Origin: Acidobacteriota bacterium | Lineage (GTDB): Bacteria; Acidobacteriota; Thermoanaerobaculia; UBA5066 | DNA length: 64,000 nt | Reading direction: 5' to 3' | Assembly: GCA_029781975.1 (NCBI GenBank) | Contig: JAKOVQ010000010.1 | Location: 234,375 to 298,374 of the forward strand | Shown: piece by piece, positions 1 to 64,000 of the stretch | Position numbering within the stretch: the stretch's first letter is position 1 | Layout of the letters: each line of letters opens with the position of its first letter | Program-made: the position numbers and the translations under genes | Notes under the pieces: generated by a model | Told to the model about the DNA's origin: nothing | The model's input: the letters and a program-made list of their open reading frames with translations, nothing else | The model's database searches: none

Positions 1-3000
1 CGAGGTAGGAGTAGGTGTAGGTCTCGCCCGACTCGGTGTAGGTCGAGGTCCGGTCCTCGGTGTCCCAGGTGGTGGCCGAGAGGGTCCGGCCCCAGCCGTC
101 GGTCACCCTCGCGAGGAGCGAGCGGTTGTACCTCCCGGGGACGTACTCGTACTGGCGGACCCGGCCGGCGGGGTCGGTGACACGGAAGAGCCGGTCCTGA
201 CCATCGTACTCGTAGAGCACTGTCCTCCCGCTCGAGTCGGAGAGCGAGGTCAGCTTGCCGTTCGTCCAGGTGAGGTCGACGGACTTCCCGGTGTCGTCCG
301 AAAGGCGGGTGAGGTGACCGGAGGTGTCGTGCCGGTGCGTCTGGACGTTGCCGTTCTCGTCGCAGACGGAGGCGAGGAGGCCATCGATTCCGAAGTGGAG
401 GAAGGCGCCTGCGCCGCGCTCGAGGTAGAGGTCGAAGGTCCCGTCGGCGTTTCGGACGAGGGTGTCGCTCCGGCCGGCTGGCGGGGCCCAGGTCCGCGTG
501 ACGGAATCGTAGGTGTAGGTTGCCGTCTCCCCGTCCGGCATCAGGACGTTTGCGTGGAGGGGCGAGGAGTCGCCGGAGTAGGTGAGCCGCGCCTCCGAGC
601 TGCTCGTCCACCCGCCGCCGAGAGCACCGTCGGGCGCTGGGGAGGAGAGATACGTCCGTCCCACCGAGAGAGGGAGGCCGGAGGTCGGGACGGTCAGGTC
701 GGTCTCGGCCCCCGTGTAGACGCCGGTCCGGACGAAGCAGGGGGAGCCGGTGCAGTTGGAGCACTCCCGGGGCCCGCAGCGGTTGTCGGCGTTGGCGGGG
801 GCCTCGACGTTCACGATGGAGAACGCTCCCTCGAATTCCCCGCCGGCCGGGTCGACGTCGGTGACGTAGTCGGACTCACGACGGACCCGGTAGGCGGAGC
901 CGACAGACTCCACACGGATGTAGTAGGAGCCACGGGCCTGAGGTGCCGCGGTGAGCGAGATGCCGAGATAGCCGCGGCCGGCACCGGCGTTGACGGTCGC
1001 CTCGGCCACGCCGCCGCTGCTCGCGACGGGAGCGGTGGCACAAGGTTCCCCCGACTCCCAGTGGTCGAACCGCGGACAGGTCTGGACGAGGAACGCCCCG
1101 TCGGTCACCGGCTGGAGCGACCCGTCCCTGATGAGTGACAGCCGGAAGGTCGCCGGCCCCGTCGTCTCGAGCGCCTGCTCGGTGATCTCCCGGTCGACCA
1201 CCCAGTGATCGCCGACCTTCCTCCAGAACCGCGACTTCAGGGGGATTGGCTCGGGACCGGGAGCGACGCCGGAGAGCAGGGTCCCGACCTCGGTAAGGAG
1301 GACGAGCCGAGCGGGGTCCCCCGCCGTCGACTTCTGAAGCCACTCGCCCGAGGCCCCCGGCCAGGTCCGGATCGGGAACCGTCCGTCCGTCACCCCAGCG
1401 GTCCCGTCGGGTCGGATCTGGTCGTAGTCCGAATACCTGGCCAGAACGTGGGTCGAGCTCCCCTGCATGTCGAGGGTGATCGTCTTCGTCACCGTGCCGG
1501 AGGACCACTCGGGGTCCGTCGGGTAGGCGACCGAGAGGGTCGAGGGGATCTGGCCCTGCGGGAAGGCCGGGTCGTTGTTCCACGACACCGAGAGGGTGTA
1601 CTGCTCGTAGTCCGGAGGCTGGTGGGTCTGGTCGGAGAAGCCGACGGAGAGGTTCGGGCCGGGTGAGGTGGCGGACGTCGCGGTATAGCCGTACGTCTCG
1701 TTCCCGAACTTGTCGGCCAGGTGGTAGGCGTTGCTGATCCGGTACGGGTTGGTGACCAGGCGGGCAGACCCGTCGCCGAGCGTCCCCGACGGAAAGGCGA
1801 GATACCCGGTCCAGAAGGGGAAGGCGTCGGGGCAGGCGGCGCCGGTCTGGTCGAAGCAGGCGAAGTGGTCGGGCTTGCCGGGTTCGGGGCGGACGGGGTA
1901 CGTGACGTCGAGGATCCGGTCCCAGGTCTCCGCTCCCGAGGCATCGGGCGCGGAGAGGACGATATCGAGCACTTCTGCATCTCCCCAGACCGCCTTCACG
2001 GCTCCCGGAACCTGCGCATTCGCCTCGAAGCCGGCGAGCTCCGCGTACTCCCCCAGGTGGTACTCGAACTCCTCGTTCGGGTCGGTCACGTGTCCCTGGG
2101 CGTCCTGGTCGTGCCAGAGGAAGCTGACGCTGGAGCATTCGATCCGTGAGCCGTCCGGGTCGAGGATGATCTTGCCGGCCTTGGGACCCCCGACGGCCAT
2201 CTGGACGAGGACGGGGTGGCTCGGAACGTTGCCCGTCGCGTCCTTGACCGTGAGCCGCATCCGGATCGTCTTGTCGACCCGGTGACCCTCGATCCCCTTC
2301 TCGGTATCGCGGACGCCAGGAGGAGTCGATTCGCCCGGCTTTGAAGTAAGGTCCTCGAGGGTCAGAGCGAACGGCGCGTGGACCTCGGCCTGCGCGACCC
2401 CTGCGTTGCTGAACGTCCCGCTCTGGCAGCCCGAGATCCTCCCGAGGGCCCCGACCCTGAGGCTTTGCGAGGTCGGCTCCTGGAGCGGGACGGCGGTTCG
2501 GGCGTCGAGCCTTCGCGTTCTGGATCCTGCCGGCTCGCCACCGCGGAGGTTGGGGGTTCGGGTCGGCCGGGTCACCCGGCGCGACGACTGGAGCCCGACG
2601 AGGTCGCCGAAGAAGGTGCGGACGGACAGCGGCCAGCGGCCGGCAGGGGCAAACGCCGGGATCGCTGCCGCTGCCCTCATCGCGGGGGCGGTGGCCGTGA
2701 AGCTGGAAAGGAGGGAGTCCGAGTAGTCCGGCGTCAGGCTCGCCTTGCCTGCCGTCGTGAAGCTCGCTGTCACGGACGCGCTCCCGTCGGGGCCGCTGGT
2801 GACCGTGCTGCCGGAGGGGAAGCTGAGGAGTCCCGCGTCCTCCGGTGCCGTCGAACCGTGGAAGGTGACTGCGGCCCCGGAGAGGGGGTAGCCGCGTGGG
2901 TCGAGCATGATCGCCGTGGACGTCAGCGGAACGCCGAGCGGCAGGGTGTTGCCGTTACCCGCAAGCGGCACGGCCCGGGCGTCGGGATCAGCCGCCGCTG

Positions 3001-6000
3001 GCGCCAGGTCGAACGTCAGCCGGTAGTCGCCCTGCCCTCGGGTGGTCTCGGCCGCGAGGATCCAGAGCCCGCCCTCGGGAAGGACCGCAGCTTCCAGGCC
3101 CGCGTTCTTGTCGGTCCCCGAGTCGTCCTCCTTCCGCAGGTTCGCGTAGATGAAGCCGTCGGGCGCGATCAGCTCGATCTGCGGATCGAGGCTGGACGGG
3201 TCTTCCCACGGTCGGGACTCGTCGATTCGCTCGAGCCTGGCGGTGACTGCGCTGCCGGCCGGGGCGACGAAGAAGAAGAGGTTGTAGTCGCCGAGGGTGC
3301 CATCGGGGTCACCGTTCGGGAGGAATGACCCCGTGATGGTCTGTCCGGGAAGGATTCGAAGGGCCGCGTGGTGCTCCTCCGGGGTCAGCGGCGTCAGGCT
3401 CCGCTGCCGTCCCTCGATCCCGAGCCAGGTCCAGGACGTCTGCCGCCCCGCCTGGTCCACCACCCTGGCAGCGTAGTAGCCGCCGCCGAGTCCTGCGTCG
3501 AGGGCGAATCGGACTGCGCTCCCGCTCGGCTCGAGCGTCGCTGTCGCGCTCCGGGTGGGGCACTGGCCCAAACCGAGGTCGCAGAGCGGGGTGGAGACGT
3601 CGTCGAGCCGGTATACGGGACCCGCCAGGGTCACCGAGAAGCTGGTCCCGGCGGGATTCTCGAGATACGCGAAGACGTTCGCGTCCCCGGGGAGCGCCGT
3701 GGCTGGCGAGATTCCCAGAAGGGCCATCGGCGGCGGGGCCTGGATGTAGACGAGGTCCCACGCCTCGGTCCAGCTGGACCCCTTGAGATACCTAGCGGTG
3801 ATCTTCACCTCGGTCGAGGGAGCCGGGTACCCGCCCGTGATGGGGAACGACGCGCTCGTGGCCCCTGGCGCGAAGGCGACAGACGGGGGGACGATCGCGG
3901 CGACGGGGTCGGCGCTCACCAGGAGGATGGTCGCTCCGCCGGGCGGGGCCGGTCCGGTCGCGGTGATCGTCCCCGTGGTCGTCGCGAACGACGTCACGAC
4001 CTTGGGCGAGATGGCGAGCTGGGCGAGGTCGAACGCCCCTTCCGGAGCGAGGTTGACGCCGAAGAGGAAGGGGGAGTCGACGCCGATGCTGATGAGAACG
4101 TTCGAGGCCGTCTGGGAGACGTAACCGGCCTTCACGAAGGTGATCGTGTAGCGTCCCTCCGTCAGTCTCAGCGAGAAGCCGCCGCCGGATCCGGTCACCA
4201 CGCTCGTGCCGGATTCGACCGCCGTCACGGTGACCCCCTGGAGACCGAGACCGGTCGAGGCGTCCCCCACCGTGCCGTAGACGCTGCCGTAGCCGAAGAG
4301 GGCCATCCGGCCCGCGTCCGCCGTCTCGCCCCCGAACACCGAGACGGGGGACGATGTCAGGGTGTCGTAGTAGGGGGACTTGGACGCGGTGACCGTGTAA
4401 GTCCCTTGGGGAACCGTCACCCGAAAGAACCCCGAGGAGTCGGTTGTGAGGCGCTCACCGGACTGGTCGACGACGACAGTAGCCGACGCGAGACCGGTCG
4501 TCGGCTGCCTCCCGGCTATCACGACCCGCCCGATGAGGGAGCCGGTGGCGGCCAGTTCGATGTTCCCGAGGTCGAGATCCTGGCCGACTTGAGCAGCGGT
4601 GTCGAGAGAAATGTAGGGCCAGCCGTTCTTCGTAGCCGTGCAGGATCTGTACGGGCCGGGCAGGTCCCGGACGGCGAATCGGCCGTCGGCGTCCGTGACC
4701 GTCGAAGAGCTCATCGTGTAAACGGTGACACCAGGGATCGGGGTCGCGCCGACGGAACTGGTGACTCTCCCGGTCAGGGTCGAGAGCGGCTCGAGAGTTA
4801 GAACCACTCCTGAGGCGGCTTCGCCAGGCGCCAGGAGCACCCGGTTGGAGGAATCCGCTCCGAGAGCTCTCGGCTGCCAACCGTCGAGGGAGACGGTGAC
4901 GGAGACGATGCCTGGCGGCACGGCAAGGTTGAAGGCGCCGGCTGAGTCGGTCAATGCGGTCCCCCCCGTCCCGTCAGCCACGACGCTCGCCCCGACAATC
5001 GGGGCGTCCCCGTACTCGTTGAGGACCCTTCCGGATATCGTCGCGATCGGCTGGGTGAGGGTGAGCGCGGGGGCGGAGACCGCCCCGCCGGCCGTCACGA
5101 CGAGCCGATCGACACCCGCACTCGCCCAGCCGCCCATTTCAGCTGCGACCGAGTACGTCCCCGCCGGCAGGCTGAGGGTGTACTGGCCCTGTCCGTTCGT
5201 CAGTGTCGAAGTGCCGCCAGGGACCGCCAGGACCCGAGCGCCCGACGCGGGAGTGGCGCCGCCGTAGACGACCCCGGAGACCGATCCCGGCGCGGTGGAC
5301 AGCGCGGTCAACGGGACGAAGCCAGCGTTCGAGACTCCGCCGACGACGACCGGGATGGGCGACGTCTCGGCCGTCTGCCAGTTCTCCTTCAGGACCCTGA
5401 CGGCGTGGCTTCCGGCCGGCACCGAGAGGAGGAACTCACCGTATCGATCCGTCCGGGTGGAGAGGCCGGAGCCCGGGACGAGGACCTCGGCATCTTCTAC
5501 GGGCGAGCCCGTCGCCGCGTCCCTCACCAGGCCGACGACCTTCCCGCCCTGCGTGAGGGCGATCGCCCCCGTGCTCACGGTGCCCGTCTCGAGCACCGTG
5601 AACGGTGCGCTGCTCGCCGAAACCCAGCCCGGACTTGTAACCGAGACGGCGTAAGTCCCAGGGGGAACTCCCACGAACCCGAATCCGCCGCTGGAGATGC
5701 TCGTGGGCGGAACGGCGGAACTGGAGAGTGTCGCCGTGCCCGAGCCCAGACGCGTGTCGCTGGCGGCGCTCACGATGCTGCCGACGACGTCGTAGTCGGG
5801 GTTGGGTGGATCGAGATAGACGAGAATCGTACCGATCGAGACCGACTCGCCAGCCGTTACGGTCACGGGTCCTTGTGAGGTGGGTCTCTCGGGATAGCGC
5901 CACGCCTTGAGGGTCCAGGCCCCGACAGGCGCAGTGAGGGTGAAGTTGCCGCTGCCCCCTGTCAGCGTGCACCAGCCTGTTTCGTTTATACAGACCGAGC

Positions 6001-7684
6001 AACCGCTGGCGTAGCGAGTCACGGTCCCCGTCACCGTTCCCGTGGGAACGAGCCGGAGGGTACCGACGTCCGTCGTTCCCAACGCCGAGACGGTCACCGG
6101 GTACGCCGGCTGGCTCGCCAGGAAACCAGTCCCGACCGCTCGGACCGTGAGCCATGACGCCGGGTCGACGGAAAGGGAGAAGGCGCCGTTGGAATCGGTG
6201 GCCGCCGACATCCGGACGACGAGAGCCTGGTCGAGGAGCTGCACCGTCGCGCCCGGGGCCGGCAGCCCCGTGGCGTCATCCACGACCGTTCCGACGATCG
6301 TCCCTGCGAAGGCCCCACTCGGCTCGAGGAGAACCGTCCCGACGTCGGTTGCCTGTCCCTCCACGATCAGCCGGGGCCAGGCCGTCTCGGTCGAGTAGTC
6401 AGCCTGCGCGACCTCGATGACGTAGCCTAGGAATCCGGACGGGATGTTCGTCAAAGTGAAAGACCCGTCCGCACTGGACGTGGTGCTACGCGAGGGGCTG
6501 TAGAGGGTGACCGATGCGCCCGCAAGGGGGACGCCTCCCACCGAGCTGGCCACCCTCCCGGTGACCCTTCCGTACATCGGCAGGTGGAGGGGACCCGTGT
6601 CCGTCGTCTCACCGGTCGTCACAGAGTAGTTGCCCGTGGTCGTCGTGATGAAGCCGGACTTCGAGAGCGTCAGAGTCATCGTCCCGGCCGCTACCGTCAG
6701 GTTGAAAGCTCCGGCGGAGTCGGTCGTCGTGCTGTTGCTCGTTCCGGTCACCTTGACTGTTGCGCCCTGGACGGGTCCCACGGAGGCACCGCCGACGACG
6801 GTGCCGCGAATGAGGCCGGCCTGCGTCAGCGAGATCGTCCCGGCGTTCGCCGTCTGGCCGCCGGTCACCGCGATCGAGCCCGACGTCGCGGTCAGCCATC
6901 CGGGTGCGCTGACGGTCAGGGTGACCGAACCGGAGTTTGAAGCCACCGTGAACGCTCCCGAAGCATCCGTGGTCGTCTGGCTCGTGGTCCCGGTCACCTT
7001 CACCGTGGCGCCCGGAATGGGCGCGCCTCCACCGGAGCCCGCGACCAGTCCCGTGATCGCCCCCTGGCTCGTCGCGATGTTCCCGGTAGCCGTCGACTGA
7101 CCCGCGTTGACGGCCCACGGCGCCGTGGAGGTCGTCAACCAGCCCGACTTCGTGATCGTCAGCGAGTAGCTCCCCGCCGGCAGGGAAAGGGTGAACGTCC
7201 CCGAGGAGTTCGTCGTCGCCGTCGTGGAGGTGCCGCTTGCCGCCACTGTCGCGCTCGAGACGCCAGAGCCGCCGACCGCGTTCACGACCTTCCCGGTGAG
7301 GGTCCCGTACGGGACGAGGCCGATCAGCGGGGCAGTGACAGTGCCGGACGCCGGGACCACCAGTGACGGGGTCGTCTGGGTGACGTACCCCGTCTTGCTG
7401 GCATTCAGCGTGACGGTTCCCGCGGCGACGCTCGAGATCGTGTAGACGCCGGAGGAGTTCGTCGTCGCCTGCTTCCCCGATTGCTGGTTCACCTTCACGG
7501 TGACGCCCGACACGGCCGCGCTTGTGACGGAGTTCTTGACGGTTCCAGTCACGGATCCGGCGTCGGCGTGCCAGCTCGCGGAAGCCAGGGCGAAGAGCAG
7601 CAGCAGGACTTTCGGGAAACCGGTCCAAACTCGCGCGCCGTTGGGGGATCCGTTCCGGATCAGAACCTTCTGTCTTGGCGACAC
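1..7684 (-). CDS. Giant secreted RHS/YD-repeat protein. It is partial: the start is at 7684, a GTG, and the C-terminus lies beyond the left window edge. The N-terminus has about 14 tandem carboxypeptidase-regulatory-like (CarbopepD_reg) repeats, followed by a PPC-like domain. RHS repeats begin near nt 700.
   Basis: Found by reverse-complementing and translating from GTG (7682-7684) by eye; AGGAG lies 7 nt upstream, at the complement of 7690-7694. The reading frame stays open to position 1. It is absent from the ORF track because there is no stop in the window. The N-terminal signal peptide is MSPRQKVLIRNGSPNGARVWTGFPKVLLLLFALASASWHADA. Repeats of about 85 aa carry the signature G.V.G.V…P..GA.V.V…TD..G.F.L…LPAGTYTLT.SK.GY, for example GSVTGTVKNSVTSAAVSGVTVKV…SKTGYVTQT. 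A PPC-like stretch reads GDYNLFFFVAPAGSAVTARLERI…GDYRLTFDL. YD repeats read TDLTVPTSGLPLSVGRTYLSS, LYEYDGQDRLFRVTDPAGRVRQYEYVPGRYNRSLLARVTDGWGRT and TYTESGETYTYSY. Confidence 0.7.
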   Translation of the reverse strand, partial: MSPRQKVLIRNGSPNGARVWTGFPKVLLLLFALASASWHADAGSVTGTVKNSVTSAAVSGVTVKVNQQSGKQATTNSSGVYTISSVAAGTVTLNASKTGYVTQTTPSLVVPASGTVTAPLIGLVPYGTLTGKVVNAVGGSGVSSATVAASGTSTTATTNSSGTFTLSLPAGSYSLTITKSGWLTTSTAPWAVNAGQSTATGNIATSQGAITGLVAGSGGGAPIPGATVKVTGTTSQTTTDASGAFTVASNSGSVTLTVSAPGWLTATSGSIAVTGGQTANAGTISLTQAGLIRGTVVGGASVGPVQGATVKVTGTSNSTTTDSAGAFNLTVAAGTMTLTLSKSGFITTTTGNYSVTTGETTDTGPLHLPMYGRVTGRVASSVGGVPLAGASVTLYSPSRSTTSSADGSFTLTNIPSGFLGYVIEVAQADYSTETAWPRLIVEGQATDVGTVLLEPSGAFAGTIVGTVVDDATGLPAPGATVQLLDQALVVRMSAATDSNGAFSLSVDPASWLTVRAVGTGFLASQPAYPVTVSALGTTDVGTLRLVPTGTVTGTVTRYASGCSVCINETGWCTLTGGSGNFTLTAPVGAWTLKAWRYPERPTSQGPVTVTAGESVSIGTILVYLDPPNPDYDVVGSIVSAASDTRLGSGTATLSSSAVPPTSISSGGFGFVGVPPGTYAVSVTSPGWVSASSAPFTVLETGTVSTGAIALTQGGKVVGLVRDAATGSPVEDAEVLVPGSGLSTRTDRYGEFLLSVPAGSHAVRVLKENWQTAETSPIPVVVGGVSNAGFVPLTALSTAPGSVSGVVYGGATPASGARVLAVPGGTSTLTNGQGQYTLSLPAGTYSVAAEMGGWASAGVDRLVVTAGGAVSAPALTLTQPIATISGRVLNEYGDAPIVGASVVADGTGGTALTDSAGAFNLAVPPGIVSVTVSLDGWQPRALGADSSNRVLLAPGEAASGVVLTLEPLSTLTGRVTSSVGATPIPGVTVYTMSSSTVTDADGRFAVRDLPGPYRSCTATKNGWPYISLDTAAQVGQDLDLGNIELAATGSLIGRVVIAGRQPTTGLASATVVVDQSGERLTTDSSGFFRVTVPQGTYTVTASKSPYYDTLTSSPVSVFGGETADAGRMALFGYGSVYGTVGDASTGLGLQGVTVTAVESGTSVVTGSGGGFSLRLTEGRYTITFVKAGYVSQTASNVLISIGVDSPFLFGVNLAPEGAFDLAQLAISPKVVTSFATTTGTITATGPAPPGGATILLVSADPVAAIVPPSVAFAPGATSASFPITGGYPAPSTEVKITARYLKGSSWTEAWDLVYIQAPPPMALLGISPATALPGDANVFAYLENPAGTSFSVTLAGPVYRLDDVSTPLCDLGLGQCPTRSATATLEPSGSAVRFALDAGLGGGYYAARVVDQAGRQTSWTWLGIEGRQRSLTPLTPEEHHAALRILPGQTITGSFLPNGDPDGTLGDYNLFFFVAPAGSAVTARLERIDESRPWEDPSSLDPQIELIAPDGFIYANLRKEDDSGTDKNAGLEAAVLPEGGLWILAAETTRGQGDYRLTFDLAPAAADPDARAVPLAGNGNTLPLGVPLTSTAIMLDPRGYPLSGAAVTFHGSTAPEDAGLLSFPSGSTVTSGPDGSASVTASFTTAGKASLTPDYSDSLLSSFTATAPAMRAAAAIPAFAPAGRWPLSVRTFFGDLVGLQSSRRVTRPTRTPNLRGGEPAGSRTRRLDARTAVPLQEPTSQSLRVGALGRISGCQSGTFSNAGVAQAEVHAPFALTLEDLTSKPGESTPPGVRDTEKGIEGHRVDKTIRMRLTVKDATGNVPSHPVLVQMAVGGPKAGKIILDPDGSRIECSSVSFLWHDQDAQGHVTDPNEEFEYHLGEYAELAGFEANAQVPGAVKAVWGDAEVLDIVLSAPDASGAETWDRILDVTYPVRPEPGKPDHFACFDQTGAACPDAFPFWTGYLAFPSGTLGDGSARLVTNPYRISNAYHLADKFGNETYGYTATSATSPGPNLSVGFSDQTHQPPDYEQYTLSVSWNNDPAFPQGQIPSTLSVAYPTDPEWSSGTVTKTITLDMQGSSTHVLARYSDYDQIRPDGTAGVTDGRFPIRTWPGASGEWLQKSTAGDPARLVLLTEVGTLLSGVAPGPEPIPLKSRFWRKVGDHWVVDREITEQALETTGPATFRLSLIRDGSLQPVTDGAFLVQTCPRFDHWESGEPCATAPVASSGGVAEATVNAGAGRGYLGISLTAAPQARGSYYIRVESVGSAYRVRRESDYVTDVDPAGGEFEGAFSIVNVEAPANADNRCGPRECSNCTGSPCFVRTGVYTGAETDLTVPTSGLPLSVGRTYLSSPAPDGALGGGWTSSSEARLTYSGDSSPLHANVLMPDGETATYTYDSVTRTWAPPAGRSDTLVRNADGTFDLYLERGAGAFLHFGIDGLLASVCDENGNVQTHRHDTSGHLTRLSDDTGKSVDLTWTNGKLTSLSDSSGRTVLYEYDGQDRLFRVTDPAGRVRQYEYVPGRYNRSLLARVTDGWGRTLSATTWDTEDRTSTYTESGETYTYSYL

Positions 7685-7995
7685 AATCTCACTCCTGTCG
7701 TGAACCTCGGCCTCTTCTTCATGGCCGCACCGGCGGCGCGTAGTCACGATTGGGGCGCGAGCCGAGGTCGAATCCGCTTCCTCAACCTATAAGTGGCCGG
7801 AAACCGCGAAAACTCAGACAGGCGATCGAGAGAATTCCGAAGAAAGTTGCCCGGCGGAAGGGCGACGCGGTCGCAACGTCCGGGCGAGGCCATTGGCCCG
7901 TGGGCACGCCCGGGCTCCGACGGGGGCCGGAGCGGGCAGGAATACGGCGAGCCTTCTCGCCGTTACGGAACGGGTTAGCCTTGCGCGAGGAGTCG

Positions 7996-10710
7996 ATGAA
8001 CGAAGCTCCCCTTCCCTGGCACGCCCGTCCGGCGGCCGATGTCCTTTCGTCCCTGGAGTCCCTCCCTGCCGGCCTCGACCCGGCCGAGGCGGGCCGGAGG
8101 CTCGCCCGCTTCGGGCCCAACGTCCTCCCCAAGGGGGAGGTCGAGGGGCCGCTCTCCCTCCTCTGGCGCCAGGTCAACAACCCGCTCATCTGGGTCCTGA
8201 TCGCCTCGTCGGGGCTGGCCCTGGCGCTCGGGAAGGGGGTCGACGCCGCGGTCGTCCTCGGCGTCGTCGTCCTGAACGCCGTGATCGGCTTCCTGCAGGA
8301 GTGGAAGGCGGGCCAGGCGCTCGCCGCGCTGGAAGGGCTCGTCCCAGACCTCGCCACCGTCGTCCGCTCCGGGGAGCGGCGCACCGTCCCGGCCGCCGAG
8401 CTCGTCCCCGGCGACGTCGTCGCCCTCCAGTCGGGCGACAAGGTCCCCGCCGACCTCCGCCTCGTCTCGCTCCGCAACCTCCAGGTAACCGAGGCGGCCC
8501 TCACCGGCGAATCGCTCCCTTCCGCGAAGGGCCCCGACCCCCTCGAGGAGGACGCGCCCCTGGCCGACCGGAGGAACATGGCCTTCTCCGGCACCCTCGT
8601 GGCGTCGGGGACGGCCGAAGGGGTCGTCGTGGCCACGGGCGGCGCCACCGAGCTCGGCCGGATCTCCTCGCTCCTGGCGTCGACCACGGAGGTGGAGACG
8701 CCGCTCACCCGCTCGCTCGCGCGCGTGGGAAAGGGGCTGACCTGGGCCATCGTGGTCGTCTCGATCGTCCTCTTCGGCGTCGCCCTCCTCCGCGGCTTCC
8801 CGCTCGTCGACGCCGCGCTCGCGGCGATCACGCTGGCGGTCGCCGCCATCCCCGAGGGGCTCCCCGCGATCATCACCATCACGCTCGCGATCGGCGTCCA
8901 GCGGATGGCGCGGCGCCGCGCCGTGGTCCGGCACCTGCCGTCGGTCGAGACGCTCGGCTCCACCACCGTCATCTGCTCCGACAAGACCGGGACGCTGACG
9001 CGGAACGAGATGACGGTGACGCACGTCTGGACCGCGGCCGGGAGCTTCGAGCTGACGGGCGTCGGCTACGCGCCCGAGGGACGCCTCCTCCGCGACGGCC
9101 GGCCGCTCGACGCCGCGCCCGCCGACGTGGCGGACCTCCTCTCGGCTGGCGCGCTCTGCAACGACGCGAACCTGGAGCGAGTCGAGGGAACCTGGACCCT
9201 CCACGGCGACCCGACCGAGGGGGCGATCGTCGTCGCGGCCGAGAAGGCGGGGCTCGGCGTCGAGGCGCTGCGCGCCGGCTCGCCGAGGCGCGACGTCTTC
9301 CCCTTCGAGTCCGAGAACCAGTTCATGGCGACGTTCCACGAGACGCCGTCGGGACCGCTCCTCTTCGTGAAGGGGGCCCCGGAGGCCGTCTTCCGGATGG
9401 CGTCGGGCGGACCGGGCGGTACGCCGCTCGACGCCGGCGCCGTCGTCGCGGCGGCGCGCGGCCTGGCGCGCGAGGGGATGCGGGTCCTCGCGGTCGCCCG
9501 GAAGGCCGGCCGTCCCGCGGGCCCGGCGCTCGCCCGCGAGGACGTGGCGTCGGGGCTCGAGTTCCTCGGGCTGGTCGGGATGATCGACCCGCCGCGCCCG
9601 GAGGCGATCGAGGCGGTGGCGGCCTGCCACCGCGCCGGCATCACGGTGAAGATGATCACCGGCGACCACCCGGAGACCGCCGCGGCCATCGGGAGAGAGC
9701 TCGGGCTCCCGGCGGAAGGGGAGGCCGTCACCGGACGGATGCTCGCGAAGATGGACGCCGCCGCCCTCGCCGAGTCGGCGGCGACGCGGAACGTCTTCGC
9801 CCGGGTCGCCCCCGAGCACAAGCTGAAGCTCGTCGGCGCGCTCCAGGCCCGGGGAGAGGTCGTCGCGATGACCGGCGACGGCGTGAACGACGCCCCGGCC
9901 CTCAAGCAGTCCGACATCGGGGTGGCGATGGGGATCACGGGGACGGCGGCCTCGAAGGAGGCGGCCGACCTCGTCCTCACCGACGACAACTTCGCCTCGA
10001 TCGCCGCAGCGGTCGAGGAGGGGCGGCGGATCTGGGACAACCTCGTCAAGTCGCTCGCCTTCGTCCTGCCGACGAACATCGGCGAGGCGCTCCTGATCCT
10101 CGTCGCCGTCGCCGCCTTCCCGATCGAGGACGGCCAGCCGCTCCTCCCCGTTCTCCCGGTCCAGATCCTCTGGATCAACCTCGTCGCGACGGTGACGCTC
10201 GCCCTCCCGCTCGCCTTCGAGGCGCGCGAGCCCGACGTCATGAGCCGGCCGCCGCGGAAGCCGGGGACCCCGATCCTCGACGGCTTCCTCCTCCTCCGGA
10301 CGGTCGGAGTCGCCGTCCTGATGGCGGCGGCGTCGATCGGCCTCTTCCTCCACGAGCTGCGGCGGGACCTGGCGGCGGGGCACGAGCCGGGCGAGGCGCT
10401 CAGGGAGGCGCAGACGATGGCGGTGACGACCATCATCCTCTTCCAGGTCTTCTACCTCCTGAACTGCCGGTCGCTCAAGGACTCGATCCTGAAGATCGGC
10501 CTCTTCACGAACAACGCCGTCTGGGCGGGGATCGGGGCGCTCCTCGTCCTGCAGGCGGCGTTCGTCTACGCTCCTCCCCTCCAGCTCCTCTTCGGTTCCG
10601 CGCCGCTGGACGGCGCCGAGCTCGCCAAGTCCGCCCTGGCGGGCGCGGTGGTCCTCCCCGTCATCGTCGCGGAGAAGGTGATCCGCGCGCGGCGCGCGCG
10701 GGCGTCCTGA
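7996..10710 (+). CDS. Cation-transporting P-type ATPase, type II (Ca2+/Mg2+-like)
   Basis: ATG at 7996 with GAGGAG 6 nt upstream. Motifs present: TGES (TGESLP), the phosphorylation site CSDKTGTLT, MITGDHPETA, the hinge motif GDGVNDAPAL, and 10 predicted TM segments. The ORF track frame begins at 7750, but the N-terminal 82 aa are low-complexity and unlike a protein. Confidence 0.85.
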   Translation: MNEAPLPWHARPAADVLSSLESLPAGLDPAEAGRRLARFGPNVLPKGEVEGPLSLLWRQVNNPLIWVLIASSGLALALGKGVDAAVVLGVVVLNAVIGFLQEWKAGQALAALEGLVPDLATVVRSGERRTVPAAELVPGDVVALQSGDKVPADLRLVSLRNLQVTEAALTGESLPSAKGPDPLEEDAPLADRRNMAFSGTLVASGTAEGVVVATGGATELGRISSLLASTTEVETPLTRSLARVGKGLTWAIVVVSIVLFGVALLRGFPLVDAALAAITLAVAAIPEGLPAIITITLAIGVQRMARRRAVVRHLPSVETLGSTTVICSDKTGTLTRNEMTVTHVWTAAGSFELTGVGYAPEGRLLRDGRPLDAAPADVADLLSAGALCNDANLERVEGTWTLHGDPTEGAIVVAAEKAGLGVEALRAGSPRRDVFPFESENQFMATFHETPSGPLLFVKGAPEAVFRMASGGPGGTPLDAGAVVAAARGLAREGMRVLAVARKAGRPAGPALAREDVASGLEFLGLVGMIDPPRPEAIEAVAACHRAGITVKMITGDHPETAAAIGRELGLPAEGEAVTGRMLAKMDAAALAESAATRNVFARVAPEHKLKLVGALQARGEVVAMTGDGVNDAPALKQSDIGVAMGITGTAASKEAADLVLTDDNFASIAAAVEEGRRIWDNLVKSLAFVLPTNIGEALLILVAVAAFPIEDGQPLLPVLPVQILWINLVATVTLALPLAFEAREPDVMSRPPRKPGTPILDGFLLLRTVGVAVLMAAASIGLFLHELRRDLAAGHEPGEALREAQTMAVTTIILFQVFYLLNCRSLKDSILKIGLFTNNAVWAGIGALLVLQAAFVYAPPLQLLFGSAPLDGAELAKSALAGAVVLPVIVAEKVIRARRARAS

Positions 10711-10713
10711 ACT

Positions 10714-10740
10714 CCGCGGCGCGCGGCTCTTCTGTATCAT
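10714..10740 (+). terminator. Possible intrinsic terminator after the P-type ATPase: a GC hairpin (ccgcg gcg cgcgg) followed by a T-rich tract (ctcttctgtatcat)
   Basis: Read directly from the sequence 4 nt after the TGA at 10708-10710. The stem is short, 5 bp. Confidence 0.25.
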
Positions 10741-10750
10741 CCCCGGCTTC

Positions 10751-11926
10751 ATGGGCAGGTCGGTGCGCGTCCTCGTCGGGGCGGCGGTCTTCCTCGCGGC
10801 GGTTTCCGCCATCCACGTGAGGTACGCCCGTCGCGGCTTCGGGGGCGGTCCCGTGGAGAGCAGGGAGGCGGCCGCCCGGGGGGAGGAGCTCGTCGTCGGG
10901 CACCTCCCGGTCACGTGACACCTGACCTGCCCCGTCACCAGTTGGGTGACGACGCACTCCGGCTCGGGCTCGCAGTTCATCTCGAAGAGGTACACGAACT
11001 TCTCGGCCGTCGTGGAGGACATGACCGCCGGCAACCTGAAGGCCAGCTTCATCCTGGCCCCCCTCGCGATGGTGATGAACCGCAAGGGGGTGCCCGTGAA
11101 GATCGTCTACCTCGGCCACCGGGACGGCACGACGATGGTGGTGAGGACCGACTCGCCCTACCACACGTTCGCGGACCTGAAGGGGAAGCGGATCGCCATC
11201 CCGCACCGGTTCTCGAACCAGCGGATCCTCGTGGAGAAGCTGAAGGAGCGGTTCGGGTTCGGGCCGGACGACGTGACGCTCGTCGACTTCCCGCCGCCCG
11301 AGATGCCGGCCGCCCTGAAGACCGGCCAGATCGACGCCTACGTGGTGGGCGAGCCGTTCCCCGCGAAGGCCCAGATCGAGGGGTACGGCCGGGTCCTCTA
11401 CTTCACGAAGGACATCTGGCCGAACTTCATCTCCTGCGTCCTGGTCGTCCACGAGAGCCTCATCAAGGAGCACCGGGCGCTCGTCGAGGAGCTGGTCCGC
11501 GGGATCGCGAAGTCGGGGATGTGGATCGACGCGCCGGGCGAGGACCTCGCGAAGGGGGTGATGTGCGCGAGCGACGTCGTCCCGGGGACCCCCGGGCGCG
11601 ACCGCCTCACCCTGATCCCCGACGGCTTCGGGAAGACGCACCGGATGCAGGCCGCGGCCATCGCCGCGCGCCGCGAGTACTACAACCAGGACCCGGAGCT
11701 CCTGAAGTTCGTCCTGACGCAGCCGCCGGACCGCGTCAAGTACACGAACCTCCTCCCGGCGAAGAAGGACTTCGAGGAGATCCAGCGCTACGCCGAGAGG
11801 CTCGGCTACTTCTCCTTCCGGCCGGTGACGGCGGCCGACCCGTTCCGGTTCGAGGACTACTGCGACACGTCGTTCGCCGTCGAGGCGCAGGAGACCGCCG
11901 CCGCTCGGGCCGCGGCCGGACGCTGA
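10751..11926 (+). CDS. ABC-transporter substrate-binding protein of the NitT/TauT (NMT1/SsuA/NrtA-like) family. The reading frame is broken by an in-frame TGA at 10916-10918 (pseudogene, sequencing error or recoding). The track ORF 10946..11926 is the downstream part.
   Basis: ATG at 10751 opens MGRSVRVLVGAAVFLAAVSAIHV (a signal peptide) and continues …ELVVGHLPVT, which is the conserved start of mature NMT1-type SBPs. A TGA follows, and the same frame then runs on as HLTCPVTSWVTTHSGSGSQF…LKASFILAPLAM (compare NrtA …LDAAHMLAPMPI). 10751 and 10946 are both congruent to 2 mod 3, so they share a frame. Confidence 0.6.
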
Positions 11927-11936
11927 GCGGACCGTC

Positions 11937-12713
11937 GTGAACCGCCTCCGCCGCATCGCCCGCCCCCTCCTGGGGATGGCCGCGTTCCTCCTCGTCTGGC
12001 AGCTGGCGACGCTGGGGAACAAGCGGACCGACATCCCGGGGCCTTACCTGACCTGGATGGGCCTCTCCGAGATCCTCCACCAGGGGGTCCTCGCCCGGAA
12101 CGTCGTGGCGTCGGTCTTCCGCGTCTCGTGGGGCTTCGCGATCGCAACGGTCGCCGGCATCCCGCTCGGGATCCTCCTCGGCCGCCTCCCCGTCCTCCAC
12201 CAGCTCGTCAACCCGAACATCCAGCTCCTCCGGCCGATCTCCCCCATCGCCTGGCTCCCGATCGCGACGCTCCTCTTCGGGACCGTGAGGTGGATGGACC
12301 CGAGCGACCTGGCGGCCATCTTCCTGATCTTCCTCTCGTCCTTCTTCACGATCACGACCGCGACCGCCTCGGCCGTCGGCGCGGTGGAGCAGAAGTACCT
12401 CCGCTCGGCGGCGAACTTCGGCGTCACGGGGTTCGCCCTCGTCCGGAAGGTCCTCTTCCCGGCGGCCCTCCCCCAGATCCTCACCGGCCTGAGGCTCGCG
12501 CTCGGCGTGGCGTGGGTCGTCGTCGTCGCCGCCGAGATGCTCGGCGTCCAGTCGGGCCTCGGCTTCCAGGTGAACGACGCGCGGAACAACCTCCGCTACG
12601 ACCTCGTCGTGGCGGCGATGGTCGTCATCGGCTTCATCGGCCTCGGGCTCGACGCCGCCATGAGGGCCGTGGAGCGGGCCGAGCTCGCGCGCCGGGGGCT
12701 CCTCCGGTCATGA
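11937..12713 (+). CDS. ABC transporter permease (NitT/TauT family, SsuC-like)
   Basis: Six predicted TM segments and the EAA-like region (…VEQKYLRSAANFGVTGFALVRKVLFPAALPQI). GTG start immediately after the SBP gene. The stop forms an ATGA overlap with the ATPase gene. Confidence 0.8.
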   Translation: MNRLRRIARPLLGMAAFLLVWQLATLGNKRTDIPGPYLTWMGLSEILHQGVLARNVVASVFRVSWGFAIATVAGIPLGILLGRLPVLHQLVNPNIQLLRPISPIAWLPIATLLFGTVRWMDPSDLAAIFLIFLSSFFTITTATASAVGAVEQKYLRSAANFGVTGFALVRKVLFPAALPQILTGLRLALGVAWVVVVAAEMLGVQSGLGFQVNDARNNLRYDLVVAAMVVIGFIGLGLDAAMRAVERAELARRGLLRS

Positions 12714-13480
12714 GCGCAGCGGCCGTCGCATCCGCGAAGATCCGCGTCGCCGGAGTCTTCAAGTCGTTCCGGACGAAGAAGGAGACCGTGGACGTCCTCG
12801 AGGGGGTCGACCTCGACGTGCGGCCGCAGGAGTTCCTCGCCATCGTCGGCCCGTCGGGCTGCGGCAAGTCGACGCTCCTCAACTGTATCGCCGGCTTCGA
12901 GCAGCTGACGAAGGGCTCCATCGAGATCGACGGCGAGAGGGTGAGGAAGCCGTCGCGCAAGAGGGTCTTCGTCTTCCAGGAGACCGGCATCTTCCCGTGG
13001 CTCACCGTGAGGGACAACATCGGATTCGGCCTCGGCGACCTCGAGCCCGGCGCGCGGGACGAGGTCGTCGCCCGGTACGTCGCCCTCGTCGGCCTTCAGG
13101 GGTTCGAGAAGGCCTACCCCGCCGAGCTCTCGGGGGGGATGAAGCAGCGGGTGGAGTTCGCCCGCGCCCTGGCCGTCGAGTCCGACGTCCTCTACCTCGA
13201 CGAGCCGTTCGGGGCGCTCGACGCCTTCACGCGCCTCGAGATGCGGCGGGAGATCGCCCGGATCTGGAAGGCGACCGGCAAGACGTGCCTCCTCGTGACG
13301 CACGACGTGGAGGAGGCGGTGGAGCTGGCCGACCGAATCGCGGTGATGACGCGCCGCCCGGCCCGGATCGAGAGGATCCTCGAGAACCCCCTGCCGCGCC
13401 CCCGCGACCCGGACGACACGGGGTTCCGGGAGCTGAAGGACCAGATCTTCGACATCCTCGGCGTCGAGCGGCGCGTGTGA
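12710..13480 (+). CDS. ABC transporter ATP-binding protein (NitT/TauT family)
   Basis: Walker A GPSGCGKST, signature LSGGMKQR, Walker B LYLDEPFGALD, H-loop VTHD. The ATG at 12710 overlaps the permease stop (ATGA). The 5' part of the track ORF (from 12128) is low-complexity filler. Confidence 0.85.
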   Translation: MSAAAVASAKIRVAGVFKSFRTKKETVDVLEGVDLDVRPQEFLAIVGPSGCGKSTLLNCIAGFEQLTKGSIEIDGERVRKPSRKRVFVFQETGIFPWLTVRDNIGFGLGDLEPGARDEVVARYVALVGLQGFEKAYPAELSGGMKQRVEFARALAVESDVLYLDEPFGALDAFTRLEMRREIARIWKATGKTCLLVTHDVEEAVELADRIAVMTRRPARIERILENPLPRPRDPDDTGFRELKDQIFDILGVERRV

Positions 13481-15684
13481 CCGGGCGCCGGCGGCTGCTC
13501 CTCGTCGCGCTCGCCGCGCTCCTTTCGGCCGCGGGGGTCTGGCTCTACCGGAACGCCTCGCTCCCGCGCCTACGGGCTGAGTTCGTGCCGTGGATGAGGA
13601 AGCTCGAGCGGTGGCGCGACGCCGTGGAGCTCGCGCGGAACGCCGCCGCCAGACGGGAGGCCGCTCCGGGCGACCCGGCGGGAGAGGCCGCCCTGAGGGG
13701 GTGGGCCTGGGCCGGGCTCGAGCGGGTCGACGGGGTCTTCACCGACGTCGAGAAGCCGCGGCATCCGGGCGGAGGGATCGAGACCTCGGGTCGCGTCCTC
13801 TTCCTCGTCGACGGCTTCCGCCCCGGCGGGACCCGGGTCGAGCGGCAGGCGTGGGTCCGCGTCGAGTCGCCCGAGCCCGGGGGCGGCGGGGTACCCCGCG
13901 TCACCCTCGAGGGGGGCGTCACCGAGCGGGTCGAGCCTGAGCCCCGCTTCCACGAGGCCACCCGGGAGGCTGGCCTCGGGGCGCCACGGAACGACCCGCC
14001 CTTCAAGCTGACGAATCGCCTCATCGACGGGATCTGGCCCGGCTCCGGGGTCGCCGTCCTCGACTTCGACCGCGACGGCGACGAGGACCTCTTCGTCGCC
14101 GACGGCGTGAGATCGATCCTCTACGAGAACGACGGGGACGGCCACTTCGCCGACGTGACGGAGCGGGCGGGCCTCGCCCGCTCGGCGACGGAGGGGATCC
14201 GCGCGACGGGTGTGGCCGCCGGCGACCTCGACGGGGACGGGTACCCGGACCTCGTCGTCACCGACGCCTTCGGCCCGACGCGGCTCTTTCGGAACCGGCG
14301 CGACGGGACGTTCGAAGAGACGACGGCCGCCTCGGGCGTCGTGACGCGGGGCTCGACGCGGTCCGCCACGCTGGCAGACGTCGACGGCGACGGCGACCTC
14401 GACCTCTTCGTCTGCGTCACGGGCGACTACTACCGCCAGATGCCCGACCCGCCGTTCGACGCCAACGACGGCGGCCGGAACTATCTCTTCCTCAACGACG
14501 GCCACGGGCGCTTCGCCGACGCCACCGCCGCCTGGGGGCTCGGGAAGGCCACCCGCTGGTCACTCTCGGCCCTCTTCGCCGACGTCGACGGCGACGGGCG
14601 GCCCGACCTGGTCGTGACGAACGACTTCGGCCTGAAGAACCTCTACCGGAACGTCGACGGGAGGCGCTTCGTCGACGTGACCGCGAAGGCCGGCGTCGAG
14701 GACCGGGGCTACGGGATGTCGGCCGCCTGGGGGGACTTCGACGGCGACGGCCGGCTCGACCTCTACACCACCGGGACCTACACGCAGTGGGGGTTCTTGC
14801 ACGAGTACCCGGGGCTCCCGGTCCCGCTGCCGGGGCGCCTCTTCCTCCCCTTCGCGGTCTCGTGGATGGAGAAGATGTGCGCCGGGAACTCGCTCTTCCT
14901 CCAGCGGGGCGACGGGAGGTTCGAGGAGGCGACCGCGCGCTCGGGGGCCGCGAAGGCGGGGTGGTGCTGGAGCGCCGTCGCGGCCGACCTCGACGGCGAC
15001 GGCTGGCTCGACCTGGCGACGACGAACGGGATGTGGGGCGACGGCCGCGAGCACGACCGCGAGCTGGAGTTCTGGTGGGAGACGCTCGCCTACTGGGACG
15101 ACTACATCGCCGGGACGACGACGTTCGACCAGAAGCGGACGGCCGTCCAGGGGATCGAGCGAGACGCCCTCTTCGTGAACCGCGGCGCGGGGGCGCCGGC
15201 CGGCGGGACGCTCTTTGCGGAGCGCGCCTTTCTCGACGGCTTCGACCCGAAGACCAACGGCCGGGCCCTCGTCGCCTTCGACGCGAACGGCGACGGCGCG
15301 CTCGACCTCTACCTCCGCTCCGTCCAGGCGCCCGAGGCCCTCTACCTCGGCTCGCGGCGCCCGGGCGAGCACTACCTGAGGCTCCGGCTCGCCGGGACGA
15401 AGGGGAAGGACAACGCCGACGGCGTCGGCGCCCGGGTCACGGCGGCGCTGCCCGACGGCCGCGTCCTCGTCCGCGAGAACGGCAATGCCAGCGGCTTCCT
15501 GGCGTCGGCGAGCCCGATCGTCCACCTCGGCCTCGGCGGGGCGACGCGCGTCGCGCGGCTCACGGTCCGCTGGCCTTCGGGGTTCGTCCAGGAGCTCGGC
15601 CCGGTCGACGTCGTCGACCGGACGGTCACGGTGGACGAGGCGTCGGGGCTCGCCGCGCCGGTTTCCGCCGCGTCCTCGCGCTGA
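13477..15684 (+). CDS. CRTAC1-family protein (FG-GAP/VCBS repeats plus a C-terminal ASPIC/UnbV domain) with an N-terminal membrane anchor
   Basis: The GTG at 13477 overlaps the ATPase stop (GTGTGA). The N-terminus TGRRRLLLVALAALLSAAGVWLY is a signal anchor. Repeated D.DGDG..DL motifs (FG-GAP). The C-terminus GVGARVTAALPDGRVLVRENGNASGFLASASPIVHLGLGGATRVARLTVRWPSGFVQ is typical of UnbV_ASPIC. Confidence 0.7.
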   Translation: MTGRRRLLLVALAALLSAAGVWLYRNASLPRLRAEFVPWMRKLERWRDAVELARNAAARREAAPGDPAGEAALRGWAWAGLERVDGVFTDVEKPRHPGGGIETSGRVLFLVDGFRPGGTRVERQAWVRVESPEPGGGGVPRVTLEGGVTERVEPEPRFHEATREAGLGAPRNDPPFKLTNRLIDGIWPGSGVAVLDFDRDGDEDLFVADGVRSILYENDGDGHFADVTERAGLARSATEGIRATGVAAGDLDGDGYPDLVVTDAFGPTRLFRNRRDGTFEETTAASGVVTRGSTRSATLADVDGDGDLDLFVCVTGDYYRQMPDPPFDANDGGRNYLFLNDGHGRFADATAAWGLGKATRWSLSALFADVDGDGRPDLVVTNDFGLKNLYRNVDGRRFVDVTAKAGVEDRGYGMSAAWGDFDGDGRLDLYTTGTYTQWGFLHEYPGLPVPLPGRLFLPFAVSWMEKMCAGNSLFLQRGDGRFEEATARSGAAKAGWCWSAVAADLDGDGWLDLATTNGMWGDGREHDRELEFWWETLAYWDDYIAGTTTFDQKRTAVQGIERDALFVNRGAGAPAGGTLFAERAFLDGFDPKTNGRALVAFDANGDGALDLYLRSVQAPEALYLGSRRPGEHYLRLRLAGTKGKDNADGVGARVTAALPDGRVLVRENGNASGFLASASPIVHLGLGGATRVARLTVRWPSGFVQELGPVDVVDRTVTVDEASGLAAPVSAASSR

Positions 15685-15709
15685 GAACAGTTTTCATTAT
15701 TATCCGGGC

Positions 15710-17323
15710 ATGGCAGCCACGGAAGACGTCCAGGTCGCGACATCCACCTCCTCCGGCGCCGAGCCCACGGCTTACGACGTCGTGGTCCTCGGCGGCGCCC
15801 TCGCGGGCGCCTCGACGGCCATCCTCCTCAGAAGGCGGATGCCGGGCGTCCGCGTCCTCGTCGTCGAGAAGAGCGAGGCGTTCGACTGGAAGGTCGGGGA
15901 GTCGACGGTCGAGATCTCGGCCTACTTCCTCTCGCGCGTCCTCCGCCTCTACGACTACCTCTCGCGCGAGCAGCTGACGAAGCAGGGGTTCCGCTACTGG
16001 TTCCACAACGAGAAGGTCACCTCCCTGAGGGAGGCCTCGGAGGTCGGGCCGACGCAGCTCGCCCGTACCCCGGGCTTCCAGCTCGACCGCGCCCACCTCG
16101 ACGAGCACGTCCTCGGCGTCGCCGCGAAGGAAGGGGCCGAGGTCTGGCGGCCTGCGAAGGTCGTCGACGTCTCGCTCGAGGGGGAGGCCGGCAACTCGGT
16201 GACGGTCGAGAAGGGGGACGGGACCCGGGTCACCGTGAGGGCGAGGTGGGTCGTCGACGCCACGGGCCGGCAGGCGCTCCTGGCGCGCAAGCGGGGCGGG
16301 GTCCTCCCCGTGGAGGGGCACCCCACGGCGTCGATCTGGGTCCGCTTCCGCGGCGTGAAAGACCTCGACGGGGCGGAGCTCGCGAGCGACCCCGCCGACC
16401 CGTTCGTCCGCCCGGTCATCGCGGCCCGGCGCCTCGCCACGAACCACTTCACCGGCTACGGCTACTGGATCTGGTTCATCCCGCTCCGCGGCGGGGAGAC
16501 GAGCGTGGGCCTCGTCTGGGACACCCGCCTCGTCCAGCCGGAGGGGACGACCCCCCTCGACAAGCTGCGGCGGTTCCTCGACGCCAACCCCCTGACGCGC
16601 GAGATGCTCGAGCGCGCGACGCCGGTGGAGGGGGACTGCCGCTACTACGGGAACCTCCCCTACTTCGTCGACAGGTTCATCGGCCCGGGATGGGCCTGCG
16701 TCGGCGACGCGGGCGGCTTCATCGACCCCTTCTACTCGCCCGGGCTCGACCAGATGGGCTTCTCCGTCCACATGCGGGTGGAGCTGATCCGGAAGGCCCT
16801 GGCGGGCGCCCCGGCCGCGAAGATGGAGGAGGAGTACGCGCTCCACAACAAGCGGTACGACCGGTTCCTCCGCTACTTCTACGAGTCGATCTACCGCGAC
16901 AAGTACTACCTGATGGGCGACTACGACACGATGACGACGTCGTTCCTGATGGACACCGCCCTCTACTACCTCGTCGCGGTGCAGCCGATCTACCAGTGGT
17001 CGGCCGACCGCCTCGGCGTCCCGCCGTACTACCAGGACGGCGCGGAGGTCGGCCTCGTCCCGATCCGCTTCTACCAGCGGCGGCTGATCGCGATCGCGAA
17101 GCGGAAGCGGGAGCTCGGGATCTACGGCAACCACAACGCGGGGCGGCGGCCCGGCTTCGTCGGCTTCTCGCTCCGGAGCGCGGCGCTCGTGATGCTCGGC
17201 CACGGCCTCGCCCGCTGGGCCAAGGCCGAGGTGGCGAACGCCCTCTCGTACGTCGTCCGCCCTCGGCCCGTGACCGGCCCGGGCCCCGTCCTCCCGCCGC
17301 ACCTCGCCCCGACGGGGAGCTGA
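15710..17323 (+). CDS. Flavin-dependent halogenase (tryptophan-halogenase family)
   Basis: FAD-binding site DVVVLGGALAGAST; the halogenase hallmark WxWxIP appears as GYGYWIWFIPL; GDAGGFIDPFYSPGLD. ATG at 15710 after a short AT-rich spacer. Confidence 0.7.
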   Translation: MAATEDVQVATSTSSGAEPTAYDVVVLGGALAGASTAILLRRRMPGVRVLVVEKSEAFDWKVGESTVEISAYFLSRVLRLYDYLSREQLTKQGFRYWFHNEKVTSLREASEVGPTQLARTPGFQLDRAHLDEHVLGVAAKEGAEVWRPAKVVDVSLEGEAGNSVTVEKGDGTRVTVRARWVVDATGRQALLARKRGGVLPVEGHPTASIWVRFRGVKDLDGAELASDPADPFVRPVIAARRLATNHFTGYGYWIWFIPLRGGETSVGLVWDTRLVQPEGTTPLDKLRRFLDANPLTREMLERATPVEGDCRYYGNLPYFVDRFIGPGWACVGDAGGFIDPFYSPGLDQMGFSVHMRVELIRKALAGAPAAKMEEEYALHNKRYDRFLRYFYESIYRDKYYLMGDYDTMTTSFLMDTALYYLVAVQPIYQWSADRLGVPPYYQDGAEVGLVPIRFYQRRLIAIAKRKRELGIYGNHNAGRRPGFVGFSLRSAALVMLGHGLARWAKAEVANALSYVVRPRPVTGPGPVLPPHLAPTGS

Positions 17324-17331
17324 GCACGTCG

Positions 17332-18234
17332 ATGCCGGCACCCCTCCGCCCGCGCGCCGCCTCGACGGCCCTCACGCTCCTCGTCGCCTCCCTTGGCTTC
17401 CCTCTCCCCGCCCGCGCCGTCGACCCGACGCCCGTGGTAAGGAAGGCGGCCGAGGAGCAGCGCGAGACCGAACGGAAGGCGGGGCGCCTCGCCTACGAGA
17501 GGACCGAGGTCCAGGTGGAGCTCGGCTCCGACGGCACGCGGGAAAAGACGGAGCGGAAGCTCTTCACCGTCGTCTCGGACGGGCCGGACGTCGTCCTGCG
17601 CGAGCTGGTGGCGGTCGACGGACGCCCCGCGGCCGAGGACGAGAAGGAGCGCGCCCGCCGCGAGAACGAGAAGCGGCAGCGCCGGTGGGAGGAGTCGCGC
17701 GGGAATGGGGGCGACGACTCGGACGAGCTGATGTCGGGCCGCCTCCCGCTCCTCGACCTCCTCGGGAGGCTCCAGTTCCACTACGCCGGAGAGGTGGTCG
17801 TCGACGGCCGCCCCACCTACCTCGTGGAGTTCGAGCCGAAGCCGGGGCTCGTCTCGCACGGCATCCGCGACAGGGTCCTCAACAACTTCGCGGGGCGCGC
17901 CTGGATCGACGCGGCCGAGGGACAGGTCACCCGGATCGACGGCCACCTCACGAAGGAGGTGAAGGTCCTCGGCGGGGCGGCCCTCGACATCTCGAGCGTG
18001 AGGATCGTCTACGAGGGGCACGCCGCCCTCCCGGGCCTCTGGGCGCCGTGCCGGGAGGAGATCCGGATCTCCGCCCGCGCCGGCTTCTTCCTCGCGTTCA
18101 ACCGGGAGTTCCGGTTCGAGTTCGCCAACTACCGGCGGCTCGGCAGGGAGCCGACCGAGGCGGCGATGGCAGCGGCCTGGCCCTCTCAGGTCAGCGGCCG
18201 CTCCTCGGCGGAGGCTCGCGGGACCAGGAGGTGA
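17332..18234 (+). CDS. Hypothetical secreted protein (signal peptide; possibly a LolA/RseB-like fold)
   Basis: Signal peptide MPAPLRPRAASTALTLLVASLGFPLPARA. A Lys/Glu-rich region precedes a beta-rich C-terminus (YLVEFEPKPG…VRIVYEGHAALPGLW). It is closely linked to the halogenase, 8-nt gap. The fold call is speculative. Confidence 0.5.
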   Translation: MPAPLRPRAASTALTLLVASLGFPLPARAVDPTPVVRKAAEEQRETERKAGRLAYERTEVQVELGSDGTREKTERKLFTVVSDGPDVVLRELVAVDGRPAAEDEKERARRENEKRQRRWEESRGNGGDDSDELMSGRLPLLDLLGRLQFHYAGEVVVDGRPTYLVEFEPKPGLVSHGIRDRVLNNFAGRAWIDAAEGQVTRIDGHLTKEVKVLGGAALDISSVRIVYEGHAALPGLWAPCREEIRISARAGFFLAFNREFRFEFANYRRLGREPTEAAMAAAWPSQVSGRSSAEARGTRR

Positions 18235-18267
18235 GCGTTCGGGGGGCCGCGGCGCGCTGAGGCGCCG

Positions 18268-19845
18268 TCAGCCCGGCGAGCCGCTCGCCGCCAGGAGCGC
18301 CCGGACCGCGTCCTTCCTCACCTTCCCCATCGCGTTGCGCGGCAGGTCGCCGACGAAGGCGACCCGCCGCGGCTTCTTGTAGGGCGCGAGGCTCGCGCGG
18401 CAGAGGGAGACGAGGTCGGCCTCGAGCGCGGCTCGCGCCGCGTCCGACGTCGACGGGTCGCGAAGGACGACGGCCGCGGCGACGCATTCGCCCAGGTCGG
18501 CGTCGGGAAGGCCGACGACGGCGGCGTCCTCGACGGCGGGGTGGCCTCGGAGGACGTCCTCGACCTCGCGCGGGTAGACGTTGAAGCCGCCGGTGATGAT
18601 CAGGTCGTGCGCCCGGCCCGTCAGCGTGACGTAGCCGTCGGCGCTCCGCCAGCCGAGGTCCCCCGTCCGGAACCAGCCGTCGGGGTCGAACGCCTCGGCC
18701 GTCGCGTCGGGCCGGCGCCAGTAGCCGCGGAAGACGTTCGGGCCGCGGACCTCCACCTCTCCCACCTCCCCGTCGGGGAGCGGCGCGCGCGTCGCCCGGT
18801 CGACGATCCGCGCCTCCTGCCCCGGGAACGGCAACCCGACGGTCCCCGCGCGCCGCTCGCCGTCGTACGGGTTCGTCAGGTTCATCCCGGTCTCGGTCAT
18901 GCCGTACCGCTCGAGGATCCGCTGGCCGGCCGCCTCCTCGAACCGGCGGAAGGTTTCGGGAGAGAGCGGGGCCGAGCCCGAGACCCAGAGCCTGAGGCGC
19001 GGCAACGCGACGCCGCGCTCCCGCGCCTCGTCGAGGAGCCTCGCGTACATCGTCGGGACGCCGAAGAACATCGTCGGCGGCGGGAGGGCCCCGAGCGCCT
19101 CGAGGACCTCCGCGGCGTCGAAGCGGCGGCGGAGGTCGATCGCCCCGCCCGCGACGAGCGACCCGACGACGCCGACGCAGAGGCCGTGGACGTGGAAGAG
19201 GGGAAGGGTCAGGAGGAGGCGGTCCGCCTCCGTCCAGCGCCACGCCGCGACCACCGCCGCCGCGTTCGCGGTCAGGTTGGCGTGAGCGAGCATCGCCCCC
19301 TTCGACCGTCCCGTCGTCCCGGACGTGTAGGCGACGAGGGCGAGGTCGTCAGGGCGCGGCCCGCCGTCCGCGACCGCGGCTGACGTCGCGGCCGTTGCGG
19401 CCGTTGCTGCCCTTGCGGCCGTCGCGGCCGCTGCGCCCTCGCTCTCTTCCGCCACGCGCGGGTCGAGGATCGGGAGGAGGGGGGCGAGGCCCGCCGCTTC
19501 CGCCGCGGACGGGTCGGCCACGGCGAGGGCGGCGGCGGAGTCGGCGACGAGGTGGGTCAGCTCCCCCGCGCGGTACTGCGTGTTCAGGGGGACGACCGCC
19601 GCGCGGCGCGCGTGCGTTCCGAGGAACGCGGCGACGTACGACGGTCCGTTCGGGAGGAAGAGGGCGACCCGGTCGCCCGGGCCGACCCCGCGCTCGGCGA
19701 GGGCGGCCGCGAAGGCGAGCGCTCGGGCGCGGAGCGCACCGAACGTCAGGGTCGTCCCCTCGAACGAGAGGAACGGCGCCCCTTCGCGCGCGGCGCTCGC
19801 TCGCTCGAGAGCCTCCCAGGTCGAGGCGGGGCGGCTCCGGGTCAC
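18268..19845 (-). CDS. AMP-dependent synthetase/ligase (acyl/aryl-CoA ligase, class I adenylate-forming enzyme)
   Basis: AMP-binding P-loop YTSGTTGRSKG; YGMTETG; GWFRTGDLG; the invariant Lys in PRNAMGKVRK near the C-terminus. Confidence 0.85.
   Translation of the reverse strand: MTRSRPASTWEALERASAAREGAPFLSFEGTTLTFGALRARALAFAAALAERGVGPGDRVALFLPNGPSYVAAFLGTHARRAAVVPLNTQYRAGELTHLVADSAAALAVADPSAAEAAGLAPLLPILDPRVAEESEGAAAATAARAATAATAATSAAVADGGPRPDDLALVAYTSGTTGRSKGAMLAHANLTANAAAVVAAWRWTEADRLLLTLPLFHVHGLCVGVVGSLVAGGAIDLRRRFDAAEVLEALGALPPPTMFFGVPTMYARLLDEARERGVALPRLRLWVSGSAPLSPETFRRFEEAAGQRILERYGMTETGMNLTNPYDGERRAGTVGLPFPGQEARIVDRATRAPLPDGEVGEVEVRGPNVFRGYWRRPDATAEAFDPDGWFRTGDLGWRSADGYVTLTGRAHDLIITGGFNVYPREVEDVLRGHPAVEDAAVVGLPDADLGECVAAAVVLRDPSTSDAARAALEADLVSLCRASLAPYKKPRRVAFVGDLPRNAMGKVRKDAVRALLAASGSPG
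19388..19432. repeat. Imperfect 9-bp tandem repeat, about 5 copies (gcggccgtt / gctgccctt / gcggccgtc), inside the AMP-ligase CDS
   Basis: Seen at nucleotide level. It encodes an Ala/Thr-rich insertion, AAATAARAATAATAATSAA, immediately N-terminal to the AMP-binding P-loop. Confidence 0.6.
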
Positions 19846-19896
19846 CCTCCGATCATCCTGCGCCCGCGCCCGGGGAGCCAGGCGACGCGAAAGGCG

Positions 19897-21234
19897 TCAG
19901 CTCCCGCCCCGCCACCGCTTGAACCGGTCGAGGACGCCCGGAGGCTTCACCCGCCCGGCAGCGTCCCGCTCGTAGTCGACGATGCCGCGGAGGACCTCCT
20001 CCTCCGGCCAGAAGCCGAAGCGGTAGGTCCAGCGATCGTCCGGGGACGACGGCGGCAGGGAGTCGTACAGGCGGTAGTGCTGCCCGGAGAAGAGGAGCGC
20101 CATCCCGGGCTGCCACTCGGGCCTCTCCTCGGCCACCTCCAGGACGAGCGCCCATTCGGTCTCCTCGGCGTCGTCCTCCACCGCCACGTCGCCCGTCGGG
20201 AGGCGCCGGCGGCGGAGGTGCCCCGCGGCGCGCGGCCGCCGGAGCGCCCCGGCCAGCTCGGCCGCGCTGCCGAAGCGGCGGGACCGGTCCTTCTCGAGGC
20301 AGGTCTGGACGATCCGGTCGAGCCAGGCCGGGACCTCGCCGCGCAGCGAGCGGACGAGCGGCGGCGGCTCGTTCCGGTGCTTCATCGCCACCGCCATCGG
20401 CGTGTCGCCGCCGAACGGGGGCGAGCCGGTCAGGAGCTCGAAGAGGACGACGCCGAGCGAGTAGACGTCGCTCCTCGCGTCGACGCGCGCGCTCTCGAAT
20501 TGCTCGGGAGACATGTACTCGGGCGTCCCCAGCGTCACGCCGGTGGCCGTGATGGTGCCGCCGCCGACCCCGACCCGCCGGGCGATGCCGAAGTCGACGA
20601 GCTTCACCGAGCCGTCCCGCGCGAGCATCACGTTCTGGGGCTTCACGTCTCGGTGGACGATGCCGGCGGCGTGCGCCGCGCCGAGCGCGTCGGCAACCGT
20701 CGCCACGAGGGCCGCCGCCTCCGCGGGGGGCCACGGCCCGCGGCGCCGGATCTCCTCCTTGAGGTCGGTGCCGTCGACCAGGTCCGAGACGTAGTAGGCC
20801 TCCCCGTCCGAGGTCCCGAAGTCGTGGATGGACGGGATCCCGCCGTGGCGGATCCGGGCGAGGAGGCCCGCCTCGCGCTGGAACCTCTCGAGCCCCCCGG
20901 GCTCGTCGCGGATCGCCGCGTGGAGGACCTTCAGCGCCTTCGGCCGGCGGTCGTCCCCCTCGTCGCTCACGCGGTAGACCGTCCCCATCCCGCCGCGCCC
21001 CAGGAACGCCTCGACTCGGTAGCGCCCGGCAAAGAGCTCGCCCGCCGCCTTCCGGTCCCCGCCTGGTCGAGGAGGAGGCGGAGAGGCGGCATGACCCTCG
21101 CCGTAGGGAAGCGTCGGCGCCTCCTCGGTCGAGGCCGAGGAGATCCCGGCGGGGAGGCCGGGCCCTTCCCCGCAGAGGGGGCAGGCCCCCTCCCCCGGAT
21201 AACCCTCGAAGCCGCACGACGGGCAGGCGCTCAT
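19897..21234 (-). CDS. Hanks-type Ser/Thr protein kinase with an N-terminal Cys4 zinc ribbon
   Basis: CPSCG…CPLCG at the N-terminus. Kinase motifs GRGGMGTVY, ALKVL, HRDVKPQNVML, DFGIA, GTPEYMSPE. Confidence 0.85.
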   Translation of the reverse strand: MSACPSCGFEGYPGEGACPLCGEGPGLPAGISSASTEEAPTLPYGEGHAASPPPPRPGGDRKAAGELFAGRYRVEAFLGRGGMGTVYRVSDEGDDRRPKALKVLHAAIRDEPGGLERFQREAGLLARIRHGGIPSIHDFGTSDGEAYYVSDLVDGTDLKEEIRRRGPWPPAEAAALVATVADALGAAHAAGIVHRDVKPQNVMLARDGSVKLVDFGIARRVGVGGGTITATGVTLGTPEYMSPEQFESARVDARSDVYSLGVVLFELLTGSPPFGGDTPMAVAMKHRNEPPPLVRSLRGEVPAWLDRIVQTCLEKDRSRRFGSAAELAGALRRPRAAGHLRRRRLPTGDVAVEDDAEETEWALVLEVAEERPEWQPGMALLFSGQHYRLYDSLPPSSPDDRWTYRFGFWPEEEVLRGIVDYERDAAGRVKPPGVLDRFKRWRGGS

Positions 21235-21299
21235 CTTCTGTTACCGGGGAACCATTCTAGGCGCGGGGCGCGCAGGCCGGAGCTTACGATCCGCGAACG

Positions 21300-22091
21300 A
21301 TGCTCCTCTCCCGCTGGCGCTACTACCTCGGCTCGGTGCCGCTCCTCCTCGCCGGGAGCCGCCGGCCGATCGGGACCGGGGCGAGGCTCCTCGCGCCGGG
21401 CCGCCGCGCCCCGGTCCTCTGGGAGCTGCGCGAGGGGCCCGCGTTCGCGGTCCGGTCGGCGCTCGACGTCTGGGTGGTGAAGGAGACGTGGCTCGACCGC
21501 TTCTACGACCGGCACGGCGTCCCGGTCGAGGACGGCTGGAGCGTCCTCGACGTCGGCGCCGGGCTCGGCGACTACACGCTCCTCGCGGCCACCCGCTCGC
21601 CGCGCGGCCGAGTCGTCGCCTTCGAGCCCGACCCCGCCTCGTTCGCCCTCCTCGAGGCGAACGTCGCCCGCGCGGGCGCGGGCAACGTGACCCTCCACCG
21701 GGCCGCGCTCGGGGCTCCGGGGCAGACGCTGAGGCTGGAGGAGGGCGCGCGCGCCCCGGTCCGCGCCCGGACGGTCGAGGCGCCCGCGGCCGGCCCGGGC
21801 CCTTCGGTCCCGACCCTCTCCCTCGAGGAGGCGCTCGACGGGGCGGGGCTCGCGGCGTGCGACCTCGTCAAGCTCGACTGCGAGGGGGCGGAGGTCGGGA
21901 TCCTCCTCGCGGCCTCGACCGCGACGCTCCGCCGCGTCCGCCACTTCGTCCTCGAGACCCACGACCTCGGAGCGGGACCGGGCCCGCGGGAGCTCGCAGA
22001 GAGGCTCGCCGCCGACGGCTTCGAGGTGCGGAGGACCCCCAACCCGGCCTGGAGCTTCCTCGGCTGGCTCCATGCGCGCCGCCTCGACTGA
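21300..22091 (+). CDS. FkbM-family SAM-dependent methyltransferase
   Basis: SAM motif LDVGAGLGDYTL; FkbM signature LVKLDCEGAEVGIL. Confidence 0.7.
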   Translation: MLLSRWRYYLGSVPLLLAGSRRPIGTGARLLAPGRRAPVLWELREGPAFAVRSALDVWVVKETWLDRFYDRHGVPVEDGWSVLDVGAGLGDYTLLAATRSPRGRVVAFEPDPASFALLEANVARAGAGNVTLHRAALGAPGQTLRLEEGARAPVRARTVEAPAAGPGPSVPTLSLEEALDGAGLAACDLVKLDCEGAEVGILLAASTATLRRVRHFVLETHDLGAGPGPRELAERLAADGFEVRRTPNPAWSFLGWLHARRLD

Positions 22092-22109
22092 GGGGCCGCG
22101 TCGCGTTCC

Positions 22110-22802
22110 TCAGCGGCCGAGCTTCTTCTCCAGGCGCCGCGCCGCCTTCTTCGCGGCCTCCAGGATCCCCTCCCTCTCGGGCCCCGTCTCCTCGTCCTCG
22201 GAGCGCCTCAGGGTGGCGGTCCCGGTGACGTCCTCCGTCAGGCGCTGGCGCCCGGTGACCTCCTCCACCGCCCGGAGCGACGCGGTGCAGGAGACCGAGA
22301 CGTCGACGATGGTCCGCTGGTACGGGTACCCGTCAGGGGTCGTGTCCCTCATCGTGAAGGAGTGCGCCTTCACCTGACAGGGGGCGAGGTCGACCGAGAG
22401 GAGGTACTCCCCGGGCCACTCCGCGCGGAACGCCCGTGCGGCGGAGCCGTCGGGATCGGCCGCGAGGACGCCGAGCCGCGCTCCCGCGAGGCGCGCGTCG
22501 ACGATGGAGACCTTCTGCCTGTCGCTCGCCTCCGACTGGAGGTGGGAGATGAACGCGTCGAGGTCGTCCTCGTCGCCCTGGGCGTCGACGAGGACGACGC
22601 GGACGGGGCCGGAGGCGGCGCGGGTCGGCGCGGGCGCGGGCGTCGCAGGAGCGGGCGTCGCGGGAGCCGAGGTCGCGGCGGGCGGGGCCGTGGGAGCCGG
22701 GGTGGGGGGAGGGGTCGCCGCGAGGGCGGCGGAGCCGACGAGGGCGGCGAACGAGGTGAACCACGCCACGACGGCCAGCGGGGGTCGGCGGGTCGGCTTC
22801 AT
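22110..22802 (-). CDS. Hypothetical secreted protein with a Pro/Thr/Ala-rich linker
   Basis: Signal peptide MKPTRRPPLAVVAWFTSFAALVGSAALA, then ATPPPTPAPTAPPAATSAPATPAPATPAPAPT, then a globular C-terminus. No recognisable motif. Confidence 0.45.
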   Translation of the reverse strand: MKPTRRPPLAVVAWFTSFAALVGSAALAATPPPTPAPTAPPAATSAPATPAPATPAPAPTRAASGPVRVVLVDAQGDEDDLDAFISHLQSEASDRQKVSIVDARLAGARLGVLAADPDGSAARAFRAEWPGEYLLSVDLAPCQVKAHSFTMRDTTPDGYPYQRTIVDVSVSCTASLRAVEEVTGRQRLTEDVTGTATLRRSEDEETGPEREGILEAAKKAARRLEKKLGR

Positions 22803-22851
22803 GCCGGCGAGCGTACCGGAATCCGCCCGACCGGGTCCCGTCCGGGGAGGC

Positions 22852-23985
22852 TCACCGGGCTCTCTCGCCGTGCGCCCCCCAGCGCGGCGACGGGAAGCCC
22901 TCGCCGAGGAGCTCCCCCGACGCGCCGAACCTCACGACGTAGGTGAACGGGTCGATCGCCCCCGCGAGGTGCCCGAACCTCAGGTCGCGCAGCTCCACCG
23001 TGACCCCTCCGTCGGGACGGGGCTCGGAGCGGGCCGCCGGGAAGCGCGCGAACCGTCCGAAGACCCCCTTCTCCCCCTCCACGAGGGCCCGCATCGAGAG
23101 GGGGCCGTCGGCCTTCGCGACGTCCTGCGGCCGGAGGGCGTCGGGCGAGGCGAAGAGGCCGTCGAGGTGGCGGAGGGCCGCGAGCGGCCCGGCCTCGCCG
23201 GAGGTCAGCCGGGAGAGGGAGTCGACGCCCCCCGCGACGCGCGGCGGAGAGGCCGTCCGGGAGAGGTCGACGAAGGCGGAGCGGACCCGCGCGCCGTCGT
23301 CCGAGAGGAGGAGCCAGCGGAACGGCGAGAGGGGCTGGGGGATGGCGGCCCGCGCCACGGCCCCCGGGAGCGCGATCGTCTCCCCCACGGCGAGGGCCCG
23401 GCCGTGCTGGACTCCGCAGAACGCGATGTATGCCGTGGCCGCCAGCGCGCCGGCCGTCGCGGCGAGGCGGGCGGAGCGCGGCCCCTGGCGGCGCCCCGCG
23501 GCTCGCGTGGCGAGGAGGCCGAGCGCGAGGAGGCCCGACAGGACGAGGTCGACGATGAAGACCCAGTCCAGGGAGTACCGCTCCCACGAGAGCGGCGAAA
23601 AGAACATCGTCCCCCACGACGTGATCCAGTCGAGGAGGACGTGGGACGCCAGCCCGACCGCCGAGACGAGCGAGAGACGGAGGAACGCCGCCCTTCGCCC
23701 TGGCGGCCCGCTCCCCCCCCGGGCGACGCCCCACGTCGCGACCACGCCGATCAGGAGCGCCCAGAGCGGCAGGAGGACGAACGAGTGCGAGAGCCCCCGG
23801 TGGTGGGTGATGTAGAAGTCCGCCGAGAAGGGGGAGAGGAGGGCGTCGAGGTCGGGCGCCATCGCCGCCGCGAAGCCGGTCCAGGCCTCGCGGCGGCGGA
23901 GCGCCGCCGCGAGCCCCTCGTCCCGGGGGGGCGGGAGCGCGCGCGCCAGGAGGGCGCCGGCCAGGCCGTGGGTGAGGGTATCCAT
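22852..23985 (-). CDS. Membrane-bound metal-dependent hydrolase (DUF457/YdjM-like) with a C-terminal extension
   Basis: The N-terminus MDTLTHGLAGALLARAL is typical of DUF457; several TM segments. The start was taken at the ATG at 23985, the complement of cat at 23983-23985. The longer track ORF, starting at 24540, adds a low-complexity GVG-rich sequence. Confidence 0.6.
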   Translation of the reverse strand: MDTLTHGLAGALLARALPPPRDEGLAAALRRREAWTGFAAAMAPDLDALLSPFSADFYITHHRGLSHSFVLLPLWALLIGVVATWGVARGGSGPPGRRAAFLRLSLVSAVGLASHVLLDWITSWGTMFFSPLSWERYSLDWVFIVDLVLSGLLALGLLATRAAGRRQGPRSARLAATAGALAATAYIAFCGVQHGRALAVGETIALPGAVARAAIPQPLSPFRWLLLSDDGARVRSAFVDLSRTASPPRVAGGVDSLSRLTSGEAGPLAALRHLDGLFASPDALRPQDVAKADGPLSMRALVEGEKGVFGRFARFPAARSEPRPDGGVTVELRDLRFGHLAGAIDPFTYVVRFGASGELLGEGFPSPRWGAHGERAR

Positions 23986-24022
23986 CGTCTCCCGGTCGCG
24001 GACGATACGCCCGGCTATCCTC

Positions 24023-26053
24023 ATGCGGATGCCGACACCGCTCCGATTCGCCGCCGGCCCCTTCGCCCTCGCCCTCCTCGCCGTCGTCGGCCTGGCCGGC
24101 GCTCGGGTCGCGCGCGGAGAAGAGCCGGCGGCGCCCGCGCCTTCGGGCGCGCCGACGGAGACGCCCGCGCCGACGCCCACCCCGACGCCGACCCCGGCAC
24201 CGACGCCAGCTTCGATACCGGCCCAGACGCCGACTCCGGCCCCGCCCGCGACGCCCGTCCCGCCCGTGCCGGCCCTGACGCCCGTGACCGCCGAAGTCGT
24301 CGCGGTCGCGACCCGGCTCGGCAGGGAGACCGAGGCGACGACGGTGAGGACCATCACGCGGGCCGAGATCGAGCACCTCCCCGTCCGGTCGGTCCCCGAG
24401 CTCCTCGCCACGCTGCCCGGCCTCGACGTGAGGCGCCGAGGCGCCGGGGGGGTCCAGGCCGACGTCGGGATCCGCGGCGCCGACTTCAACGGGACGCTCG
24501 TCCTCGTCGACGGCGAGCCGATGAACGACCCGCAGACCAACCACCACGCCTTCGACCTCGACGTCCCGCTCGACGCCGTCGAGCGGGTCGAGGTCCTATC
24601 CGGCGCTTCGTCGGCGCTCTACGGGACGGACGCGGTCGGCGGGGTCGTGAACATCGTGACCCGCGGAGCGAACCTCGGCCGCGCGCGGGCGCAGCTGGAG
24701 GGGCGGTACGCCCACGGGACCCAGTCGCGCGACGAGGGGGGGCTCCGGATCGCCTCGAAGCTGGGCGACGTCTTCACCGTCGCGGCCGACGCGTGGCGCG
24801 CCGAGTCGAGCGGCTTCCGCGACGACACCGAGTACGCGAACGACTCGCTCCACGCCACCCTGCGCGCCGACACGGGGGCAGGCCCGATCACCCTCTCGGC
24901 GGGGAGCGCGACGCGCGACTTCGGCGCCTACGCGTTCTACGGCACGCTCTACCCCGACCAGAAGGAGAAGACGCGGGTGAGGACCGCCCGCCTCGCGGCC
25001 GAGCTCCGCGCCGGGGCGTGGACCCTCGCCCCGTCGGTCTCCCTCCGCGACCACCACGACGACTTCGTCCTCGACCGGGCGAACCCGTCCTTCTACCGGA
25101 ACGTCACCGACACGAGCACCCTCACGGCCCGGGCGGTCGCCTCGCGTCCCCTCCTCGGCGGGACGCTCGCGTTCGGGGTCGAGGGGGGGAGCGACAGCGT
25201 CGACTCCACCGGCCTCGGAAGCCACGACCGCTCGCACGCGGCGCTCTTCTTCGAGGCGGGAGGGGCGTTCGCCCCGTCCCGGCCGGAGAAGGGGGGCTTC
25301 CGCGTGGGGCTGCGGGGAGATCGCTGGGACGACTACGGCTCCCGCCTCTCGCCGATGGCGGCGCTGTGGGCCTCGCCCGCCCGCGGGCTGAGGCTCCGCG
25401 CCTCCGTCGGGACCGCCTTCCGGGTCCCCACCTACACCGAGCTCTACTACCGGGACCCCCAGAGCGTCGGCAACCCGGACCTCTCCCCGGAGAGGGCGGT
25501 CAACATCGAGGGGGGCGTCACGTTCGACGCCGGCCCCGTCCGCCTCGACGCGGCGCTCTTCAAGCGCAGGGGACGCGACCTGATCGACTTCGTCCGCTCC
25601 TCGCCGTCGGAGCCGGCCGTCGCGCGGAACGTGAGGCAGGCGGACGTCTGGGGGATCGAGGCGACCGCCGAGCTCCTGCCCGAGCGGCTGGCCCGGACGC
25701 CGCTGACGCGCCTCGCGCTGGGCGCCACCTACCTCTTCCCCGACCTCGGCGGCCTCGAGGGGCTCACCGGCCGGTACGTCCTCGACCCGCCGCACGTCAA
25801 GTGGGACCTCCTGGCGGGAGGACGCCTCGTGCCGCGCCTCAACGCCCTCGCGCGCCTCTCGTACCTCTCGCGTCCGAGCTGGAGCGATTCCGTCGTCCTC
25901 CTCGACGCGAGGCTCGGGTTCGACCTCCTGGAGGGGAACGTCCTCGAGACGTACGTCGAAGGAGAGAACCTCGGCGGCGTCACGTACGAGGAGCGGCCCG
26001 GCGTCCCGCTCCCGGGCCGGACCGTCGCCGGCGGCTTCCGCTTCACCTGGTAG
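24023..26053 (+). CDS. TonB-dependent outer-membrane receptor with a Pro/Thr-rich N-terminal linker
   Basis: Signal peptide MRMPTPLRFAAGPFALALLAVVGLAGARVARG. A PT-rich tract TPAPTPTPTPTPAPTP… precedes plug-domain motifs (ITRAEIEHLPVRSVPELLATLPGLDV, GVGGVVNIVTR). The C-terminus ends in an aromatic residue: …GGFRFTW. Confidence 0.8.
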   Translation: MRMPTPLRFAAGPFALALLAVVGLAGARVARGEEPAAPAPSGAPTETPAPTPTPTPTPAPTPASIPAQTPTPAPPATPVPPVPALTPVTAEVVAVATRLGRETEATTVRTITRAEIEHLPVRSVPELLATLPGLDVRRRGAGGVQADVGIRGADFNGTLVLVDGEPMNDPQTNHHAFDLDVPLDAVERVEVLSGASSALYGTDAVGGVVNIVTRGANLGRARAQLEGRYAHGTQSRDEGGLRIASKLGDVFTVAADAWRAESSGFRDDTEYANDSLHATLRADTGAGPITLSAGSATRDFGAYAFYGTLYPDQKEKTRVRTARLAAELRAGAWTLAPSVSLRDHHDDFVLDRANPSFYRNVTDTSTLTARAVASRPLLGGTLAFGVEGGSDSVDSTGLGSHDRSHAALFFEAGGAFAPSRPEKGGFRVGLRGDRWDDYGSRLSPMAALWASPARGLRLRASVGTAFRVPTYTELYYRDPQSVGNPDLSPERAVNIEGGVTFDAGPVRLDAALFKRRGRDLIDFVRSSPSEPAVARNVRQADVWGIEATAELLPERLARTPLTRLALGATYLFPDLGGLEGLTGRYVLDPPHVKWDLLAGGRLVPRLNALARLSYLSRPSWSDSVVLLDARLGFDLLEGNVLETYVEGENLGGVTYEERPGVPLPGRTVAGGFRFTW

Positions 26054-26133
26054 GTCGGACCCCCGAGCATCCGGGACCTTTCCAACCCGCCCGCGGATCC
26101 CTACACTCCGAGCGGGGGGACTGTCGGGGCTCG

Positions 26134-26826
26134 ATGCACAAGATCCTGCTGGTCGACGACGCGAGGCACTTCCTCGACCTGGAGGCGTCCTTCCTCCAGC
26201 GCGCCGAGTGCCGGATCCTGACGGCGTCGACGGGGCTCGAGGCGGTCCGCGTCGCCCGCGCCGACCGCCCCGACCTGATCGTCCTCGACATCGAGATGCC
26301 CGAGATGAACGGGATCCAGGCCTGCCGGATCCTCAAGGGGGACGCGGCGACCCAGGCGATCCCGATCGTGATCCTCACCTCCATGCAGATGGAGGACGAA
26401 GCCCGCAGGGCCGGGGCGGACCACTTCCTGAGGAAGCCGATCGACGAGCCGCGCTTCCTCGCGGAGGTGCGGAAGTTCCTCCCGATCGTCGAGCGGAGCG
26501 ACCCGCGGGTCCCCGCCTCGCTCGCCCTCGCCACCTGGCGAGGGGGAGAGCCGGGGGAGGCGCACCTCGTCAACCTCTCGCGGACGGGCTTCTACGCCAC
26601 CAGCCCCGCTCCGCCCCCGGTCGGGTCGCGGCTCGAGGTCTCGTTCACGCTCCCGGGGGGGAACCCCGGCAAGCTCATCTCGGCCGAGGTCCTGGTGGTG
26701 AGGGTCGGCGCCGACGGGGCCGGCTTCGCCGCGCGCTTCTTCCGGATCTCCTCGGGCGCCCGCCTCTTCGTCGACGAGTTCGTCGAGAAGGGGATCCCCT
26801 CGGTCCGCCCGGCGCCGGTCCCCTGA
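26134..26826 (+). CDS. Response regulator: CheY-like receiver domain fused to a C-terminal PilZ-like domain
   Basis: MHKILLVDDARHFLDLE…DLIVLDIEMPEMNG (the phospho-acceptor Asp in LIVLD)…ILTS…FLRKP. The C-terminus …HLVNLSRTGFYATSP…GSRLEVSF…GADGAGFAARF resembles PilZ. This is the tail of the spurious track ORF 22504..26826. Confidence 0.65.
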   Translation: MHKILLVDDARHFLDLEASFLQRAECRILTASTGLEAVRVARADRPDLIVLDIEMPEMNGIQACRILKGDAATQAIPIVILTSMQMEDEARRAGADHFLRKPIDEPRFLAEVRKFLPIVERSDPRVPASLALATWRGGEPGEAHLVNLSRTGFYATSPAPPPVGSRLEVSFTLPGGNPGKLISAEVLVVRVGADGAGFAARFFRISSGARLFVDEFVEKGIPSVRPAPVP

Positions 26827-26844
26827 GTCCCCCGGCTCGCCGCG

Positions 26845-27285
26845 TCAGCGGCGCGGCGCGCCCCCCCCGAGGTCGATGAGCCGGATCCCGGCCCGCTCGG
26901 CGTACTCGAGGATCCGCGGCTCGCGGTAGAACTCGCCGAACGAGATCGCCGAGAGCCCCGCGTTCGCGATCAGCTTGAAGCAGGGCCAGCAGGGGGAGGC
27001 GGTCGTGTAGATCTCGCCCCCCTCGATCCTCACCCCGTTCATCGCGGCCTGGAGGATGGCGTTCGCCTCGGCGTGGACCGTGGCGATGCAGTGCCCCTCC
27101 TCCATCAGGCAGCCGACCTCGTCGCAGTGGGGAAGCCCCCGGAGCGACCCGTTGTAGCCGGTGGAGAGGATCCGGCGGTCCCTGACGATCACCGCCCCGA
27201 CGTGCTTCCGCGGGCAGGTGGAGCGGCTCGCCACCTCGGCGGCGATGTTCATGAAGTAGCGGTTCCAGTCGACGCGCTCGGCCAC
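26845..27285 (-). CDS. dCMP/CMP deaminase (zinc-binding, ComEB-like)
   Basis: Zinc-binding motifs HAEANAI and PCWPC. The N-terminus VDWNRYFMNIAAEVASRSTCPRKHVGAVIV is typical of dCMP deaminases. The start was placed at the GTG at 27285 with GGAG 5 nt upstream. The upstream part of the track ORF is low-complexity. Confidence 0.7.
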   Translation of the reverse strand: MAERVDWNRYFMNIAAEVASRSTCPRKHVGAVIVRDRRILSTGYNGSLRGLPHCDEVGCLMEEGHCIATVHAEANAILQAAMNGVRIEGGEIYTTASPCWPCFKLIANAGLSAISFGEFYREPRILEYAERAGIRLIDLGGGAPRR

Positions 27286-27358
27286 GGCTCCATTATCGGG
27301 GGAGGGGCTGCCTCCGCCGAGGGCGATTCCGGGGGGCCGCCCCGTGTACCATCGACGC

Positions 27359-28573
27359 ATGCCCCAGAGATCCGCCGTGGTCACCGGCCTGGGGGCGGTG
27401 ACCTCCCTCGGCAACGACCTCGCGAGCTCCTGGGCCGGCCTGGTGGCCGGCCGGTGCGGGATCGGGCCCATCACGGTCTTCGACCCCACGGGCTTCCGGA
27501 CGAACCTCGCCGCGGAGGTCCGCGCGCTCCCCGACGCCTGGATCGACGGCCGCCTCAGGCGCCGCCTCTCCCGGAGCGACGTCCTGGGGCTGACGGCGGC
27601 CCGCGAGGCGCTCGCCGGCTCCGGGATCGACCTCTCCGCCGAGGACCCGGCCCGGATCGCCGTCGTCCTGGGAGGGGGCGTCTCGGGGCTCCTCGACGCC
27701 GAGAACTACTACCGCGACCTCCTCTCGAAGGGCTTCCGGCGTGCCCGGCCGACGAGGGCCCTGAACCACCCCCCCGACCAGACGACCGACCGGATCGGCG
27801 AGCTCTGGGGCTTCTGCGGCCCGCGGGCCACCATCACGACCGCCTGCTCCTCCTCCGCCACCGCGATCGGCTACGCGGCCGACCTGATCCGCCACGGCAT
27901 CGCCGACGTCGTCGTCACCGGCGGCGCCGACTCGCTGGGGCGCCTCACCCACGGCGGCTTCAACGCCCTGCGCGCCGTCGACCCCGACCCCTGCCGGCCG
28001 TTCGACCGGAACCGGAAGGGGCTGACGATCGGCGAGGCGGCCGGGATCCTCGTCCTCGAGGAGGAGGAGCGCGCGCACAAGCGCGGCGCCCCGGTCCGCG
28101 CCCGGTTCCTCGGGTACGGCGTCACCGCCGACGCCCACCACATGACCCAGCCGGAGCCGAGCGGCGTCGCCGGCGCGCGGACGATCACCGCCTGCCTGAA
28201 GGCGGCCCGCCTCTCCCCGGAGGACGTCGACTACGTCAACGCCCACGGGACAGCCACCCAGCAGAACGACTCGGCCGAGACCGCGTCGATCAAGCTCGCG
28301 CTCGGCGAGAGGGCCCACCGCGTCCCGGTCTCCTCCTCGAAATCCATGCTCGGCCACTGCCTCTGCTCGGCCGGCGGGATCGAGGCGGTCGTCACCGTCC
28401 TCACCGTCGAGACGGGGATCCTCCCCCCGACGATCCACTACGAGGAGCCCGACCCCGAGTGCGACCTCGACTACGTCCCGAACACCGCCCGCGAGGCGCG
28501 CGTCCGCGTGGCCCTCTCGAACTCCTTCGCCTTCGGCGGGAACTCCACCGTCGTCGCGTTCGGAAGGGCCTGA
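27359..28573 (+). CDS. Beta-ketoacyl synthase (KS-alpha, FabF-like) with the Cys-His-His triad
   Basis: Active-site Cys in TITTACSSSATAIGYAAD; His in HHMTQPEP and VNAHGTAT; GHCLCSAGGIE; N-terminus AVVTGLGAVTSLG. ATG at 27359. Confidence 0.85.
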   Translation: MPQRSAVVTGLGAVTSLGNDLASSWAGLVAGRCGIGPITVFDPTGFRTNLAAEVRALPDAWIDGRLRRRLSRSDVLGLTAAREALAGSGIDLSAEDPARIAVVLGGGVSGLLDAENYYRDLLSKGFRRARPTRALNHPPDQTTDRIGELWGFCGPRATITTACSSSATAIGYAADLIRHGIADVVVTGGADSLGRLTHGGFNALRAVDPDPCRPFDRNRKGLTIGEAAGILVLEEEERAHKRGAPVRARFLGYGVTADAHHMTQPEPSGVAGARTITACLKAARLSPEDVDYVNAHGTATQQNDSAETASIKLALGERAHRVPVSSSKSMLGHCLCSAGGIEAVVTVLTVETGILPPTIHYEEPDPECDLDYVPNTAREARVRVALSNSFAFGGNSTVVAFGRA

Positions 28574-28598
28574 CGATGCGCGTCGCCCAGGAGCGCCG

Positions 28599-29726
28599 GT
28601 GAAGGCGCCCGTCGTCACCGGGGTCGGGGCCGTCACCCCGCTGGGGCGCGACATCCGGACGACGCGCGACCGCCTCGCCGCCGGGGCGTGCGCCATCGCC
28701 GACGTCGAGGCGCCGGAGGTCCCCGTCCGGCCGCTCCGCTCCCCCGCGGCCCGGATCGGGACCTTCACGACGGAGCCGGAGATGCCCCGCTCGAAGGCCC
28801 GCCGCCTCGACCGCGGCAGCCAGTACGCCGTCGTCGCCATCCGCCAGTGCCTCGCCGACGCCGGCTACGACGTGAAGGGGCGCGAGGACGACATGGGGAT
28901 CCTCCTCGGCTCGGGCTCCGCCGGAGCCGGCCCGCTCACCGACCTCGAGCGCCAGATGGCGGTCGAGTCGCCCGAGGCGGCCTCCCCGTTCCTCTTCCCG
29001 TACACCGTCGCCAACGCGCCGGCCTCGCTCGCGGCGATCGAGCTCGGCGTCCGCGGCCCGAACGTCACCATCACGCAGAAGGACCCGGCGGGGCTGAACG
29101 CCGTCTTCTACGCCCGGATGCTCCTGGCCGACGGGCGCGCCAGCGCCCTCGTGGCCGGCGGGGCCGACGAGTGGAACCTCACCTACCACCTCGCCTACGA
29201 GCGGCTCCACGCCACCCGGACTCAGAGCACGCCGGGGTACGCCCTCTCGGAGGGATGCGCGGTCCTCCTCCTCGAGGACGAAGACTCCGCGCGCGAGCGG
29301 GGCGCCCGGGTCCTCGCCCGCCTCGCCTCGATCGTCTCCACCGGCCGCCCCGTCTCTCCCCACCGGCGACGGACGCGAGCGACCGACGTGGCCGAGACGC
29401 TCGGCGAGGCGCTCGTCGACGCGGGGATCGAGCCGGACGCCGTCGGGCGCTTCGACCCGCGGCGCGTCGGGCTCCTCCACCTCTCGGCGAACGGCGTCCC
29501 CTGGATGGACGAGGCGGAGCGCAAGGCGGTCGAGCTGCTCTTCGGCCCGCACCCGCCGCCCCTCCGGACCATCAAGCACCAGATCGGCGAGAACCCGGTC
29601 GTCGGCGCGCTCCAGCTCGCCCTCTCCGCCCTGGCGCTGGGAGAGGACCCCTCGCTCGGCGCCGCCGTCGTCAACGTCCTCGGCGCGGGCGGCAACCAGA
29701 TCACCGCCGTCCTGACGGCGCCGTGA
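28599..29726 (+). CDS. KS-beta / chain-length-factor-like ketosynthase paralog, with the active-site Cys replaced by Gln
   Basis: A KS-like fold (VVTGVGAVTPLG…), but the position equivalent to the catalytic Cys reads VTITQKDPAGLNA (Gln). It lies 25 nt downstream of the KS gene, in the typical KS/CLF tandem arrangement. Confidence 0.7.
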   Translation: MKAPVVTGVGAVTPLGRDIRTTRDRLAAGACAIADVEAPEVPVRPLRSPAARIGTFTTEPEMPRSKARRLDRGSQYAVVAIRQCLADAGYDVKGREDDMGILLGSGSAGAGPLTDLERQMAVESPEAASPFLFPYTVANAPASLAAIELGVRGPNVTITQKDPAGLNAVFYARMLLADGRASALVAGGADEWNLTYHLAYERLHATRTQSTPGYALSEGCAVLLLEDEDSARERGARVLARLASIVSTGRPVSPHRRRTRATDVAETLGEALVDAGIEPDAVGRFDPRRVGLLHLSANGVPWMDEAERKAVELLFGPHPPPLRTIKHQIGENPVVGALQLALSALALGEDPSLGAAVVNVLGAGGNQITAVLTAP

Positions 29727-29782
29727 CGGCGTGACCATGCCGTGACCATGCCGTGACCACGCCGTGACCACGCCGTGACGAC
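29720..29782. repeat. Tandem 11-bp repeat array, 5-6 copies of gccgtgaccay, in the intergenic space between the CLF-like and thioesterase genes
   Basis: The array reads gccgtgacg-gcgtgaccat-gccgtgaccat-gccgtgaccac-gccgtgaccac-gccgtgacgac. The CLF stop TGA (29724-29726) lies inside the first unit. Every unit contains GTGA. Confidence 0.8.
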
Positions 29783-29816
29783 GCCATCCCTTCCGGCGAA
29801 GCCGCGCCCCTTCCGG

Positions 29817-30245
29817 ATGGAGGTCGACGTCCGCTTCCCGGAGGTCGACTCCTACGGCGTCGTCTGGCACGGCCACTACGTCCTCTACTTCGAGATCGTG
29901 AGGGACGCCCTCTGCACGGCCGGCGGCTTCTCCCCCTCCCAGGGGCTCGCCCTCGGCTACAAGGTCCCGATCACACGGTTCGAGGCCCAGGTGAGGCGCC
30001 CCGCCCTCCTCGACGACCGGCTCGAGCTCTCGTGCGTCCTCCGCCCCCCCGAGACCGCCAAGCTCGAGATGGAGTACGAGGTCCGCCGCGCGGCGACGCG
30101 CGAGCTCCTGGCGACCGGCTTCACCCAGCAGGTCTTCCTCAACCCGCAGGGCGAGCTGATGCTGACCTTCCCGATGCAGGTCCGCGGCCTCGTGGAGCGG
30201 GTCCTCGCCTTCCACCGGGGCGAGGCCGAGCTCGGCCGCGGCTGA
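29817..30245 (+). CDS. Hotdog-fold acyl-CoA/ACP thioesterase (4HBT/YbgC family)
   Basis: MEVDVRFPEVDSYGVVWHGHYVLYFE is the classic 4HBT N-terminus, with catalytic Asp and His context. The track ORF starts at the GTG at 29775, inside the repeat array. ATG at 29817 was preferred. Confidence 0.7.
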   Translation: MEVDVRFPEVDSYGVVWHGHYVLYFEIVRDALCTAGGFSPSQGLALGYKVPITRFEAQVRRPALLDDRLELSCVLRPPETAKLEMEYEVRRAATRELLATGFTQQVFLNPQGELMLTFPMQVRGLVERVLAFHRGEAELGRG

Positions 30246-30249
30246 CCGC

Positions 30250-30867
30250 TCAGCCCGCCTTCCGCGCCGTCGCCAGGAAGATCGGGTAGTCGCGATCGCC
30301 CTTCCGGGTGACGGTCGCCGTCTCGACGGCCACGTCGACGAACCCCGCAGCCCTCAGGAGCGCGGCGATACCGTCCCGCTCGAACCCGAGGTGGACGACG
30401 CCGGCCGGGTCCTCGTGGAACGTCCCGTCCTCCGTGTCGAGGTCGGCGAGGGCGACGCGGCCGCCGGGGCGCAGGTGCTCGCGGAACGCCGCGAAGAGCG
30501 GCGCCAGCTCCTTCACGTGGTGGAGCGCCATGCTGCTGACGACGAGGTCGTAGCTCCCCGGCACCGCGAAGGGAGCGTCGGCGGGAAGGAGGACGGCGCT
30601 CACCCCCTCGAGCCCCTGCTCACGAACCTTCGTCCGGAAGACGTCGAGCATCCCGGACGACGTGTCGACCCCCGTGACGCTCCTGACGAGCGGCCCGAGC
30701 GCGAGCGAGACGAGGCCGGTGCCGCAGCCGAAGTCGAGGACGTCGATGTCGGCCGGAAGGCCGCACCGCGCCACCATCGCCTCCGCGACCGCCCGCGCCA
30801 TCTTCACCCGGCGCCCCTCGCCGTCCCACGTCGCCGCCGCCTGGTCGAACCGCTCGGTTCCCGACAT
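30250..30867 (-). CDS. Class I SAM-dependent methyltransferase
   Basis: SAM motif VLDFGCGTGLVSLAL; acidic loop VVSSMALHH; RPGGRVALADL. The ATG at 30867 lies 2 nt after the stop of the upstream VOC gene. Confidence 0.75.
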   Translation of the reverse strand: MSGTERFDQAAATWDGEGRRVKMARAVAEAMVARCGLPADIDVLDFGCGTGLVSLALGPLVRSVTGVDTSSGMLDVFRTKVREQGLEGVSAVLLPADAPFAVPGSYDLVVSSMALHHVKELAPLFAAFREHLRPGGRVALADLDTEDGTFHEDPAGVVHLGFERDGIAALLRAAGFVDVAVETATVTRKGDRDYPIFLATARKAG

Positions 30868-30869
30868 CG

Positions 30870-31274
30870 TCACGCCCCGGGCGGCGTCGGGACCGGCGCC
30901 GGCGGCTGCCAGAGCTCGACCCGGTTCCCCTCCGGGTCCATCACCCACCCGAACGCCCCGAATTCCGACCGCTCGACCTTCTCGTCCACCGCGCACCCCT
31001 CGGCGCGGAGCGCCGCGAGGACCGCGTCGAGGTCGTCGACCCGGTAGTTCACCATGAACGGAGCCGGGCTCGGGTCGAAGTAGGTCGACGACGCCGCGAA
31101 GATGGTCCAGACGGTCATCCCGTCGGGCTCCGGCCGCTCCGGCGTCTGCCAGCGGAACGCCGTCCCTCCCCACTCCTCCACCGCGATCCCGAGGTGGTCG
31201 CGGTACCACGCCCGGAGCGCCTCGGGGTCGCGCGCCTTGAAGAAGATCCCGCCGATTCCCGTCACTCGCGTCAT
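30870..31274 (-). CDS. VOC-family protein (glyoxalase/bleomycin-resistance fold)
   Basis: MTRVTGIGGIFFKARDPEALRAWYRDHLGI…GWVMDPEGNRVELWQ is the typical VOC beta-alpha-beta-beta-beta signature. The ATG at 31274 was verified as cat at 31272-31274. Confidence 0.65.
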   Translation of the reverse strand: MTRVTGIGGIFFKARDPEALRAWYRDHLGIAVEEWGGTAFRWQTPERPEPDGMTVWTIFAASSTYFDPSPAPFMVNYRVDDLDAVLAALRAEGCAVDEKVERSEFGAFGWVMDPEGNRVELWQPPAPVPTPPGA

Positions 31275-31481
31275 GGCCGCCTCCCTGGGGCGGACGATAG
31301 CCCAGCCCGCCCCTCCGTCGCGCTGCGGCGCGATCGGTCCCCGTCTCCTGCCGACCCGCGGTGCCGCCCCCCAGGGGGACGGTTCACGCGCCGGACCGGG
31401 TATCCTCCCCGCGCAGCAGACCGAATCCGACCCCGGTTTCGTGACGGCTCCGGCCCGCCGTCCGGCGAGGAGCTCCGACCG

Positions 31482-32015
31482 ATGCCCGACGCGAAAGCCG
31501 ACCCCGCCCCCGACCTCGCGTTCCTCGAAGGGACCCCCGTCTTCGGCGCCCTCGAGCGCCCCGCCCTCGAGCTGGTCGCCGAGCACCTCGAGCGGCGGCT
31601 CCTCCCGCCGGGCCGGCTGGTCGTGGCGGAAGGCGAGGGGGCGCGGGAGATGTACGTTCTGGAGAACGGCGCCGTGGAGGTCCTCGTCCACCGCGCCCCC
31701 GGCGACGGCGACGACCTCGTCGTCGCGAAGCTCGGCCGGGGCGACTGCTTCGGCGAGATGGCGCTCCTCGACGTCCAGCCCCGGTCTGCCACCGTCAGGA
31801 CACTCGACGAGACCTCGCTCCTCGTCCTCCGCTACCGGGAGCTCCTCGAGATCCGGCGGCGGGACCCGGAGGCGTTCCTCCTCCTCGTCCTCAACCTCGC
31901 CCGCGAGGTGTCGCGCCGGCTCCGCGGCTGCGAGCGGCACCTCCTCGACCTCCTCCACCGGCTCCCCGAGGGGAGCGCCGTCGCGCAGGAGGTCTTCGGG
32001 TCGAGGCGGGCCTGA
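31482..32015 (+). CDS. Cyclic-nucleotide-binding domain protein (Crp/Fnr-type cNMP-binding domain, no obvious HTH)
   Basis: GDCFGEMALL…RSATVRTL is the cNMP-binding signature. ATG at 31482 with a GAGGAG-like RBS. Confidence 0.7.
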   Translation: MPDAKADPAPDLAFLEGTPVFGALERPALELVAEHLERRLLPPGRLVVAEGEGAREMYVLENGAVEVLVHRAPGDGDDLVVAKLGRGDCFGEMALLDVQPRSATVRTLDETSLLVLRYRELLEIRRRDPEAFLLLVLNLAREVSRRLRGCERHLLDLLHRLPEGSAVAQEVFGSRRA

Positions 32016-32066
32016 CGCCGGACCAGCGGCCGGGTCGAGGCTGCCTCACCCGATCTCGAACGGCAG

Positions 32067-32576
32067 TCAGCCCGGCCGGCGCTCCACGTGCTCGCGGAGC
32101 GCCGTCATCAGGCCGCCCCACCAGAGCCCCATCATCCGGCTGAAGTCGGCGCCGGCGAGGCCGTGCCGGACCGGGTGGCCCTCCCTCAGCGCGGCGAAGC
32201 CGCGGTGACGGACCGTCACCAGCGTCCCGTCGCGCGACGGTGCGAAGAGGACGGTGACGAAGGTCTTCTCGCCCGGCGCGAAGTTGACGACGCGCCACTC
32301 CATCTCGAGACGCGCGGGGGGCTCCCAGACCGTGACCCGCCCCACCTCGAAGGTGTGCGAGCCGCTCCCCGTCTCGAACGTCTCGAAGAGCCGCCCCGAC
32401 GGGCCGGTCTCGAAGCAGAGCCTCCCCGCCCGGCGCCCGGCGATCCGGTAGCGCGGCCCCGTCCGCCACCAGAGGTCGATCTCGGTCGTGAAGACGTCCC
32501 ACGCGACGTCGGGAGGGACGGCGACGAAGACCGTGGCCGAGGCGGAGTCGCCCGGCCCCGGAGCCGGCCCGCTCAT
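32067..32576 (-). CDS. SRPBCC-family protein (AHSA1/polyketide-cyclase-like)
   Basis: MSGPAPGPGDSASATVFVAVPPDVAWDVFTTEIDLWW…EMEWRV is the typical AHSA1/SRPBCC N-terminus. The start overlaps the ArsR stop (ATGA). Confidence 0.65.
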   Translation of the reverse strand: MSGPAPGPGDSASATVFVAVPPDVAWDVFTTEIDLWWRTGPRYRIAGRRAGRLCFETGPSGRLFETFETGSGSHTFEVGRVTVWEPPARLEMEWRVVNFAPGEKTFVTVLFAPSRDGTLVTVRHRGFAALREGHPVRHGLAGADFSRMMGLWWGGLMTALREHVERRPG

Positions 32577-32911
32577 CGCCTCCCCTTCCCGCGGGCTCGC
32601 TCGGCGTGCCGCTTGAACGCGGCGAGCTCGACCGTCCAGAACGCCTCGACCTCCGCGAGCCAGCCCTTCAGGCCGGCGAACGGCTCGGGGCGGAGGCGGT
32701 AGACCCTGACGCGGGCGTCCTCGCCCGTGTGCTCCTCGTCCACCAGCCCCGCCGTCCGGAGGACGCGCAGGTGGCGGCTCATCGCCGGGGCGGAGAGCCC
32801 CAGCTCGCCCGCCAGCTCGCCGGCCCGGCGCGGCCGCCGCCGGAGGAGGTCGACGGCGGCGCGGCGCGCCGGGTCGGCCAGGGCCTGGAGGGTCCGGTCG
32901 AGGTCGCTCAC
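32573..32911 (-). CDS. ArsR/SmtB-family transcriptional regulator
   Basis: LQALADPARRAAVDLLRRRPRRAGELAGELGLSAPAMSRHLRVLRTAGLV is a winged-helix ArsR HTH. The start was taken at the GTG at 32911 (GAAGG upstream). The ATG at 32977 is the alternative. Confidence 0.7.
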   Translation of the reverse strand: MSDLDRTLQALADPARRAAVDLLRRRPRRAGELAGELGLSAPAMSRHLRVLRTAGLVDEEHTGEDARVRVYRLRPEPFAGLKGWLAEVEAFWTVELAAFKRHAERARGKGRR

Positions 32912-33369
32912 GCCTTCGGCTGCGGGGACCGGAGCCGCTGGCAGAACCACCAGTGGTGCCCCTCGAGGTCCTCGCACTCGTAGCAGCGGTCGCTCCAGTA
33001 GTCCTCGCCGTAGTCGTGGGTCTCCGGCCCGGCGCAGACCTTCGCCCCCGCCGCCCGCGCCCGCGCGCAGTGAGCCTCCACGTCGTCGACGAAGACCATG
33101 ACGCTCTGCGTGTTGGCGCCGTCCAGCTCCCCCGGGCTCCGGCGGTAGGGGAACCTCTCCTCGTCCTTCCTCGCGTCACCCACGATCACGAGCCCGTCGC
33201 CGTAGACGAGCTCGCTGTGCTCGATCCGCCCCCCCTCCCCCTCGACCTTGAGGCGGACCTCGAAGCCGAAGGCGTCGCAGAGGAAGTCGATCGCCCGCGG
33301 GGCGTCGACGTAGTAGAGAGCCTGGGAGATCCGCGGCCAGCCCGGAGGGGAGGGGTTCGTCGGCTTCAT
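32908..33369 (-). CDS. VOC-family/glyoxalase-like protein (PhnB-like)
   Basis: ALYYVDAPRAIDFLCDAFGFEV…GDGLVIVGDA…MVFVDDVEAHCARARAAGAKV…EDLEGHHWWF. It is the first gene of a minus-strand operon VOC–ArsR–SRPBCC with overlapping stop/start codons. Confidence 0.65.
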   Translation of the reverse strand: MKPTNPSPPGWPRISQALYYVDAPRAIDFLCDAFGFEVRLKVEGEGGRIEHSELVYGDGLVIVGDARKDEERFPYRRSPGELDGANTQSVMVFVDDVEAHCARARAAGAKVCAGPETHDYGEDYWSDRCYECEDLEGHHWWFCQRLRSPQPKA

Positions 33370-33430
33370 GGTCGCCCCTTTCTTACCACTCGGGAGAATA
33401 GTTAACTAGATTTGAAAATATTGGGCCGCC
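33370..33430 (-). promoter_or_regulatory. AT-rich upstream region of the VOC–ArsR–SRPBCC operon. It is the likely promoter and also the ArsR operator region.
   Basis: cttaccactcgggagaatagttaactagatttgaaaatattgg is strongly AT-enriched relative to the roughly 70% GC background. It lies immediately upstream of the ATG at 33369. Confidence 0.35.
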
Positions 33431-33540
33431 GCCGGCCGCCTGTCAAGGGGAGCCGGGCGCCAAGCGCCGCCTCGCAGCGGCACGACGGCTTCCGCGGTCC
33501 CGGTCCCGGTCCCGGGCGCGCGCCCCGGCCCCCGCCGCCC

Positions 33541-34920
33541 CTAGGCCCCGGCGCCCCCCTTGGGGAACGTCGCGACGGCGCGCGTCGGCTGGCCGTCGCC
33601 GGAGAGGAGCGCCAGCGTCCCGCCGTGCCCCTTCACGATCCGGTCGGCGATCGGGAGGCCCAGGCCGGTCCCGGCGTCCTTCGTGGAGACGAAGAGGCGG
33701 AAGACGTCCGCGGCCTTCGTCGGCGGGACGCCGGGCCCCTTGTCCTCCACCGTCAGCTTCCAGCACCGGCCGCCGTCCTCCACGGCCACGGAGACCTCAC
33801 GGGCGGTCGCCCCCTCGCTCTCGACGGCGTCGAGCGCGTTGACGACGAGGTTGAGGACGACCTGCTTGACCCGGGCCACGTCGAGCCGTGCCGGCGCGCC
33901 GCCGGGGTGGGGCCGGTAGGCGAGCTGGATGTTCCGCTTGGCCGCTTCGGGGAGCAGGAACGCGACCGCCTCCCCCGCCGGCTCGTTCAGGTCGGCCGGA
34001 ACGGGCGAGAGGGGCGACGGGCGGGCGTACGAGAGGAAGTCGGTCAGGAGGCGGGCCAGGCGCCCGGTCTCCTGCCGCGCCGCCTGCGTCAGGTCGGCGG
34101 CGGCAGCGATCGTCGCGGGACCCGCGGTGGCCTGCTGGAGCTGCTCCTCGAGGAGCTCGAGGTTGAGGCTCATGGCGTTCAGCGGGTTGCGGATCTCGTG
34201 GGCCAGGCCGGTCGCCACCTCGCCCAGCTCCGCGCGCCGCTCGGCCTCGACGCGCGCCTCCTCGACGGCGCGCGTCCGCCGGACGAGGAGCATGACGGCC
34301 GTCGACGCGGCCGCGATGCCGAGGAGCGAGGCGAGGGCGGCGGCGAACGTCCGGACGTAGAGCTTCTTCCGGAGGACCTCCACCCGCCCCTCGAGCTCCT
34401 TCTGCGAGAGCCCCACCTTCAGGACGCCGAAGTCGGCGATCGGGACCTCGACGGCGTAGGGGTCCGAGATCTTCGAGGTCGACTCCCAGCTGCTCTCCGG
34501 GGGCTGGAGCGGGCTGGTGTCGAGCTCGGGCCCGCGCCGTCCCTCCGGGGCCACGCCTCCCTCCGGCTGGGGCTTCTGCAGGACGCCCGTGTAGGCGTAG
34601 ACGAGCTTCCCCTTGCTGTCGTAGACGCGGACCTCCGAGAGGACCTGCCGCTCCTTCAGCGTGGAGCCGACGAAGAGGTCGGTCTCCTTCTGCCTCCGCT
34701 TCAGGGTGTAGAGGTCCCCCCCGGCCCGCTCGACCAGGCCCTTGGCGATCCGCTCGGCGTCCCACCTCGAGTAGAGGAGCGCCTCGTCGACCACGTCCTT
34801 CGAGAGCGCCTTGAAGAGGAGGTGCCCGAAGAGGAAGACCGACCCGGCCGTCAGGAGGCCGAGGAGCGAGAGCGTGATCGTGAGGTTCCGGCGAAAGCGC
34901 CGGGTTTCGGGGTCCGACAC
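33541..34920 (-). CDS. Sensor histidine kinase (2 TM segments, a periplasmic loop, HisKA and HATPase_c domains)
   Basis: H-box LAHEIRNPLNAM; N-box VVLNLVVNALDA; G-boxes DKGPGV and GTGLGLPIA. TM segments at the N-terminus and near aa 190. Confidence 0.85.
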   Translation of the reverse strand: MSDPETRRFRRNLTITLSLLGLLTAGSVFLFGHLLFKALSKDVVDEALLYSRWDAERIAKGLVERAGGDLYTLKRRQKETDLFVGSTLKERQVLSEVRVYDSKGKLVYAYTGVLQKPQPEGGVAPEGRRGPELDTSPLQPPESSWESTSKISDPYAVEVPIADFGVLKVGLSQKELEGRVEVLRKKLYVRTFAAALASLLGIAAASTAVMLLVRRTRAVEEARVEAERRAELGEVATGLAHEIRNPLNAMSLNLELLEEQLQQATAGPATIAAAADLTQAARQETGRLARLLTDFLSYARPSPLSPVPADLNEPAGEAVAFLLPEAAKRNIQLAYRPHPGGAPARLDVARVKQVVLNLVVNALDAVESEGATAREVSVAVEDGGRCWKLTVEDKGPGVPPTKAADVFRLFVSTKDAGTGLGLPIADRIVKGHGGTLALLSGDGQPTRAVATFPKGGAGA

Positions 34921-34967
34921 CGACGGGAGTGTAAGGCGGCGGGCAATCGGGCTATCCTCCGCCGCCG

Positions 34968-35522
34968 ATGCCCGCGACTCCCGGCCCCGCCCCCTCCGCG
35001 CGAAAAGGCCTCCGGCCCGAGAGCGCCTTCCTCCTGAAGTTCCTCGGCCTGATGGCCCTCTTCTTCCTCGCCGTCGCCCCGAAGCCGATGAACGACGCGC
35101 TCGTCGAGCCGTTCACGTCCCTCGTCGCCCGGGCGGGCGGGACGGCCTGCCGGCTCTTCGGCGAGCCGACGGAGATGCGCGGCACCGCGATCGTCTCTCC
35201 CCGCTTCTCGGTCAACATCCGGAACGGCTGCAACGGCCTCGAGACGATGTTCATCTTCGGCGCGGCGGTCCTCGCCTTCCCGGCCCCGTGGAAGGTGCGG
35301 CTCCTCGGCCTCCTGGGCGGCTTCGCCGGGATCCAGCTGATCAACCTCGTGAGGATCGTGTCGCTCTTCTACATCGGGATCCACTTCCCGAAGCTCTTCG
35401 AGGAATCCCACATCGTCGTCTGGCAGGTGATCGTCGTCCTCGGCGGGGTGGCGCTCTTCCTGCTCTGGGCGGGGCGCTTTGCTCTCCCGGCTCGATCCAA
35501 GAATCCGGTCGCTGCTCCTTAG
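34968..35522 (+). CDS. Small polytopic membrane protein with exosortase/archaeosortase-like catalytic motifs (Cys, Arg, His)
   Basis: FSVNIRNGCNGLETMFIF gives Cys in a C-x-G context; IQLINLVRIVSLF gives the N..R(I/V) motif; ESHIVVWQVIVVLGGVALF gives H…G…F. The order and spacing resemble the exosortase catalytic core. The family assignment is tentative. Confidence 0.4.
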   Translation: MPATPGPAPSARKGLRPESAFLLKFLGLMALFFLAVAPKPMNDALVEPFTSLVARAGGTACRLFGEPTEMRGTAIVSPRFSVNIRNGCNGLETMFIFGAAVLAFPAPWKVRLLGLLGGFAGIQLINLVRIVSLFYIGIHFPKLFEESHIVVWQVIVVLGGVALFLLWAGRFALPARSKNPVAAP

Positions 35523-36072
35523 GCTCCCGCTGGCCGCGGCCGCCGCGCTCCTGGCGTGGTACGCGGCCCTGGAGGGGGCCTGGGGCACGCTGGTGGCAGG
35601 GGTGACGGAGCCCCTCGTCCGGCTCTTCGAGCGGACGCCCGTCACCCGGCTGACCCTCGAGGGGACGCTCCTCGTCGTCTCGCGGAGCGACCTCTCGAGC
35701 GACTCGGCCCTCCCGTCGTTCGCCCTCGCGCCGATCACGGTGAACCTGGTCCTCCTCCTGGCGCTCCTCTGGGCGACGCCACGGACGCTCCGGGCCGAGG
35801 GGCTCTGGAGGATCGCGGCGGCGCTCGGGGCGCTTCTGGCGAGCCACGTCCTCCACCTCATCCTGACGGTGGAGACGCTCTACGCGACGAGCCTCGGGCC
35901 CTGGAGCGTCGCCGCCTACCCGAGGTGGCAGCGCGAGGTCCTGGCGACGGGACGCTACTTCTTCGACATCGCGCTGAAGTACGCGCTCCCGTTCGTCCTC
36001 TGGGCCCTCACGCTGGACCTCGCGCCCTTCGAGGAGCGAACGGCGAGGGCGCCGAGGCGCCGGAAGCGCTGA
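35479..36072 (+). CDS. Hypothetical polytopic membrane protein. The ORF overlaps the previous gene by 44 nt, so the start is uncertain or there is a frameshift.
   Basis: 4-5 hydrophobic segments (LLRLPLAAAAALLAWYAAL…, ITVNLVLLLALLWA…, LGALLASHVLHLIL…, ALKYALPFVLWALTL). No motif recognised. Confidence 0.4.
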   Translation: MLSRLDPRIRSLLLRLPLAAAAALLAWYAALEGAWGTLVAGVTEPLVRLFERTPVTRLTLEGTLLVVSRSDLSSDSALPSFALAPITVNLVLLLALLWATPRTLRAEGLWRIAAALGALLASHVLHLILTVETLYATSLGPWSVAAYPRWQREVLATGRYFFDIALKYALPFVLWALTLDLAPFEERTARAPRRRKR

Positions 36073-36124
36073 CCTTCCGCCCGCTCTCGCGCCCCCTCTC
36101 GCGCCGGCCGGGACCTCCCCGGGC

Positions 36125-38053
36125 TCAGTCGTCGTGCTTCTTGAGGTAGCGGTAGTCCTTGATGTCGTACTCCTTCATCTTCGCGATCAGGCTGCCGCGC
36201 GAGATGTTCAGGAGCCGTGCGCCGAGGGACTGGTTCCCGCGGACCTTGCGCATGACGCGCTCGATGACCTGGCGCTCGACCTTCTCGACGATCTCCTTGA
36301 GGTCGTCGCTCTCGGCCAGCGCCACCTCGAGCCGCTCCTCCCCGAACTTCGGGTCGAGGTCCTTGAGCTTCACGGGGCCCGCGCCGAGGGTCGCGGCGAG
36401 GCGGCGGCACTCGTTCTCCAGCTCCCTCACGTTCCCGGGGTAGCTCGCCGCGAGGAGGGCGTTCATCGCCTCGACGTCGAAGGCCGACGCGGGGGGGCCG
36501 CCGTGGCGGACGGCGAAGGCGTCGAGGAGGGCCGGGAGGTCCTCCTTCCGGTCGCGCAGGGGGGGGAGGCGGACGGTGAGAGTCGCCAGCTCGTAGTAGA
36601 GGTCCTCGCGGAAGGTCCCCTCCTCCATCGCCCGCGTCAGCGGCCGGGAGGTCGTCCCGATGACCCGGACGTCGACCGACGCCGACCGCCCGCCGGGTCC
36701 CACCACCTCGCGCGTCTTCAGGAGGCGGTAGAGGAGCGCCTGCGTGGGGGCGGGGAGGTCGCCCACCTCCTCGATGAGGAGCGTCCCGCCGTCCGCCTCG
36801 AAGAGGCGGCCCGTCCGCCTCCGCCGGTCGGCGGGGCCCGGGCTCCCGAGGAGGTCGTCCTCGAGCGCCGCGGCGGTGGAGGCGGTGGCGGCGATCCTCA
36901 CGAGCGGCCGGGGCCTCCTCGGGGAGAGGGCGTGGAGGGTCTCGGCCGCCAGCGTCTTCCCCGTCCCGACGTCGCCGATCACGAGGACCGAGGCGCGCGT
37001 GGCGGCGATCCGCTGCAGGGACGCCCGGAGGTTCTCCATCGGGAGCGAGTTCCCGACGACCGCCGAGAGCGGCTCCTCGAGGACGACGCTCTGCGGCAGG
37101 GGCTGCGGCGCCACGCCCCGCTCGCCGAACGGGGCCTCGGCCCGCTCGGCGTGGACGAGCCCGGCGGCGGAGGCGAGGCCGAGCGCGAAGTCGTTCATCC
37201 CCGCGTCGGCGGCGAGCTCGTTCGGGAGGACGAGGAGGCCGACCACCTCGGCCAGCGGCCGTGTGACCGGGTAGACGCGGATCCGCGTCCCCGCCTCGAA
37301 CGCGTCGACGGGCGCGCCCGACTCCATCACCTCGTCCACCGTCTTGCGCGACAGCTTCGGGAGGGTCCCCTTCCAGATGGCCGCCACCGCCTCGCCGGCG
37401 CTGGCCTCGGCGATCGAGAGGAACGCCACGCTGTGGACGGGCGTCGAGGAGGAGAGGTAGGAGGCCACGTCCTGGAGGCGCTCCTCGAGCGCGGACCCGC
37501 CCCGGAGCCTCGCGAAGACCTCCGGCCAGACCTCGCCGGGCCGGAACGCCGGGCCGGCCGCCGGACGCGGGTACGAAGGGGGCGCCTCGTACCGCGGCGC
37601 GGGGCGGGCCGGCGGCTGGGCCGGAGGCTCCGGAGCGCGCGGCGCGGCCGGCGCGGGGGCGGCCGGTGCCTGGGGGCTCGGCGCGAGGGCCGCGGCGGCC
37701 ATCGAGAAGGCGTCCCGTCCCCGGGCCGGAGGGGCGGAGATCCTGTTCGGGTTCGGAGCAGGGCCGTTCAGGAGAGTGATCGTCGCCTCGCCAATCGAGA
37801 TCCGGTCCCCCGCCGACAGCGAAGCGGACTTGACGATCGACCCGTTCAGCAGCACGTCGGAGCCGGGAGCCGAACCGAGTACGTCCAGCCGAAGCTCGTC
37901 TCCGGTCACCGAGATCCGTGCGTGCCGTCCCAGGACACCGCGCGCCCTCACGACCAGGTCGTTACCCGACGAGGCGCCGATGTGGATGACGTCCCGGTGG
38001 ACCTTTCGGACCTCCGACTCGCCGCCGGGCTTGCGGACCTCGAAGCTCAACAT
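36125..38053 (-). CDS. Sigma-54-type AAA+ transcriptional activator with an N-terminal FHA domain and a C-terminal Fis-type HTH. The GAFTGA loop is degenerate.
   Basis: FHA domain: IHIGASSGNDLVV…GRHARI…NGS. Walker A in VLVIGDVGTGKT; Walker B LLIEEVGDL; arginine finger region GNVREL. The C-terminal HTH reads RGNQSLGARLLNISRGSLIAKMKEY. Where GAFTGA should be, the protein reads GSPGPADRRRRTG. GGAGG lies 8 nt upstream of the ATG at 38053. Confidence 0.75.
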   Translation of the reverse strand: MLSFEVRKPGGESEVRKVHRDVIHIGASSGNDLVVRARGVLGRHARISVTGDELRLDVLGSAPGSDVLLNGSIVKSASLSAGDRISIGEATITLLNGPAPNPNRISAPPARGRDAFSMAAAALAPSPQAPAAPAPAAPRAPEPPAQPPARPAPRYEAPPSYPRPAAGPAFRPGEVWPEVFARLRGGSALEERLQDVASYLSSSTPVHSVAFLSIAEASAGEAVAAIWKGTLPKLSRKTVDEVMESGAPVDAFEAGTRIRVYPVTRPLAEVVGLLVLPNELAADAGMNDFALGLASAAGLVHAERAEAPFGERGVAPQPLPQSVVLEEPLSAVVGNSLPMENLRASLQRIAATRASVLVIGDVGTGKTLAAETLHALSPRRPRPLVRIAATASTAAALEDDLLGSPGPADRRRRTGRLFEADGGTLLIEEVGDLPAPTQALLYRLLKTREVVGPGGRSASVDVRVIGTTSRPLTRAMEEGTFREDLYYELATLTVRLPPLRDRKEDLPALLDAFAVRHGGPPASAFDVEAMNALLAASYPGNVRELENECRRLAATLGAGPVKLKDLDPKFGEERLEVALAESDDLKEIVEKVERQVIERVMRKVRGNQSLGARLLNISRGSLIAKMKEYDIKDYRYLKKHDD

Positions 38054-38181
38054 GTCTCTGGCCTCCGTTTCCCGTGAGGGAACACCTACGGACGCACAGA
38101 CAGTACCACGTCCGGACGACGCTGTACTCGCCGAGGCGACAGGATCTGAACGCCGGCCTAAGATACCTTCGAGGGCATCTG

Positions 38182-39147
38182 GTGCCGGGATTCCTGATCG
38201 AGGCCGTCCCCTTCTCCGCGACGAGCGACCAGGACCTGGCCGCCCTCCTGGGGACCCTCCGGGCCGCGCTCGACCCCGACGCGTTCGAGATGTCCTTCTT
38301 CTTTCCGCCGACCGGCCGCTGGTACCGGCGCCGCGTGGTGGGCCTCCGGGACTCGGGCCTGAGGCCCCTTCCCCTCTCGGGGCCGTCGCCCCCCCCGGAC
38401 GACGGCTCGGCGCTCGTGGTCCCGTTCGGCGGGCCCGGGGACACGGAAGGGACGCTCCAGCTGATCCGGCGCCGCCCGCGGCCCTGGACCGGCGCGGAGC
38501 GGACGCGGTTCGAGCTGATCCGGCCGCTCGTGGAGCAGCTCGTCGGGACGATCGCCCGCCGCCAGGCCGATCGCTGCGCCCGCCGCCGGCTCTTCGCCGC
38601 CGCGGAGGAGACCGACGCCCCCGTCCTCGCCTTCGACGCGACAGGGACGATCCTCTACGCGAACGGCGCGGCCGACGACCTCATCTCCCTGCAGACCGAG
38701 CAGGGGCTGGCGGTCCTCTCGGGCGGCCGCCGGCAGGCCCCCCTCCTCTCGCACCTCATCCAGCTGGCGCGGACCGACCCGGCGCCGCGACGCGAGCGCC
38801 TGGCCCTCTCGAACGGCCGCTCGCTCGAGGCGCGGGTCGTCGAGGTCCCGCCGGAGGGGCCCGAGCCCTCCTGCCGGCTCGTCGTCCTGCAGGAGCGCGC
38901 GGCCCTCACGATCGACGACGTCCGCCCCCAGCTCCTCGCGCGCGGCGTGTCGGGGCGCGAGGCCGACGTCGTCGCCGGGGTCCTCAAGGGGCTCCGGAAC
39001 GCCGAGATCGCGACCGAGCTCTTCATCAGCGAGTACACCGTGAAGGACCACCTCAAGCACGTCTTCGCCAAGCTCGGCGTCGCCTCGCGCGGGGCCCTCC
39101 TTCGGGAGCTCTACGCCGCCCCCGCCGAGGAGCCGGCGCCCGGCTGA
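38182..39147 (+). CDS. LuxR-family transcriptional regulator with a PAS-like sensor region
   Basis: The C-terminal HTH is the LuxR signature: SGREADVVAGVLKGLRNAEIATELFISEYTVKDHLKHVFAKLG. Upstream, FDATGTILYANGAADDLISL is PAS-like. The start is uncertain. The track ORF begins at 38074, only 20 nt from the divergent gene. I chose the GTG at 38182, which has GAGGG upstream. Confidence 0.55.
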   Translation: MPGFLIEAVPFSATSDQDLAALLGTLRAALDPDAFEMSFFFPPTGRWYRRRVVGLRDSGLRPLPLSGPSPPPDDGSALVVPFGGPGDTEGTLQLIRRRPRPWTGAERTRFELIRPLVEQLVGTIARRQADRCARRRLFAAAEETDAPVLAFDATGTILYANGAADDLISLQTEQGLAVLSGGRRQAPLLSHLIQLARTDPAPRRERLALSNGRSLEARVVEVPPEGPEPSCRLVVLQERAALTIDDVRPQLLARGVSGREADVVAGVLKGLRNAEIATELFISEYTVKDHLKHVFAKLGVASRGALLRELYAAPAEEPAPG

Positions 39148-39235
39148 GGGGCCGGACGGCCGAGCCCGGCCCGCGGACGCCTCGCGACGGACAGGACCGC
39201 CCCGGTCGTGGTAGGGTCGCCCGCCTGACGCCGCC

Positions 39236-42200
39236 ATGTTTCGACTCAAGAAGCTCGAGATCCACGGTTTCAAGTCCTTCGTCGACCGCACCTCCCTGAC
39301 CCTTCCGTCCCGCATCACGGCCATCGTCGGCCCGAACGGCTCCGGCAAGTCGAACATCTGCGACGCCGTCATGTGGGTGCTGGGCGAGCAGTCGGCCCGC
39401 GTCCTTCGCGGGACGACGATGGAGGACGTCATCTTCAACGGCTCCGCCCGGCGAAAGCCCCTCGGCCTCGCCGAGGTCTCCCTGACGCTCGAGGCGCGCG
39501 GGGACGGCCAGTGGGCCGACACGGGGGGCGAGGTCGTCATCACGCGGCGCGTGACCCGCGACGGCGAGGGCGAGTACCTCCTGAACGGCCGCCGCTCCCG
39601 CCTGAAGGACGTCCAGGACCTCCTCCTCGGGACCGGCCTCGGCGTCCGCGCCTACGCGATCATCGAGCAGCAGAAGATCGAGCTGATCCTCTCGAGCAAG
39701 CCGCAGGACCGGCGGCGGCTCGTCGAGGAGGCGGCCGGGATCTCGAAGTACAAGCTCAGGAAGCGGCAGGCCGAGGTGAAGCTCGAGGAGACCCGCGCCA
39801 ACCTCCTCCGCCTGACCGACATCGTCGCCGAGATCGAGAGGACCTGCACCTCCCTCAAGCGGCAGGCCGGCCGCGCCGCCCGCTGGAGGGAGCAGGCCGA
39901 CGCGCTCGCGGCGCTGAAGAAGCGCCTCCTCCGGCTGAAGGGGGAGCGGCTCGCGGAGGCCGTGGCCGCCGCGGAGGCGGCGCTCGCGACGGCGACCGAC
40001 GCCGAGGGACGCGCCCTGGCCGAGGCCGGCCGGCTCGACGCCGCCTTCGAGGAGGCGCGCCACCGCTCGGACGTCGACGAGCGCGCGCGTCGCGAGCGCG
40101 TCGACGCCTTCGCCGCCGCGCGCGAGGCGCTCCTCTCCGCGGAGGCGGAGGCCGCCGCCGCCGCGCGCGAGGCCGAGGAGAGCGACGCCCGCCGAGAGCT
40201 CCTCGAGGCCCAGCGCCGCGAGGCGGAGGCCGACCACCTGCGCGAGGTGGAGGAGGCGACCCGCGGGGAGGAGGCCCTTCAGGAGGCCGTCGCGGCCCTC
40301 GAGGAGGCCGAGGAGCGCGCCCGCGGCACGGCCGAGGCGCTCGCCGCCGCGGCCCGCACCGAGCAGGAGCGGTCGCAGCGCCGCGAGGCGCAGCGGCGCG
40401 AGCTGCTGACGGCGGCCGCGCGCGCCACCGAGGCGACGAACCGCGAGCGCGAGGCCGCGCTCCTCGCCGACCGGCTCGGCTTCGCCCTCGCGAAGCTCGA
40501 GGAGCGGCGCGGCCGCGCCAGCGAGTCGCTCGAGGAGCGGCGTCGCGTGGAGGGCGAGGCCGCCGCCGCGGACGCGGCGACGTCCGAGGCGCTGGACGAG
40601 GCCCGCAGGCGCCTGGAGGAGGCCGGCACCGGCCGCCGCGACGCGCAGGAGCGGCTCGCCTCCCTGAACGGCGAGAAGGAGGCCGCCCAGAAGGCGTTCC
40701 ACGCCCTCGACCGGCGGATCGCGGCCCTCGAGACGCTCCTTGCGGCCCGCGAGTCGGGCGGGGAGGCCGCCCGGAAGGCCCTCGAGGCCGCCGGCGTCTC
40801 TCCCGCCGGCGTCCTCGCCGACTCCTTCGACGCCCGCGAGGGGTTCGAGAGCGCGCTCGACGCCGCCCTCGGCGGCGCCCTCGAGGCGCCCGTCGTCAGG
40901 GACCGGTCCGACCTCGACCGCGTCCTGGCGGCGGTCCGGACCGCTCACCTCGGGACGGCTCGCTTCGTCCACCCGATCCCCGACACGCCGTTCCCCCTCC
41001 GCCCGAAGGACGACCGCGTCCTGGGCGTGGCCCGCGAGCTCCTCAGGCCCCGCCCGGGCGAGGAGGAGCTCGCCTCGGCGCTCCCCGACGCCGTCGTCGT
41101 CCGGACGGTGGACGAGGCGCTCGCCCTCGCCCCTCACCTCCCGGAGCGGACCATCGCCACCGTCGACGGCGTCGTCGTCCGCGGCTCCACGGTCGAGGCG
41201 TCGGGGACGGAGCTCCCGGGGGAGGGGCTCTTCACCGTCCGCCGCGACCTCAAGCAGCTGACGGCCGAGCGCGAGGGGCTCGTGGAGCGGCTCGCCGCGC
41301 TCGACGCCGGGATCGCCGACACCGGGACGGCCGCCGGGGAGCTGGCTGCCGCCGTGGAGCGCGAGGTCGCCGCGAGCCGGCGCGCCGAGCGCGCCCACTC
41401 CGAGGCGGAGGCGCGCCTCGCCTCCGCCCGGCAGGAGACGGCCCGGGCCGAGCGCGAGCTCTTCACGCTCGGCGAGGAGGAGACGGCCCTCCGCGCCGAC
41501 CTCGCGCGCGTAGGGCAGGAGCGGGCGGCCGCCCTCGAGACCGCGGCCCAGCGGACCGCCGAGATGGCGACCGTGGAGAAGGGGATCGCCGACCTCGAGG
41601 CCGAGGTGGAGGCGGCCCGGGCCGCCCGCCTCGCGGCCGCCGAGGCGGACGCCGCCGCGCGCGGGACGCGGGACGTCCTGCGCGAGCGGAAGCGGTCGGC
41701 CGCGGGCGCCTTCGAATCCCATCGCGCCCGCGCCGACGCGGCGGCGCGGCGCCTCGCCGAGACGGCCGAGGCGATGAAGGGCCAGGACGGCCGCAAGGAA
41801 GCCGCCCTCGCCGCCGGGGAGGAGGCGCGCGCGCGGTGCGCGACCCTCGCCGCCGCGGTCGCCGGCGCGGAGGCCGCCCGCGACGCCGCCGCGCGGACCG
41901 CCGAGGAGGGTCGGGCTCTCCTCGAGACGCTCGACCGGCAGGCCCACGAGGCGCGCGAGGCGCTCGACGCGGCCCGGAGGGGGCGGTTCGAGGCCGAGCT
42001 GACGCTCGAGAAGCGGCGCGGCGACGCCGAGCACCTCTCCGAGAGCTGCCGCGCGGAGTTCGGCTGCCTCCCCGCCGACCTCCCCGAGGTGGCCCGGGAG
42101 GAGGGGGAGCCGGCGCCCGACGACGAGGCGCTCGCCGCCCTCTCCGAGGAGGTCGTCCAGAAGACCGTGGCGCTCGAGCGGCTCGGCCCGGTCAACCACG

Positions 42201-42775
42201 CCGCCCTGGAGGAGTTCGACGCCGAGAGCCAGCGCCTGCGGGAGATGTCGACGCAGAAGCTCGACCTCGAGAAGTCGCTCGACCAGATCCTCGAGACGAT
42301 CCGGACGATCAACGCCACGTCGTCCGAGCGGTTCCAGGAGGCGTTCGCCGCCATCAACGCCGGCTTCGACGTCGTCTTCCAGCGCCTCTTCCGCGGCGGG
42401 ACCGCGTCGATGCAGCTCCTCGACGAGAACGACCCGCTCGACTCGGGGATCGAGATCATGGCCCAGCCCCCCGGCAAGAGGAACCAGACGATCGCGCTCC
42501 TCTCCGGGGGCGAGAAGGCGCTGACCGCGGTGGCCCTCCTCGTCTCGATCTTCAAGTACAGGCCGTCGCCGTTCTGCATCCTCGACGAGGTCGACGCGCC
42601 GCTCGACGAGGCGAACATCGACCGCTTCACCGGCCTCCTCTCGGAGCTCTCCGAGGAGACGCAGTTCGTCCTCATCACCCACTCGAAGCGGACGATGGAG
42701 ACCGCCCAGGCCCTCTACGGAGTGACCCAGGAGGAGCCGGGCGTCTCCAAGATCGTCAGCGTCCGCTTCGACTGA
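39236..42775 (+). CDS. smc: Chromosome segregation protein SMC
   Basis: Walker A in MFRLKKLEIHGFKSF…IVGPNGSGKSNICDAV; long coiled-coil arms with Ala/Glu/Arg-rich heptads; signature motif LSGGEKALTAVALL; Walker B ILDEVDAPLDEAN. 1179 aa. Confidence 0.9.
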   Translation: MFRLKKLEIHGFKSFVDRTSLTLPSRITAIVGPNGSGKSNICDAVMWVLGEQSARVLRGTTMEDVIFNGSARRKPLGLAEVSLTLEARGDGQWADTGGEVVITRRVTRDGEGEYLLNGRRSRLKDVQDLLLGTGLGVRAYAIIEQQKIELILSSKPQDRRRLVEEAAGISKYKLRKRQAEVKLEETRANLLRLTDIVAEIERTCTSLKRQAGRAARWREQADALAALKKRLLRLKGERLAEAVAAAEAALATATDAEGRALAEAGRLDAAFEEARHRSDVDERARRERVDAFAAAREALLSAEAEAAAAAREAEESDARRELLEAQRREAEADHLREVEEATRGEEALQEAVAALEEAEERARGTAEALAAAARTEQERSQRREAQRRELLTAAARATEATNREREAALLADRLGFALAKLEERRGRASESLEERRRVEGEAAAADAATSEALDEARRRLEEAGTGRRDAQERLASLNGEKEAAQKAFHALDRRIAALETLLAARESGGEAARKALEAAGVSPAGVLADSFDAREGFESALDAALGGALEAPVVRDRSDLDRVLAAVRTAHLGTARFVHPIPDTPFPLRPKDDRVLGVARELLRPRPGEEELASALPDAVVVRTVDEALALAPHLPERTIATVDGVVVRGSTVEASGTELPGEGLFTVRRDLKQLTAEREGLVERLAALDAGIADTGTAAGELAAAVEREVAASRRAERAHSEAEARLASARQETARAERELFTLGEEETALRADLARVGQERAAALETAAQRTAEMATVEKGIADLEAEVEAARAARLAAAEADAAARGTRDVLRERKRSAAGAFESHRARADAAARRLAETAEAMKGQDGRKEAALAAGEEARARCATLAAAVAGAEAARDAAARTAEEGRALLETLDRQAHEAREALDAARRGRFEAELTLEKRRGDAEHLSESCRAEFGCLPADLPEVAREEGEPAPDDEALAALSEEVVQKTVALERLGPVNHAALEEFDAESQRLREMSTQKLDLEKSLDQILETIRTINATSSERFQEAFAAINAGFDVVFQRLFRGGTASMQLLDENDPLDSGIEIMAQPPGKRNQTIALLSGGEKALTAVALLVSIFKYRPSPFCILDEVDAPLDEANIDRFTGLLSELSEETQFVLITHSKRTMETAQALYGVTQEEPGVSKIVSVRFD

Positions 42776-43631
42776 GCCGCCGCAGGTCTCGGGTCCCGGC
42801 GAGCGGGACGACGTTCGCCGGTCCCGCCTCGGGGCCGATCCGGGAGGAGCTGGCAGGAGCCGGCGACCGGTGCGCGAGGAGCCAGTCGTAGATCGCCCGG
42901 TCGCCGTAAGCGCGCGTCCAGGCGTCGTGCCCCTCCTCGAGACGGATCTCGAGGCGGACCTCGCCGCCGCACCCCTCGAGCTCCCGCGCGACGCGCGAGG
43001 CCCGGCGCCACGGGATCCTCTCGTCGCCCCGGTTGTGGATGATCCAGACCGGGACGCTCCGGAGCCGGCAGGGATTCGAGGGACCGCGGTCGATCGAGAC
43101 GGCGACCACCGCCGCGATCCGGCCCGGCCTCGCGGCCGCCAGGTCGAGCGCGGCGGACCCGCCCGCGCTCAGCCCCGTCGCGTAGACCCGGCTCGGGTCG
43201 ACGGGGAGCGTCGCGAGGAGGTGGTCGAGGAGCGCGTCGAGGGCGGGGAGGGACCATTCTTCCGGGAAGGGGCACTGGGGGGCAACGACGAGGAAGGGGA
43301 ACTCGTTCCGGTCCTTCAGGAGCCACGGCAGCCCCTCCCGCTCGACGTCTTTCAGGTCGTTCCCCCGCTCACCCGCTCCGTGGAGGAAGAGGATGAGCGG
43401 CCACCGCACCGTCGTCCCCTCGGCAGACTTCGGGACGAACTGGAGATACCGGATCGTCCGCCAGCGATGCCCCGGGAGCCGCAGCGCCTCCTCCACCTCG
43501 CGGGACGGGAGGGGGGCAGCGCGAGGGGGAGGCGCACAGGCCGAGAGGAGGACTCCCAGGGCAAGGAGCGCCGGGGGGCCGGACCGGCGACGGTTCACGC
43601 CCCGATGGTAGCAACGAATCGGTGAAGCCAA
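42756..43631 (-). CDS. Alpha/beta-hydrolase-fold esterase (phospholipase/carboxylesterase or PHB-depolymerase-like), a lipoprotein
   Basis: Lipobox-like LLALGVLLSAC; oxyanion-hole motif LFLHGAGE; nucleophile elbow GLSAGG; a C-terminal His. The 3' end overlaps the smc stop by 20 nt. Confidence 0.6.
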   Translation of the reverse strand: MASPIRCYHRGVNRRRSGPPALLALGVLLSACAPPPRAAPLPSREVEEALRLPGHRWRTIRYLQFVPKSAEGTTVRWPLILFLHGAGERGNDLKDVEREGLPWLLKDRNEFPFLVVAPQCPFPEEWSLPALDALLDHLLATLPVDPSRVYATGLSAGGSAALDLAAARPGRIAAVVAVSIDRGPSNPCRLRSVPVWIIHNRGDERIPWRRASRVARELEGCGGEVRLEIRLEEGHDAWTRAYGDRAIYDWLLAHRSPAPASSSRIGPEAGPANVVPLAGTRDLRRLSRSGR

Positions 43632-43671
43632 CCGTTAAACCCATTAGGCACAGCTGTTTCGATGTATCAGT

Positions 43672-43702
43672 AGAAATCTTAGCGCATTATGCTAAGATTT
43701 CT
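43672..43702. promoter_or_regulatory. Perfect 12-bp inverted repeat AGAAATCTTAGC-(7 nt)-GCTAAGATTTCT in the AT-rich divergent intergenic region upstream of lon. It is a candidate repressor operator.
   Basis: Read directly: agaaatcttagc gcattat gctaagatttct. Each arm is the exact reverse complement of the other. It sits in a 70-nt AT-rich spacer between the esterase gene (minus) and lon (plus), 45 nt before the lon start codon I prefer. Confidence 0.5.
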
Positions 43703-43746
43703 CCGTGAGCCGGAATATTGGTCTTTCCTCCGGCGTTGGAGCTTCC

Positions 43747-46239
<2,493 letters not shown>

Positions 46240-46251
46240 CGGGCTCCCGGT

Positions 46252-46280
46252 CCGGCCGCCCGCCCCGCGCGGGCGGCCGG
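46252..46280. terminator. GC-rich hairpin (11-bp stem ccggccgcccg / cgggcggccgg, 7-nt loop) between the convergent lon and acyl-CoA dehydrogenase genes. It may be a bidirectional terminator, but there is no U-tract.
   Basis: The arms are perfect reverse complements. It lies between the lon stop (46237-46239) and the ACAD stop (46292-46294). Confidence 0.35.
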
Positions 46281-46291
46281 GACGCGCCCCG

Positions 46292-47992
46292 CTACGGGTT
46301 CATCGCGTAGGTGTCGCGGAGCGAGAGGACCTTCTCCTCCCACACCCGCCTCGTCCGCGCCTCGTCCACCGCGGGCTTGCGGATCGCCTTCAGGCAGAGC
46401 TCCATCTGCCGGGCCGTCGTCGACGGCTTGTCGTGGAGCTGGAGCGCGTACCGCGAGAAGTCGCGGACGAGGAAGTCGAAGACCTGGTCCACGGTGTCGC
46501 GGTCGACGCCGAGGAGCTCGGCGTTCTCCAGGACGAGCTGCCCGTAGACGACCAGCGTGAAGAGCTCGCCGACCGAAAGGAGGAGGTCGACGTCCTTCTG
46601 CTGCTCGTCGGTCGGGGACGCCGTCGCGAGGAGCTCCTGGAAGAGGGCCGTCTGCTCGCGGAAGAGCGCCACGTTCGGGACGTCGCCGAAGCGCGCGTAG
46701 ACCGGCCGGAAATCGTGGAAGCGGATCTTCCCGAGGCCGCTCGCCGGCCCCTGCCGGAAGAGGAACGCGTCGTGAGCGGGGTCGGTCCGGCTCGGGACGT
46801 CGGGGTACGGCGCCGGGCGGAAGAAGTAGTTCGGAAGGAACTTCACGATGAGGGCGATGTTGACGTGGACCGTCCCCTCGAGCTTCGGCAGCGCCCGGAT
46901 GTCGCGCGCCGCCATCTCGAAGTACATGTCCTTCTCGAACCCCTTGGCGGCGATCACGTCCCAGAGGAGGTCGATCACCTTCTCCCCCTCGGTCGTCACC
47001 TTCATCTTCACGACCGGGTTGTAGAGGAGGTAGCGCCGGTCCTCGAGCGACGCCGAACGGAAGTAGTCGGAGGCCCTCAGCGCGAAGAGCTTCATCGCCA
47101 CGAGCCGCGCCCACCCTTCCGTGAACATCCGCTTCACGTGCGCGAAGTCGGTGACCGACATCCCGTAGAGCCGCCGCGCCGCCGCGTGGTTCAGCGCCTC
47201 GTGAAAGGCGTGGGCGCAGATGCCGATGGACGCCCAGCCGAGGTTGTACTTGCCGACGTTGACGGTGTTGAGCGAGGCGTCCCACGCGTCCCGTCCCCGG
47301 AGGAGGATCCCCCCCTCGGTGACGACGAGGTCGTTCAGGGCGAACTCGGCGACGTACGACTGGCTCGCCACGACGTTCTTCACCAGCTCGTAGCCGGGCT
47401 GCTTCGGGTCGGTGGCGAAGAAGACGTACTCGTCGCTCCCGGCCACCTTGCCGAAGACCGAGACCATCGCCGCCTCGTTCCCGTTGCCGATGTAGTACTT
47501 GCTCCCCCGCGCCCGGTACGTCCCGTCCGGCTGCGGGTGGAGCATCGTCCCGGTCGAGTAGATGTCGGCCCCGTGCTCCTTCTCCGAGAGGCCGAACGCG
47601 AAGATCCCGCCGTCGGAAAGGTGCGCGGCGGCCTTCCGCTTCAGCGCCTCGCTCGGGCTCATCCAGATCGGGCCCAGGCCGAGGATCGAGACCTGCCACG
47701 TGTACCAGTAGCAGAGGCCGTAGAAGCCGAGCACCTCGTTGAGGGCGCAGTTGCGGTAGGTGTCCCAGCGGCTGTCGGGCCCGCCGTACTCGGGCGGCGT
47801 CAGGAAGTCGGCGAAGACCCGCTCCTTCCGCACGAAGTCGAGGAAGTCCGCGTACCAGACTCGGTTCAGGTCGTCCTCGCGCAGGCGGGCCTTCCCCTTC
47901 GCCTCGAAGAACGCGATCGTCCTCTCGACGACCTCCCGCGAGCGGGGGTCGAGGGCGTAGGCGGTCGGCCGCTTGGGATTCAGGACGTTCAT
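46292..47992 (-). CDS. Acyl-CoA dehydrogenase family protein (long-form, about 566 aa)
   Basis: ACAD-like motifs FGLSEKEHGAD and YYIGNGNEAAMVSVF; the catalytic-base region near YNPVVKMKV…E; the overall ACAD three-domain length. Confidence 0.65.
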   Translation of the reverse strand: MNVLNPKRPTAYALDPRSREVVERTIAFFEAKGKARLREDDLNRVWYADFLDFVRKERVFADFLTPPEYGGPDSRWDTYRNCALNEVLGFYGLCYWYTWQVSILGLGPIWMSPSEALKRKAAAHLSDGGIFAFGLSEKEHGADIYSTGTMLHPQPDGTYRARGSKYYIGNGNEAAMVSVFGKVAGSDEYVFFATDPKQPGYELVKNVVASQSYVAEFALNDLVVTEGGILLRGRDAWDASLNTVNVGKYNLGWASIGICAHAFHEALNHAAARRLYGMSVTDFAHVKRMFTEGWARLVAMKLFALRASDYFRSASLEDRRYLLYNPVVKMKVTTEGEKVIDLLWDVIAAKGFEKDMYFEMAARDIRALPKLEGTVHVNIALIVKFLPNYFFRPAPYPDVPSRTDPAHDAFLFRQGPASGLGKIRFHDFRPVYARFGDVPNVALFREQTALFQELLATASPTDEQQKDVDLLLSVGELFTLVVYGQLVLENAELLGVDRDTVDQVFDFLVRDFSRYALQLHDKPSTTARQMELCLKAIRKPAVDEARTRRVWEEKVLSLRDTYAMNP

Positions 47993-48096
47993 GTGATCCT
48001 CCTCACCGGGAGGCCGATTATCCGACGGGACGCCGCAACGCAGCGCGCCCGATAATCGTCCAAGCTCCCCGAGCCCCTCTCCCGACGGAGGTCCCG

Positions 48097-51000
48097 ATGA
48101 AGATGCGTCTCCCGTCGCTCCGCCCCCGCCTCGCCGCCTCGTTCGCGCTTGCGTCCCTGCTCGCCGCCGGCGCCTCGCGGGCCGCGACGGTCACCTGGAC
48201 CGGCGGCGCGTCCGGGGCGTGGGAGACCCCGGGGAGCTGGAGCGCGGGCCGCGTGCCGGGCGCTGGCGACGACGTGGTCATCGACGGCGCGGTGACCGTC
48301 GTGACCCAGGAGGCGGCCACGGCCGGGACCCTGACGATCGGACACCAGGGGGGGGCCGCGAGGCCGTCGCTCGTCGTGGCGTCCACCCTCGACGTCGGAG
48401 CGGCGACCCTCTGGAGCGGGAGCCTGATCGTCGCCGCCGGGCCGGTCCGCGCGACGGCGGGCGTCTTCGTCCGCGGAGGGATCTACTCCAGCGCGGGACC
48501 CCTCGTCGGGAACCTCGACAACGACGGCGGCTGGGTCAACCCGAACGGCCTCTCGGTCTTCACCGTCTCCGGGAGCTACCGCCAGAGCGCCCGGTCGGGG
48601 CTGGTCGTCCTGGCGAACGGGACGGTCCCGGGCGTCTCCCTGGGACAGCTGGCGGTCTCCGGGTCCGCGATCCTCGACGGCTTCGTCCTCGTGGGACCGT
48701 ACGACACGTACCAGCCGGCCGCCGGCGACTCGTTCCGCGTCCTGGCCTACGGGGCGCGGAGCGGGCGATTCTCGTACGTCCAGGTCGGGGCGTTCGCCTC
48801 GGCCGTCTGCTTCCGGCAGAGCTACGGCTCCGGCGCGCTGACGCTGACCTCGACGACGGCGTCGCTTCCGGCGCCGGTCCTCACCTCGTTCCCGACCGCC
48901 CCCGTCACCGCGGGGAGCCGCTTCACCCTGGCCTGGAGCCCGGTCTTCGGCACGGCACGCGAGGGACGCTACGAAGTCCTCGCCTCGGCGAAGGCCGACT
49001 GCAGCGCGCCCCGCACGTTCACCACGACCGACCCCTCCCTCACGGTCCCGACCGAGGCCGGACAGGACGCCTCCTATTGCATCGCCGTCCGCGCGGTCTC
49101 GAGCGACGGTTGCGCGAGCGACGCCTCCCCGCCCGTCGTCGTCCAGGTGAAGGCGGCGCTCCCCTCCTTCGAGGTCGTGAAGCCCCAGCGCCCGCTCGCC
49201 GTGGCGAACCAGGGCCAGCCAGCGACGGCGACGTCGAGCGTCGCCTTCCGTAACGTCGGCGCGAGCCCCGGCTCCCTCCAGCTGGCGGCGCAGGGCGGCT
49301 TCTTCTCCGTGGCCCCGGCGGAATTCCCGGACGTCGCGCCAGGCCAGACCGTCGTCGCGACGCTCTCCTTCTCGGGGGCGTCGACCGTCCAGCCCGGCAT
49401 CCGGCTCGGGAGGCTCGTCGGCGCCTGGCAGGTCCAGGGCCAGCCGAGGGGGACGGCCACCCCGGTCCTCCTGGCGGTCCTTCCGGGGACGCCGCTCGCC
49501 AGCTCCGGATCGCGCCCCGAGCCGGTCGGCACGAACGAGATCCACTTCCGCACCTACGGCCCCGGATCCCCGACCCCGCGGCAGGCCACCATCCGGAACA
49601 CCGGGAGCAAGGCCTTGCGGCTGACGCCGGCGATCGGCCCGGGTGGAGCATGGCTCTCCGTGAGCGGCGACTTCACGACCCCTCTCGCGCCGGGCGAGGA
49701 GCGGGCCTTCACCCTCTCCGTCGACCGGACCCTGCGCTCCTCGGCGGACGGCCCCCCGCCGCTCGTCACCCTCCTCCGCTTCCAGAACGCGGACGGCACC
49801 GCGGACGACACGACCGACTTCCAGGTCTTCGACGAGGAGCTCCCGACCCCGGCGTCGGGGAGCGGCCGCCCCGCGCTCGCTCCCGGCGAGACCTCGCTCG
49901 TCTTCGGCTCCTCGGTGAGCGCCCAGGGAGCCGGGGCGACCTTCGTCTCCGACGGCTGGATCCGCAACGGCGGCTCCGACCCCGCCCCCCTCACCGTCTA
50001 CTACAGCCCCGACGGCGCCGCCGACGCCGACTCGCTGAAGAGCTCGTTCCTACTCCCGGCCTACACGACCGTCCGCCTCTCCGACTTCGTCCAGGGGCTC
50101 TTCGAGCGGAGCGGCAGCGGCCACGTGGAGGTCCGCTCGCCGGCGCTCGCCTCGCTCTCGGTGCGGACCACCGTCGACTCGCTCGTCACGAAGGGGGGGA
50201 TCGCCGTCCGCTACGGCGCCGAGATCCCGGTCGTGACAGCCGGCCAGGGGGTGGGATCGGACGAGGCGCCCGGCGCGTCGCTCTTCGTCACCGGGATCCG
50301 CGGCGGAGCGGGAGCGCCCTTCCGGACGAACGTGATCCTCGCCGAGACGTCGGGACGGGGCGCGACGGTCCTCCTCCGGCTCCGGGACGCGGCGGGGAGC
50401 GTCGTCTCCGAGGTCCAGAAGAGCGTCGCCGCCCACTCCAAGCTCCAGGTCAACGCGACCGACACGACCCTCTTCCCGTCCGCGGCCGCCTACGACCACG
50501 GTAGCCTCGAGGTCGTCCGCGTCGCCGGGACGGGGACCGTGGCCGCCTTCGCCACCGTGATCGACAACGCCTCCCAGGCGTACACGACGCGCCTCGGCCG
50601 CTTCCTCCCGTCGGCGACCGCGCCGAGCTCGGTGGCGATCGCCGCGCCCGGCCTCCGCGCGGGGACCCCGGCAGACGCGCCGCTCCTCGCCGCCTCGGCC
50701 ACCACGCTTCGCGCCGTCCTCCCCGCGGCCGCGCGCACCGAGGGGGTCAACGACTCCTTCTTCACCACCTCGGTCAGCCTGACGAACGGCTCCGCGGAGG
50801 CCGCCAGCGTCCAGCTGACCTACCGCCCAGACGTCGGAGACCCGGTCGGCCCGCTCCCGCTCACCGTCGCCGCGCGTGCGACCGTGACGCTCGACGACGT
50901 CGTGGGGACCTTCTTCCACCTCGCGACCGACACTGCCGGCACCGTCCTCTTCGAGGGGGACGACCTCGCGCGCCTCACCGTCGCCTCCGACACCTCGACG

Positions 51001-51480
51001 CCGATCGACCGGAGCCACCCGGAGAAGGGCGTCTCCCTCTCCACCCTCGCCTGGTACTCCGACTCCTCCCCCGAGGTCTTCGGCGCGCCCGAGTCGGGCG
51101 CCTCCGCGAACGTCGTCTCCCACCCCGGCCTCGAGGAGAGCGCGCAGTTCCGGACCAACCTCGTCCTCGCCGAGGTGACGGGCCAGCCCGCGACGGTTCG
51201 CGTCCGGATTACCGCCAAGGGCTCCGGCGGCGCCCCGCTCGCCGACCGCGAGGTCTCTCTCCCGCCGTTCGGCCGGGTCCAGATCAACCGCTTCCTCCGC
51301 GACCTGACCGGCCAGCCCGACGCCGAGCTCGTCGACGTCGAGACCTCGGTCGAGGCCGAGTCCGGCACGGGGCGCGTCGTCGTCCTCGCGACGAAGATCG
51401 CGAACGATCCCTCCTCCAAGCGCTCCGACATCTACGTCTTCCGCCCGACGGGGGAGGCCCAGGGGGCGATCGGGTTCTGA
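48097..51480 (+). CDS. Large secreted hypothetical protein (1127 aa, beta-rich, possible adhesin or surface protein)
   Basis: Signal peptide MKMRLPSLRPRLAASFALASLLAAGASRA. It is Gly/Ser/Thr/Val-rich with repeated beta-strand-like segments. No catalytic motif recognised. Confidence 0.55.
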   Translation: MKMRLPSLRPRLAASFALASLLAAGASRAATVTWTGGASGAWETPGSWSAGRVPGAGDDVVIDGAVTVVTQEAATAGTLTIGHQGGAARPSLVVASTLDVGAATLWSGSLIVAAGPVRATAGVFVRGGIYSSAGPLVGNLDNDGGWVNPNGLSVFTVSGSYRQSARSGLVVLANGTVPGVSLGQLAVSGSAILDGFVLVGPYDTYQPAAGDSFRVLAYGARSGRFSYVQVGAFASAVCFRQSYGSGALTLTSTTASLPAPVLTSFPTAPVTAGSRFTLAWSPVFGTAREGRYEVLASAKADCSAPRTFTTTDPSLTVPTEAGQDASYCIAVRAVSSDGCASDASPPVVVQVKAALPSFEVVKPQRPLAVANQGQPATATSSVAFRNVGASPGSLQLAAQGGFFSVAPAEFPDVAPGQTVVATLSFSGASTVQPGIRLGRLVGAWQVQGQPRGTATPVLLAVLPGTPLASSGSRPEPVGTNEIHFRTYGPGSPTPRQATIRNTGSKALRLTPAIGPGGAWLSVSGDFTTPLAPGEERAFTLSVDRTLRSSADGPPPLVTLLRFQNADGTADDTTDFQVFDEELPTPASGSGRPALAPGETSLVFGSSVSAQGAGATFVSDGWIRNGGSDPAPLTVYYSPDGAADADSLKSSFLLPAYTTVRLSDFVQGLFERSGSGHVEVRSPALASLSVRTTVDSLVTKGGIAVRYGAEIPVVTAGQGVGSDEAPGASLFVTGIRGGAGAPFRTNVILAETSGRGATVLLRLRDAAGSVVSEVQKSVAAHSKLQVNATDTTLFPSAAAYDHGSLEVVRVAGTGTVAAFATVIDNASQAYTTRLGRFLPSATAPSSVAIAAPGLRAGTPADAPLLAASATTLRAVLPAAARTEGVNDSFFTTSVSLTNGSAEAASVQLTYRPDVGDPVGPLPLTVAARATVTLDDVVGTFFHLATDTAGTVLFEGDDLARLTVASDTSTPIDRSHPEKGVSLSTLAWYSDSSPEVFGAPESGASANVVSHPGLEESAQFRTNLVLAEVTGQPATVRVRITAKGSGGAPLADREVSLPPFGRVQINRFLRDLTGQPDAELVDVETSVEAESGTGRVVVLATKIANDPSSKRSDIYVFRPTGEAQGAIGF

Positions 51481-51486
51481 GGGGCC

Positions 51487-53787
51487 TCAGCGGCGGCGGA
51501 TCCGGGCGAGGGCCGCGGCCACGAGGAGGCCCGCGACGCTGACCGCCGCGCCGGCCGGGACCAGGGGGTTCCGGTAGACGAGCGAGACCCGGTGCCGGCC
51601 CGGAGGGACGAGCAGCGCGCCGAGGGAGAGGTCGGTCAGCAGGTACGGCGTGCGCGCCCCGTCCACGCGCGCCCCCCACCCGGCGTCCCACGTCTGGTTC
51701 ACGGCCACGAGCGCGGGGAGCGGCCCGTCGACGGCGACGTCGAGCTCCAGGTCGTCCGGCCGCCACGACGAGACCGTCACGCTCCCCCGCGACGGAGCGG
51801 GGGGCACCGCCGCCGCCCCCTCCTGCCCCGCTTCGAGACATGCCGCGCCCGCCGCGGCGGGGCCGAGGCCGAGGACGGCCTCCCGCCAGCCGGGGACTCC
51901 GGTCACGGCGACGGCGCGATCGACGCAGAACGCGAGCGGCCGGGACCCCACCACCTGGGAGAGCTCCAGGAGGGTGTCCAGCGGCAGCCGCTCGGCGACG
52001 CGGGGATCGCGGGGCGCCCCCGGCCGGAACCTCAGGACCGCACCGATCCCTCGTCGCGCCAGGACCGGACCGGCGAGCTCCGGGTGATCCCGCAGCAGGT
52101 TCGACACCGCGTTGGTCGCCCGCGCGCTCCAGGCCAGCTCGGTCAGGTCGTAGTCGCGGTCGAGCGCGGTCCTCAGTCCCCACTGCGCGGGACCGGGCGG
52201 GATGGCCAGGCCGGGGAGCCCGCCGAGGGTGGGGTGGTAGGAGGCGAGGTGGAAGAGGGCCCGATCGAAGCCACCTCCGAGGAGGGGACGGAGCCGCCCC
52301 GGCGGCGTCGCCAGGGCTGCCACGGGCCTCGACGGAACGAGGACGGGTCCGGCGAGGACGAGGTCGACGAGCGTCACGCCCGCCGGGATCCACGCCCCCA
52401 GCCACGCGGCGCGAGATCGGCAGGCCGCCAGGAGAACGGCCGCGCACCCCGCCACGAGCGCCGCACGGAGGAGGCGCGGGACCAGGACGGCGCCCATCGG
52501 ACCGCCGATCGCGTGGACCGACGCGCCGGCGAGGAGACAGAGCCCGGCGAGCGCCGCCGCCGCTGCGGCGAGCCGCCCCGGCGACGGTCTCTCGCGGATC
52601 AGCGCCTCCAGCCCGAGGCAGGCCGAGACCACGAGCGCGACGACGAGAAGGAGGAGGGCCTTCTCCGGATACCTCAGGGACGAGAGTCCCGGCAGCCGGC
52701 GGAGGAGCGGCCAGACCGGGAGGTGGGTCCCCATCCCGACGACCAACCCCAGGACGCCGGTGGGGAGCCAGACCCGGCGGGCGGGACCCTTCCGGGACCA
52801 CGCGAAGAGCGCGAGAGCGGCGACCAGGAGCCCCGGGTAGAGGGAGTTGAGGAAGGGGCCGTCCCGGCCGGGGTAGAGCGCCGCGGCGAGCCGGATCGCG
52901 GCCGCCCCCCCTCCGGGAACGAGCCCCGGGACGGCCACCTCCCAAAGGCGCTCCGCCGGGAAGGACCAGAGCCCGGCGACCTCCGCGCTGATCCCCCCGG
53001 CCCGGGACGTCTTGCGCGCGTGGTCGAGGCCGGGCAGCAGGACCGCGGCGCCGATCGCGAGCCCCAGCAGGAGGCCGAGGACCAGCCCGCGGGCCGCCGC
53101 GAGCGTCCGCAGCCGCGGCGGCGTCCGCGACGGGAGACTCCCGCCGTCCGCCCCGATCAGGAGGCCGTGCGCGGCGGCGGCCGCGAGGAGGGGCGCGGAG
53201 AGGAGCAGCGTGGACGGCTCGCCCGCCAGCGCGACGAGGCCAAACGTCACGCCGAGGCCGGCCACGTCGCCCGTGCCCCCGCCCGCTCCGAGCCGGACGG
53301 CGAACGCCAGGACCGCCGGAAGGACCGAGACGGCGAGGAGGATCGGCAGCAGGCACGTCGTCGAGAGGAGGTAGCCCCCGAAACCCCACGAGAGCGCGGC
53401 CAGGAGGGCGGCCGGGGCGGACGCGCCGACCGACCGGCAGAGGAAGAGCATCGGGAACGGCGCGAGGACGACCGGGAGGATCGCCTGGAGCCGGAACGCC
53501 CAGTCGAAGCGGAGGAGGAGGAAGAGCGCCGTGAGCGGGTGGAACAGCTCGTGCTCCGGGTTCGCGGCGAAGGGCTGCCCGGAGGCGAGGAAGGGATTCC
53601 AGAGCGGAGGCCACGCGCTCGCGCGCGTCAGCGGCGCGACGAGCGACTTGGCCGGCCAGTAGTAGGCGGAGAGGTCGCCCGCGGACGGGACCCGCCCCGA
53701 GAAGAGGAGGTCCCGGAAGAGGAAGGCGGCTCCGATCCCGACCGCGGCGAGCGCTACGGCGCTTGCGCCGCGCCTTTCGACCTGCAC
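51487..53787 (-). CDS. YfhO-like polytopic membrane protein (putative glycosyltransferase-type membrane protein)
   Basis: At least 12 hydrophobic segments in the N-terminal 450 aa, then a soluble C-terminal domain and a final TM segment (VSVAGLLVAAALARI). The architecture matches the YfhO family. The call rests on architecture only. Confidence 0.45.
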   Translation of the reverse strand: MQVERRGASAVALAAVGIGAAFLFRDLLFSGRVPSAGDLSAYYWPAKSLVAPLTRASAWPPLWNPFLASGQPFAANPEHELFHPLTALFLLLRFDWAFRLQAILPVVLAPFPMLFLCRSVGASAPAALLAALSWGFGGYLLSTTCLLPILLAVSVLPAVLAFAVRLGAGGGTGDVAGLGVTFGLVALAGEPSTLLLSAPLLAAAAAHGLLIGADGGSLPSRTPPRLRTLAAARGLVLGLLLGLAIGAAVLLPGLDHARKTSRAGGISAEVAGLWSFPAERLWEVAVPGLVPGGGAAAIRLAAALYPGRDGPFLNSLYPGLLVAALALFAWSRKGPARRVWLPTGVLGLVVGMGTHLPVWPLLRRLPGLSSLRYPEKALLLLVVALVVSACLGLEALIRERPSPGRLAAAAAALAGLCLLAGASVHAIGGPMGAVLVPRLLRAALVAGCAAVLLAACRSRAAWLGAWIPAGVTLVDLVLAGPVLVPSRPVAALATPPGRLRPLLGGGFDRALFHLASYHPTLGGLPGLAIPPGPAQWGLRTALDRDYDLTELAWSARATNAVSNLLRDHPELAGPVLARRGIGAVLRFRPGAPRDPRVAERLPLDTLLELSQVVGSRPLAFCVDRAVAVTGVPGWREAVLGLGPAAAGAACLEAGQEGAAAVPPAPSRGSVTVSSWRPDDLELDVAVDGPLPALVAVNQTWDAGWGARVDGARTPYLLTDLSLGALLVPPGRHRVSLVYRNPLVPAGAAVSVAGLLVAAALARIRRR

Positions 53788-53893
53788 GAGGAGGCGAGTC
53801 TAGGGGGACGGGCCGAGGCGTGTCGAGGGCAGGGGCGACACCAGGCCCGCCCTGGAGTTATGCTGCCTTGGATCGACTGTACGGGGAATCGCC

Positions 53894-54484
53894 ATGAGGG
53901 ACCCCGAGGCGCCTGAATCACTGGCCGGCCTGGCGGAGCGGATCCGCCGTGGTGAGGGTGCGGCCGACGAGGAGCTCTTTCGCCGGTTCCACGAGAAGGT
54001 CTTCGTCATGGCGCTGGTCCGCACGCGAGACCGCGAGGCGGCACGCGACGTCGCGCAGGAGACGATGCTCGCCGTTCTCACGGGGGTCCGACAGGGTCGG
54101 CTTCTCGAGCCCGAAAAGCTCGCCGGGTACGTCTGCGGCACCGCCCGTAACCTCGTCCACGAGCACCTTCGGGCCAACCGGCCCCGCCCGGGTCTCACCG
54201 GAGCGGACCCGCCCGTGGTCCGCGGCGCCGACGAAGAGCTGGAGGAGGCCGAGCGGAGCTTCCTCGTCCACCGGGTCCTCCGGAGCCTCACCTCCCCGGA
54301 CCGAGCCGTCCTCGTCCTTACGCTCGTCGACGGGCTCGCCCCCGCCGAGATCGCCGGGCGCCTCGGCCTGCAGCCCGAGGCCGTCCGCCAACGGAAGTCG
54401 CGCGCGCTCCGGCGCGCGCGCGCCCTCCTCGAGCAGCTGTCACGTCCGACGCGCGAACGCCACCTTGCTGTGAGGGGAACGTGA
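53894..54484 (+). CDS. ECF-subfamily RNA polymerase sigma-70 factor
   Basis: Region 2: FHEKVFVMALVRTRDREAARDVAQETMLAV. Region 4 HTH: LTSPDRAVLVLTLVDGLAPAEIAGRLGLQPEAVRQRKSRAL. Confidence 0.85.
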   Translation: MRDPEAPESLAGLAERIRRGEGAADEELFRRFHEKVFVMALVRTRDREAARDVAQETMLAVLTGVRQGRLLEPEKLAGYVCGTARNLVHEHLRANRPRPGLTGADPPVVRGADEELEEAERSFLVHRVLRSLTSPDRAVLVLTLVDGLAPAEIAGRLGLQPEAVRQRKSRALRRARALLEQLSRPTRERHLAVRGT

Positions 54485-55275
54485 CGACCTGCTCCGAGCG
54501 TTGGCCGGCGGAGACCGCCGAGCGCTACCTCCAGGGACGCCTGGAGGAGGCCGAGGCCTCGGCCTACGAGGAGCATTTCTTCGCGTGCGAGGACTGCTTC
54601 GCCACGCTGCGGGACCTCCGGGCCCTGCGGGAGGCCCTCGCCCGGAGCCGGCGGGACGTCGAGGCGGCCCCGTGGCTCGGCCGCCGGCTCGCGTGGGCGT
54701 CCGTCGCCGCGGCCGTCCTCGTCCTCGGCTCCTCCGGCGCGTTCTGGCTCCTCCGGCGGACCCCCTCCGTCCCCTCCGCTGCACCACCGGCTCCGGTGGC
54801 CGTCGCCTCGCCGGTGATCCCGGACGCAACGCAGCTCGCCGAGCTCGCCCGGGTCGACCCGCCGCGGTACGAGCCGCTCCGCCTTCGAGGCCACGAGGAC
54901 GCCGCGGCCGTGCGATTCCGGAAGGCGATGGAGCCGTACGCCCGAGGGACGTGGGCCGCGGCGCTCCCCCTCCTCACCGAGGCGTCGCGGCTCGACCCGA
55001 AGGACGCGAGGTCGGCCTTCTACGAGGGCGCCTGCGCCCTCCTCGTGGGCCGGGCGGAGCAAGGGATCGATTCGTTCCGCCGGGTGGTCGCCCTCGGGGA
55101 AACGCCCTACCTCGAGGAGGCTCGTTTCTACCTGGCCAAGGCTTACCTGGGCGCCGGGGACCTCCAGGCAGCCCGGGGGGAGCTGAACGAGGTCGTCAGG
55201 CTCGAGGGAGACCGCCGGGACGAGGCCCGCCGGCTCCTCGAGCGGCTCGACGCGATCGGGGCACCGGCCCGATGA
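54481..55275 (+). CDS. Anti-sigma factor (ZAS-like HxxxCxxC zinc motif, one TM segment, periplasmic TPR-like domain)
   Basis: The GTG at 54481 overlaps the sigma-factor stop (GTGA). Zinc motif EEHFFACEDCF; TM segment LAWASVAAAVLVLGSSGAFWLL; C-terminal TPR-like repeats (AFYEGACALLVGRAEQGIDSF…ARFYLAKAYLGAGDLQAA). Confidence 0.75.
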   Translation: MTTCSERWPAETAERYLQGRLEEAEASAYEEHFFACEDCFATLRDLRALREALARSRRDVEAAPWLGRRLAWASVAAAVLVLGSSGAFWLLRRTPSVPSAAPPAPVAVASPVIPDATQLAELARVDPPRYEPLRLRGHEDAAAVRFRKAMEPYARGTWAAALPLLTEASRLDPKDARSAFYEGACALLVGRAEQGIDSFRRVVALGETPYLEEARFYLAKAYLGAGDLQAARGELNEVVRLEGDRRDEARRLLERLDAIGAPAR

Positions 55276-55297
55276 GCCCCGCGGGGAGGAGTCCGCC

Positions 55298-58200
55298 ATG
55301 AACCGTTACGTCTCTGCCCGGGTCGTCGCCCTCGCCCTGGCGCTCGCCGTGGGTGGGGGTTTCTCTCTTGCCGCGTCCGATCGGATCCTCTCCCCCGCTC
55401 CGGCCGGGACCTTCACTCTGGAGGCCGTTCGCGATCTGATCCGCTCCGGCAAGTACGCAGAGGCCGAGAAGGCGGCTCGCGCTCTCTTGGCCGCCGCCGA
55501 GAAGACCGGCGGCTGCGAGTCCCTCGAGGCCGCCGAGGCCATGGACCTCCTCGTCGATGCGCTCACGCGGGGAGGGAAGGCGGGGAGCGTGGAGACCCTC
55601 GCCCTCGCCGAGGAGGCCGTCGCCACCAAGGAGAAGGCGCTGGGCCTGGACGACGTCCGGGTCGGGAATTCGCTGCTCCTCGAGGCGAGTGTGCTGCGGC
55701 GACGGGGCCGGCACGCCGAGGCGCGCGGCCTCCTCGAGCGCGGGCTGGCGATCACGACGGCCGAGCTCGGTCCGGACGCCCGGCGCGCCGTTCCCTTCCA
55801 CAACAACCTTGCGACGGAGCTCCAGGAGAGCGATCCCGCTGCAGCCGAGCGCCACGGCCGCGAGGGACTCCGGATCGTCGAGGCCGTCGACGGACCCGAG
55901 AGCGAAGCCGCGGCCGACATCCGCGCGAACCTCGCGAACATCGCTGCGGACCGAGGCGAAATGGCAAGAGCCGAAGGCGAGTACGGGCGAGCGCTCCTCA
56001 TTTACGAGAAAGGCCTTGGGCCGCGGCACCCGAAGGTGGCAACGCTATACCACAATCTCGGGTACCTGCACTTCGAGATGGGAGACCATGAGCGGGCCCG
56101 AGCGGAGCTCGAGAAGGCCCTCGAGATTCGCGAACAGACGATCGGACGGGCACACCCCCAGACGGTCATGACGCTCGGGAATCTCGTCATAGTCGAGAGC
56201 TCCCTCGGCCTCCCAGTCGATGCCCGCTGGGAAGAGCTGGTTGCGCTCGCCGACCAGGTCTTCGGAAGAGAGCACGAGATGCCGGCCGGCGTCCGGGCGA
56301 ACTACGCCACTGCCATCTCGGAACGCGACCCCGTCAGGGCGAGGAAGCTCGTCGAGGAAGCCTTCGCGGTCTTCTCCAGGACGCTTGGCCCGACCCACCC
56401 ACGCTCCCTTTCCACCCTCTCCACCCTCGGAAAGGTCACTCTCCGTTCCGGCGACCTGCCGGCTGCTGAGCGGTACCTCGAGCAGGCTGTCCACGACGTC
56501 GACAAGAATCCCGGTACGCCTCCTTTCATCGTCAGGGGTGCCCTGCAGGGGCTCGCGTCGTGCAAGGCCGAGGAGGGCCGGCTCGTGGAAGCCCGTGTCC
56601 TTCACGAACGCGCCGTGTCCCACGCCGAGAAGGCATACGGGTCCGAGAGCCCGTACCTGGCGGCCGCCCTGGCGGAATTCGGTACCTTTCTCCAGTCGGC
56701 CGGAGACCTCCCGGCCGCCGAGACCGTCGAGGCGCGCGCCCTGGCGATCCGCGAAAGGGCTCTCGGCCCCCAGCATCCCCGGGTCGGGGAGACACTCGTC
56801 GCCGTCGCCGATCTGAAGGCCCAGCGGGGCGACGTCGAGGAGGCCATGCCCCTCTTCGAAAGAGGGATCGCCATCGCGGAAGAGACCCATGCATCAGACG
56901 ATCCGCGGCTCGCAAACGGGTACAGGGCCTATGCCTCCTGCCTCCTGAAGCGCGGCGATGCGCGACGCGCTCTCGACGCCGCACTCCGGGCCGAGTCGAT
57001 CTCGACCCAGCACCTCCGGAAAACAGTCGCCGCCCTCCCCGAGCGGCAGGCCCTCGCCGTCGTCGCGAAGAACCCGTCGGCTCTGGACCTCGCCGTCTCG
57101 GCCGCCGTCGAGCTCCGGGACCTCGAGGCGTCGGCCCGCGTCCTCGACGCGGTCGTCCGCAGCCGTGCGCTCGTCCTCGACGAGATGGCTCGTCGCCACC
57201 GCTCGCTCCGCGAGGCGCACGACCCTGGCCTCGAGCCGCTCTTCGCGGAGTACGCCGCGGCGAGGTCCCGCCTCGCCAACCTCGCGGTCCAGGGGGAGGA
57301 CGAGCGGTCTCCCGAGAGGTCGCGGAGGCGGCTCCGCGAGGCCCAGGAGGCGAAGGACGCCGCCGAGCGAACGCTCGCCGAGCGGAGCGCCGCCTTCCGC
57401 GAGGGGAAGGCCGTCGCAGCAGCGGGCCTCGCGGAGGTCCGTGGCTCCCTCCCGGCCGACGCGGCGCTCGTCTCCTTCGTCCGCTACACCCGGCACCCCG
57501 GAAGCGTTCGGCCGGGGCGCAAGGCGAAGCCGGCTCTCGCCGTCGACTCCTACGCCGCCTTCGTCCTCCGGCGAAGTGGCGCCGCTCCCGCATTGATCGC
57601 GCTCGGCCCCACGAAGGGGATCGATGCGCAGGTCGCTCTCGTCCGGAAGGCTGTCGCGGAGGGAGGGACGGCTCCGGCAGGGAGCGTGAGGTTCGCCGAG
57701 GTGGTATACCGCCGCGCCGCCGCCGCGCTGCGGGACCAGGTCTGGAAGCCGCTCGTGCGCTCCCTCGGATCCTCCCGCCAGGTCTTCCTCGTGCCGGACG
57801 GTTCGCTCCAGCTCGTCAACTTCGCGGCGCTTCCGGACGGGGGGAGGAGCTACCTCGTCGAGACCGGCCCGCTCCTCCGCTACCTGTCCGCGGAGCGTGA
57901 CCTCGCCCGCGCCGGGGGAACGACCGGGCGTGGTCTCCTCGCGGCGGGAGCGCCGGATTTCGACGACCAGCCCCCGGCGAGAACCGAGCGGAACGCGGCG
58001 CTGGAGCCGAGCCCGTCGGTCGGCGTCACCACCGCCGTCTACCGCGGAGCGCTCCCCTCGTGCGCGAGCTTCGGAGCGATGCACTTCGAGGCCCTCCCGT
58101 CGGCGGCTCGGGAGATCGAAGAGGTGGCCGAAGCGTGGGAGGCCTCGCGGCTCCGTCTCCGTGGACTCCCTCCGGCGAACGGTAGGACCGGAATCGAGCC

Positions 58201-58795
58201 GGTCGTCCTCGCGGGCGCGTCAGCGGGAGAGACCGCGGTCAAGAGAGGCGCTCCCGGCCGTCGCATCCTCCACCTTGCGACCCACGGCTTTTTTCTCGGC
58301 GACTGCTCCTCTCCTGCCGGTGGCCGCAACGTCTCGACGGCGACGGGCCGCTCCGTCTTCGTGGACAACCCGCTCCTCCTCTCCGGCCTGGCCCTCGCCG
58401 GGGCGAACCGGCGGGCGTCGGCCCGACCCGACACGGACGACGGGATCCTGACCGCCGAGGAGATCGCGGCGCTCGACCTCACCGGCGTCGGGTGGGCGGT
58501 CCTCTCCGCCTGCGAGACGGGTCTCGGCGAGCTCCGTGCGGGCGAGGGGCTCTTCGGCCTCCGCCGGGCGTTCCAGGTCGCCGGGGCCCGGACCCTGATC
58601 ACGAGCCTCTGGGCCATCGAGGACGAAGCGAGCCGGGGCTTCATGAAGGCGCTCTACGAGAAGCACCTCGTCGACGGGCTCCCAACCGCCGAGGCGGTCC
58701 GCGCCGCCAGCCTCGAGGTGCTCCGGCAACGCCGCGCCGCGGGTCGAGGCACGCACCCGTTCTTCTGGGCCGGCTTCGTGGCGGCCGGGGAGTAG
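55298..58795 (+). CDS. Secreted TPR-repeat protein with a C-terminal CHAT (caspase-like) protease domain
   Basis: Signal peptide MNRYVSARVVALALALAVGGGFSLAAS. At least 10 TPR units in the N-terminal 550 aa (…ATLYHNLGYLHFEMGDHERARAELEKALEI…). The CHAT His-Cys dyad is present: ILHLATHGFFL and WAVLSACETGLGE. Confidence 0.75.
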   Translation: MNRYVSARVVALALALAVGGGFSLAASDRILSPAPAGTFTLEAVRDLIRSGKYAEAEKAARALLAAAEKTGGCESLEAAEAMDLLVDALTRGGKAGSVETLALAEEAVATKEKALGLDDVRVGNSLLLEASVLRRRGRHAEARGLLERGLAITTAELGPDARRAVPFHNNLATELQESDPAAAERHGREGLRIVEAVDGPESEAAADIRANLANIAADRGEMARAEGEYGRALLIYEKGLGPRHPKVATLYHNLGYLHFEMGDHERARAELEKALEIREQTIGRAHPQTVMTLGNLVIVESSLGLPVDARWEELVALADQVFGREHEMPAGVRANYATAISERDPVRARKLVEEAFAVFSRTLGPTHPRSLSTLSTLGKVTLRSGDLPAAERYLEQAVHDVDKNPGTPPFIVRGALQGLASCKAEEGRLVEARVLHERAVSHAEKAYGSESPYLAAALAEFGTFLQSAGDLPAAETVEARALAIRERALGPQHPRVGETLVAVADLKAQRGDVEEAMPLFERGIAIAEETHASDDPRLANGYRAYASCLLKRGDARRALDAALRAESISTQHLRKTVAALPERQALAVVAKNPSALDLAVSAAVELRDLEASARVLDAVVRSRALVLDEMARRHRSLREAHDPGLEPLFAEYAAARSRLANLAVQGEDERSPERSRRRLREAQEAKDAAERTLAERSAAFREGKAVAAAGLAEVRGSLPADAALVSFVRYTRHPGSVRPGRKAKPALAVDSYAAFVLRRSGAAPALIALGPTKGIDAQVALVRKAVAEGGTAPAGSVRFAEVVYRRAAAALRDQVWKPLVRSLGSSRQVFLVPDGSLQLVNFAALPDGGRSYLVETGPLLRYLSAERDLARAGGTTGRGLLAAGAPDFDDQPPARTERNAALEPSPSVGVTTAVYRGALPSCASFGAMHFEALPSAAREIEEVAEAWEASRLRLRGLPPANGRTGIEPVVLAGASAGETAVKRGAPGRRILHLATHGFFLGDCSSPAGGRNVSTATGRSVFVDNPLLLSGLALAGANRRASARPDTDDGILTAEEIAALDLTGVGWAVLSACETGLGELRAGEGLFGLRRAFQVAGARTLITSLWAIEDEASRGFMKALYEKHLVDGLPTAEAVRAASLEVLRQRRAAGRGTHPFFWAGFVAAGE

Positions 58796-58828
58796 ATTCG
58801 ACCGTCAAAGTATGATAATCATGCACGC
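58796..58828 (+). promoter_or_regulatory. AT-rich putative promoter with a -10-like TATGATAAT, immediately upstream of the DUF4143 ATPase gene
   Basis: gagtagattcgaccgtcaaagtatgataatcatgcacgc: a local GC drop. It contains the small inverted repeat ATGAT-A-ATCAT. Confidence 0.3.
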
Positions 58829-60073
58829 ATGGCATCAACTGCACCACCCGGCATCCTCCCTCGTGCCGCTGTCACCGCCGTCGAGCGGGCGATGGGCGTC
58901 TCGCCCGTCGTCGTCTTGCTGGGCGCCCGCCAGACGGGGAAGACGACGCTCCTCCGGTCGATGCCTTCCCTTGCGGCTCGGCCGTACCTGACGCTGGACG
59001 ACTTCGACCTGCGGACGCAGGCCGCGAGCGAGCCCGAAGCCGTGGTCGCCCGGGCCCCGGCCCTGATCCTCGACGAGGTCCAGCGAGCGCGCGAGCTCCT
59101 CGTGGCGGTCAAGCGTGCGGTGGACGAAGAGCGCGCGCGGACACCCGGCCGCTTCGTCCTGACCGGATCGGCGAACCTCCTGATGATGGAGCGGATCTCG
59201 GAGACCCTCGCGGGACGCGCCGTCTACGTCACCCTTTGGCCGTTCACGCGACGCGAGAGGCTGGGGCTCGGGACCGCCGGGACGTGGGACCGGCTCCTTT
59301 CCTCTCCGTTCAAGCGCTGGCGGAGCATCCTGGACGCCGAGTCGGGACCCCGGGAGGACTGGCGCGAGGTCGCGTCGCTGGGGGGCCTTCCGGTCCCCTC
59401 CCACAGGCTCGCCAGCGCGGAGGAGCGAGCCCTCTGGTTCTCGGGCTACGTCCAGACCTACCTCGAGCGCGACCTCCAGGCGCTCCGCGCCGTCGAGAGC
59501 CTCGCGGACTTCCGACGCCTGATGCGCGCCGCGTGCCTCAGGATCGGCAACGTCGTCAACCAGACCGAGATGGGACGCGACGTCGGGATCTCGCAGCCCC
59601 AGGTGCACCGCTTCCTGAACCTGATGGAGGCGAGCTACCAGGCGGTCCGGCTCCCGGCCTTCTCGGTCAACCGGACGCGCCGCCTGATCAAGTCCCCGAA
59701 GCTCTACTGGAGCGACACGGCGCTCGCGCTCTTCCTCGCGGGCGAGACCGAACCTCGCGGGGCCCACCTGGAGAATCTCGTCCTCCACGACCTCCTCGCC
59801 TTCCGGGACCTCGAGCCGCGGAAGCCCGAGCTCCTCTACTGGCGAACGGTCACGGGGCTCGAGGTGGACTTCGTCGTGGAGAGCGGCGGGAGGACCCTGC
59901 CGATCGAGGTGAAGGCGTCGTCCCGGGTCCGCCCGGCCGACGCGAAGGGCCTGGAGGCGTTCCTCGACGAGTACGCCGACCTCGCCGACGGCGGTCTCCT
60001 GCTTCACGACGGGCCCGAGACGTTCCCCCTCACGAAGCGGGTCCTCGCGGCGCCCTGGTGGAAGGTGATCTGA
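58829..60073 (+). CDS. AAA-family ATPase with a C-terminal DUF4143-like domain
   Basis: Walker A LLGARQTGKTT; Walker B ALILDEVQRA; sensor TGSAN. The C-terminal half …LLYWRTVTGLEVDFVVESGGRTLPIEVKAS is restriction-endonuclease-like, as in DUF4143. Confidence 0.7.
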   Translation: MASTAPPGILPRAAVTAVERAMGVSPVVVLLGARQTGKTTLLRSMPSLAARPYLTLDDFDLRTQAASEPEAVVARAPALILDEVQRARELLVAVKRAVDEERARTPGRFVLTGSANLLMMERISETLAGRAVYVTLWPFTRRERLGLGTAGTWDRLLSSPFKRWRSILDAESGPREDWREVASLGGLPVPSHRLASAEERALWFSGYVQTYLERDLQALRAVESLADFRRLMRAACLRIGNVVNQTEMGRDVGISQPQVHRFLNLMEASYQAVRLPAFSVNRTRRLIKSPKLYWSDTALALFLAGETEPRGAHLENLVLHDLLAFRDLEPRKPELLYWRTVTGLEVDFVVESGGRTLPIEVKASSRVRPADAKGLEAFLDEYADLADGGLLLHDGPETFPLTKRVLAAPWWKVI

Positions 60074-60225
60074 CGGGGGCGAGCCGACCGACCGGACTCT
60101 CGAATTCTCTCGCCACCGGGCCATGCGAGCGACGAACTGACCCCGGCATGCGACGAGCCTGACGCTCTCCCGGTTCATTCAAGCCGGATTCGGACGTCGC
60201 CCAGGAAAGGGTAGCGATCCGACCA

Positions 60226-62877
60226 TCACCTGGAGACGAGGCGCGCGAACCCGATGGACGTGGCGCTGTCTTGTGTGCCCTTGCGCTGGTAGCTCACCGA
60301 GGGCCTTCCTTGCGGGTCCATCCGGAGGTCCGTGCTGCCGCACGACGCGAGGTTGGGTTCGATGACCTCGATCGTCCACTGACCGTCGGGCTGCCGCCGC
60401 GCCAGCTCCAGCGCGTGGTAGTTGTGGCACATCGCAACAATCGGCGCGCCCGTAGGGTCGAACGCCAGGCTTTGGAGGTCGGATCCATAGGCCACAGGGA
60501 CGATCACCTCTGAGTCCCACTTCGAGCCATCCCATCGGATCAGACTCGGATCCGACGCCTTCGCCTTGCCGCCGGGACAGTGTGAGATGGCGGGATGGCC
60601 CGCGGCATCGAGCGCGAACGAAAGCCCTTTTCCCCAGCCCCAGCCTCGTTCCACCACCTGGGTCTCCCAAACCGAGCCGGTTCGGCGTGCGAGCCTGATC
60701 TCGAAGTCGTAGTCCGATCCTTCTACCCATTTCCTGTAGGCGACGACCGGACTACCCGCCCCGTCGTAGGCGAGTGAGAAGTAGTCGATGGCGTACTGGG
60801 TGCCTGCCTGGTCGATCCGCTGGACCTTCCACGCCGATCCGTCCCGTTCGACGAACCTCAGCTCCTTGGACCCCTGCGACGAGCTGTAGCAGAACGACGG
60901 CCTGCCGTCCGGTCCGAAGGCGAGCTTCGGCGCATAGAAGACAGGTCCCTCCTCGATCGTGCTGGTCTCCCATGCCGACCCTGTCCAGTGAGAGAACCTG
61001 ATGGACTCATTGGGACTGGTCGCGACGCTATAGGTTCGAACGGCAACGGAAGGACTCGCGTCGACAGGGTCGAATTCCAGGTCGACTTCCATGCCGTCCG
61101 AAAGGACTTTCTCCAGTGCCCACGCAGAGCTACCCGGAACGCCGCGGGCCAGCATGGCCTCTACGGTCGAACTCGGGGGGGGCGTGATCCTGTGCCTGTA
61201 GGCGATCGCAGGCTTACCCTGAGCGTCGTACGCGAGGGAGGGCGCGTACAGGTCGCTGCCCGGGACGACCGAGATCTCCCAGCCCAGCGGACCCGAAGCC
61301 ACGCCCGGCACCATCGGCACGTAGGCCCCGTCCCCCGTCCTCGCCCCCGGGCCACCTCCGTCATTGACGACAGCATAGGCAATCCAGGGAGCTGAGCCCG
61401 CCACGTGGGTCACGTGGACCCAGCCGTTTGAGACCCCCTTGCTACCCAGGAACCCCGAGAACTGCTTCCAGGCTCCCGGCTCTAGGACTGTCGTCTCCGG
61501 ATCGCCCCTCGCGATTCCGCCCGCGTTACCGTCGTGAGCCTGGAGCTGCAGCGTGACCGAGCCCGATCCGTCCGTTCCCGCGTTCACGACGGCCACGTTC
61601 GTCCGGTTCTGGGCGTCCGCCCGGAGGCCATAGAGGAACACCTCGGCCCTGGCCTCCTGACCCGAGTAGATCCCCGGCGTGAAGAGACCGAACTGGCCGC
61701 CGGCCGGGGAGAGCGCCGCCGTCCTCGCCCCGGCGAAGACGTTCGCCAGCCCAGTTCCGGAGACGCCCACGCGCAGCGTCCCGGCATAGCTGGCCGCACG
61801 TCGGTCGCCCACCGTGACTCCGTGCCCCCGGAGGTAGTCGATCGCGTTCGGGATCAGCAGCTGAGTCATCGGGGCGAGGGTGATGGCCCACTCGCCACCC
61901 GAGCCGAGCTCGGGCGCGAGGTTCTCGACGTAGCTCAGTGTCAGCTTCGCCGGCACGTCGGCCCGGTTCGTCACGATCAGCTCGCTGGAGAAGCCCGATG
62001 TCGTCTCCACGAGCACCGGCACTGTCAGGGAGCTCCCCAGAAGGTCTCCGGCGACCGGGAAGACGAACGAGCCGTCGCTGGTCCCGTTGTCGTTGATGAC
62101 CCCGTACGCCCCGAACGACCCTGAGCCTCCGGTCTTCTCGATCGTCACCCAGCCGTTGGCGATCCCGGTCCCGTCGAAAACCGCGCTCAGCTGGGTCCAC
62201 CCGAGGCTCGGGATCTCGAGGGAGTCGGCCTTGACGACCGGCGAGCCGGTCCCGTCGCCCGAGAAGGCCGTGACCCGCACCGTCACCATCTCGGACGATG
62301 GGTTGTAGATCGCCACGTTCGAGCGATCCGCCTCCGTTGCCCGGAGGCCATAAAGCGTCGCGCTCGTCGTGAAGCCGCTCGTCGGGGGAACGCCCGGATA
62401 GGCCAGGCCAGCAGCGCCGATGGGCTGGGGCGACGCAGTCGCCGTCGTCGTCCGGACGGTGGCCGCGGCCACGTCTGACCCGGAGAGACCGGCGAACGTC
62501 ACCCGGAGCGTGCCGCCACGGCCGGGGCCCTCCGGGATCGGCACCCCCCGGTCCCGGAGGTAGGCGATGGCATCGGGGACGACCTTCTGCTCGCCCGCGA
62601 GGAGGGTATCGGTGGCCGTCCCGTCCCCGCCGCCGAAGGCCGCCGTGTAGCGGAGCTCCAGGGTCGCGAGGGTGTTCCCCCGGTTCGTCAGGATCAGCTC
62701 GGACGTATAGAACGAGCCCCCCGCCCCGCCGCTCGACAGGACGATCGGGAGGACGAGGGACAAGCTAGAAGCGGAATCTGCGGCCGCCGGGACGGTCAGG
62801 CTCAGGCTGGCCGCCACGGCAAGAACGGCTGCGGCCAATAGCGGTGCCGAAACGAGGGAGCGGCTCGACATCCTCAT
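60226..62877 (-). CDS. Secreted hypothetical protein with an internal duplication of about 200 aa and a C-terminal repeat-rich (propeller-like) region
   Basis: Signal peptide MRMSSRSLVSAPLLAAAVLAVAASLSLTVPAAAD. Duplicated modules: SFYTSELILTNRGNTLATLELRYTAAFGGG…AIAYLRDRGV versus FSSELIVTNRADVPAKLTLSYVENLAPELG…AIDYLRGHGV. The C-terminus carries W/Y-rich repeats. Confidence 0.55.
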   Translation of the reverse strand: MRMSSRSLVSAPLLAAAVLAVAASLSLTVPAAADSASSLSLVLPIVLSSGGAGGSFYTSELILTNRGNTLATLELRYTAAFGGGDGTATDTLLAGEQKVVPDAIAYLRDRGVPIPEGPGRGGTLRVTFAGLSGSDVAAATVRTTTATASPQPIGAAGLAYPGVPPTSGFTTSATLYGLRATEADRSNVAIYNPSSEMVTVRVTAFSGDGTGSPVVKADSLEIPSLGWTQLSAVFDGTGIANGWVTIEKTGGSGSFGAYGVINDNGTSDGSFVFPVAGDLLGSSLTVPVLVETTSGFSSELIVTNRADVPAKLTLSYVENLAPELGSGGEWAITLAPMTQLLIPNAIDYLRGHGVTVGDRRAASYAGTLRVGVSGTGLANVFAGARTAALSPAGGQFGLFTPGIYSGQEARAEVFLYGLRADAQNRTNVAVVNAGTDGSGSVTLQLQAHDGNAGGIARGDPETTVLEPGAWKQFSGFLGSKGVSNGWVHVTHVAGSAPWIAYAVVNDGGGPGARTGDGAYVPMVPGVASGPLGWEISVVPGSDLYAPSLAYDAQGKPAIAYRHRITPPPSSTVEAMLARGVPGSSAWALEKVLSDGMEVDLEFDPVDASPSVAVRTYSVATSPNESIRFSHWTGSAWETSTIEEGPVFYAPKLAFGPDGRPSFCYSSSQGSKELRFVERDGSAWKVQRIDQAGTQYAIDYFSLAYDGAGSPVVAYRKWVEGSDYDFEIRLARRTGSVWETQVVERGWGWGKGLSFALDAAGHPAISHCPGGKAKASDPSLIRWDGSKWDSEVIVPVAYGSDLQSLAFDPTGAPIVAMCHNYHALELARRQPDGQWTIEVIEPNLASCGSTDLRMDPQGRPSVSYQRKGTQDSATSIGFARLVSR

Positions 62878-62980
62878 CTCGTGTTCCCTCCCGGACGATC
62901 CCCGCCCCCTCCGGACTGTCCCGTGAACAATCTGGGGGCGGGGGGTGGCAGCGTCAAGGCCATTCGGCAGCGGAAGGCCG

Positions 62981-64000
62981 TCACTGAGTCGGGTTCCAGT
63001 CGGGATACGTCGGCGTGGCCTTGGAAACCGTCGGTGCGATTGGAGAATCCGGGATGGCGAAAGGATAGACGGCCGAGACGAAGATGCCTTCCGAGGAATA
63101 CGGGAAGACGAGGGTGAAGTCGTCTCCGGACCAGCGCGCCTTCTTCAGGTTGCAGGGTGCGGCACATGTGCTCAGCGCCTCGGCGTTGAGAACGGGGTTC
63201 TCCCCTTCTGGTGCGTCGAGATCCACGTCGACGAGCCAAAGGTCGTTGTTCGGAAGCACCTGCGTCGCAATGAAGGAATCTCTGTGGTGTGCCCAGGAGG
63301 GATAAATGATGTTCAATCCCGCGTCGGTTCTCCAGCCGGGGAGGAGCAGGGATCGCGGGTTTTCCAGACGCGGCGGCGTGTCGTCGACGAAGTCGAACAC
63401 CACGAACTCGTCCTGCTGTTCGTCCCCGTTGTCATACCGCCTTACGGCCGAGAAATGCGTTCCGTCCCCGGTCCATGCCGGGTAGTGCCAGGAGTCCGTG
63501 GCCTGAATCCACTCGCTCGTGAGATTGAAAGGGCCCGAGACGACGGCCGGGGCGAAGGTGAGGTCGATCTTCACCACGAAGATGTCAGACCCGGAGCCGG
63601 GCGTGCTGACGTCCCAGTACGCATACCAGTAGCCTCCTGCCCCGGGTCTCCACGAGCCAGGAACGATCCGAAAGCCCGAATCGTTCGGGGAGACGCCACT
63701 GATCTTCGTCAGCCCGGTGCCATCCTTCCTGATGAGCCAGAGCCCCCAACTGCCATCTCTGTTGCTGTGGAACGCGATCCACTCACCGTCGGGGGCCCAT
63801 CGCGGCATGGTGTGCTCCACGTTCTTCGCACCAGCCAGGAGGAGCGTCTTCTGGGAGCCGTCAGCCTGCATCAGCATCAGGTCTCCCCTCGACTGACTCA
63901 GGAACCACTGTTCGTAGACGATGGGGCAGCTGGTGCACGTCGGCGGTGGCGTAGGCGCCGGCGGCTTCGGGGCCCCCTCCACCACCGCCGGCAGGAGCCC
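62981..64000 (-). CDS. Hypothetical protein with PD40/TolB-like beta-propeller repeats. Partial: the N-terminus lies beyond the right window edge.
   Basis: MPRWAPDGEWIAFHSNRDGSWGLWLIRKDGTGL is a PD40 repeat. The reading frame is still open at 64000 (…GLLPAVVEGAPKPP…). The track start at 63985 is simply the first GTG inside the window. Confidence 0.5.
   Translation of the reverse strand, partial: GLLPAVVEGAPKPPAPTPPPTCTSCPIVYEQWFLSQSRGDLMLMQADGSQKTLLLAGAKNVEHTMPRWAPDGEWIAFHSNRDGSWGLWLIRKDGTGLTKISGVSPNDSGFRIVPGSWRPGAGGYWYAYWDVSTPGSGSDIFVVKIDLTFAPAVVSGPFNLTSEWIQATDSWHYPAWTGDGTHFSAVRRYDNGDEQQDEFVVFDFVDDTPPRLENPRSLLLPGWRTDAGLNIIYPSWAHHRDSFIATQVLPNNDLWLVDVDLDAPEGENPVLNAEALSTCAAPCNLKKARWSGDDFTLVFPYSSEGIFVSAVYPFAIPDSPIAPTVSKATPTYPDWNPTQ

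Follow-up and report, generated by a model that had tools for sequence, protein, structure and literature searches.

A tandemly amplified GTGA stop/start junction between a CLF-like gene and a thioesterase gene in an Acidobacteriota bacterium: a candidate variable-number relay for translational coupling

Results

The locus and its flanking genes

We analyzed a 64-kb stretch of DNA (hereafter, the window), with a G+C content of 72%, in which a short tandem array lies at the junction of two co-directional genes. The main features of the locus are the following:

27344 to 28573, plus strand: FabF-like ketosynthase (KS), the first gene of a three-gene cassette, start codon uncertain (Pfam ketoacyl-synt N and C domains)
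28599 to 29726, plus strand: CLF-like, non-catalytic KS paralogue (Pfam ketoacyl-synt N domain only; GC3 = 0.98)
29720 to 29785, plus strand: tandem array, the amplified stop/start junction (TRF, direct reading, comparison with 117 simple-overlap junctions, shuffle test)
29775 to 30245, plus strand: thioesterase of the 4HBT / YbgC-FadM type, 156 aa, its GTG start placed by homology in the last repeat unit (Pfam 4HBT_2, TIGR00051)

The KS exceeds the score cutoff of NCBIfam NF005589 and has the catalytic Cys, His and His residues. In the alignment with this adjacent KS, the second protein is missing the Cys and both His, which upholds the label "CLF-like" of the first-pass annotation; the protein that it called a thioesterase is a hotdog protein, according to Pfam and TIGR00051. 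The ω values of the thioesterase gene are 0.17-0.29 among the three array-bearing lineages described below, showing continued purifying selection and suggesting that the protein is still needed and made. An antisense ORF on the minus strand (28401-30215) was discarded as a high-GC shadow ORF because its GC3 phase matches that of the plus-strand genes.

Sequence and extent of the array

TRF reported a single array at 29726-29785, with a period of 11, 5.5 copies, 91% matches, no indels and a score of 92. Among arrays of four or more copies whose period is no multiple of 3, the highest score reached in 100 dinucleotide-preserving shuffles was 58; thus, the 11-bp array of approximately 5.5 copies noted in the first pass is real, and it is unusual against the base composition of the window. 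The 10- and 11-mers GCCGTGACCA(Y) have no occurrence outside the array on either strand of the 64 kb, and the 11-mer is therefore not a common word there. Sequence and copy number are the same in an independent Logan assembly, L001 (SRR15686344).

Read directly, the units are GCCGTGACGG / (G)CGTGACCAT / GCCGTGACCAT / GCCGTGACCAC / GCCGTGACCAC / GCCGTGACGAC, that is, GCC-GTGA-Cnn, with perfectly periodic tracts of approximately 30 nt. Every unit carries GTGA, as had been noted, and the six motifs begin at 29723, 29731, 29742, 29753, 29764 and 29775, so that they are spaced by 8, 11, 11, 11 and 11 nt, each of which equals 2 mod 3. The earlier description of regular 11-bp units holds for four of these intervals and fails for the first one, which is 8 nt. 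The CLF-like stop codon (TGA, 29724-29726) does lie inside the first unit. The stretch given in the first pass runs from 29720 to 29816; the array itself ends at approximately 29785, and the remainder (29786-29816) is thioesterase coding sequence and not spacer.

Start codon of the thioesterase and initiation signals

It should be noted that the gene callers disagree on the thioesterase start: ATG 29817 was chosen for the window and for one of its two closest relatives (L154), and the GTG start for the other (L155). The N-terminus of the thioesterase, MTTPSLPAKPRPFR-M-EVDVRFPEVD, aligns with MT..APRPFR-V-E/D..VRFPEVD of the relatives, and these aligned N-termini begin at the overlap codon.

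29817 to 29819, plus strand: internal Met codon of the thioesterase, aligned with Val in the relatives

This Met falls in the conserved block PRPFR-V/M-E/D-x-D/E-VRFPEVD. The ATG that was taken as the start exists but is an internal Met codon, and homology shows the start to be GTG 29775, inside the last unit; we have corrected the annotation in this way. Because this GTG sits in the last unit, gain or loss of units leaves the immediate upstream context of the start unchanged.

Neither a sigma-70-like promoter nor a terminator was found in a scan of 27000-30600, and none of the candidate thioesterase starts, including GTG 29775 and ATG 29817, is preceded by GGAG, GAGG or AGGA in its 20 upstream nt. 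Given also that the start lies inside the last unit, the suggestion that the repeats form a spacer with the RBS or promoter of the thioesterase gene was not borne out.

A chain of overlapping mini-ORFs

Tracing of start and stop codons through the array yielded five mini-ORFs of 3-4 codons:

29723 to 29734, plus strand: mini-ORF 1 (GTG ACG GCG TGA; MTA*)
29731 to 29745, plus strand: mini-ORF 2 (MTMP*), its start overlapping the stop of mini-ORF 1
29742 to 29756, plus strand: mini-ORF 3 (MTMP*)
29753 to 29767, plus strand: mini-ORF 4 (MTTP*)
29764 to 29778, plus strand: mini-ORF 5 (MTTP*), its TGA overlapping the thioesterase GTG

GTGA motifs link each mini-ORF by overlap to its neighbors and, at the ends of the chain, to the stop of the CLF-like gene and to the thioesterase start. 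The GTG of mini-ORF 1, which overlaps the CLF stop, is at the ancestral position of the thioesterase start. The direct distance from the CLF stop to the thioesterase start is +48 nt. The chain exists because all GTGA intervals (8 or 11) equal 2 mod 3; the geometry is automatic once a GTGA unit has such a period, so that 8 and 11 are the only independent "choices" that the window adds. In 200 simulated sequences of 64 kb, a chain of five steps never arose, and no further start/stop chain was found in the 64-kb window. Two-step chains are frequent by chance in high-GC DNA, and for this reason isolated chains elsewhere in the loci were not counted as evidence.

Copy number in close relatives

A cluster look-up with the 142-aa form of the thioesterase recovered this protein and two near-identical members. 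The lineage is represented by three genomes in the databases searched, namely, those of the window, L154 and L155. L154 and L155 derive from samples other than that of the window, and the flanks of the three arrays are 93-97.5% identical and free of gaps. The copy number varies by whole units among these close relatives: there are four 11-nt steps in the window, one in L154 and two in L155, with GTGA intervals of [8,11,11,11,11], [8,11] and [8,11,11], respectively. The expectation that related strains differ in copy number was thus confirmed, and the differences fit slipped-strand gain or loss of whole units. Across the three relatives, 3-4 of the 7 non-GTGA positions of the internal units differ and GTGA and the period are kept; at dS of 0.07-0.16, such retention of internal GTGA is not improbable in itself.

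We traced the chain explicitly in all three genomes and found it intact in each. Because all observed copy-number states keep the start/stop chain, unit changes are not expected to act as an on/off frame switch, and classical phase variation, as proposed in the first pass, is not supported. A change in copy number may have, at most, a graded effect on the amount of thioesterase per CLF.

Origin of the array and junctions across the family

The CLF-like stop and the thioesterase start form a -4 overlap in 117 of approximately 133 evaluable Acidobacteriota loci (63 ATGA, 51 GTGA and 3 TTGA). With this 4-nt overlap on one mRNA, the two genes are, judging from their arrangement, plainly co-translated in the relatives. 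The junction of the closest clade, ...gcgccgTGAcggcg..., is identical to the first unit in the window, and the thioesterase of the closest relatives begins GTGACGGCG at the overlap. This comparison shows the array unit to be the GTGA stop/start junction, apparently amplified in tandem in place. The motif of the array is absent from approximately 130 orthologous junctions. A metagenome scan with the thioesterase gave no same-species contigs (the best identity was 72%) and added further junctions, and in a large homology search the identities fell from 99% directly to 71%; for this reason, the origin of the array is not traceable beyond these three genomes.

Other duplications of the junction were found in the family, one of 8 nt (L024) and one of 26 nt (two copies in six loci and three in L075). 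All of these equal 2 mod 3 and keep the start/stop chain, and no junction duplication of the 1 mod 3 class was seen in the family. Altogether, there are approximately four independent duplication events, all of them 2 mod 3. Microhomology spanning the -4 junction already favors 2 mod 3, with a probability of 0.42-0.45 rather than 0.33, which weakens this test for selection on the mod-3 class; on that basis, the neutral probability is only ~0.03.

Predicted RNA structure

29714 to 29788, plus strand: predicted hairpin of the array RNA (fold z = -2.6 with 151 nt and -4.0 with 131 nt)

In the predicted hairpin, GTG 29775 belongs to the 3' arm and pairs with bases that immediately follow the CLF stop; the hairpin is expected because each unit contains CACG.C.CGUG. 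Folding of the relatives gave z = -3.1 for L155 and z = +0.24 for L154; the hairpin was therefore rejected as a conserved feature, since L154 has no significant structure. A comparison to Rfam 15 returned only sub-threshold matches to miRNA precursors (22-28 bits versus gathering scores of 67-84), attributable to a generic hairpin.

Discussion

We suggest, with a probability of approximately 0.55 for the combined reading, that a lineage-specific amplification by replication slippage turned the ancestral junction into a variable-number relay that keeps translation of the thioesterase coupled to that of the CLF-like gene. A ribosome ending the CLF-like gene would re-initiate at the overlapping GTG, and it would then be passed stepwise through the mini-ORFs to the thioesterase by termination-reinitiation, so that coupling would survive the 48-nt separation. 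Under this model, the copy number would drift by whole units, and it would at most tune the thioesterase per CLF with no on/off switching. Coupling by termination-reinitiation loses 40-80% at +14 nt and is abolished at ~20-38 nt (PMC10666635); because simple reinitiation is reported to fail at such distances, a gap of 48 nt would uncouple the genes unless it was bridged. Delivery of ribosomes by short ORFs has been described, including by MIRUs with -4 spacing (PMC12548453, PMC4473831), and minigenes are known to act in cis and in a distance-dependent manner (PMC8708949). Conversely, ribosomes translating ORFs of only 3-4 codons readily suffer peptidyl-tRNA drop-off (PMC8708949), and five successive re-initiations at GTG codons lacking an SD sequence could be very inefficient. 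We infer, and only infer, that ribosomes use the relay and that copy number has a quantitative effect. A stronger version, in which selection maintains the array as a "ribosome relay" tunable by copy number and stepwise loss of ribosomes lets slippage set the thioesterase:CLF ratio like a rheostat, appears doubtful.

If neutral slippage alone produced the array, its copies serve no function and translation of the thioesterase begins independently at GTG 29775 or ATG 29817, an account that we consider possible, if somewhat unlikely. The free drift of copy number among close relatives is expected under it, the chain follows automatically from a 2 mod 3 period that microhomology geometry favors, two-step chains are common by chance, and the retention of GTGA at dS 0.07-0.16 is statistically not compelling. 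However, independent initiation looks unfavorable, since neither candidate start has an SD sequence, no promoter was found, and GTG 29775 is predicted to lie within a stem. Moreover, conservation of the -4 overlap in 117 of approximately 133 loci argues that coupling matters, the odd first interval is 8 and neither 9 nor 10, and the 8- and 26-nt duplications of the family also keep the chain, with no 1 mod 3 class seen. The stem itself could be the functional element: a stem-loop of approximately 75 nt might hide the thioesterase start until a ribosome terminating on the CLF-like gene melts the 5' arm, or it might protect the upstream mRNA from 3' decay, in which case the mini-ORFs would be irrelevant. 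Consistent with this are the strong hairpin predicted in the window, the hairpin predicted in L155, the pairing of GTG 29775 just 3' of the CLF stop, and the status of RNA unfolding as an accepted coupling model, which works at a spacing of ~+50 nt (PMC12548453). Nevertheless, coupling is negatively correlated with RNA structure immediately after a stop codon (PMC12548453), the nearest relative, L154, has no significant structure, and the hairpin scales with copy number, as follows from the CACG/CGTG palindrome of the unit, rather than being conserved. Such a stem-loop could exist alongside the relay; as a replacement for the relay, it seems quite improbable.

The tandem array, its perfectly periodic tracts of ~30 nt and its different copy numbers in close relatives are all reminiscent of a classical contingency locus, in which slipped-strand changes of units would alter the spacing of the RBS or promoter and switch the thioesterase on and off at high frequency. 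This is very unlikely: the thioesterase start falls within the last unit, no promoter, terminator or SD sequence was found, all observed copy-number states are geometrically equivalent, and the units are imperfect and few compared to known contingency tracts. The locus belongs to an environmental member of Acidobacteriota, and its operon is a cassette of the lipid or polyketide type rather than one for a surface antigen. The array could also be read as an operator for a winged-helix regulator of the OmpR/PhoB type, with a GTGAC pentamer repeated once per helical turn (11 bp). The 11-bp period, the conserved 5-mer and the variable 6-mer spacers are shared by the window, L154 and L155, and the pattern resembles the direct-repeat operators of such regulators. 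We attach next to no weight to this possibility, since the first spacing measures 8 bp and the repeated motif is nothing other than the stop/start overlap, is absent from approximately 130 orthologous loci and is located within an operon with no promoter found. In addition, the neighboring response regulator has a PilZ output domain and not a DNA-binding one, and the 8- and 26-nt duplications of the family obey the mod-3 rule but do not match helical phasing. Boxes of the actinobacterial regulators PhoP, MtrA, GlnR and SARP likewise have an 11-bp period and GTCAC-like cores; this candidate was dropped because the host belongs to Acidobacteriota, because one spacing in the array is 8 bp, and because the repeated sequence is simply the stop/start overlap.

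Termination-reinitiation coupling is generally taken to require an overlap or a gap of only a few nucleotides, and longer relays via minimal ORFs have been considered mainly for MIRUs. The locus provides a natural test series for the same gene pair, with 0 (relatives), 2 (L154), 3 (L155) and 5 (window) relay steps, and it suggests an evolutionary rule, namely, that duplications of such junctions should keep the start/stop chain. If the stronger version of the relay is true, duplications of -4 junctions would be tolerated only in the 2 mod 3 class and would read out the dependence of a gene pair on termination-reinitiation; the array would then be the first "micro-MIRU" known outside mycobacteria, self-derived in its case, and would document in nature that reinitiation can proceed serially via at least five minimal ORFs. 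For repeats at gene junctions in general, a phase-variation switch of an RBS or promoter should not be the default reading.

Comparison with known systems

The ancestral state of the family corresponds to canonical termination-reinitiation at ATGA/GTGA overlaps (Huber et al. 2019, 2023), and every step of the putative relay retains the same -4 spacing. Pairs coupled in this way are co-directional, with a -4 or -1 overlap or a stop-to-start gap of no more than ~10 nt. The distinction is that canonical coupling uses a single overlap between full-length genes, whereas there are five overlaps here, with ORFs of 3-4 codons spanning +48 nt. Cis-acting minigenes and uORFs, such as mg2 of axe-txe and the two-codon minigene of LEE1 (PMC8708949), are very short ORFs as well; their translation in cis enhances that of the gene that follows, and the effect depends strongly on the stop-to-start distance. 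Unlike the mini-ORFs of the array, which are tandem, variable in number, SD-less and fed by a full-length gene, they are single, driven by an SD sequence and located in leaders. Similar to slipped-strand contingency repeats, the array consists of short tandem repeats that gain or lose whole units; in contrast to them, it is outside of long ORFs except for terminal codons, is not between promoter elements, and does not affect the spacing between RBS and start.

[quoted passage not shown] 1997, as cited in PMC12548453 and PMC4473831). Like MIRUs, the units lie between co-directional operon genes in the same orientation (here, the CLF-like and thioesterase genes, both on the plus strand), and their number varies between strains in the manner of a VNTR, as in the 4, 1 and 2 eleven-nt steps of the three genomes. 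In the summaries given by the citing papers, MIRUs are a dispersed, apparently mobile family of 40-100 bp at many mycobacterial loci and are described without dyad symmetry; by contrast, the unit here is 11 nt long (3-4 codons), appears to be derived in place, occurs nowhere else in the 64-kb window, and has a CACG/CGTG dyad, with which the array is predicted to fold into a long hairpin, and the host is a member of Acidobacteriota and not a mycobacterium. By analogy, the array looks like a small, home-grown version of a MIRU rather than an on/off switch.

Gene cassette and surroundings

Genes of the cassette were defined by GC3 phasing and Pfam/NCBIfam matches:

27344-28573, + strand, FabF-like KS
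28599-29726, + strand, CLF-like KS paralogue, without the catalytic Cys/His/His
end at 30245, + strand, 4HBT / YbgC-FadM-type thioesterase

On its upstream side the cassette is bordered by a divergent deaminase, on its downstream side by a convergent methyltransferase. Taken at full length, the ORFs of the deaminase (26845-27489, - strand) and the KS share 146 nt at their 5' ends; therefore, at least one start codon lies further in, and the divergent promoter region is short. No ACP, KR or DH gene was found among the immediate neighbors examined (upstream deaminase; downstream methyltransferase, glyoxalase and AHSA1), and similarity of the cassette to cispentacin AmcF/AmcG was weak, under cutoffs. 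The order KS, CLF-like, thioesterase (window 27344-30245) is kept in over 130 loci of Thermoanaerobaculia/Holophagales-type Acidobacteriota (related loci L002-L153). The neighbor genes, including a TonB-dependent receptor and a PilZ response regulator, and 80 related genome loci place the window among uncultured Acidobacteriota of the Thermoanaerobaculia/Holophagales group.

Array and chain geometry

The G+C content of the window is 72.4%. At 29726-29785, TRF detects an array with an 11-nt period and 5.5 copies (score 92; 91% matches, without indels). It ranks second in the window by score and is the sole strong array with a period that is not a multiple of 3. Direct reading gives the units GCCGTGACGG / (G)CGTGACCAT / GCCGTGACCAT / GCCGTGACCAC / GCCGTGACCAC / GCCGTGACGAC. 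The maximum score in 100 dinucleotide-preserving shuffles was 58 (period not divisible by 3, at least 4 copies), compared to 92 observed. The Logan assembly L001 was made independently, from SRR15686344, a sample that is probably of the same population as the window, and is identical to the window across 4,216 nt, array included; thus, the array is not an assembler artefact. These results confirm the array described in the first-pass annotation, and the search for its 11-mer elsewhere, proposed there, found no further occurrence of the array's 10- and 11-mers within the 64 kb window. Other tandem repeats in the window (24150-24271, 22620-22722 and 19363-19439, with periods 6/18/42, 15/30 and 9/18/27, all multiples of 3) sit in or beside coding regions, the one at 24150-24271 within the N-terminal portion of ORF 23972-26053 (TonB-dependent receptor), and are probably low-complexity linker repeats.

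The GTGA in each unit, noted earlier, is indeed present: six motifs start at 29723, 29731, 29742, 29753, 29764 and 29775, with intervals of 8, 11, 11, 11 and 11, all 2 mod 3. Because start and stop in GTGA are offset by one base, intervals of this class make every TGA an in-frame stop for the preceding GTG. The resulting chain runs from the CLF stop/GTG through MTA*, MTMP*, MTMP*, MTTP* and MTTP* to the thioesterase, and the last two mini-ORFs (MTTP) are a copy of the initial four codons of the thioesterase. A five-step chain was found in 0 of 200 simulated 64-kb sequences. Two-step chains are frequent by chance in such sequences, so that short chains by themselves mean little. The window contains no further start/stop chain, and hence nothing in it points to a dispersed repeat family. 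It should be noted that the last codons of the CLF-like gene read Ala-Pro-stop (GCG CCR TGA C), in the window (29721-29726) as well as in most closer relatives, and that four of the mini-ORFs, out of five, likewise close with Pro-UGA-C. In E. coli, termination is slow or leaky at Pro-stop and at UGA-C, and such contexts might favor reinitiation here.

Thioesterase start codon

The thioesterase of relatives, read from the overlap codon, begins MT..(A/P)PRPFR-V-(E/D)x(D/E)VRFPEVD, and that of the window, read from GTG 29775, begins MTTPSLPAKPRPFR-M-EVDVRFPEVD. The ATG at 29817, taken as the start in the first-pass annotation, is an internal Met, since it is aligned with the Val of relatives; N-terminal homology identifies the GTG within the last repeat unit (29775) as the true start. 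Public annotations disagree on this point: a 142-aa form starting at the internal ATG is given for the window contig (29817; L001 1307-1735) and for the close relative L154 (386-814), and a 156-aa form starting at the last-unit GTG for the close relative L155 (52-522). Homology supports the 156-aa form.

Copy number in close relatives

Two further members of the thioesterase 90%-identity cluster come from other samples, L154 (ENA ERZ27237554) and L155 (Logan SRR6490213). Their flanks are 96-97.5% and 93% identical to the window, respectively, and both the CLF 3' end and the thioesterase gene align gap-free. The array intervals are [8,11] in L154, [8,11,11] in L155 and [8,11,11,11,11] in the window; therefore, close relatives differ in copy number by whole 11-nt units, which answers the comparison across related strains proposed in the earlier note. 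The 8-nt first step is common to the three genomes, and the chain is unbroken in all of them. Internal units GTGACGCCGCA and GTGATCGACCC differ from GTGACCAYGCC at 3-4 of 7 non-GTGA positions, with all GTGAs and intervals retained. Omega of the thioesterase is 0.17-0.29 among the three lineages (dS 0.07-0.16), indicating purifying selection and thus that the thioesterase is still being made. The copy-number comparison rests on these three genomes, which are the whole dataset because nothing between 99% and 71% identity turned up among the 5.8 billion protein clusters searched.

Origin of the repeat unit

CLF-thioesterase junctions were extracted from 153 related loci in genome and metagenome collections. 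In 117 of about 133 evaluable junctions, the CLF stop and the thioesterase start simply overlap by 4 nt (63 ATGA, 51 GTGA and 3 TTGA; for example, ACGGCGCC-ATGA-CG). Conservation of this -4 overlap across the family indicates that coupling is important to the gene pair. In the clade nearest to the window the junction reads ...gcgccgTGAcggcg..., the same as the first unit of the window. Sequence comparison thus identifies the unit GCC-GTGA-Cnn as a tandem amplification of the coupling junction itself. The overlap is lost, and replaced by other arrangements, in L151 (~353-380; TGA-GGAGCGC-ATG, a 7-nt spacer bearing an SD) and in L082/L083/L150 (CTGA without an overlapping start; GTG 4 nt 3' of the stop). 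The otherwise universal CLF/thioesterase adjacency is interrupted by an extra 1.1-2.2 kb in L008 (4099-5249), L031 (4105-5236) and L049 (2443-4653).

Further junction duplications occur among the relatives: one of 8 nt in L024 (mini-ORF MKP*), and one of 26 nt (mini-ORF MSAAGLEAA*) in a separate clade, with two copies each in L054, L120, L128, L130, L131 and L153 and three copies in L075 (about 4086-4141). Each 26-nt copy has a perfect GGAGG directly upstream of its start. Within this clade, the spacer copy is conserved as well as the adjoining coding sequence. The duplication is missing from neighboring NJ-tree branches (L143, L148, L055 and L132), and was therefore gained or lost more than once.

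Alternative explanations

The amplified junction could be a neutral by-product, with the thioesterase initiated independently; we consider this a serious rival, although less likely than a coupling-preserving relay. The 8- and 26-nt duplications are all 2 mod 3 and keep the chain, and the junctions of related loci showed no duplication in the 0 or 1 mod 3 classes. Since microhomologies spanning the -4 junction are already biased to 2 mod 3 (0.42-0.45), the neutral probability of four events all being in this class is ~0.03, and the pattern is suggestive, not decisive, evidence against neutrality. Phase variation through RBS or promoter spacing, proposed in the first-pass annotation, is not supported: no sigma-70-like promoter or terminator was found in 27000-30600, and the 20 nt upstream of each candidate thioesterase start contain no GGAG/GAGG/AGGA. 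The array thus lacks the position by which contingency loci are defined. A protein-binding operator of 11-bp direct repeats is likewise disfavored by the 8-bp interval, the missing promoter, the absence of the array from orthologous loci, and the 8- and 26-nt sizes of other junction duplications.

Since each unit contains CACG.C.CGUG, the array is predicted to fold as a hairpin of ~75 nt (29714-29788; z = -2.6 and -4.0), in which GTG 29775 is paired with bases directly 3' of the CLF stop. Such a fold would be compatible with a published model, coupling by RNA unfolding (PMC12548453). However, L155 has the hairpin (z = -3.1) and L154 does not (z = +0.24); it thus follows copy number and is not the conserved feature. 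Rfam gave only sub-threshold miRNA-hairpin matches.

Proposed coupling and comparison with known systems

In native gene pairs, termination-reinitiation coupling falls by 40-80% at +14 nt and is almost abolished at ~20-38 nt (PMC10666635). The CLF stop and thioesterase start of the window are 48 nt apart, with no SD and the start in a predicted stem. The most economical reading, we infer, is that the amplified junction would be tolerated as coupling would be preserved through a relay of -4 overlaps, and that copy number would have a graded effect at most. The array series is a neat natural set for testing serial reinitiation, and junction duplications may obey a general rule.

MIRUs are described as in-operon units of variable copy number comprising small ORFs, whose ends overlap contiguous ORFs at -4 spacing (PMC12548453, PMC4473831), and the array shares this logic, its -4 overlapping small ORFs inside an operon and its variable copy number. 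The array is not a MIRU, however: its unit is 11 nt, compared to 40-100 bp for MIRUs, arose locally out of the junction, shows no dispersal within the window and contains a short dyad, and the host is an Acidobacteriota. Its mini-ORFs are also related to cis-acting minigenes, which promote downstream translation in a distance-dependent manner (PMC8708949).

Follow-up and report, generated by a model that had tools for sequence, protein, structure and literature searches.

An exosortase H gene and its associated membrane-protein gene beside an atypical enhancer-binding-protein-like regulator in an acidobacterial genome

The region 34968-36072 of the window (the whole 64,000-nucleotide stretch of DNA analysed) is very likely a two-gene operon for exosortase H (XrtH) and the membrane protein that usually accompanies it. 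The host is an acidobacterial MAG of Thermoanaerobaculia/Holophagales type, and the locus represents an already known system in a new lineage (Acidobacteriota). A neighbouring regulator, very probably sigma-54-incompetent, is the sole mildly unusual feature of the locus. The ORFs, the Cys/Arg/His motifs of the smaller membrane protein, the 44-nt overlap of the two membrane-protein ORFs, the histidine kinase and the FHA-type activator devoid of GAFTGA were all found where the preliminary description had placed them. All four ORFs show the GC3-rich codon signature expected of genuine genes at the 72% GC of this window, and for the 184-aa protein, the 197-aa protein and the kinase our gene calls coincide exactly with the public ones.

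Exosortase H and its partner membrane protein

HMM searches with the 184-aa product of xrtH (34968..35522, plus strand) gave matches above the cutoffs to TIGR04177 (105.2 bits, cutoff 86, E 3e-30; residues 21-168 against profile positions 3-152 of 158), TIGR04178 (55.6 bits, cutoff 23, E 5e-15) and PF09721 (43.8 bits, cutoff 25.7). The protein, short and built of five helices, is integral to the membrane (AF2 model pLDDT 86.7) and carries the exosortase constellation of Cys88 in GCNG (nt 35229-35231), Arg129 in NLVR (nt 35352-35354) and His148 in SH (nt 35409-35411). These three residues, and likewise Asn126, are invariant in an alignment of 36 XrtH sequences at 49-76% identity, and the invariance of the triad at such distances is far beyond chance. 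Many of the 1804 homologues bear the name 'exosortase H (IPTLxxWG-CTERM-specific)'. Judged from its sequence, the protein belongs to the catalogued exosortase H family as an unremarkable member, and the earlier proposal of an exosortase-family protein with an intact catalytic constellation is borne out both by the profile matches and by the conservation of Cys, Arg and His in the homologues. Its length, described earlier as far shorter than canonical XrtA, is no anomaly since the XrtH family is short by definition (a 158-position profile), as are XrtF, XrtM, XrtX, XrtY, ArtB and ArtE. To our knowledge, the XrtH family has no experimentally characterised member.

The 197-aa polytopic membrane protein encoded by the next ORF (35479..36072, plus strand, TTG start) matches NF041730 collinearly, residues 10-177 against profile positions 2-179 of 184, with E 5e-5 and 23.1 bits, which is below the cutoff of 35. 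The same profile is matched by 18 of 21 partner orthologues (best E 6e-9), and PF28117 (XrtH_assoc) is flagged on the orthologue in locus L001. Such matches identify the ORF as a divergent member of the curated "XrtH-associated membrane protein" family (NF041730/PF28117), which comprises 319 representative clusters; the AF2 model of the window protein has a pLDDT of 89.2.

The exosortase H/IPTL-CTERM system, represented by the models TIGR04177 (XrtH), TIGR04174 (IPTL-CTERM), NF041730 and NF033207 (midcut-by-XrtH), is resembled in the short (~160-190 aa) exosortase with a Cys/Arg/His triad and a score above the family cutoff, and in the partner gene immediately 3' of xrtH. The present locus differs in its host lineage (Acidobacteriota; Thermoanaerobaculia/Holophagales MAGs), in the divergence of the partner (23 bits against the cutoff of 35) and in that no substrates were found locally, the only nearby candidate signal being IPTAGGPG rather than IPTLxxWG.

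Two overlapping genes and the two-piece enzyme

Of 83 sequences compared (80 Acidobacteriota genome loci and three lookup loci, the window counted), 81 have the partner gene immediately 3' of xrtH; the other two have too little downstream DNA or no detectable partner match. The end of xrtH and the start of the partner overlap by 44 nt in frame +1 (35479..35522, plus strand), and 16 sequences, one of them the window, have exactly this overlap; the homologous start codon is ATG in most of these and TTG in the window, L004, L005 and L043. Six loci have a 32-nt overlap, and in distant clades the genes are separated by 0-57 nt or overlap by 1-29 nt. Thus, xrtH and the partner are two real overlapping genes and not a broken one. 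The idea, raised in the preliminary description, of a single gene split by a frameshift or an assembly indel within 35479-35522 could draw on the overlap of ORFs in different frames and on the rare TTG that opens the second, but it is excluded for practical purposes by the separateness of the genes in nearly all loci, the recurrence of the overlap (in 15 other loci, nearly all of them separate MAG assemblies and mostly with ATG) and the clade-dependent spacing. In addition, each ORF matches a full-length family profile of its own, the profile of XrtH runs out where the xrtH reading frame stops, the public gene calls agree with two products, and full-length fused homologues are absent from the 319 partner-family clusters.

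A genuine two-piece enzyme, in which the partner would supply the TM helices missing in comparison with the 8-TM XrtA or would be a degenerate exosortase paralogue in a pseudo-symmetric heterodimer, appears unlikely. This reading is favoured by the strict gene adjacency with presumably coupled translation and by the fact that XrtH aligns to no more of the EpsH profile (254 positions) than positions 104-251. The AF2 models of the two proteins also run through the same succession of elements at closely matching residue numbers: a TM helix and a further helix, then three short strands, then three long helices. The only local hhalign match of the two proteins, LAFPAPWK.RL against LAVP..PWRRRL, falls at topologically equivalent positions. 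However, the hhalign probability lies at 0.08-0.17, and the score, 15.3, is indistinguishable from the average over 30 column-shuffled controls (15.8, sd 2.5). Neither PF09721 nor any other exosortase model hits the partner at E<=1, its family has no conserved Cys, the near-invariant His of its 'TD.HF' motif is lost in the window clade, and no related fold was found in the PDB. XrtA itself is an 8-TM enzyme of ~260-500 aa, and the window XrtH scores 16.5 bits against the XrtA cutoff of 208.

Proposed sorting activity and candidate substrates

By analogy with archaeosortase A and XrtA, XrtH would recognise Sec-exported proteins ending in a tripartite signal (an IPTLxxWG-type motif, one TM helix and a basic cluster), cleave them at the sorting motif and probably transfer the mature protein to an envelope acceptor. 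Coupling of signal removal with lipid attachment is experimentally supported for archaeosortase A/PGF-CTERM of Haloferax volcanii (summarised in bioRxiv 10.1101/2023.06.07.544157). XrtH has the same catalytic constellation, whereas archaeosortase A is archaeal, is longer and uses another signal motif, and the window XrtH reaches just 21 bits with the ArtA model (cutoff 75).

Because the partner start codon sits 44 nt inside the end of xrtH, synthesis of the two proteins may be coupled and roughly equimolar. The partner could be an obligate subunit or helper of XrtH, as suggested by the XrtF-associated protein: in Flavobacterium johnsoniae, deletion of xrtF or of the associated gene leads to the same defects in biofilm formation and surface colonisation (PMC10936215). 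XrtF and the exosortase F system-associated protein (Fjoh_1448/1449; PMC10936215) likewise pair a mini-exosortase with a dedicated small membrane protein, but belong to a different exosortase subfamily (48 bits for the window XrtH against the XrtF cutoff of 90) and an unrelated partner family.

The earlier remark that the window holds no PEP-CTERM substrate was upheld and extended, neither PEP-CTERM nor IPTL-like tails being found in any of its frames. Of 80 genome loci, 79 likewise showed no substrate up to 10 kb away from xrtH, and the substrates of XrtH are probably encoded elsewhere in the genome. The remaining locus, L020, belongs to a related genome and encodes, at a distance of 6 kb from xrtH, an IPTL-like candidate whose tail consists of ...PIPTAGGPG, a TM segment and RRSI. 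This tail (L020/P0393) itself scores below TIGR04174; canonical IPTL-CTERM tails occur at the equivalent position in homologues of the protein, four of which pass TIGR04174. Together these tails suggest that this clade has a type of substrate for XrtH.

Flanking regulators and the control of xrtH

The 642-aa FHA/AAA+/HTH regulator (36125..38053, minus strand; PF00158, PF25601, PF02954, PF00498, PF16697) comprises an FHA-like domain (aa 13-94, nt 37772-38017) followed by a Pro/Ala linker, a middle region labelled GAF-like by inspection only and lacking Pfam coverage (aa 165-325), an AAA+ domain (aa 333-574, nt 36332-37057) and a Fis-type HTH (aa 589-629, nt 36167-36289). In place of GAFTGA its L1 loop reads GSPGPADRRRRTG (nt 36809-36847); aligned to ZraR, it reads LLG---SPGPADRRRRTG opposite LFGHEKGAFTGADKRREG, which leaves the loop that contacts sigma-54 three residues short. 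The Walker A motif reads GDVGTGKT and the Walker B motif LLIEEV (EE). The short loop and the EE Walker B are conserved in 17 orthologues, at whose putative arginine-finger position the window protein has a Glu, for which reason it may be less active than its relatives.

Since the GAFTGA loop is absent, the protein is best described, from these motifs, as an "atypical" enhancer-binding protein (EBP), very probably unable to work with sigma-54, and it most likely binds DNA through the Fis-type HTH and acts on sigma-70-type promoters. Independence from sigma-54, suggested earlier on account of the degenerate loop, gains from the lack of GAFTGA in all 17 orthologues and from sister clades in which the ATPase motifs or the entire AAA+ domain have been lost while the FHA-like and HTH parts are kept. 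A sigma-54-dependent activator with a non-canonical L1 loop would accord with the strong PF00158 match (117.6 bits), the intact Walker A and sensor II and the 80% conservation of the AAA+ domain within the clade. It is nevertheless highly improbable, given the conserved shortening of the loop, the EE Walker B, the decay in sister clades, the action of known GAFTGA-less EBPs through sigma-70, and a promoter search in which sigma-54-like sites were not in excess across the window and were absent upstream of xrtH.

Atypical EBPs working with sigma-70 are documented, and NtrX has a similar three-residue-shorter loop (PMC6158489; bioRxiv 10.1101/2023.06.06.543975). The regulator shares with the GAFTGA-less proteins compared (VpsR, TyrR, HupR, HsfA, PhhR, NtrX and the NtrC of Caulobacter and Rhodobacter) an EBP-type AAA+ domain, a deleted or altered sigma-54 contact loop and a non-consensus Walker B. 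It differs from them in having an FHA-like domain without pThr contacts and a GAF-like region instead of receiver or ACT/PAS inputs, and in the stepwise loss of the AAA+ module among its orthologues. An N-terminal FHA-like domain and no receiver are also features of the Myxococcus xanthus FHA-domain EBPs, NtrC-like activators in which, as Jelsbak and co-workers reportedly described in 2005, FHA replaces the receiver at the N-terminus; these are said to keep GAFTGA and canonical FHA residues and to be sigma-54 dependent, whereas the window regulator has neither.

The canonical pThr contacts Arg, Ser and Asn are missing from the FHA-like domain (GarA alignment), and the variant motif is kept in every orthologue. 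This weakens the earlier suggestion of phospho-threonine control, for which a Ser/Thr kinase ~15 kb away had been cited and was indeed located (19897-21234, minus strand). Some kinase link to the locus may remain, as a large Ser/Thr kinase lies directly upstream of xrtH, co-directionally, in three distant loci (L024, L040, L062).

The membrane sensor histidine kinase (459 aa, 33541-34920, minus strand; PF00512 and PF02518) has two TM segments, a periplasmic loop, HisKA and HATPase_c, and is NtrB/ZraS/AtoS-like, its best NCBIfam matches (AtoS, ZraS) being far below the cutoffs. No REC domain or cognate receiver was found in any window gene scanned. The combination of an exosortase locus, a histidine kinase and an AAA+ regulator of the NtrC family recalls XrtA/PEP-CTERM with PrsK/PrsR, and the top NCBIfam match of the regulator is TIGR02915 (PrsR; 201 against a cutoff of 502.6); PrsR, however, has a receiver domain, GAFTGA and sigma-54 dependence, while the window regulator has an FHA-like N-terminus and neither receiver nor GAFTGA. 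The 47-bp spacer between the kinase and xrtH (34921..34967), a divergent control region, contains the motifs GGAGT[TG]TA and GCTATCCTCC, conserved in 21 aligned close-clade sequences; these might be back-to-back -10 boxes, TAAACT for the kinase and TATCCT for xrtH, with leaderless mRNAs.

The regulator, together with the divergent kinase, may control the xrtH operon; this functional link is the weakest step of the proposal, synteny being its sole basis, and smc, surely unrelated in function, is equally syntenic with the locus. The flanking regulators are lineage-specific. That both are neighbours of xrtH by descent and do not control it is a serious possibility, which we rate a little short of even. 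The kinase is adjacent to xrtH only in one fairly shallow clade (~22 loci, XrtH identity 56-74%), and the regulator, convergent with the operon rather than upstream of it, is missing in roughly one half of those loci whose sequence extends far enough downstream, smc being conserved close by in many loci both with and without the regulator. Control of xrtH is favoured, in turn, by the occurrence of the FHA-like...HTH_8 regulator in the same slot in 37 sequences from three sub-lineages despite AAA+ divergence or loss, by the two types of kinase abutting xrtH (histidine, divergent, in the window clade; Ser/Thr, co-directional, in the three distant loci) and by the conserved spacer motifs. A LuxR-type regulator (GerE HTH, PF00196 51.4 bits; 38074..39147, plus strand), with a weak PAS-like region below threshold and no receiver domain, is also syntenic in the close clade, between the FHA-type regulator and smc.

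The exosortase H gene and its overlapping partner

The window has a GC content of about 72%, and ORF listing with a GC3 filter resolved the locus into a histidine kinase gene (33541-34920, minus strand), a 184-aa ORF referred to here as xrtH (34968-35522, plus strand), a 197-aa ORF referred to as the partner (35479-36072, plus strand), which has a TTG start and overlaps xrtH by 44 nt, a 642-aa regulator (36125-38053, minus strand), a LuxR-type gene (38074-39147, plus strand) and smc (39236-42775, plus strand). All the genes of the preliminary description were recovered exactly, the kinase, 184-aa and 197-aa ORFs being identical to the public gene calls, and the window gave no hit in Rfam or tRNA scans.

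On its sequence, the 184-aa protein is an ordinary member of the catalogued exosortase H family, with a catalogued partner. It scores 105.2 bits against TIGR04177 (curated cutoff 86), residues 21-168 covering positions 3-152 of the 158-position profile in a full-length match, and it also exceeds the cutoffs of the exosortase/archaeosortase signature TIGR04178 (55.6 bits, cutoff 23) and of Pfam PF09721 (43.8 bits, cutoff 25.7); its earlier designation as an exosortase was thus correct. The Cys, Arg and His residues on which that designation relied are C88 (in GCNG), R129 (in NLVR) and H148 (in SH), and all three, together with N126, are invariant in an alignment of 36 homologous sequences sharing 49-76% identity. 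A database search yielded 1804 XrtH homologues, many of them labelled 'exosortase H (IPTLxxWG-CTERM-specific)' and originating from Thermoanaerobaculia/Acidobacteriota MAGs. In the confident AF2 model of XrtH (pLDDT 86.7), two helices at the N-terminus are followed by three short strands and then by three long helices; nothing similar was found in the PDB, and a literature search found no paper on XrtH.

The canonical XrtA/EpsH proteins are 8-TM proteins of about 260 aa or more, a description to which XrtH does not conform. Assignments as canonical exosortase A (TIGR03109, 16.5 bits against 208) and as full-length EpsH (TIGR02602, 8TM_EpsH, 22.7 bits against 105.55, with only part of the profile matched) were rejected. 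Since the Pfam match is limited to profile positions 104-251 of 254, XrtH is the counterpart of the C-terminal, catalytic portion of the 8-TM domain found in classical EpsH/XrtA. The short length, previously taken as an anomaly, is the norm of the family, and several short families with profiles of 150-175 positions have been curated (XrtH, XrtX, XrtM, XrtF, XrtY, ArtB, ArtE and pacearchaeosortase).

The partner, encoded beside xrtH, is a polytopic protein of 197 aa (family expectation about 190 aa), whose AF2 model (pLDDT 89.2) is a bundle of helices into which three strands are inserted. Its match to NF041730, 'exosortase H-associated membrane protein', lies below the cutoff of 35 (23.1 bits, E 5e-5) and is collinear between residues 10-177 and profile positions 2-179 of 184; the same model is matched by 18 of the 21 partner orthologues, with a best E-value of 6e-9. 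Precomputed Pfam annotation assigns PF28117 XrtH_assoc to the orthologue at L001, one of the genome loci used for comparison (there with a '(weak)' flag), and to many database homologues. The partner family comprises 319 representative clusters, nearly all of about 190-220 aa and unannotated. A few of its members (database proteins P0373 and P0390) are fused to C-terminal TPR repeats of about 200 aa resembling PrsT/PilW/Tgl-type TPR proteins.

The overlap of the two ORFs had raised the possibility of a split or frameshifted gene. The comparison set consisted of 84 sequences (80 genome loci with XrtH relatives, all from Acidobacteriota, three lookup loci and the window), in 83 of which the spacing could be scored. 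The partner lies immediately 3' of xrtH in 81 of the 83, the two exceptions having too little downstream DNA or no detectable match. An identical 44-nt overlap is present in 16 sequences, the window counted, with the homologous start of the partner being ATG in most of them and TTG in the window and three others; six loci have a 32-nt overlap, and the more distant clades show a gap of 0-57 nt or an overlap of a few bases. This recurring pattern rules out both an indel introduced in assembly and a frameshift of recent origin, and the split-gene reading was rejected, overlapping ORFs being the family norm. Judged by this spacing comparison, xrtH and the partner are two genes, which are probably translationally coupled. 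Shortness and gene overlap are the normal state of exosortase H and are thus not to be flagged as pseudogenisation; the locus is useful as a negative result on such flags. The core finding otherwise changes little, since existing curated models annotate the pair and close homologues are already public as exosortase H.

The two-subunit reading and the sorting signals

A dedicated small membrane protein always accompanies the mini-exosortases (XrtH, XrtF), and this constant company points to an uncharacterised two-subunit sorting enzyme. The best functional precedent for the XrtH-partner pair is XrtF of Flavobacterium johnsoniae with its associated gene, where biofilm and surface colonisation are lost alike on deletion of xrtF or of the associated gene (PMC10936215). 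In the AF2 models, XrtH and the partner share the order of their secondary-structure elements, at nearly equal residue numbers. In a reading that we consider unlikely, the partner would be a structural paralogue of XrtH without catalytic activity, forming a heterodimeric sortase with it. A derivation of the partner as the missing N-terminal half or as a paralogue of an exosortase was rejected at the level of primary structure, the similarity being confined to the predicted order of secondary structure. Nothing at E<=1 was obtained with the partner against every Pfam and NCBIfam exosortase model, and hhalign comparison of XrtH and the partner gave P of 0.08 and 0.17 (55x36 and 178x162 alignments), with a score of 15.3 against a mean of 15.8 for 30 shuffled controls and with reversed or block-shuffled controls performing no worse.

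Two substrate families, IPTL-CTERM (TIGR04174) and midcut-by-XrtH, were considered for exosortase H. The reported absence of a PEP-CTERM substrate from the window holds, as regex and tail scans in six frames found no PEP-CTERM/IPTL-like signal, whether C-terminal or internal. In the 83 other loci scanned, a single candidate sorting signal was found within 10 kb of xrtH, at locus L020. Its bearer, from the same clade as the window, is a 469-aa secreted Big_1-domain protein whose gene lies 6 kb away from xrtH; the protein ends in PIPTAGGPG, a TM segment and RRSI. This tail does not pass TIGR04174 and gives a weak match to midcut-by-XrtH (E 0.005). At the corresponding position, homologues of the L020 protein from other lineages have sorting tails of other kinds, among them the canonical IPTL-CTERM (e.g. 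IPTLSQWG), and four of these homologues pass TIGR04174. These observations suggest, short of proof, that an IPTL-type signal is in use in the clade and that the substrates of the window genome are encoded elsewhere.

The Big_1-domain family (L020 2869-4431, minus strand; database homologues P0393-P0512) is widespread and secreted, and its C-terminal signal varies by lineage, being of the IPTL-CTERM, IPEFPT (resembling the archaeal PEF-CTERM), VPVSNWA or MYXO-CTERM type, or lacking. The small ORFs 3' of the partner at another locus, L003, carry no sorting signal. Within the window, the protein encoded at 51487-53787 (minus strand) was rejected as a sorted substrate as it is a polytopic membrane protein; it has 766 aa, no Pfam family and a terminal TM segment followed by RIRRR, an ending with a superficial likeness to a sorting tail that probably represents no more than the final membrane span. 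The window also encodes a giant protein (2-7747, minus strand; over 2580 aa), which, with about 12 CarboxypepD_reg repeats, DUF6531 and RHS repeats, has its C-terminus outside the window.

The FHA-like regulator and its AAA+ module

The regulator consists of an FHA-like domain, an AAA+ module (PF00158, 117.6 bits; lid PF25601, 51.5 bits) and a Fis-type HTH (PF02954, 41.9 bits). Its N-terminus matches PF00498 (FHA, 29.8 bits, cutoff 20.7) and YscD-type PF16697 (33.5 bits, cutoff 33.2), and a REC domain was not found, in agreement with the earlier view of an FHA domain in place of a receiver. The accompanying proposal of phospho-Thr control is weakened: the FHA fold match stands, and the alignment to GarA reveals that the canonical pThr-contacting Arg (GR), Ser (SxxH) and Asn (NG) are lacking (GRHPDSD, VSRRHA and SLNGT in GarA against GASSGND, VLGRHA and SAPGS in the regulator). 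The variant motif GASSGN[DE]..VRARGV.GRH is conserved in all the regulator orthologues.

Alignments to ZraR and FleQ place SPGPAD at the position of GAFTGA in an L1 loop that is three residues shorter (LLG---SPGPADRRRR). Walker B reads LLIEEV, with EE instead of the DE of the consensus hhhhDE, and is so kept in all orthologues, while Walker A and sensor II are intact. The same state of the L1 loop and Walker B is common to 17 regulator orthologues and is therefore stable and not the decay of one genome. The putative arginine finger is replaced by Glu in the window regulator only (FREDLYYEL, aa 481-489, nt 36587-36613, against FR.DLY[YF]RL in the 17 orthologues). The suggestion that the protein is sigma-54-independent is well supported at the sequence level by these motifs, namely the absent GAFTGA and the Walker B EE retained in the orthologues. 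Enhancer-binding proteins (EBPs) that lack GAFTGA and act at sigma-70 promoters form an established class of 'atypical EBPs', including VpsR, TyrR, HupR, HsfA, PhhR, NtrX and Caulobacter NtrC (PMC6158489; bioRxiv 10.1101/2023.06.06.543975). With an EBP-type AAA+ module, no GAFTGA and a non-consensus Walker B, the regulator resembles these proteins and fits this atypical class as a putative sigma-70-acting member, with a new combination of input domains. Sigma-54 promoter-like sites number 21 in the window against 23 expected, with none upstream of xrtH, and rpoN was not found among the window genes scanned. An assignment as PrsR (TIGR02915) was rejected, the score being 201.2 bits against 502.6, with the match restricted to the AAA+/HTH part (329-632) and no REC domain; more generally, the flanking regulators score far below the cutoffs for PrsK/PrsR and EpsA.

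In 37 sequences a regulator homologue fills the slot convergent with the partner gene. The full architecture is present in 19 sequences and the window. Four of the 37 (L024, L040, L062 and L072) have an AAA+ domain with a K-to-R change in Walker A, RD in Walker B and loss of the arginine fingers and sensor II, and in 13-14 of the 37 the FHA-like and HTH_8 parts are present with the AAA+ domain wholly absent. The AAA+ motor thus occurs in sister clades in three stages of decay, with motifs partly intact, ATPase-dead or deleted. This natural series, in which an EBP sheds its sigma-54 and ATPase functions and keeps its input and DNA-binding domains, could interest specialists; together with the unexplained obligatory partner of the mini-exosortases, it forms the main point of interest of the locus, which we rate as low to moderate. 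The intermediate form at L040 (11479-13287, minus strand) is ATPase-dead by motif: Walker A reads GRPGSGRM and Walker B LRDV, and the sensor II Arg is missing. The AAA+-less orthologues, of about 360-415 aa, comprise the FHA-like domain, a middle region and the Fis-type HTH in the same slot beside the partner gene (L031 11136-12224, minus strand; also L036, L039, L050, L056, L063, L064, L066, L070, L076, L081 and L083).

Kinases, spacer and conserved neighbourhood

The histidine kinase is ZraS/AtoS-like and adjoins xrtH in the close clade only. It has no cognate receiver nearby, and a scan of window genes detected none with a receiver domain. An unusual Ser/Thr kinase fills its slot in L024, L040 and L062. 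This is a membrane protein of about 850 aa encoded immediately 5' of xrtH in the same orientation (L040 7342-9897, plus strand; L024 about 7627-9981; L062 about 7666-9909), with N-terminal TM segments, a long repeat region and a C-terminal kinase domain.

The 47-bp spacer between the kinase gene and xrtH (34921-34967) contains two motifs conserved across 21 sequences (the window and spacers from L001-L022 and L043), GGAGT[TG]TA beside the kinase start and GCTATCCTCC located 9-20 nt before the xrtH start. A possible reading is that they are -10 elements placed back to back, TAAACT serving the minus strand and TATCCT the plus strand, with leaderless divergent mRNAs as the products.

It is conceivable, and in our estimation unlikely, that the XrtH/partner pair belongs to a lineage-specific signalling cassette controlling the sorting of surface proteins by XrtH, with the partner being a dead XrtH paralogue in a heterodimeric sortase. 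A former sigma-54 activator would then have been converted to a sigma-54-independent FHA-like/GAF-like/HTH regulator, and histidine and Ser/Thr kinases would have replaced one another as the adjacent sensor kinase. The smc gene is found no more than a few kb 3' of the xrtH pair in many loci, across all the sub-clades, and is as syntenic as the regulators. Descent therefore accounts for the conservation of the neighbourhood, so that synteny has limited value as functional evidence, and conserved gene order by itself is weak evidence for any control of xrtH by the regulators.

Elsewhere in the window, an ECF-type sigma factor gene precedes that of a 1165-aa TPR-CHAT (caspase-like) protein (53894-58795, plus strand), and near these genes are those of two large secreted proteins that match no family (48097-51480, plus strand; 60226-62877, minus strand).

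Follow-up and report, generated by a model that had tools for sequence, protein, structure and literature searches.

HspR, a MerR-family repressor of heat-shock genes acting through the operator HAIR, is described in Streptomyces, Mycobacterium, Deinococcus, Helicobacter and Campylobacter; occlusion of the promoter by bound HspR and its release under stress are established from Streptomyces, Helicobacter and Campylobacter. The canonical HAIR sequence is CTTGAGT-N7-ACTCAAG (PMC6102357). The minimal HspR consensus of Streptomyces coelicolor is TTGAGY-N7-ACTCAA, and dnaK, clpB and lon are HspR targets in vivo in this species (PMC2687793). Targets reported for the Deinococcus HspR are dnaJ, lonB, hsp20 and clpB. 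At the Pgro and Phrc promoters of Campylobacter jejuni and Helicobacter pylori, HspR is bound upstream of the core promoter and HrcA over the start site, whereas HAIR overlaps the core promoter where HspR is the sole regulator (PMC7464140). The consensus of CIRCE, the operator of HrcA, is TTAGCACTC-N9-GAGTGCTAA (PMC7464140). A full-text literature search returned no relevant paper on heat-shock regulation in Acidobacteriota or on an acidobacterial HspR regulon with a dksA-like member.

We analyzed a palindrome located upstream of lon in a 64-kb stretch of acidobacterial DNA, which is referred to as the window; loci from other genomes are designated by L numbers. Judged by sequence comparison, the element most likely belongs to the HAIR/HspR family as one of its divergent forms and does not constitute a wholly new operator class. 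We assign a probability of about 0.65 to the reading that it is a divergent HAIR-type operator of an acidobacterial heat-shock regulon, bound by a dimer of an HspR-like MerR-family repressor that keeps lon expression low.

The initial annotation described a perfect 12-bp palindrome with a 7-nt spacer in an AT-rich divergent region before lon, about 45 nt from a start codon with a good ribosome-binding site. The coordinates, the local drop in GC content and the Pfam assignment of lon were all confirmed (Table 1). The arms AGAAATCTTAGC and GCTAAGATTTCT are 100% reverse-complementary, and the element reads TCTTAGC-GCATTAT-GCTAAGA in its 7-N7-7 form (positions 43677-43697). The GC content is 0.40-0.47 over positions 43610-43729 and about 0.65-0.85 on either side. 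The GTG start codon of lon (position 43747) begins 44 nt past the end of the right arm.

The genes around the site encode, in order, Smc (smc, 39215-42775), a lipoprotein esterase, Lon and an acyl-CoA dehydrogenase; the 64-kb window contains no gene for a chaperone. The esterase gene starts at GTG 43599 and encodes a lipoprotein-type signal with a lipobox (MNRRRSGPPALLALGVLLSACA). This gene may share its control region with lon. The esterase-lon divergence is not conserved, as an Impact_N gene intervenes in the relatives L001-L003 and L010. The nearest homologues of the Lon protein are annotated as endopeptidase La of Thermoanaerobaculia and, where named, belong to Thermoanaerobaculia or Holophagales metagenome-assembled genomes (MAGs). 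Apart from an identical Lon on record, the best-matching Lon sequences are 74-76% identical, and the source is therefore an isolated lineage of Thermoanaerobaculia (Acidobacteriota). Downstream, 13 nt past the lon stop codon, in the interval where lon and the acyl-CoA dehydrogenase gene converge, there is a perfect GC-rich 12-bp inverted repeat CCGGCCGCCCGC-N5-GCGGGCGGCCGG (46252-46280) without a T-run, probably a terminator hairpin common to both genes.

Table 1. Features of the lon control region in the window and copies of the palindrome core in other genomes
Feature	Location	Strand	Details
Divergent lipoprotein esterase/alpha-beta-hydrolase gene	window 42756..43599	-	ORF list; weak Pfam matches to Esterase, Abhydrolase_2 and Peptidase_S9
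AT-rich divergent intergenic region, 147 bp	window 43600..43746	.	esterase gene on one side, lon on the other
Predicted -35-like hexamer of the lon promoter	window 43671..43676	+	TAGAAA; overlaps the left arm; aligned with CTTGAAA of L001, L003 and L010
Palindrome left arm	window 43672..43683	.	AGAAATCTTAGC; sequence read; conserved core half-site: inner 8 bases, ATCTTAGC (43676-43683)
Spacer, 7 nt	window 43684..43690	.	GCATTAT; length conserved, sequence free
Predicted extended -10 of the lon promoter	window 43690..43698	+	TGcTAAGAT; inside the right arm; aligned with TAAAGT of the relatives' lon and the L185 dnaJ-hspR promoters
Palindrome right arm	window 43691..43702	.	GCTAAGATTTCT; conserved core half-site: inner 8 bases, GCTAAGAT (43691-43698)
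Ribosome-binding site of lon	window 43738..43741	+	GGAG; sequence read
lon (ATP-dependent protease La, 830 aa), presumed controlled gene	window 43747..46239	+	Pfam Lon_C, LON_substr_bdg, AAA, Lon_lid
Core before clpB	L094, L142		two Bryobacterales
Core before lon	L133, L166		two unclassified Acidobacteriota
Core before hsp20-groES-groEL	L178		Acidobacteriota
Core before dksA-like gene	L101, L105, L119, L132, L158, L172		six Terriglobia, Solibacteraceae or Bryobacteraceae genomes
Core before lon	L145		Solirubrobacteraceae
Core in dnaK-dnaJ spacer, 39-41 nt before dnaJ	L095 (3750-3800), L141 (6245-6295)		Oscillospiraceae
Core before dnaJ-hspR, 18 nt	L138		Holophagaceae MAG; TCTTAGC-N7-GCTAAGA; 0 mismatches
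dnaJ-hspR site	L183		TCTTAGT-N7-ACTAAGG; 1 mismatch to TCTTAGY-N7-RCTAAGA
dnaJ-hspR site	L185		CCTGAGT-N7-GCTAAAG; HspR 92% identical to that of L138
dnaJ-hspR site	L184		CATGAGT-N7-GCGCAAA
dnaJ-hspR site	L181		TATGAGT-N7-GCGCAAC

The palindrome is not a product of chance, given that 20,000 shuffles of the intergenic 147 nt never produced a perfect inverted repeat of 12 bp with 3-15 nt between its arms, and that the 16-base core ATCTTAGC-N7-GCTAAGAT matches the window once at up to three mismatches (0.01 expected). Markov-1 copies of the whole window contain on average 0.59 of these 12-bp repeats, and the real window contains four distinct ones. No second copy of the 12-mer half-site was found in the 64-kb window at up to two mismatches.

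We scanned 185,579 genomes, one per species, for the core and obtained 90 matching stretches. By our own estimate, which assumes uniform base composition, about 140 matches are expected by chance, thus most of the 90 are background; many of them lie in low-GC genomes and have no common context. In Acidobacteriota, all 12 matches are intergenic, and each is located shortly before a proteostasis gene or operon, namely lon, clpB, dnaJ-hspR, hsp20-groES-groEL or a dksA-like gene. Further copies precede lon in a member of Solirubrobacteraceae and dnaJ in two members of Oscillospiraceae. The ClpB, Lon, DnaK, DnaJ and DksA-like identities of the target genes were confirmed with NCBIfam. The expectation of the initial annotation that other copies would be found near chaperone and protease genes was thus borne out in other genomes of the phylum. 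As a negative control, we scanned 505 kb of other fetched loci for TCTTAGY-N7-RCTAAGA with up to two mismatches and found sites only in the window and in L183, where the site lies directly before dnaJ-hspR. One match of the genome scan stands apart: in an alphaproteobacterial MAG (L093, 5523-5545), the 16-base core is located 20 nt before a Phd/YefM-like antitoxin gene and is probably a chance match within an unrelated toxin-antitoxin operator.

Comparison of 16 sites, the window site and 15 from other genomes in three phyla, revealed identical arms and a spacer that is always 7 nt long and has a different sequence in each site. Identical arms around a free spacer of fixed length are the pattern expected for a symmetric protein dimer. 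In each arm, conservation is limited to the 8 bp next to the spacer; symmetry of the outer 4 bp (AGAA/TTCT) is confined to the window, where they coincide with the -35-like hexamer and with a T-rich stretch past the -10. The 12-bp perfection is therefore probably composed of a core operator and its promoter context. The core is thus conserved at heat-shock gene promoters across Acidobacteriota and appears to be a protein-binding site. That the palindrome is functionless, being either a chance symmetry of the sequences that flank the -35 and -10 of an AT-rich promoter or a quasi-palindrome "corrected" by template switching, would agree with the restriction of the outer symmetry to the window genome and with the weak dyad at the homologous position of L001 and L010. 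This explanation is nevertheless scarcely credible, as it is strongly disfavoured by the recurrence of the identical 16-base core before heat-shock genes in the 15 other genomes and by the outcome of the intergenic shuffles.

We compared the site with three groups of Thermoanaerobaculia-like lon loci. The lon promoter is strongly conserved in L001, L002-L006 and L010 (CTTGAAAATCTAAGCCG..ATTTACTAAAGTTTATCCTTGAGTCC). The promoters of L001, L003 and L010 align gaplessly with the window and with the dnaJ-hspR promoters of L138 and L185. In this alignment, the left arm corresponds to the -35 of the relatives (TTGAAA; GTAGAA or TAGAAA in the window) and the right arm to their -10 (TAAAGT; TGcTAAGAT in the window). 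The dyad of L001, L003 and L010 is degenerate, TCTAAGC-N7-ACTAAAG, and matches that of the window at 11 of 14 positions; L007 and L008, also among the closest Thermoanaerobaculia relatives, have no such dyad before lon. A consensus promoter scan yielded no sigma-70 promoter at the site, TAGAAA being below its threshold, and the -35 and -10 of lon are predictions from the alignment.

Heat-shock promoters of sigma-32 (RpoH) have the -35 element CTTGAAA, which also occurs at the lon -35 of L001, L003 and L010. However, the window has GTAGAAA at that position, and the -10 sequences (TAAGAT, TAAAGT) are unlike CCCCATNT. We rejected a sigma-32 promoter as an explanation of the palindrome because of this -10 mismatch and because a dyad with a free spacer is no signature of a sigma factor. 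A CtsR direct repeat was rejected as well. An intrinsic terminator was also rejected, since none was detected by a terminator scan, the stem consists largely of A and T, and the genes on either side have their starts, not their ends, at this place. A tRNA scan found nothing at the site.

The link to HspR comes from the Holophagae. In L138, the palindrome is followed by dnaJ and then by a gene encoding a 133-aa MerR-family protein, the two best NCBIfam matches of which are HspR models, with a score of 98.8 bits that lies slightly below the equivalog cut-off of 105. Homologues of this protein, named HspR by JGI, are present in Holophaga foetida, Mesoterricola, Acidicapsa and Terracidiphilus. The location of the site before the HspR-encoding operon in L138 and L183, both of them genomes other than the source, resembles HspR autoregulation. 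Five orthologous dnaJ-hspR promoters of Holophagae form a graded series, in which the sites of L185, L184 and L181 approach both canonical HAIR and TTGAGY-N7-ACTCAA (Table 1), and the HspR proteins are 75-92% identical across these graded sites. Such intermediates in series at orthologous promoters constitute a further likeness to HAIR. Holophaga foetida, Mesoterricola and Acidicapsa dinghuensis lack the exact palindrome at their hspR loci, and the first two have HAIR-like variants.

Several side observations were made at these hspR loci. In the Holophagae loci L138, L181 and L183-L186, the genes dnaK, dnaJ and hspR are followed, in this order, by a gene of the sigma-70 family (about 288 aa). 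RpoS and RpoH are its best NCBIfam matches, all below cut-off, and it may encode a heat-shock sigma factor tied to the hspR locus. Upstream of dnaK in L181, L184, L185 and L138, a conserved element made up of (A/T)T(C/T)T(T/G)AGT and then (T/G)G(A/T)AGAT occurs just before a -35 element TTGAC(A/G). This dnaK element resembles the palindrome, with a degenerate right arm and the outer pentamers one base closer. The dnaJ-hspR spacer of Acidicapsa dinghuensis (L187, 5740-5870) contains six tandem repeats of about 22 nt, each with TGCGCAATC; the dnaJ sites of Holophaga and Mesoterricola likewise have GCGCAA as their right half-site.

Compared directly with HAIR, the window site has the same architecture of 7-bp arms and a 7-bp spacer, and its half-site shares T3, A5 and G6. 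However, four of the seven half-site positions differ (TCTTAGC vs CTTGAGT), and the conserved core here reaches 8 bp (ATCTTAGC). Over both arms, the site agrees with CTTGAGT-N7-ACTCAAG at 6 of 14 positions and with TTGAGY-N7-ACTCAA at 7 of 12; the orthologous dnaJ-hspR sites of Holophagae bridge the two sequences. The targets lon, clpB, dnaJ/dnaK and groESL are also those of an HspR regulon. Sites of the TnrA/GlnR type, which are bound by other MerR-family proteins, have the form TGTNA-N7-TNACA and likewise consist of short half-sites 7 bp apart, but their half-site sequence and their regulon (nitrogen metabolism) are unrelated. Our search for a solved HspR structure found none, and the closest solved structures to the acidobacterial HspR are those of GlnR/TnrA-type and metal-sensing MerR proteins.

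In the initial annotation, the palindrome was taken for a probable operator of heat-shock or proteostasis genes that differs from CIRCE and is recognised by a dimeric helix-turn-helix protein other than HrcA. This proposal is supported by the occurrence of the core at chaperone and protease promoters in the 12 Acidobacteriota and by L178, which carries both elements. There, the palindrome lies 8 nt before TTGACA-17-TAATAT, followed by a near-consensus CIRCE TTAGCACCC-N9-GAGTGCTAA and then by hsp20-groES-groEL (3605-3720). The order of the palindrome upstream of the promoter and CIRCE downstream is that of Pgro in Campylobacter and Helicobacter, and by analogy with these genera suggests dual control of L178 by an HspR-like protein and HrcA. 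We attach practically no weight to the alternative that the window palindrome is a degenerate CIRCE bound by HrcA. Both elements are palindromic heat-shock operators that contain the pentamers TTAGC and GCTAA, a resemblance that the initial annotation had pointed out. It turned out to be coincidental: the pentamers are the outer ends of CIRCE, 17 nt apart, and the inner ends of the window palindrome, 7 nt apart. Moreover, CIRCE has 9-bp arms and a 9-bp spacer, and the two elements occur side by side at the single promoter of L178.

A hairpin in RNA or DNA, acting as a stability element of the 5'-leader, as an RNA thermometer or as an attenuator, provides another possible explanation for the inverted repeat. 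RNA folding predicts a stem of 12-13 bp (z = -2.3 for a 101-nt region), and in the Oscillospiraceae copies, the arms extend to 15-16 bp, and the two genomes differ from each other at two symmetric positions in a compensatory manner; neither of these loci (L095, L141) has hspR within 8 kb. In contrast, the sequence of the arms is conserved beyond pairing over unrelated genes and classes, the core is located anywhere between 18 and 140 nt before the start codon, and the stem does not include the ribosome-binding site. The L178 element is upstream of the predicted -35 and hence would be untranscribed, and the window palindrome overlaps the predicted -10, mostly upstream of the likely start site. 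Rfam gave no match at gathering score anywhere in the window, RNA thermometers included, the scan found no terminator-like site, and both flanking genes point away. We thus consider a hairpin function very unlikely. Separately, in the predicted fold of positions 43702-43742, the GGAG of lon is surrounded by pairing that involves the CUCC next to the palindrome and an inner stem, GCCGGA/UCCGGC; this weak signal depends on the start of transcription.

Among the targets of the operator, a DksA-family gene occurs most often. At all six dksA-like sites, G(G/A)AAC-N16-17-CGTCT, a promoter of the ECF-sigma type, is located 5 nt after the palindrome. The dksA gene was first found as a suppressor of dnaK. 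This target, with its ECF-type promoter, is no described target of HspR and sets the acidobacterial sites apart from the known HspR regulons.

These observations bear on the alternative that the element is a genuine heat-shock operator read by a dimeric DNA-binding protein other than HspR, common to Acidobacteriota, Solirubrobacterales and Oscillospiraceae. Its arguments are the 6/14 match to HAIR, the identity of the commonest target and the distribution of hspR. Neither hspR nor any other MerR-family gene was found within the 64-kb window. Representative, cluster and profile searches tied no HspR homologue to Thermoanaerobaculia, as none of the matches carried a taxon name of that class. Only one of the 15 loci associated with heat-shock genes (L138) has hspR within 8 kb, and the hspR locus of Acidicapsa lacks such a site. 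On the other side, the site lies directly before dnaJ-hspR in L138 and L183, the orthologous Holophagae sites grade into HAIR-like ones although the HspR proteins are 75-92% identical, and both the 7-N7-7 geometry and the clpB, lon, dnaJ and groESL targets are those of HspR. We therefore regard a reader other than HspR as unlikely. If it existed, ATCTTAGC-N7-GCTAAGAT would define a regulon of heat-shock and stringent-like character that has so far gone unrecognised, made up of clpB, lon, dnaJ, groESL and the gene of an RNA-polymerase-binding protein of the DksA family and common to Acidobacteriota, Solirubrobacterales and some Oscillospiraceae, a prospect that we consider rather doubtful.

We infer HspR to be the repressor of this operator, strongly for the Holophagae and more weakly for the source genome. 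Under the HspR reading, an HspR-like dimer would bind the half-sites TCTTAGC and GCTAAGA, 7 bp apart, and would cover the lon promoter from the predicted -35 to the -10, so that RNA polymerase is excluded and lon expression is low. By analogy with the characterised HspR systems, proteotoxic stress would titrate a chaperone co-repressor, the repressor would leave the DNA, and lon would be induced. The window promoter fits the HspR-only class, since it has no CIRCE or other second operator and the palindrome lies over the predicted core promoter.

Acidobacteriota are among the most abundant soil bacteria. The sequence ATCTTAGC-N7-GCTAAGAT provides a concrete, searchable operator and a first candidate heat-shock regulon for this phylum, comprising lon, clpB, dnaJ-hspR, hsp20-groESL and the dksA-like gene. 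HspR and HAIR are already well known; what is new, as far as the searchable literature goes, is the acidobacterial regulon with its divergent half-site and its dksA-like member. It would follow that the drift of HAIR-type operators away from the Streptomyces consensus goes far beyond what consensus-based searches allow for, and that such searches would miss them. The regulon would also link a DksA-family protein with an ECF-type promoter to the chaperones. For the window itself, the palindrome can be annotated as a putative control element of lon, and lon as a gene predicted to be stress-inducible.

The control of lon seems to be split in Acidobacteria-like bacteria between sigma-54-dependent and HAIR-type strategies. 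Most of the lon loci recovered by a metagenome scan with Lon are more distant ones, which have sigma-54 promoters and lack the palindrome; they served as a negative control. Among the metagenome loci L011-L090, the sigma-54-type promoter TGGCAY-N6-TGC is present no more than 200 nt before lon in 61 of 68 distinct upstream regions. No sigma-54 promoter was found before lon in the window, L001-L010 or L166. About 5 kb upstream of lon, the window contains the gene of an FHA-domain sigma-54 activator (36125-38680, minus strand), which adjoins that of a LuxR/GerE-type regulator (37990-39147, plus strand).
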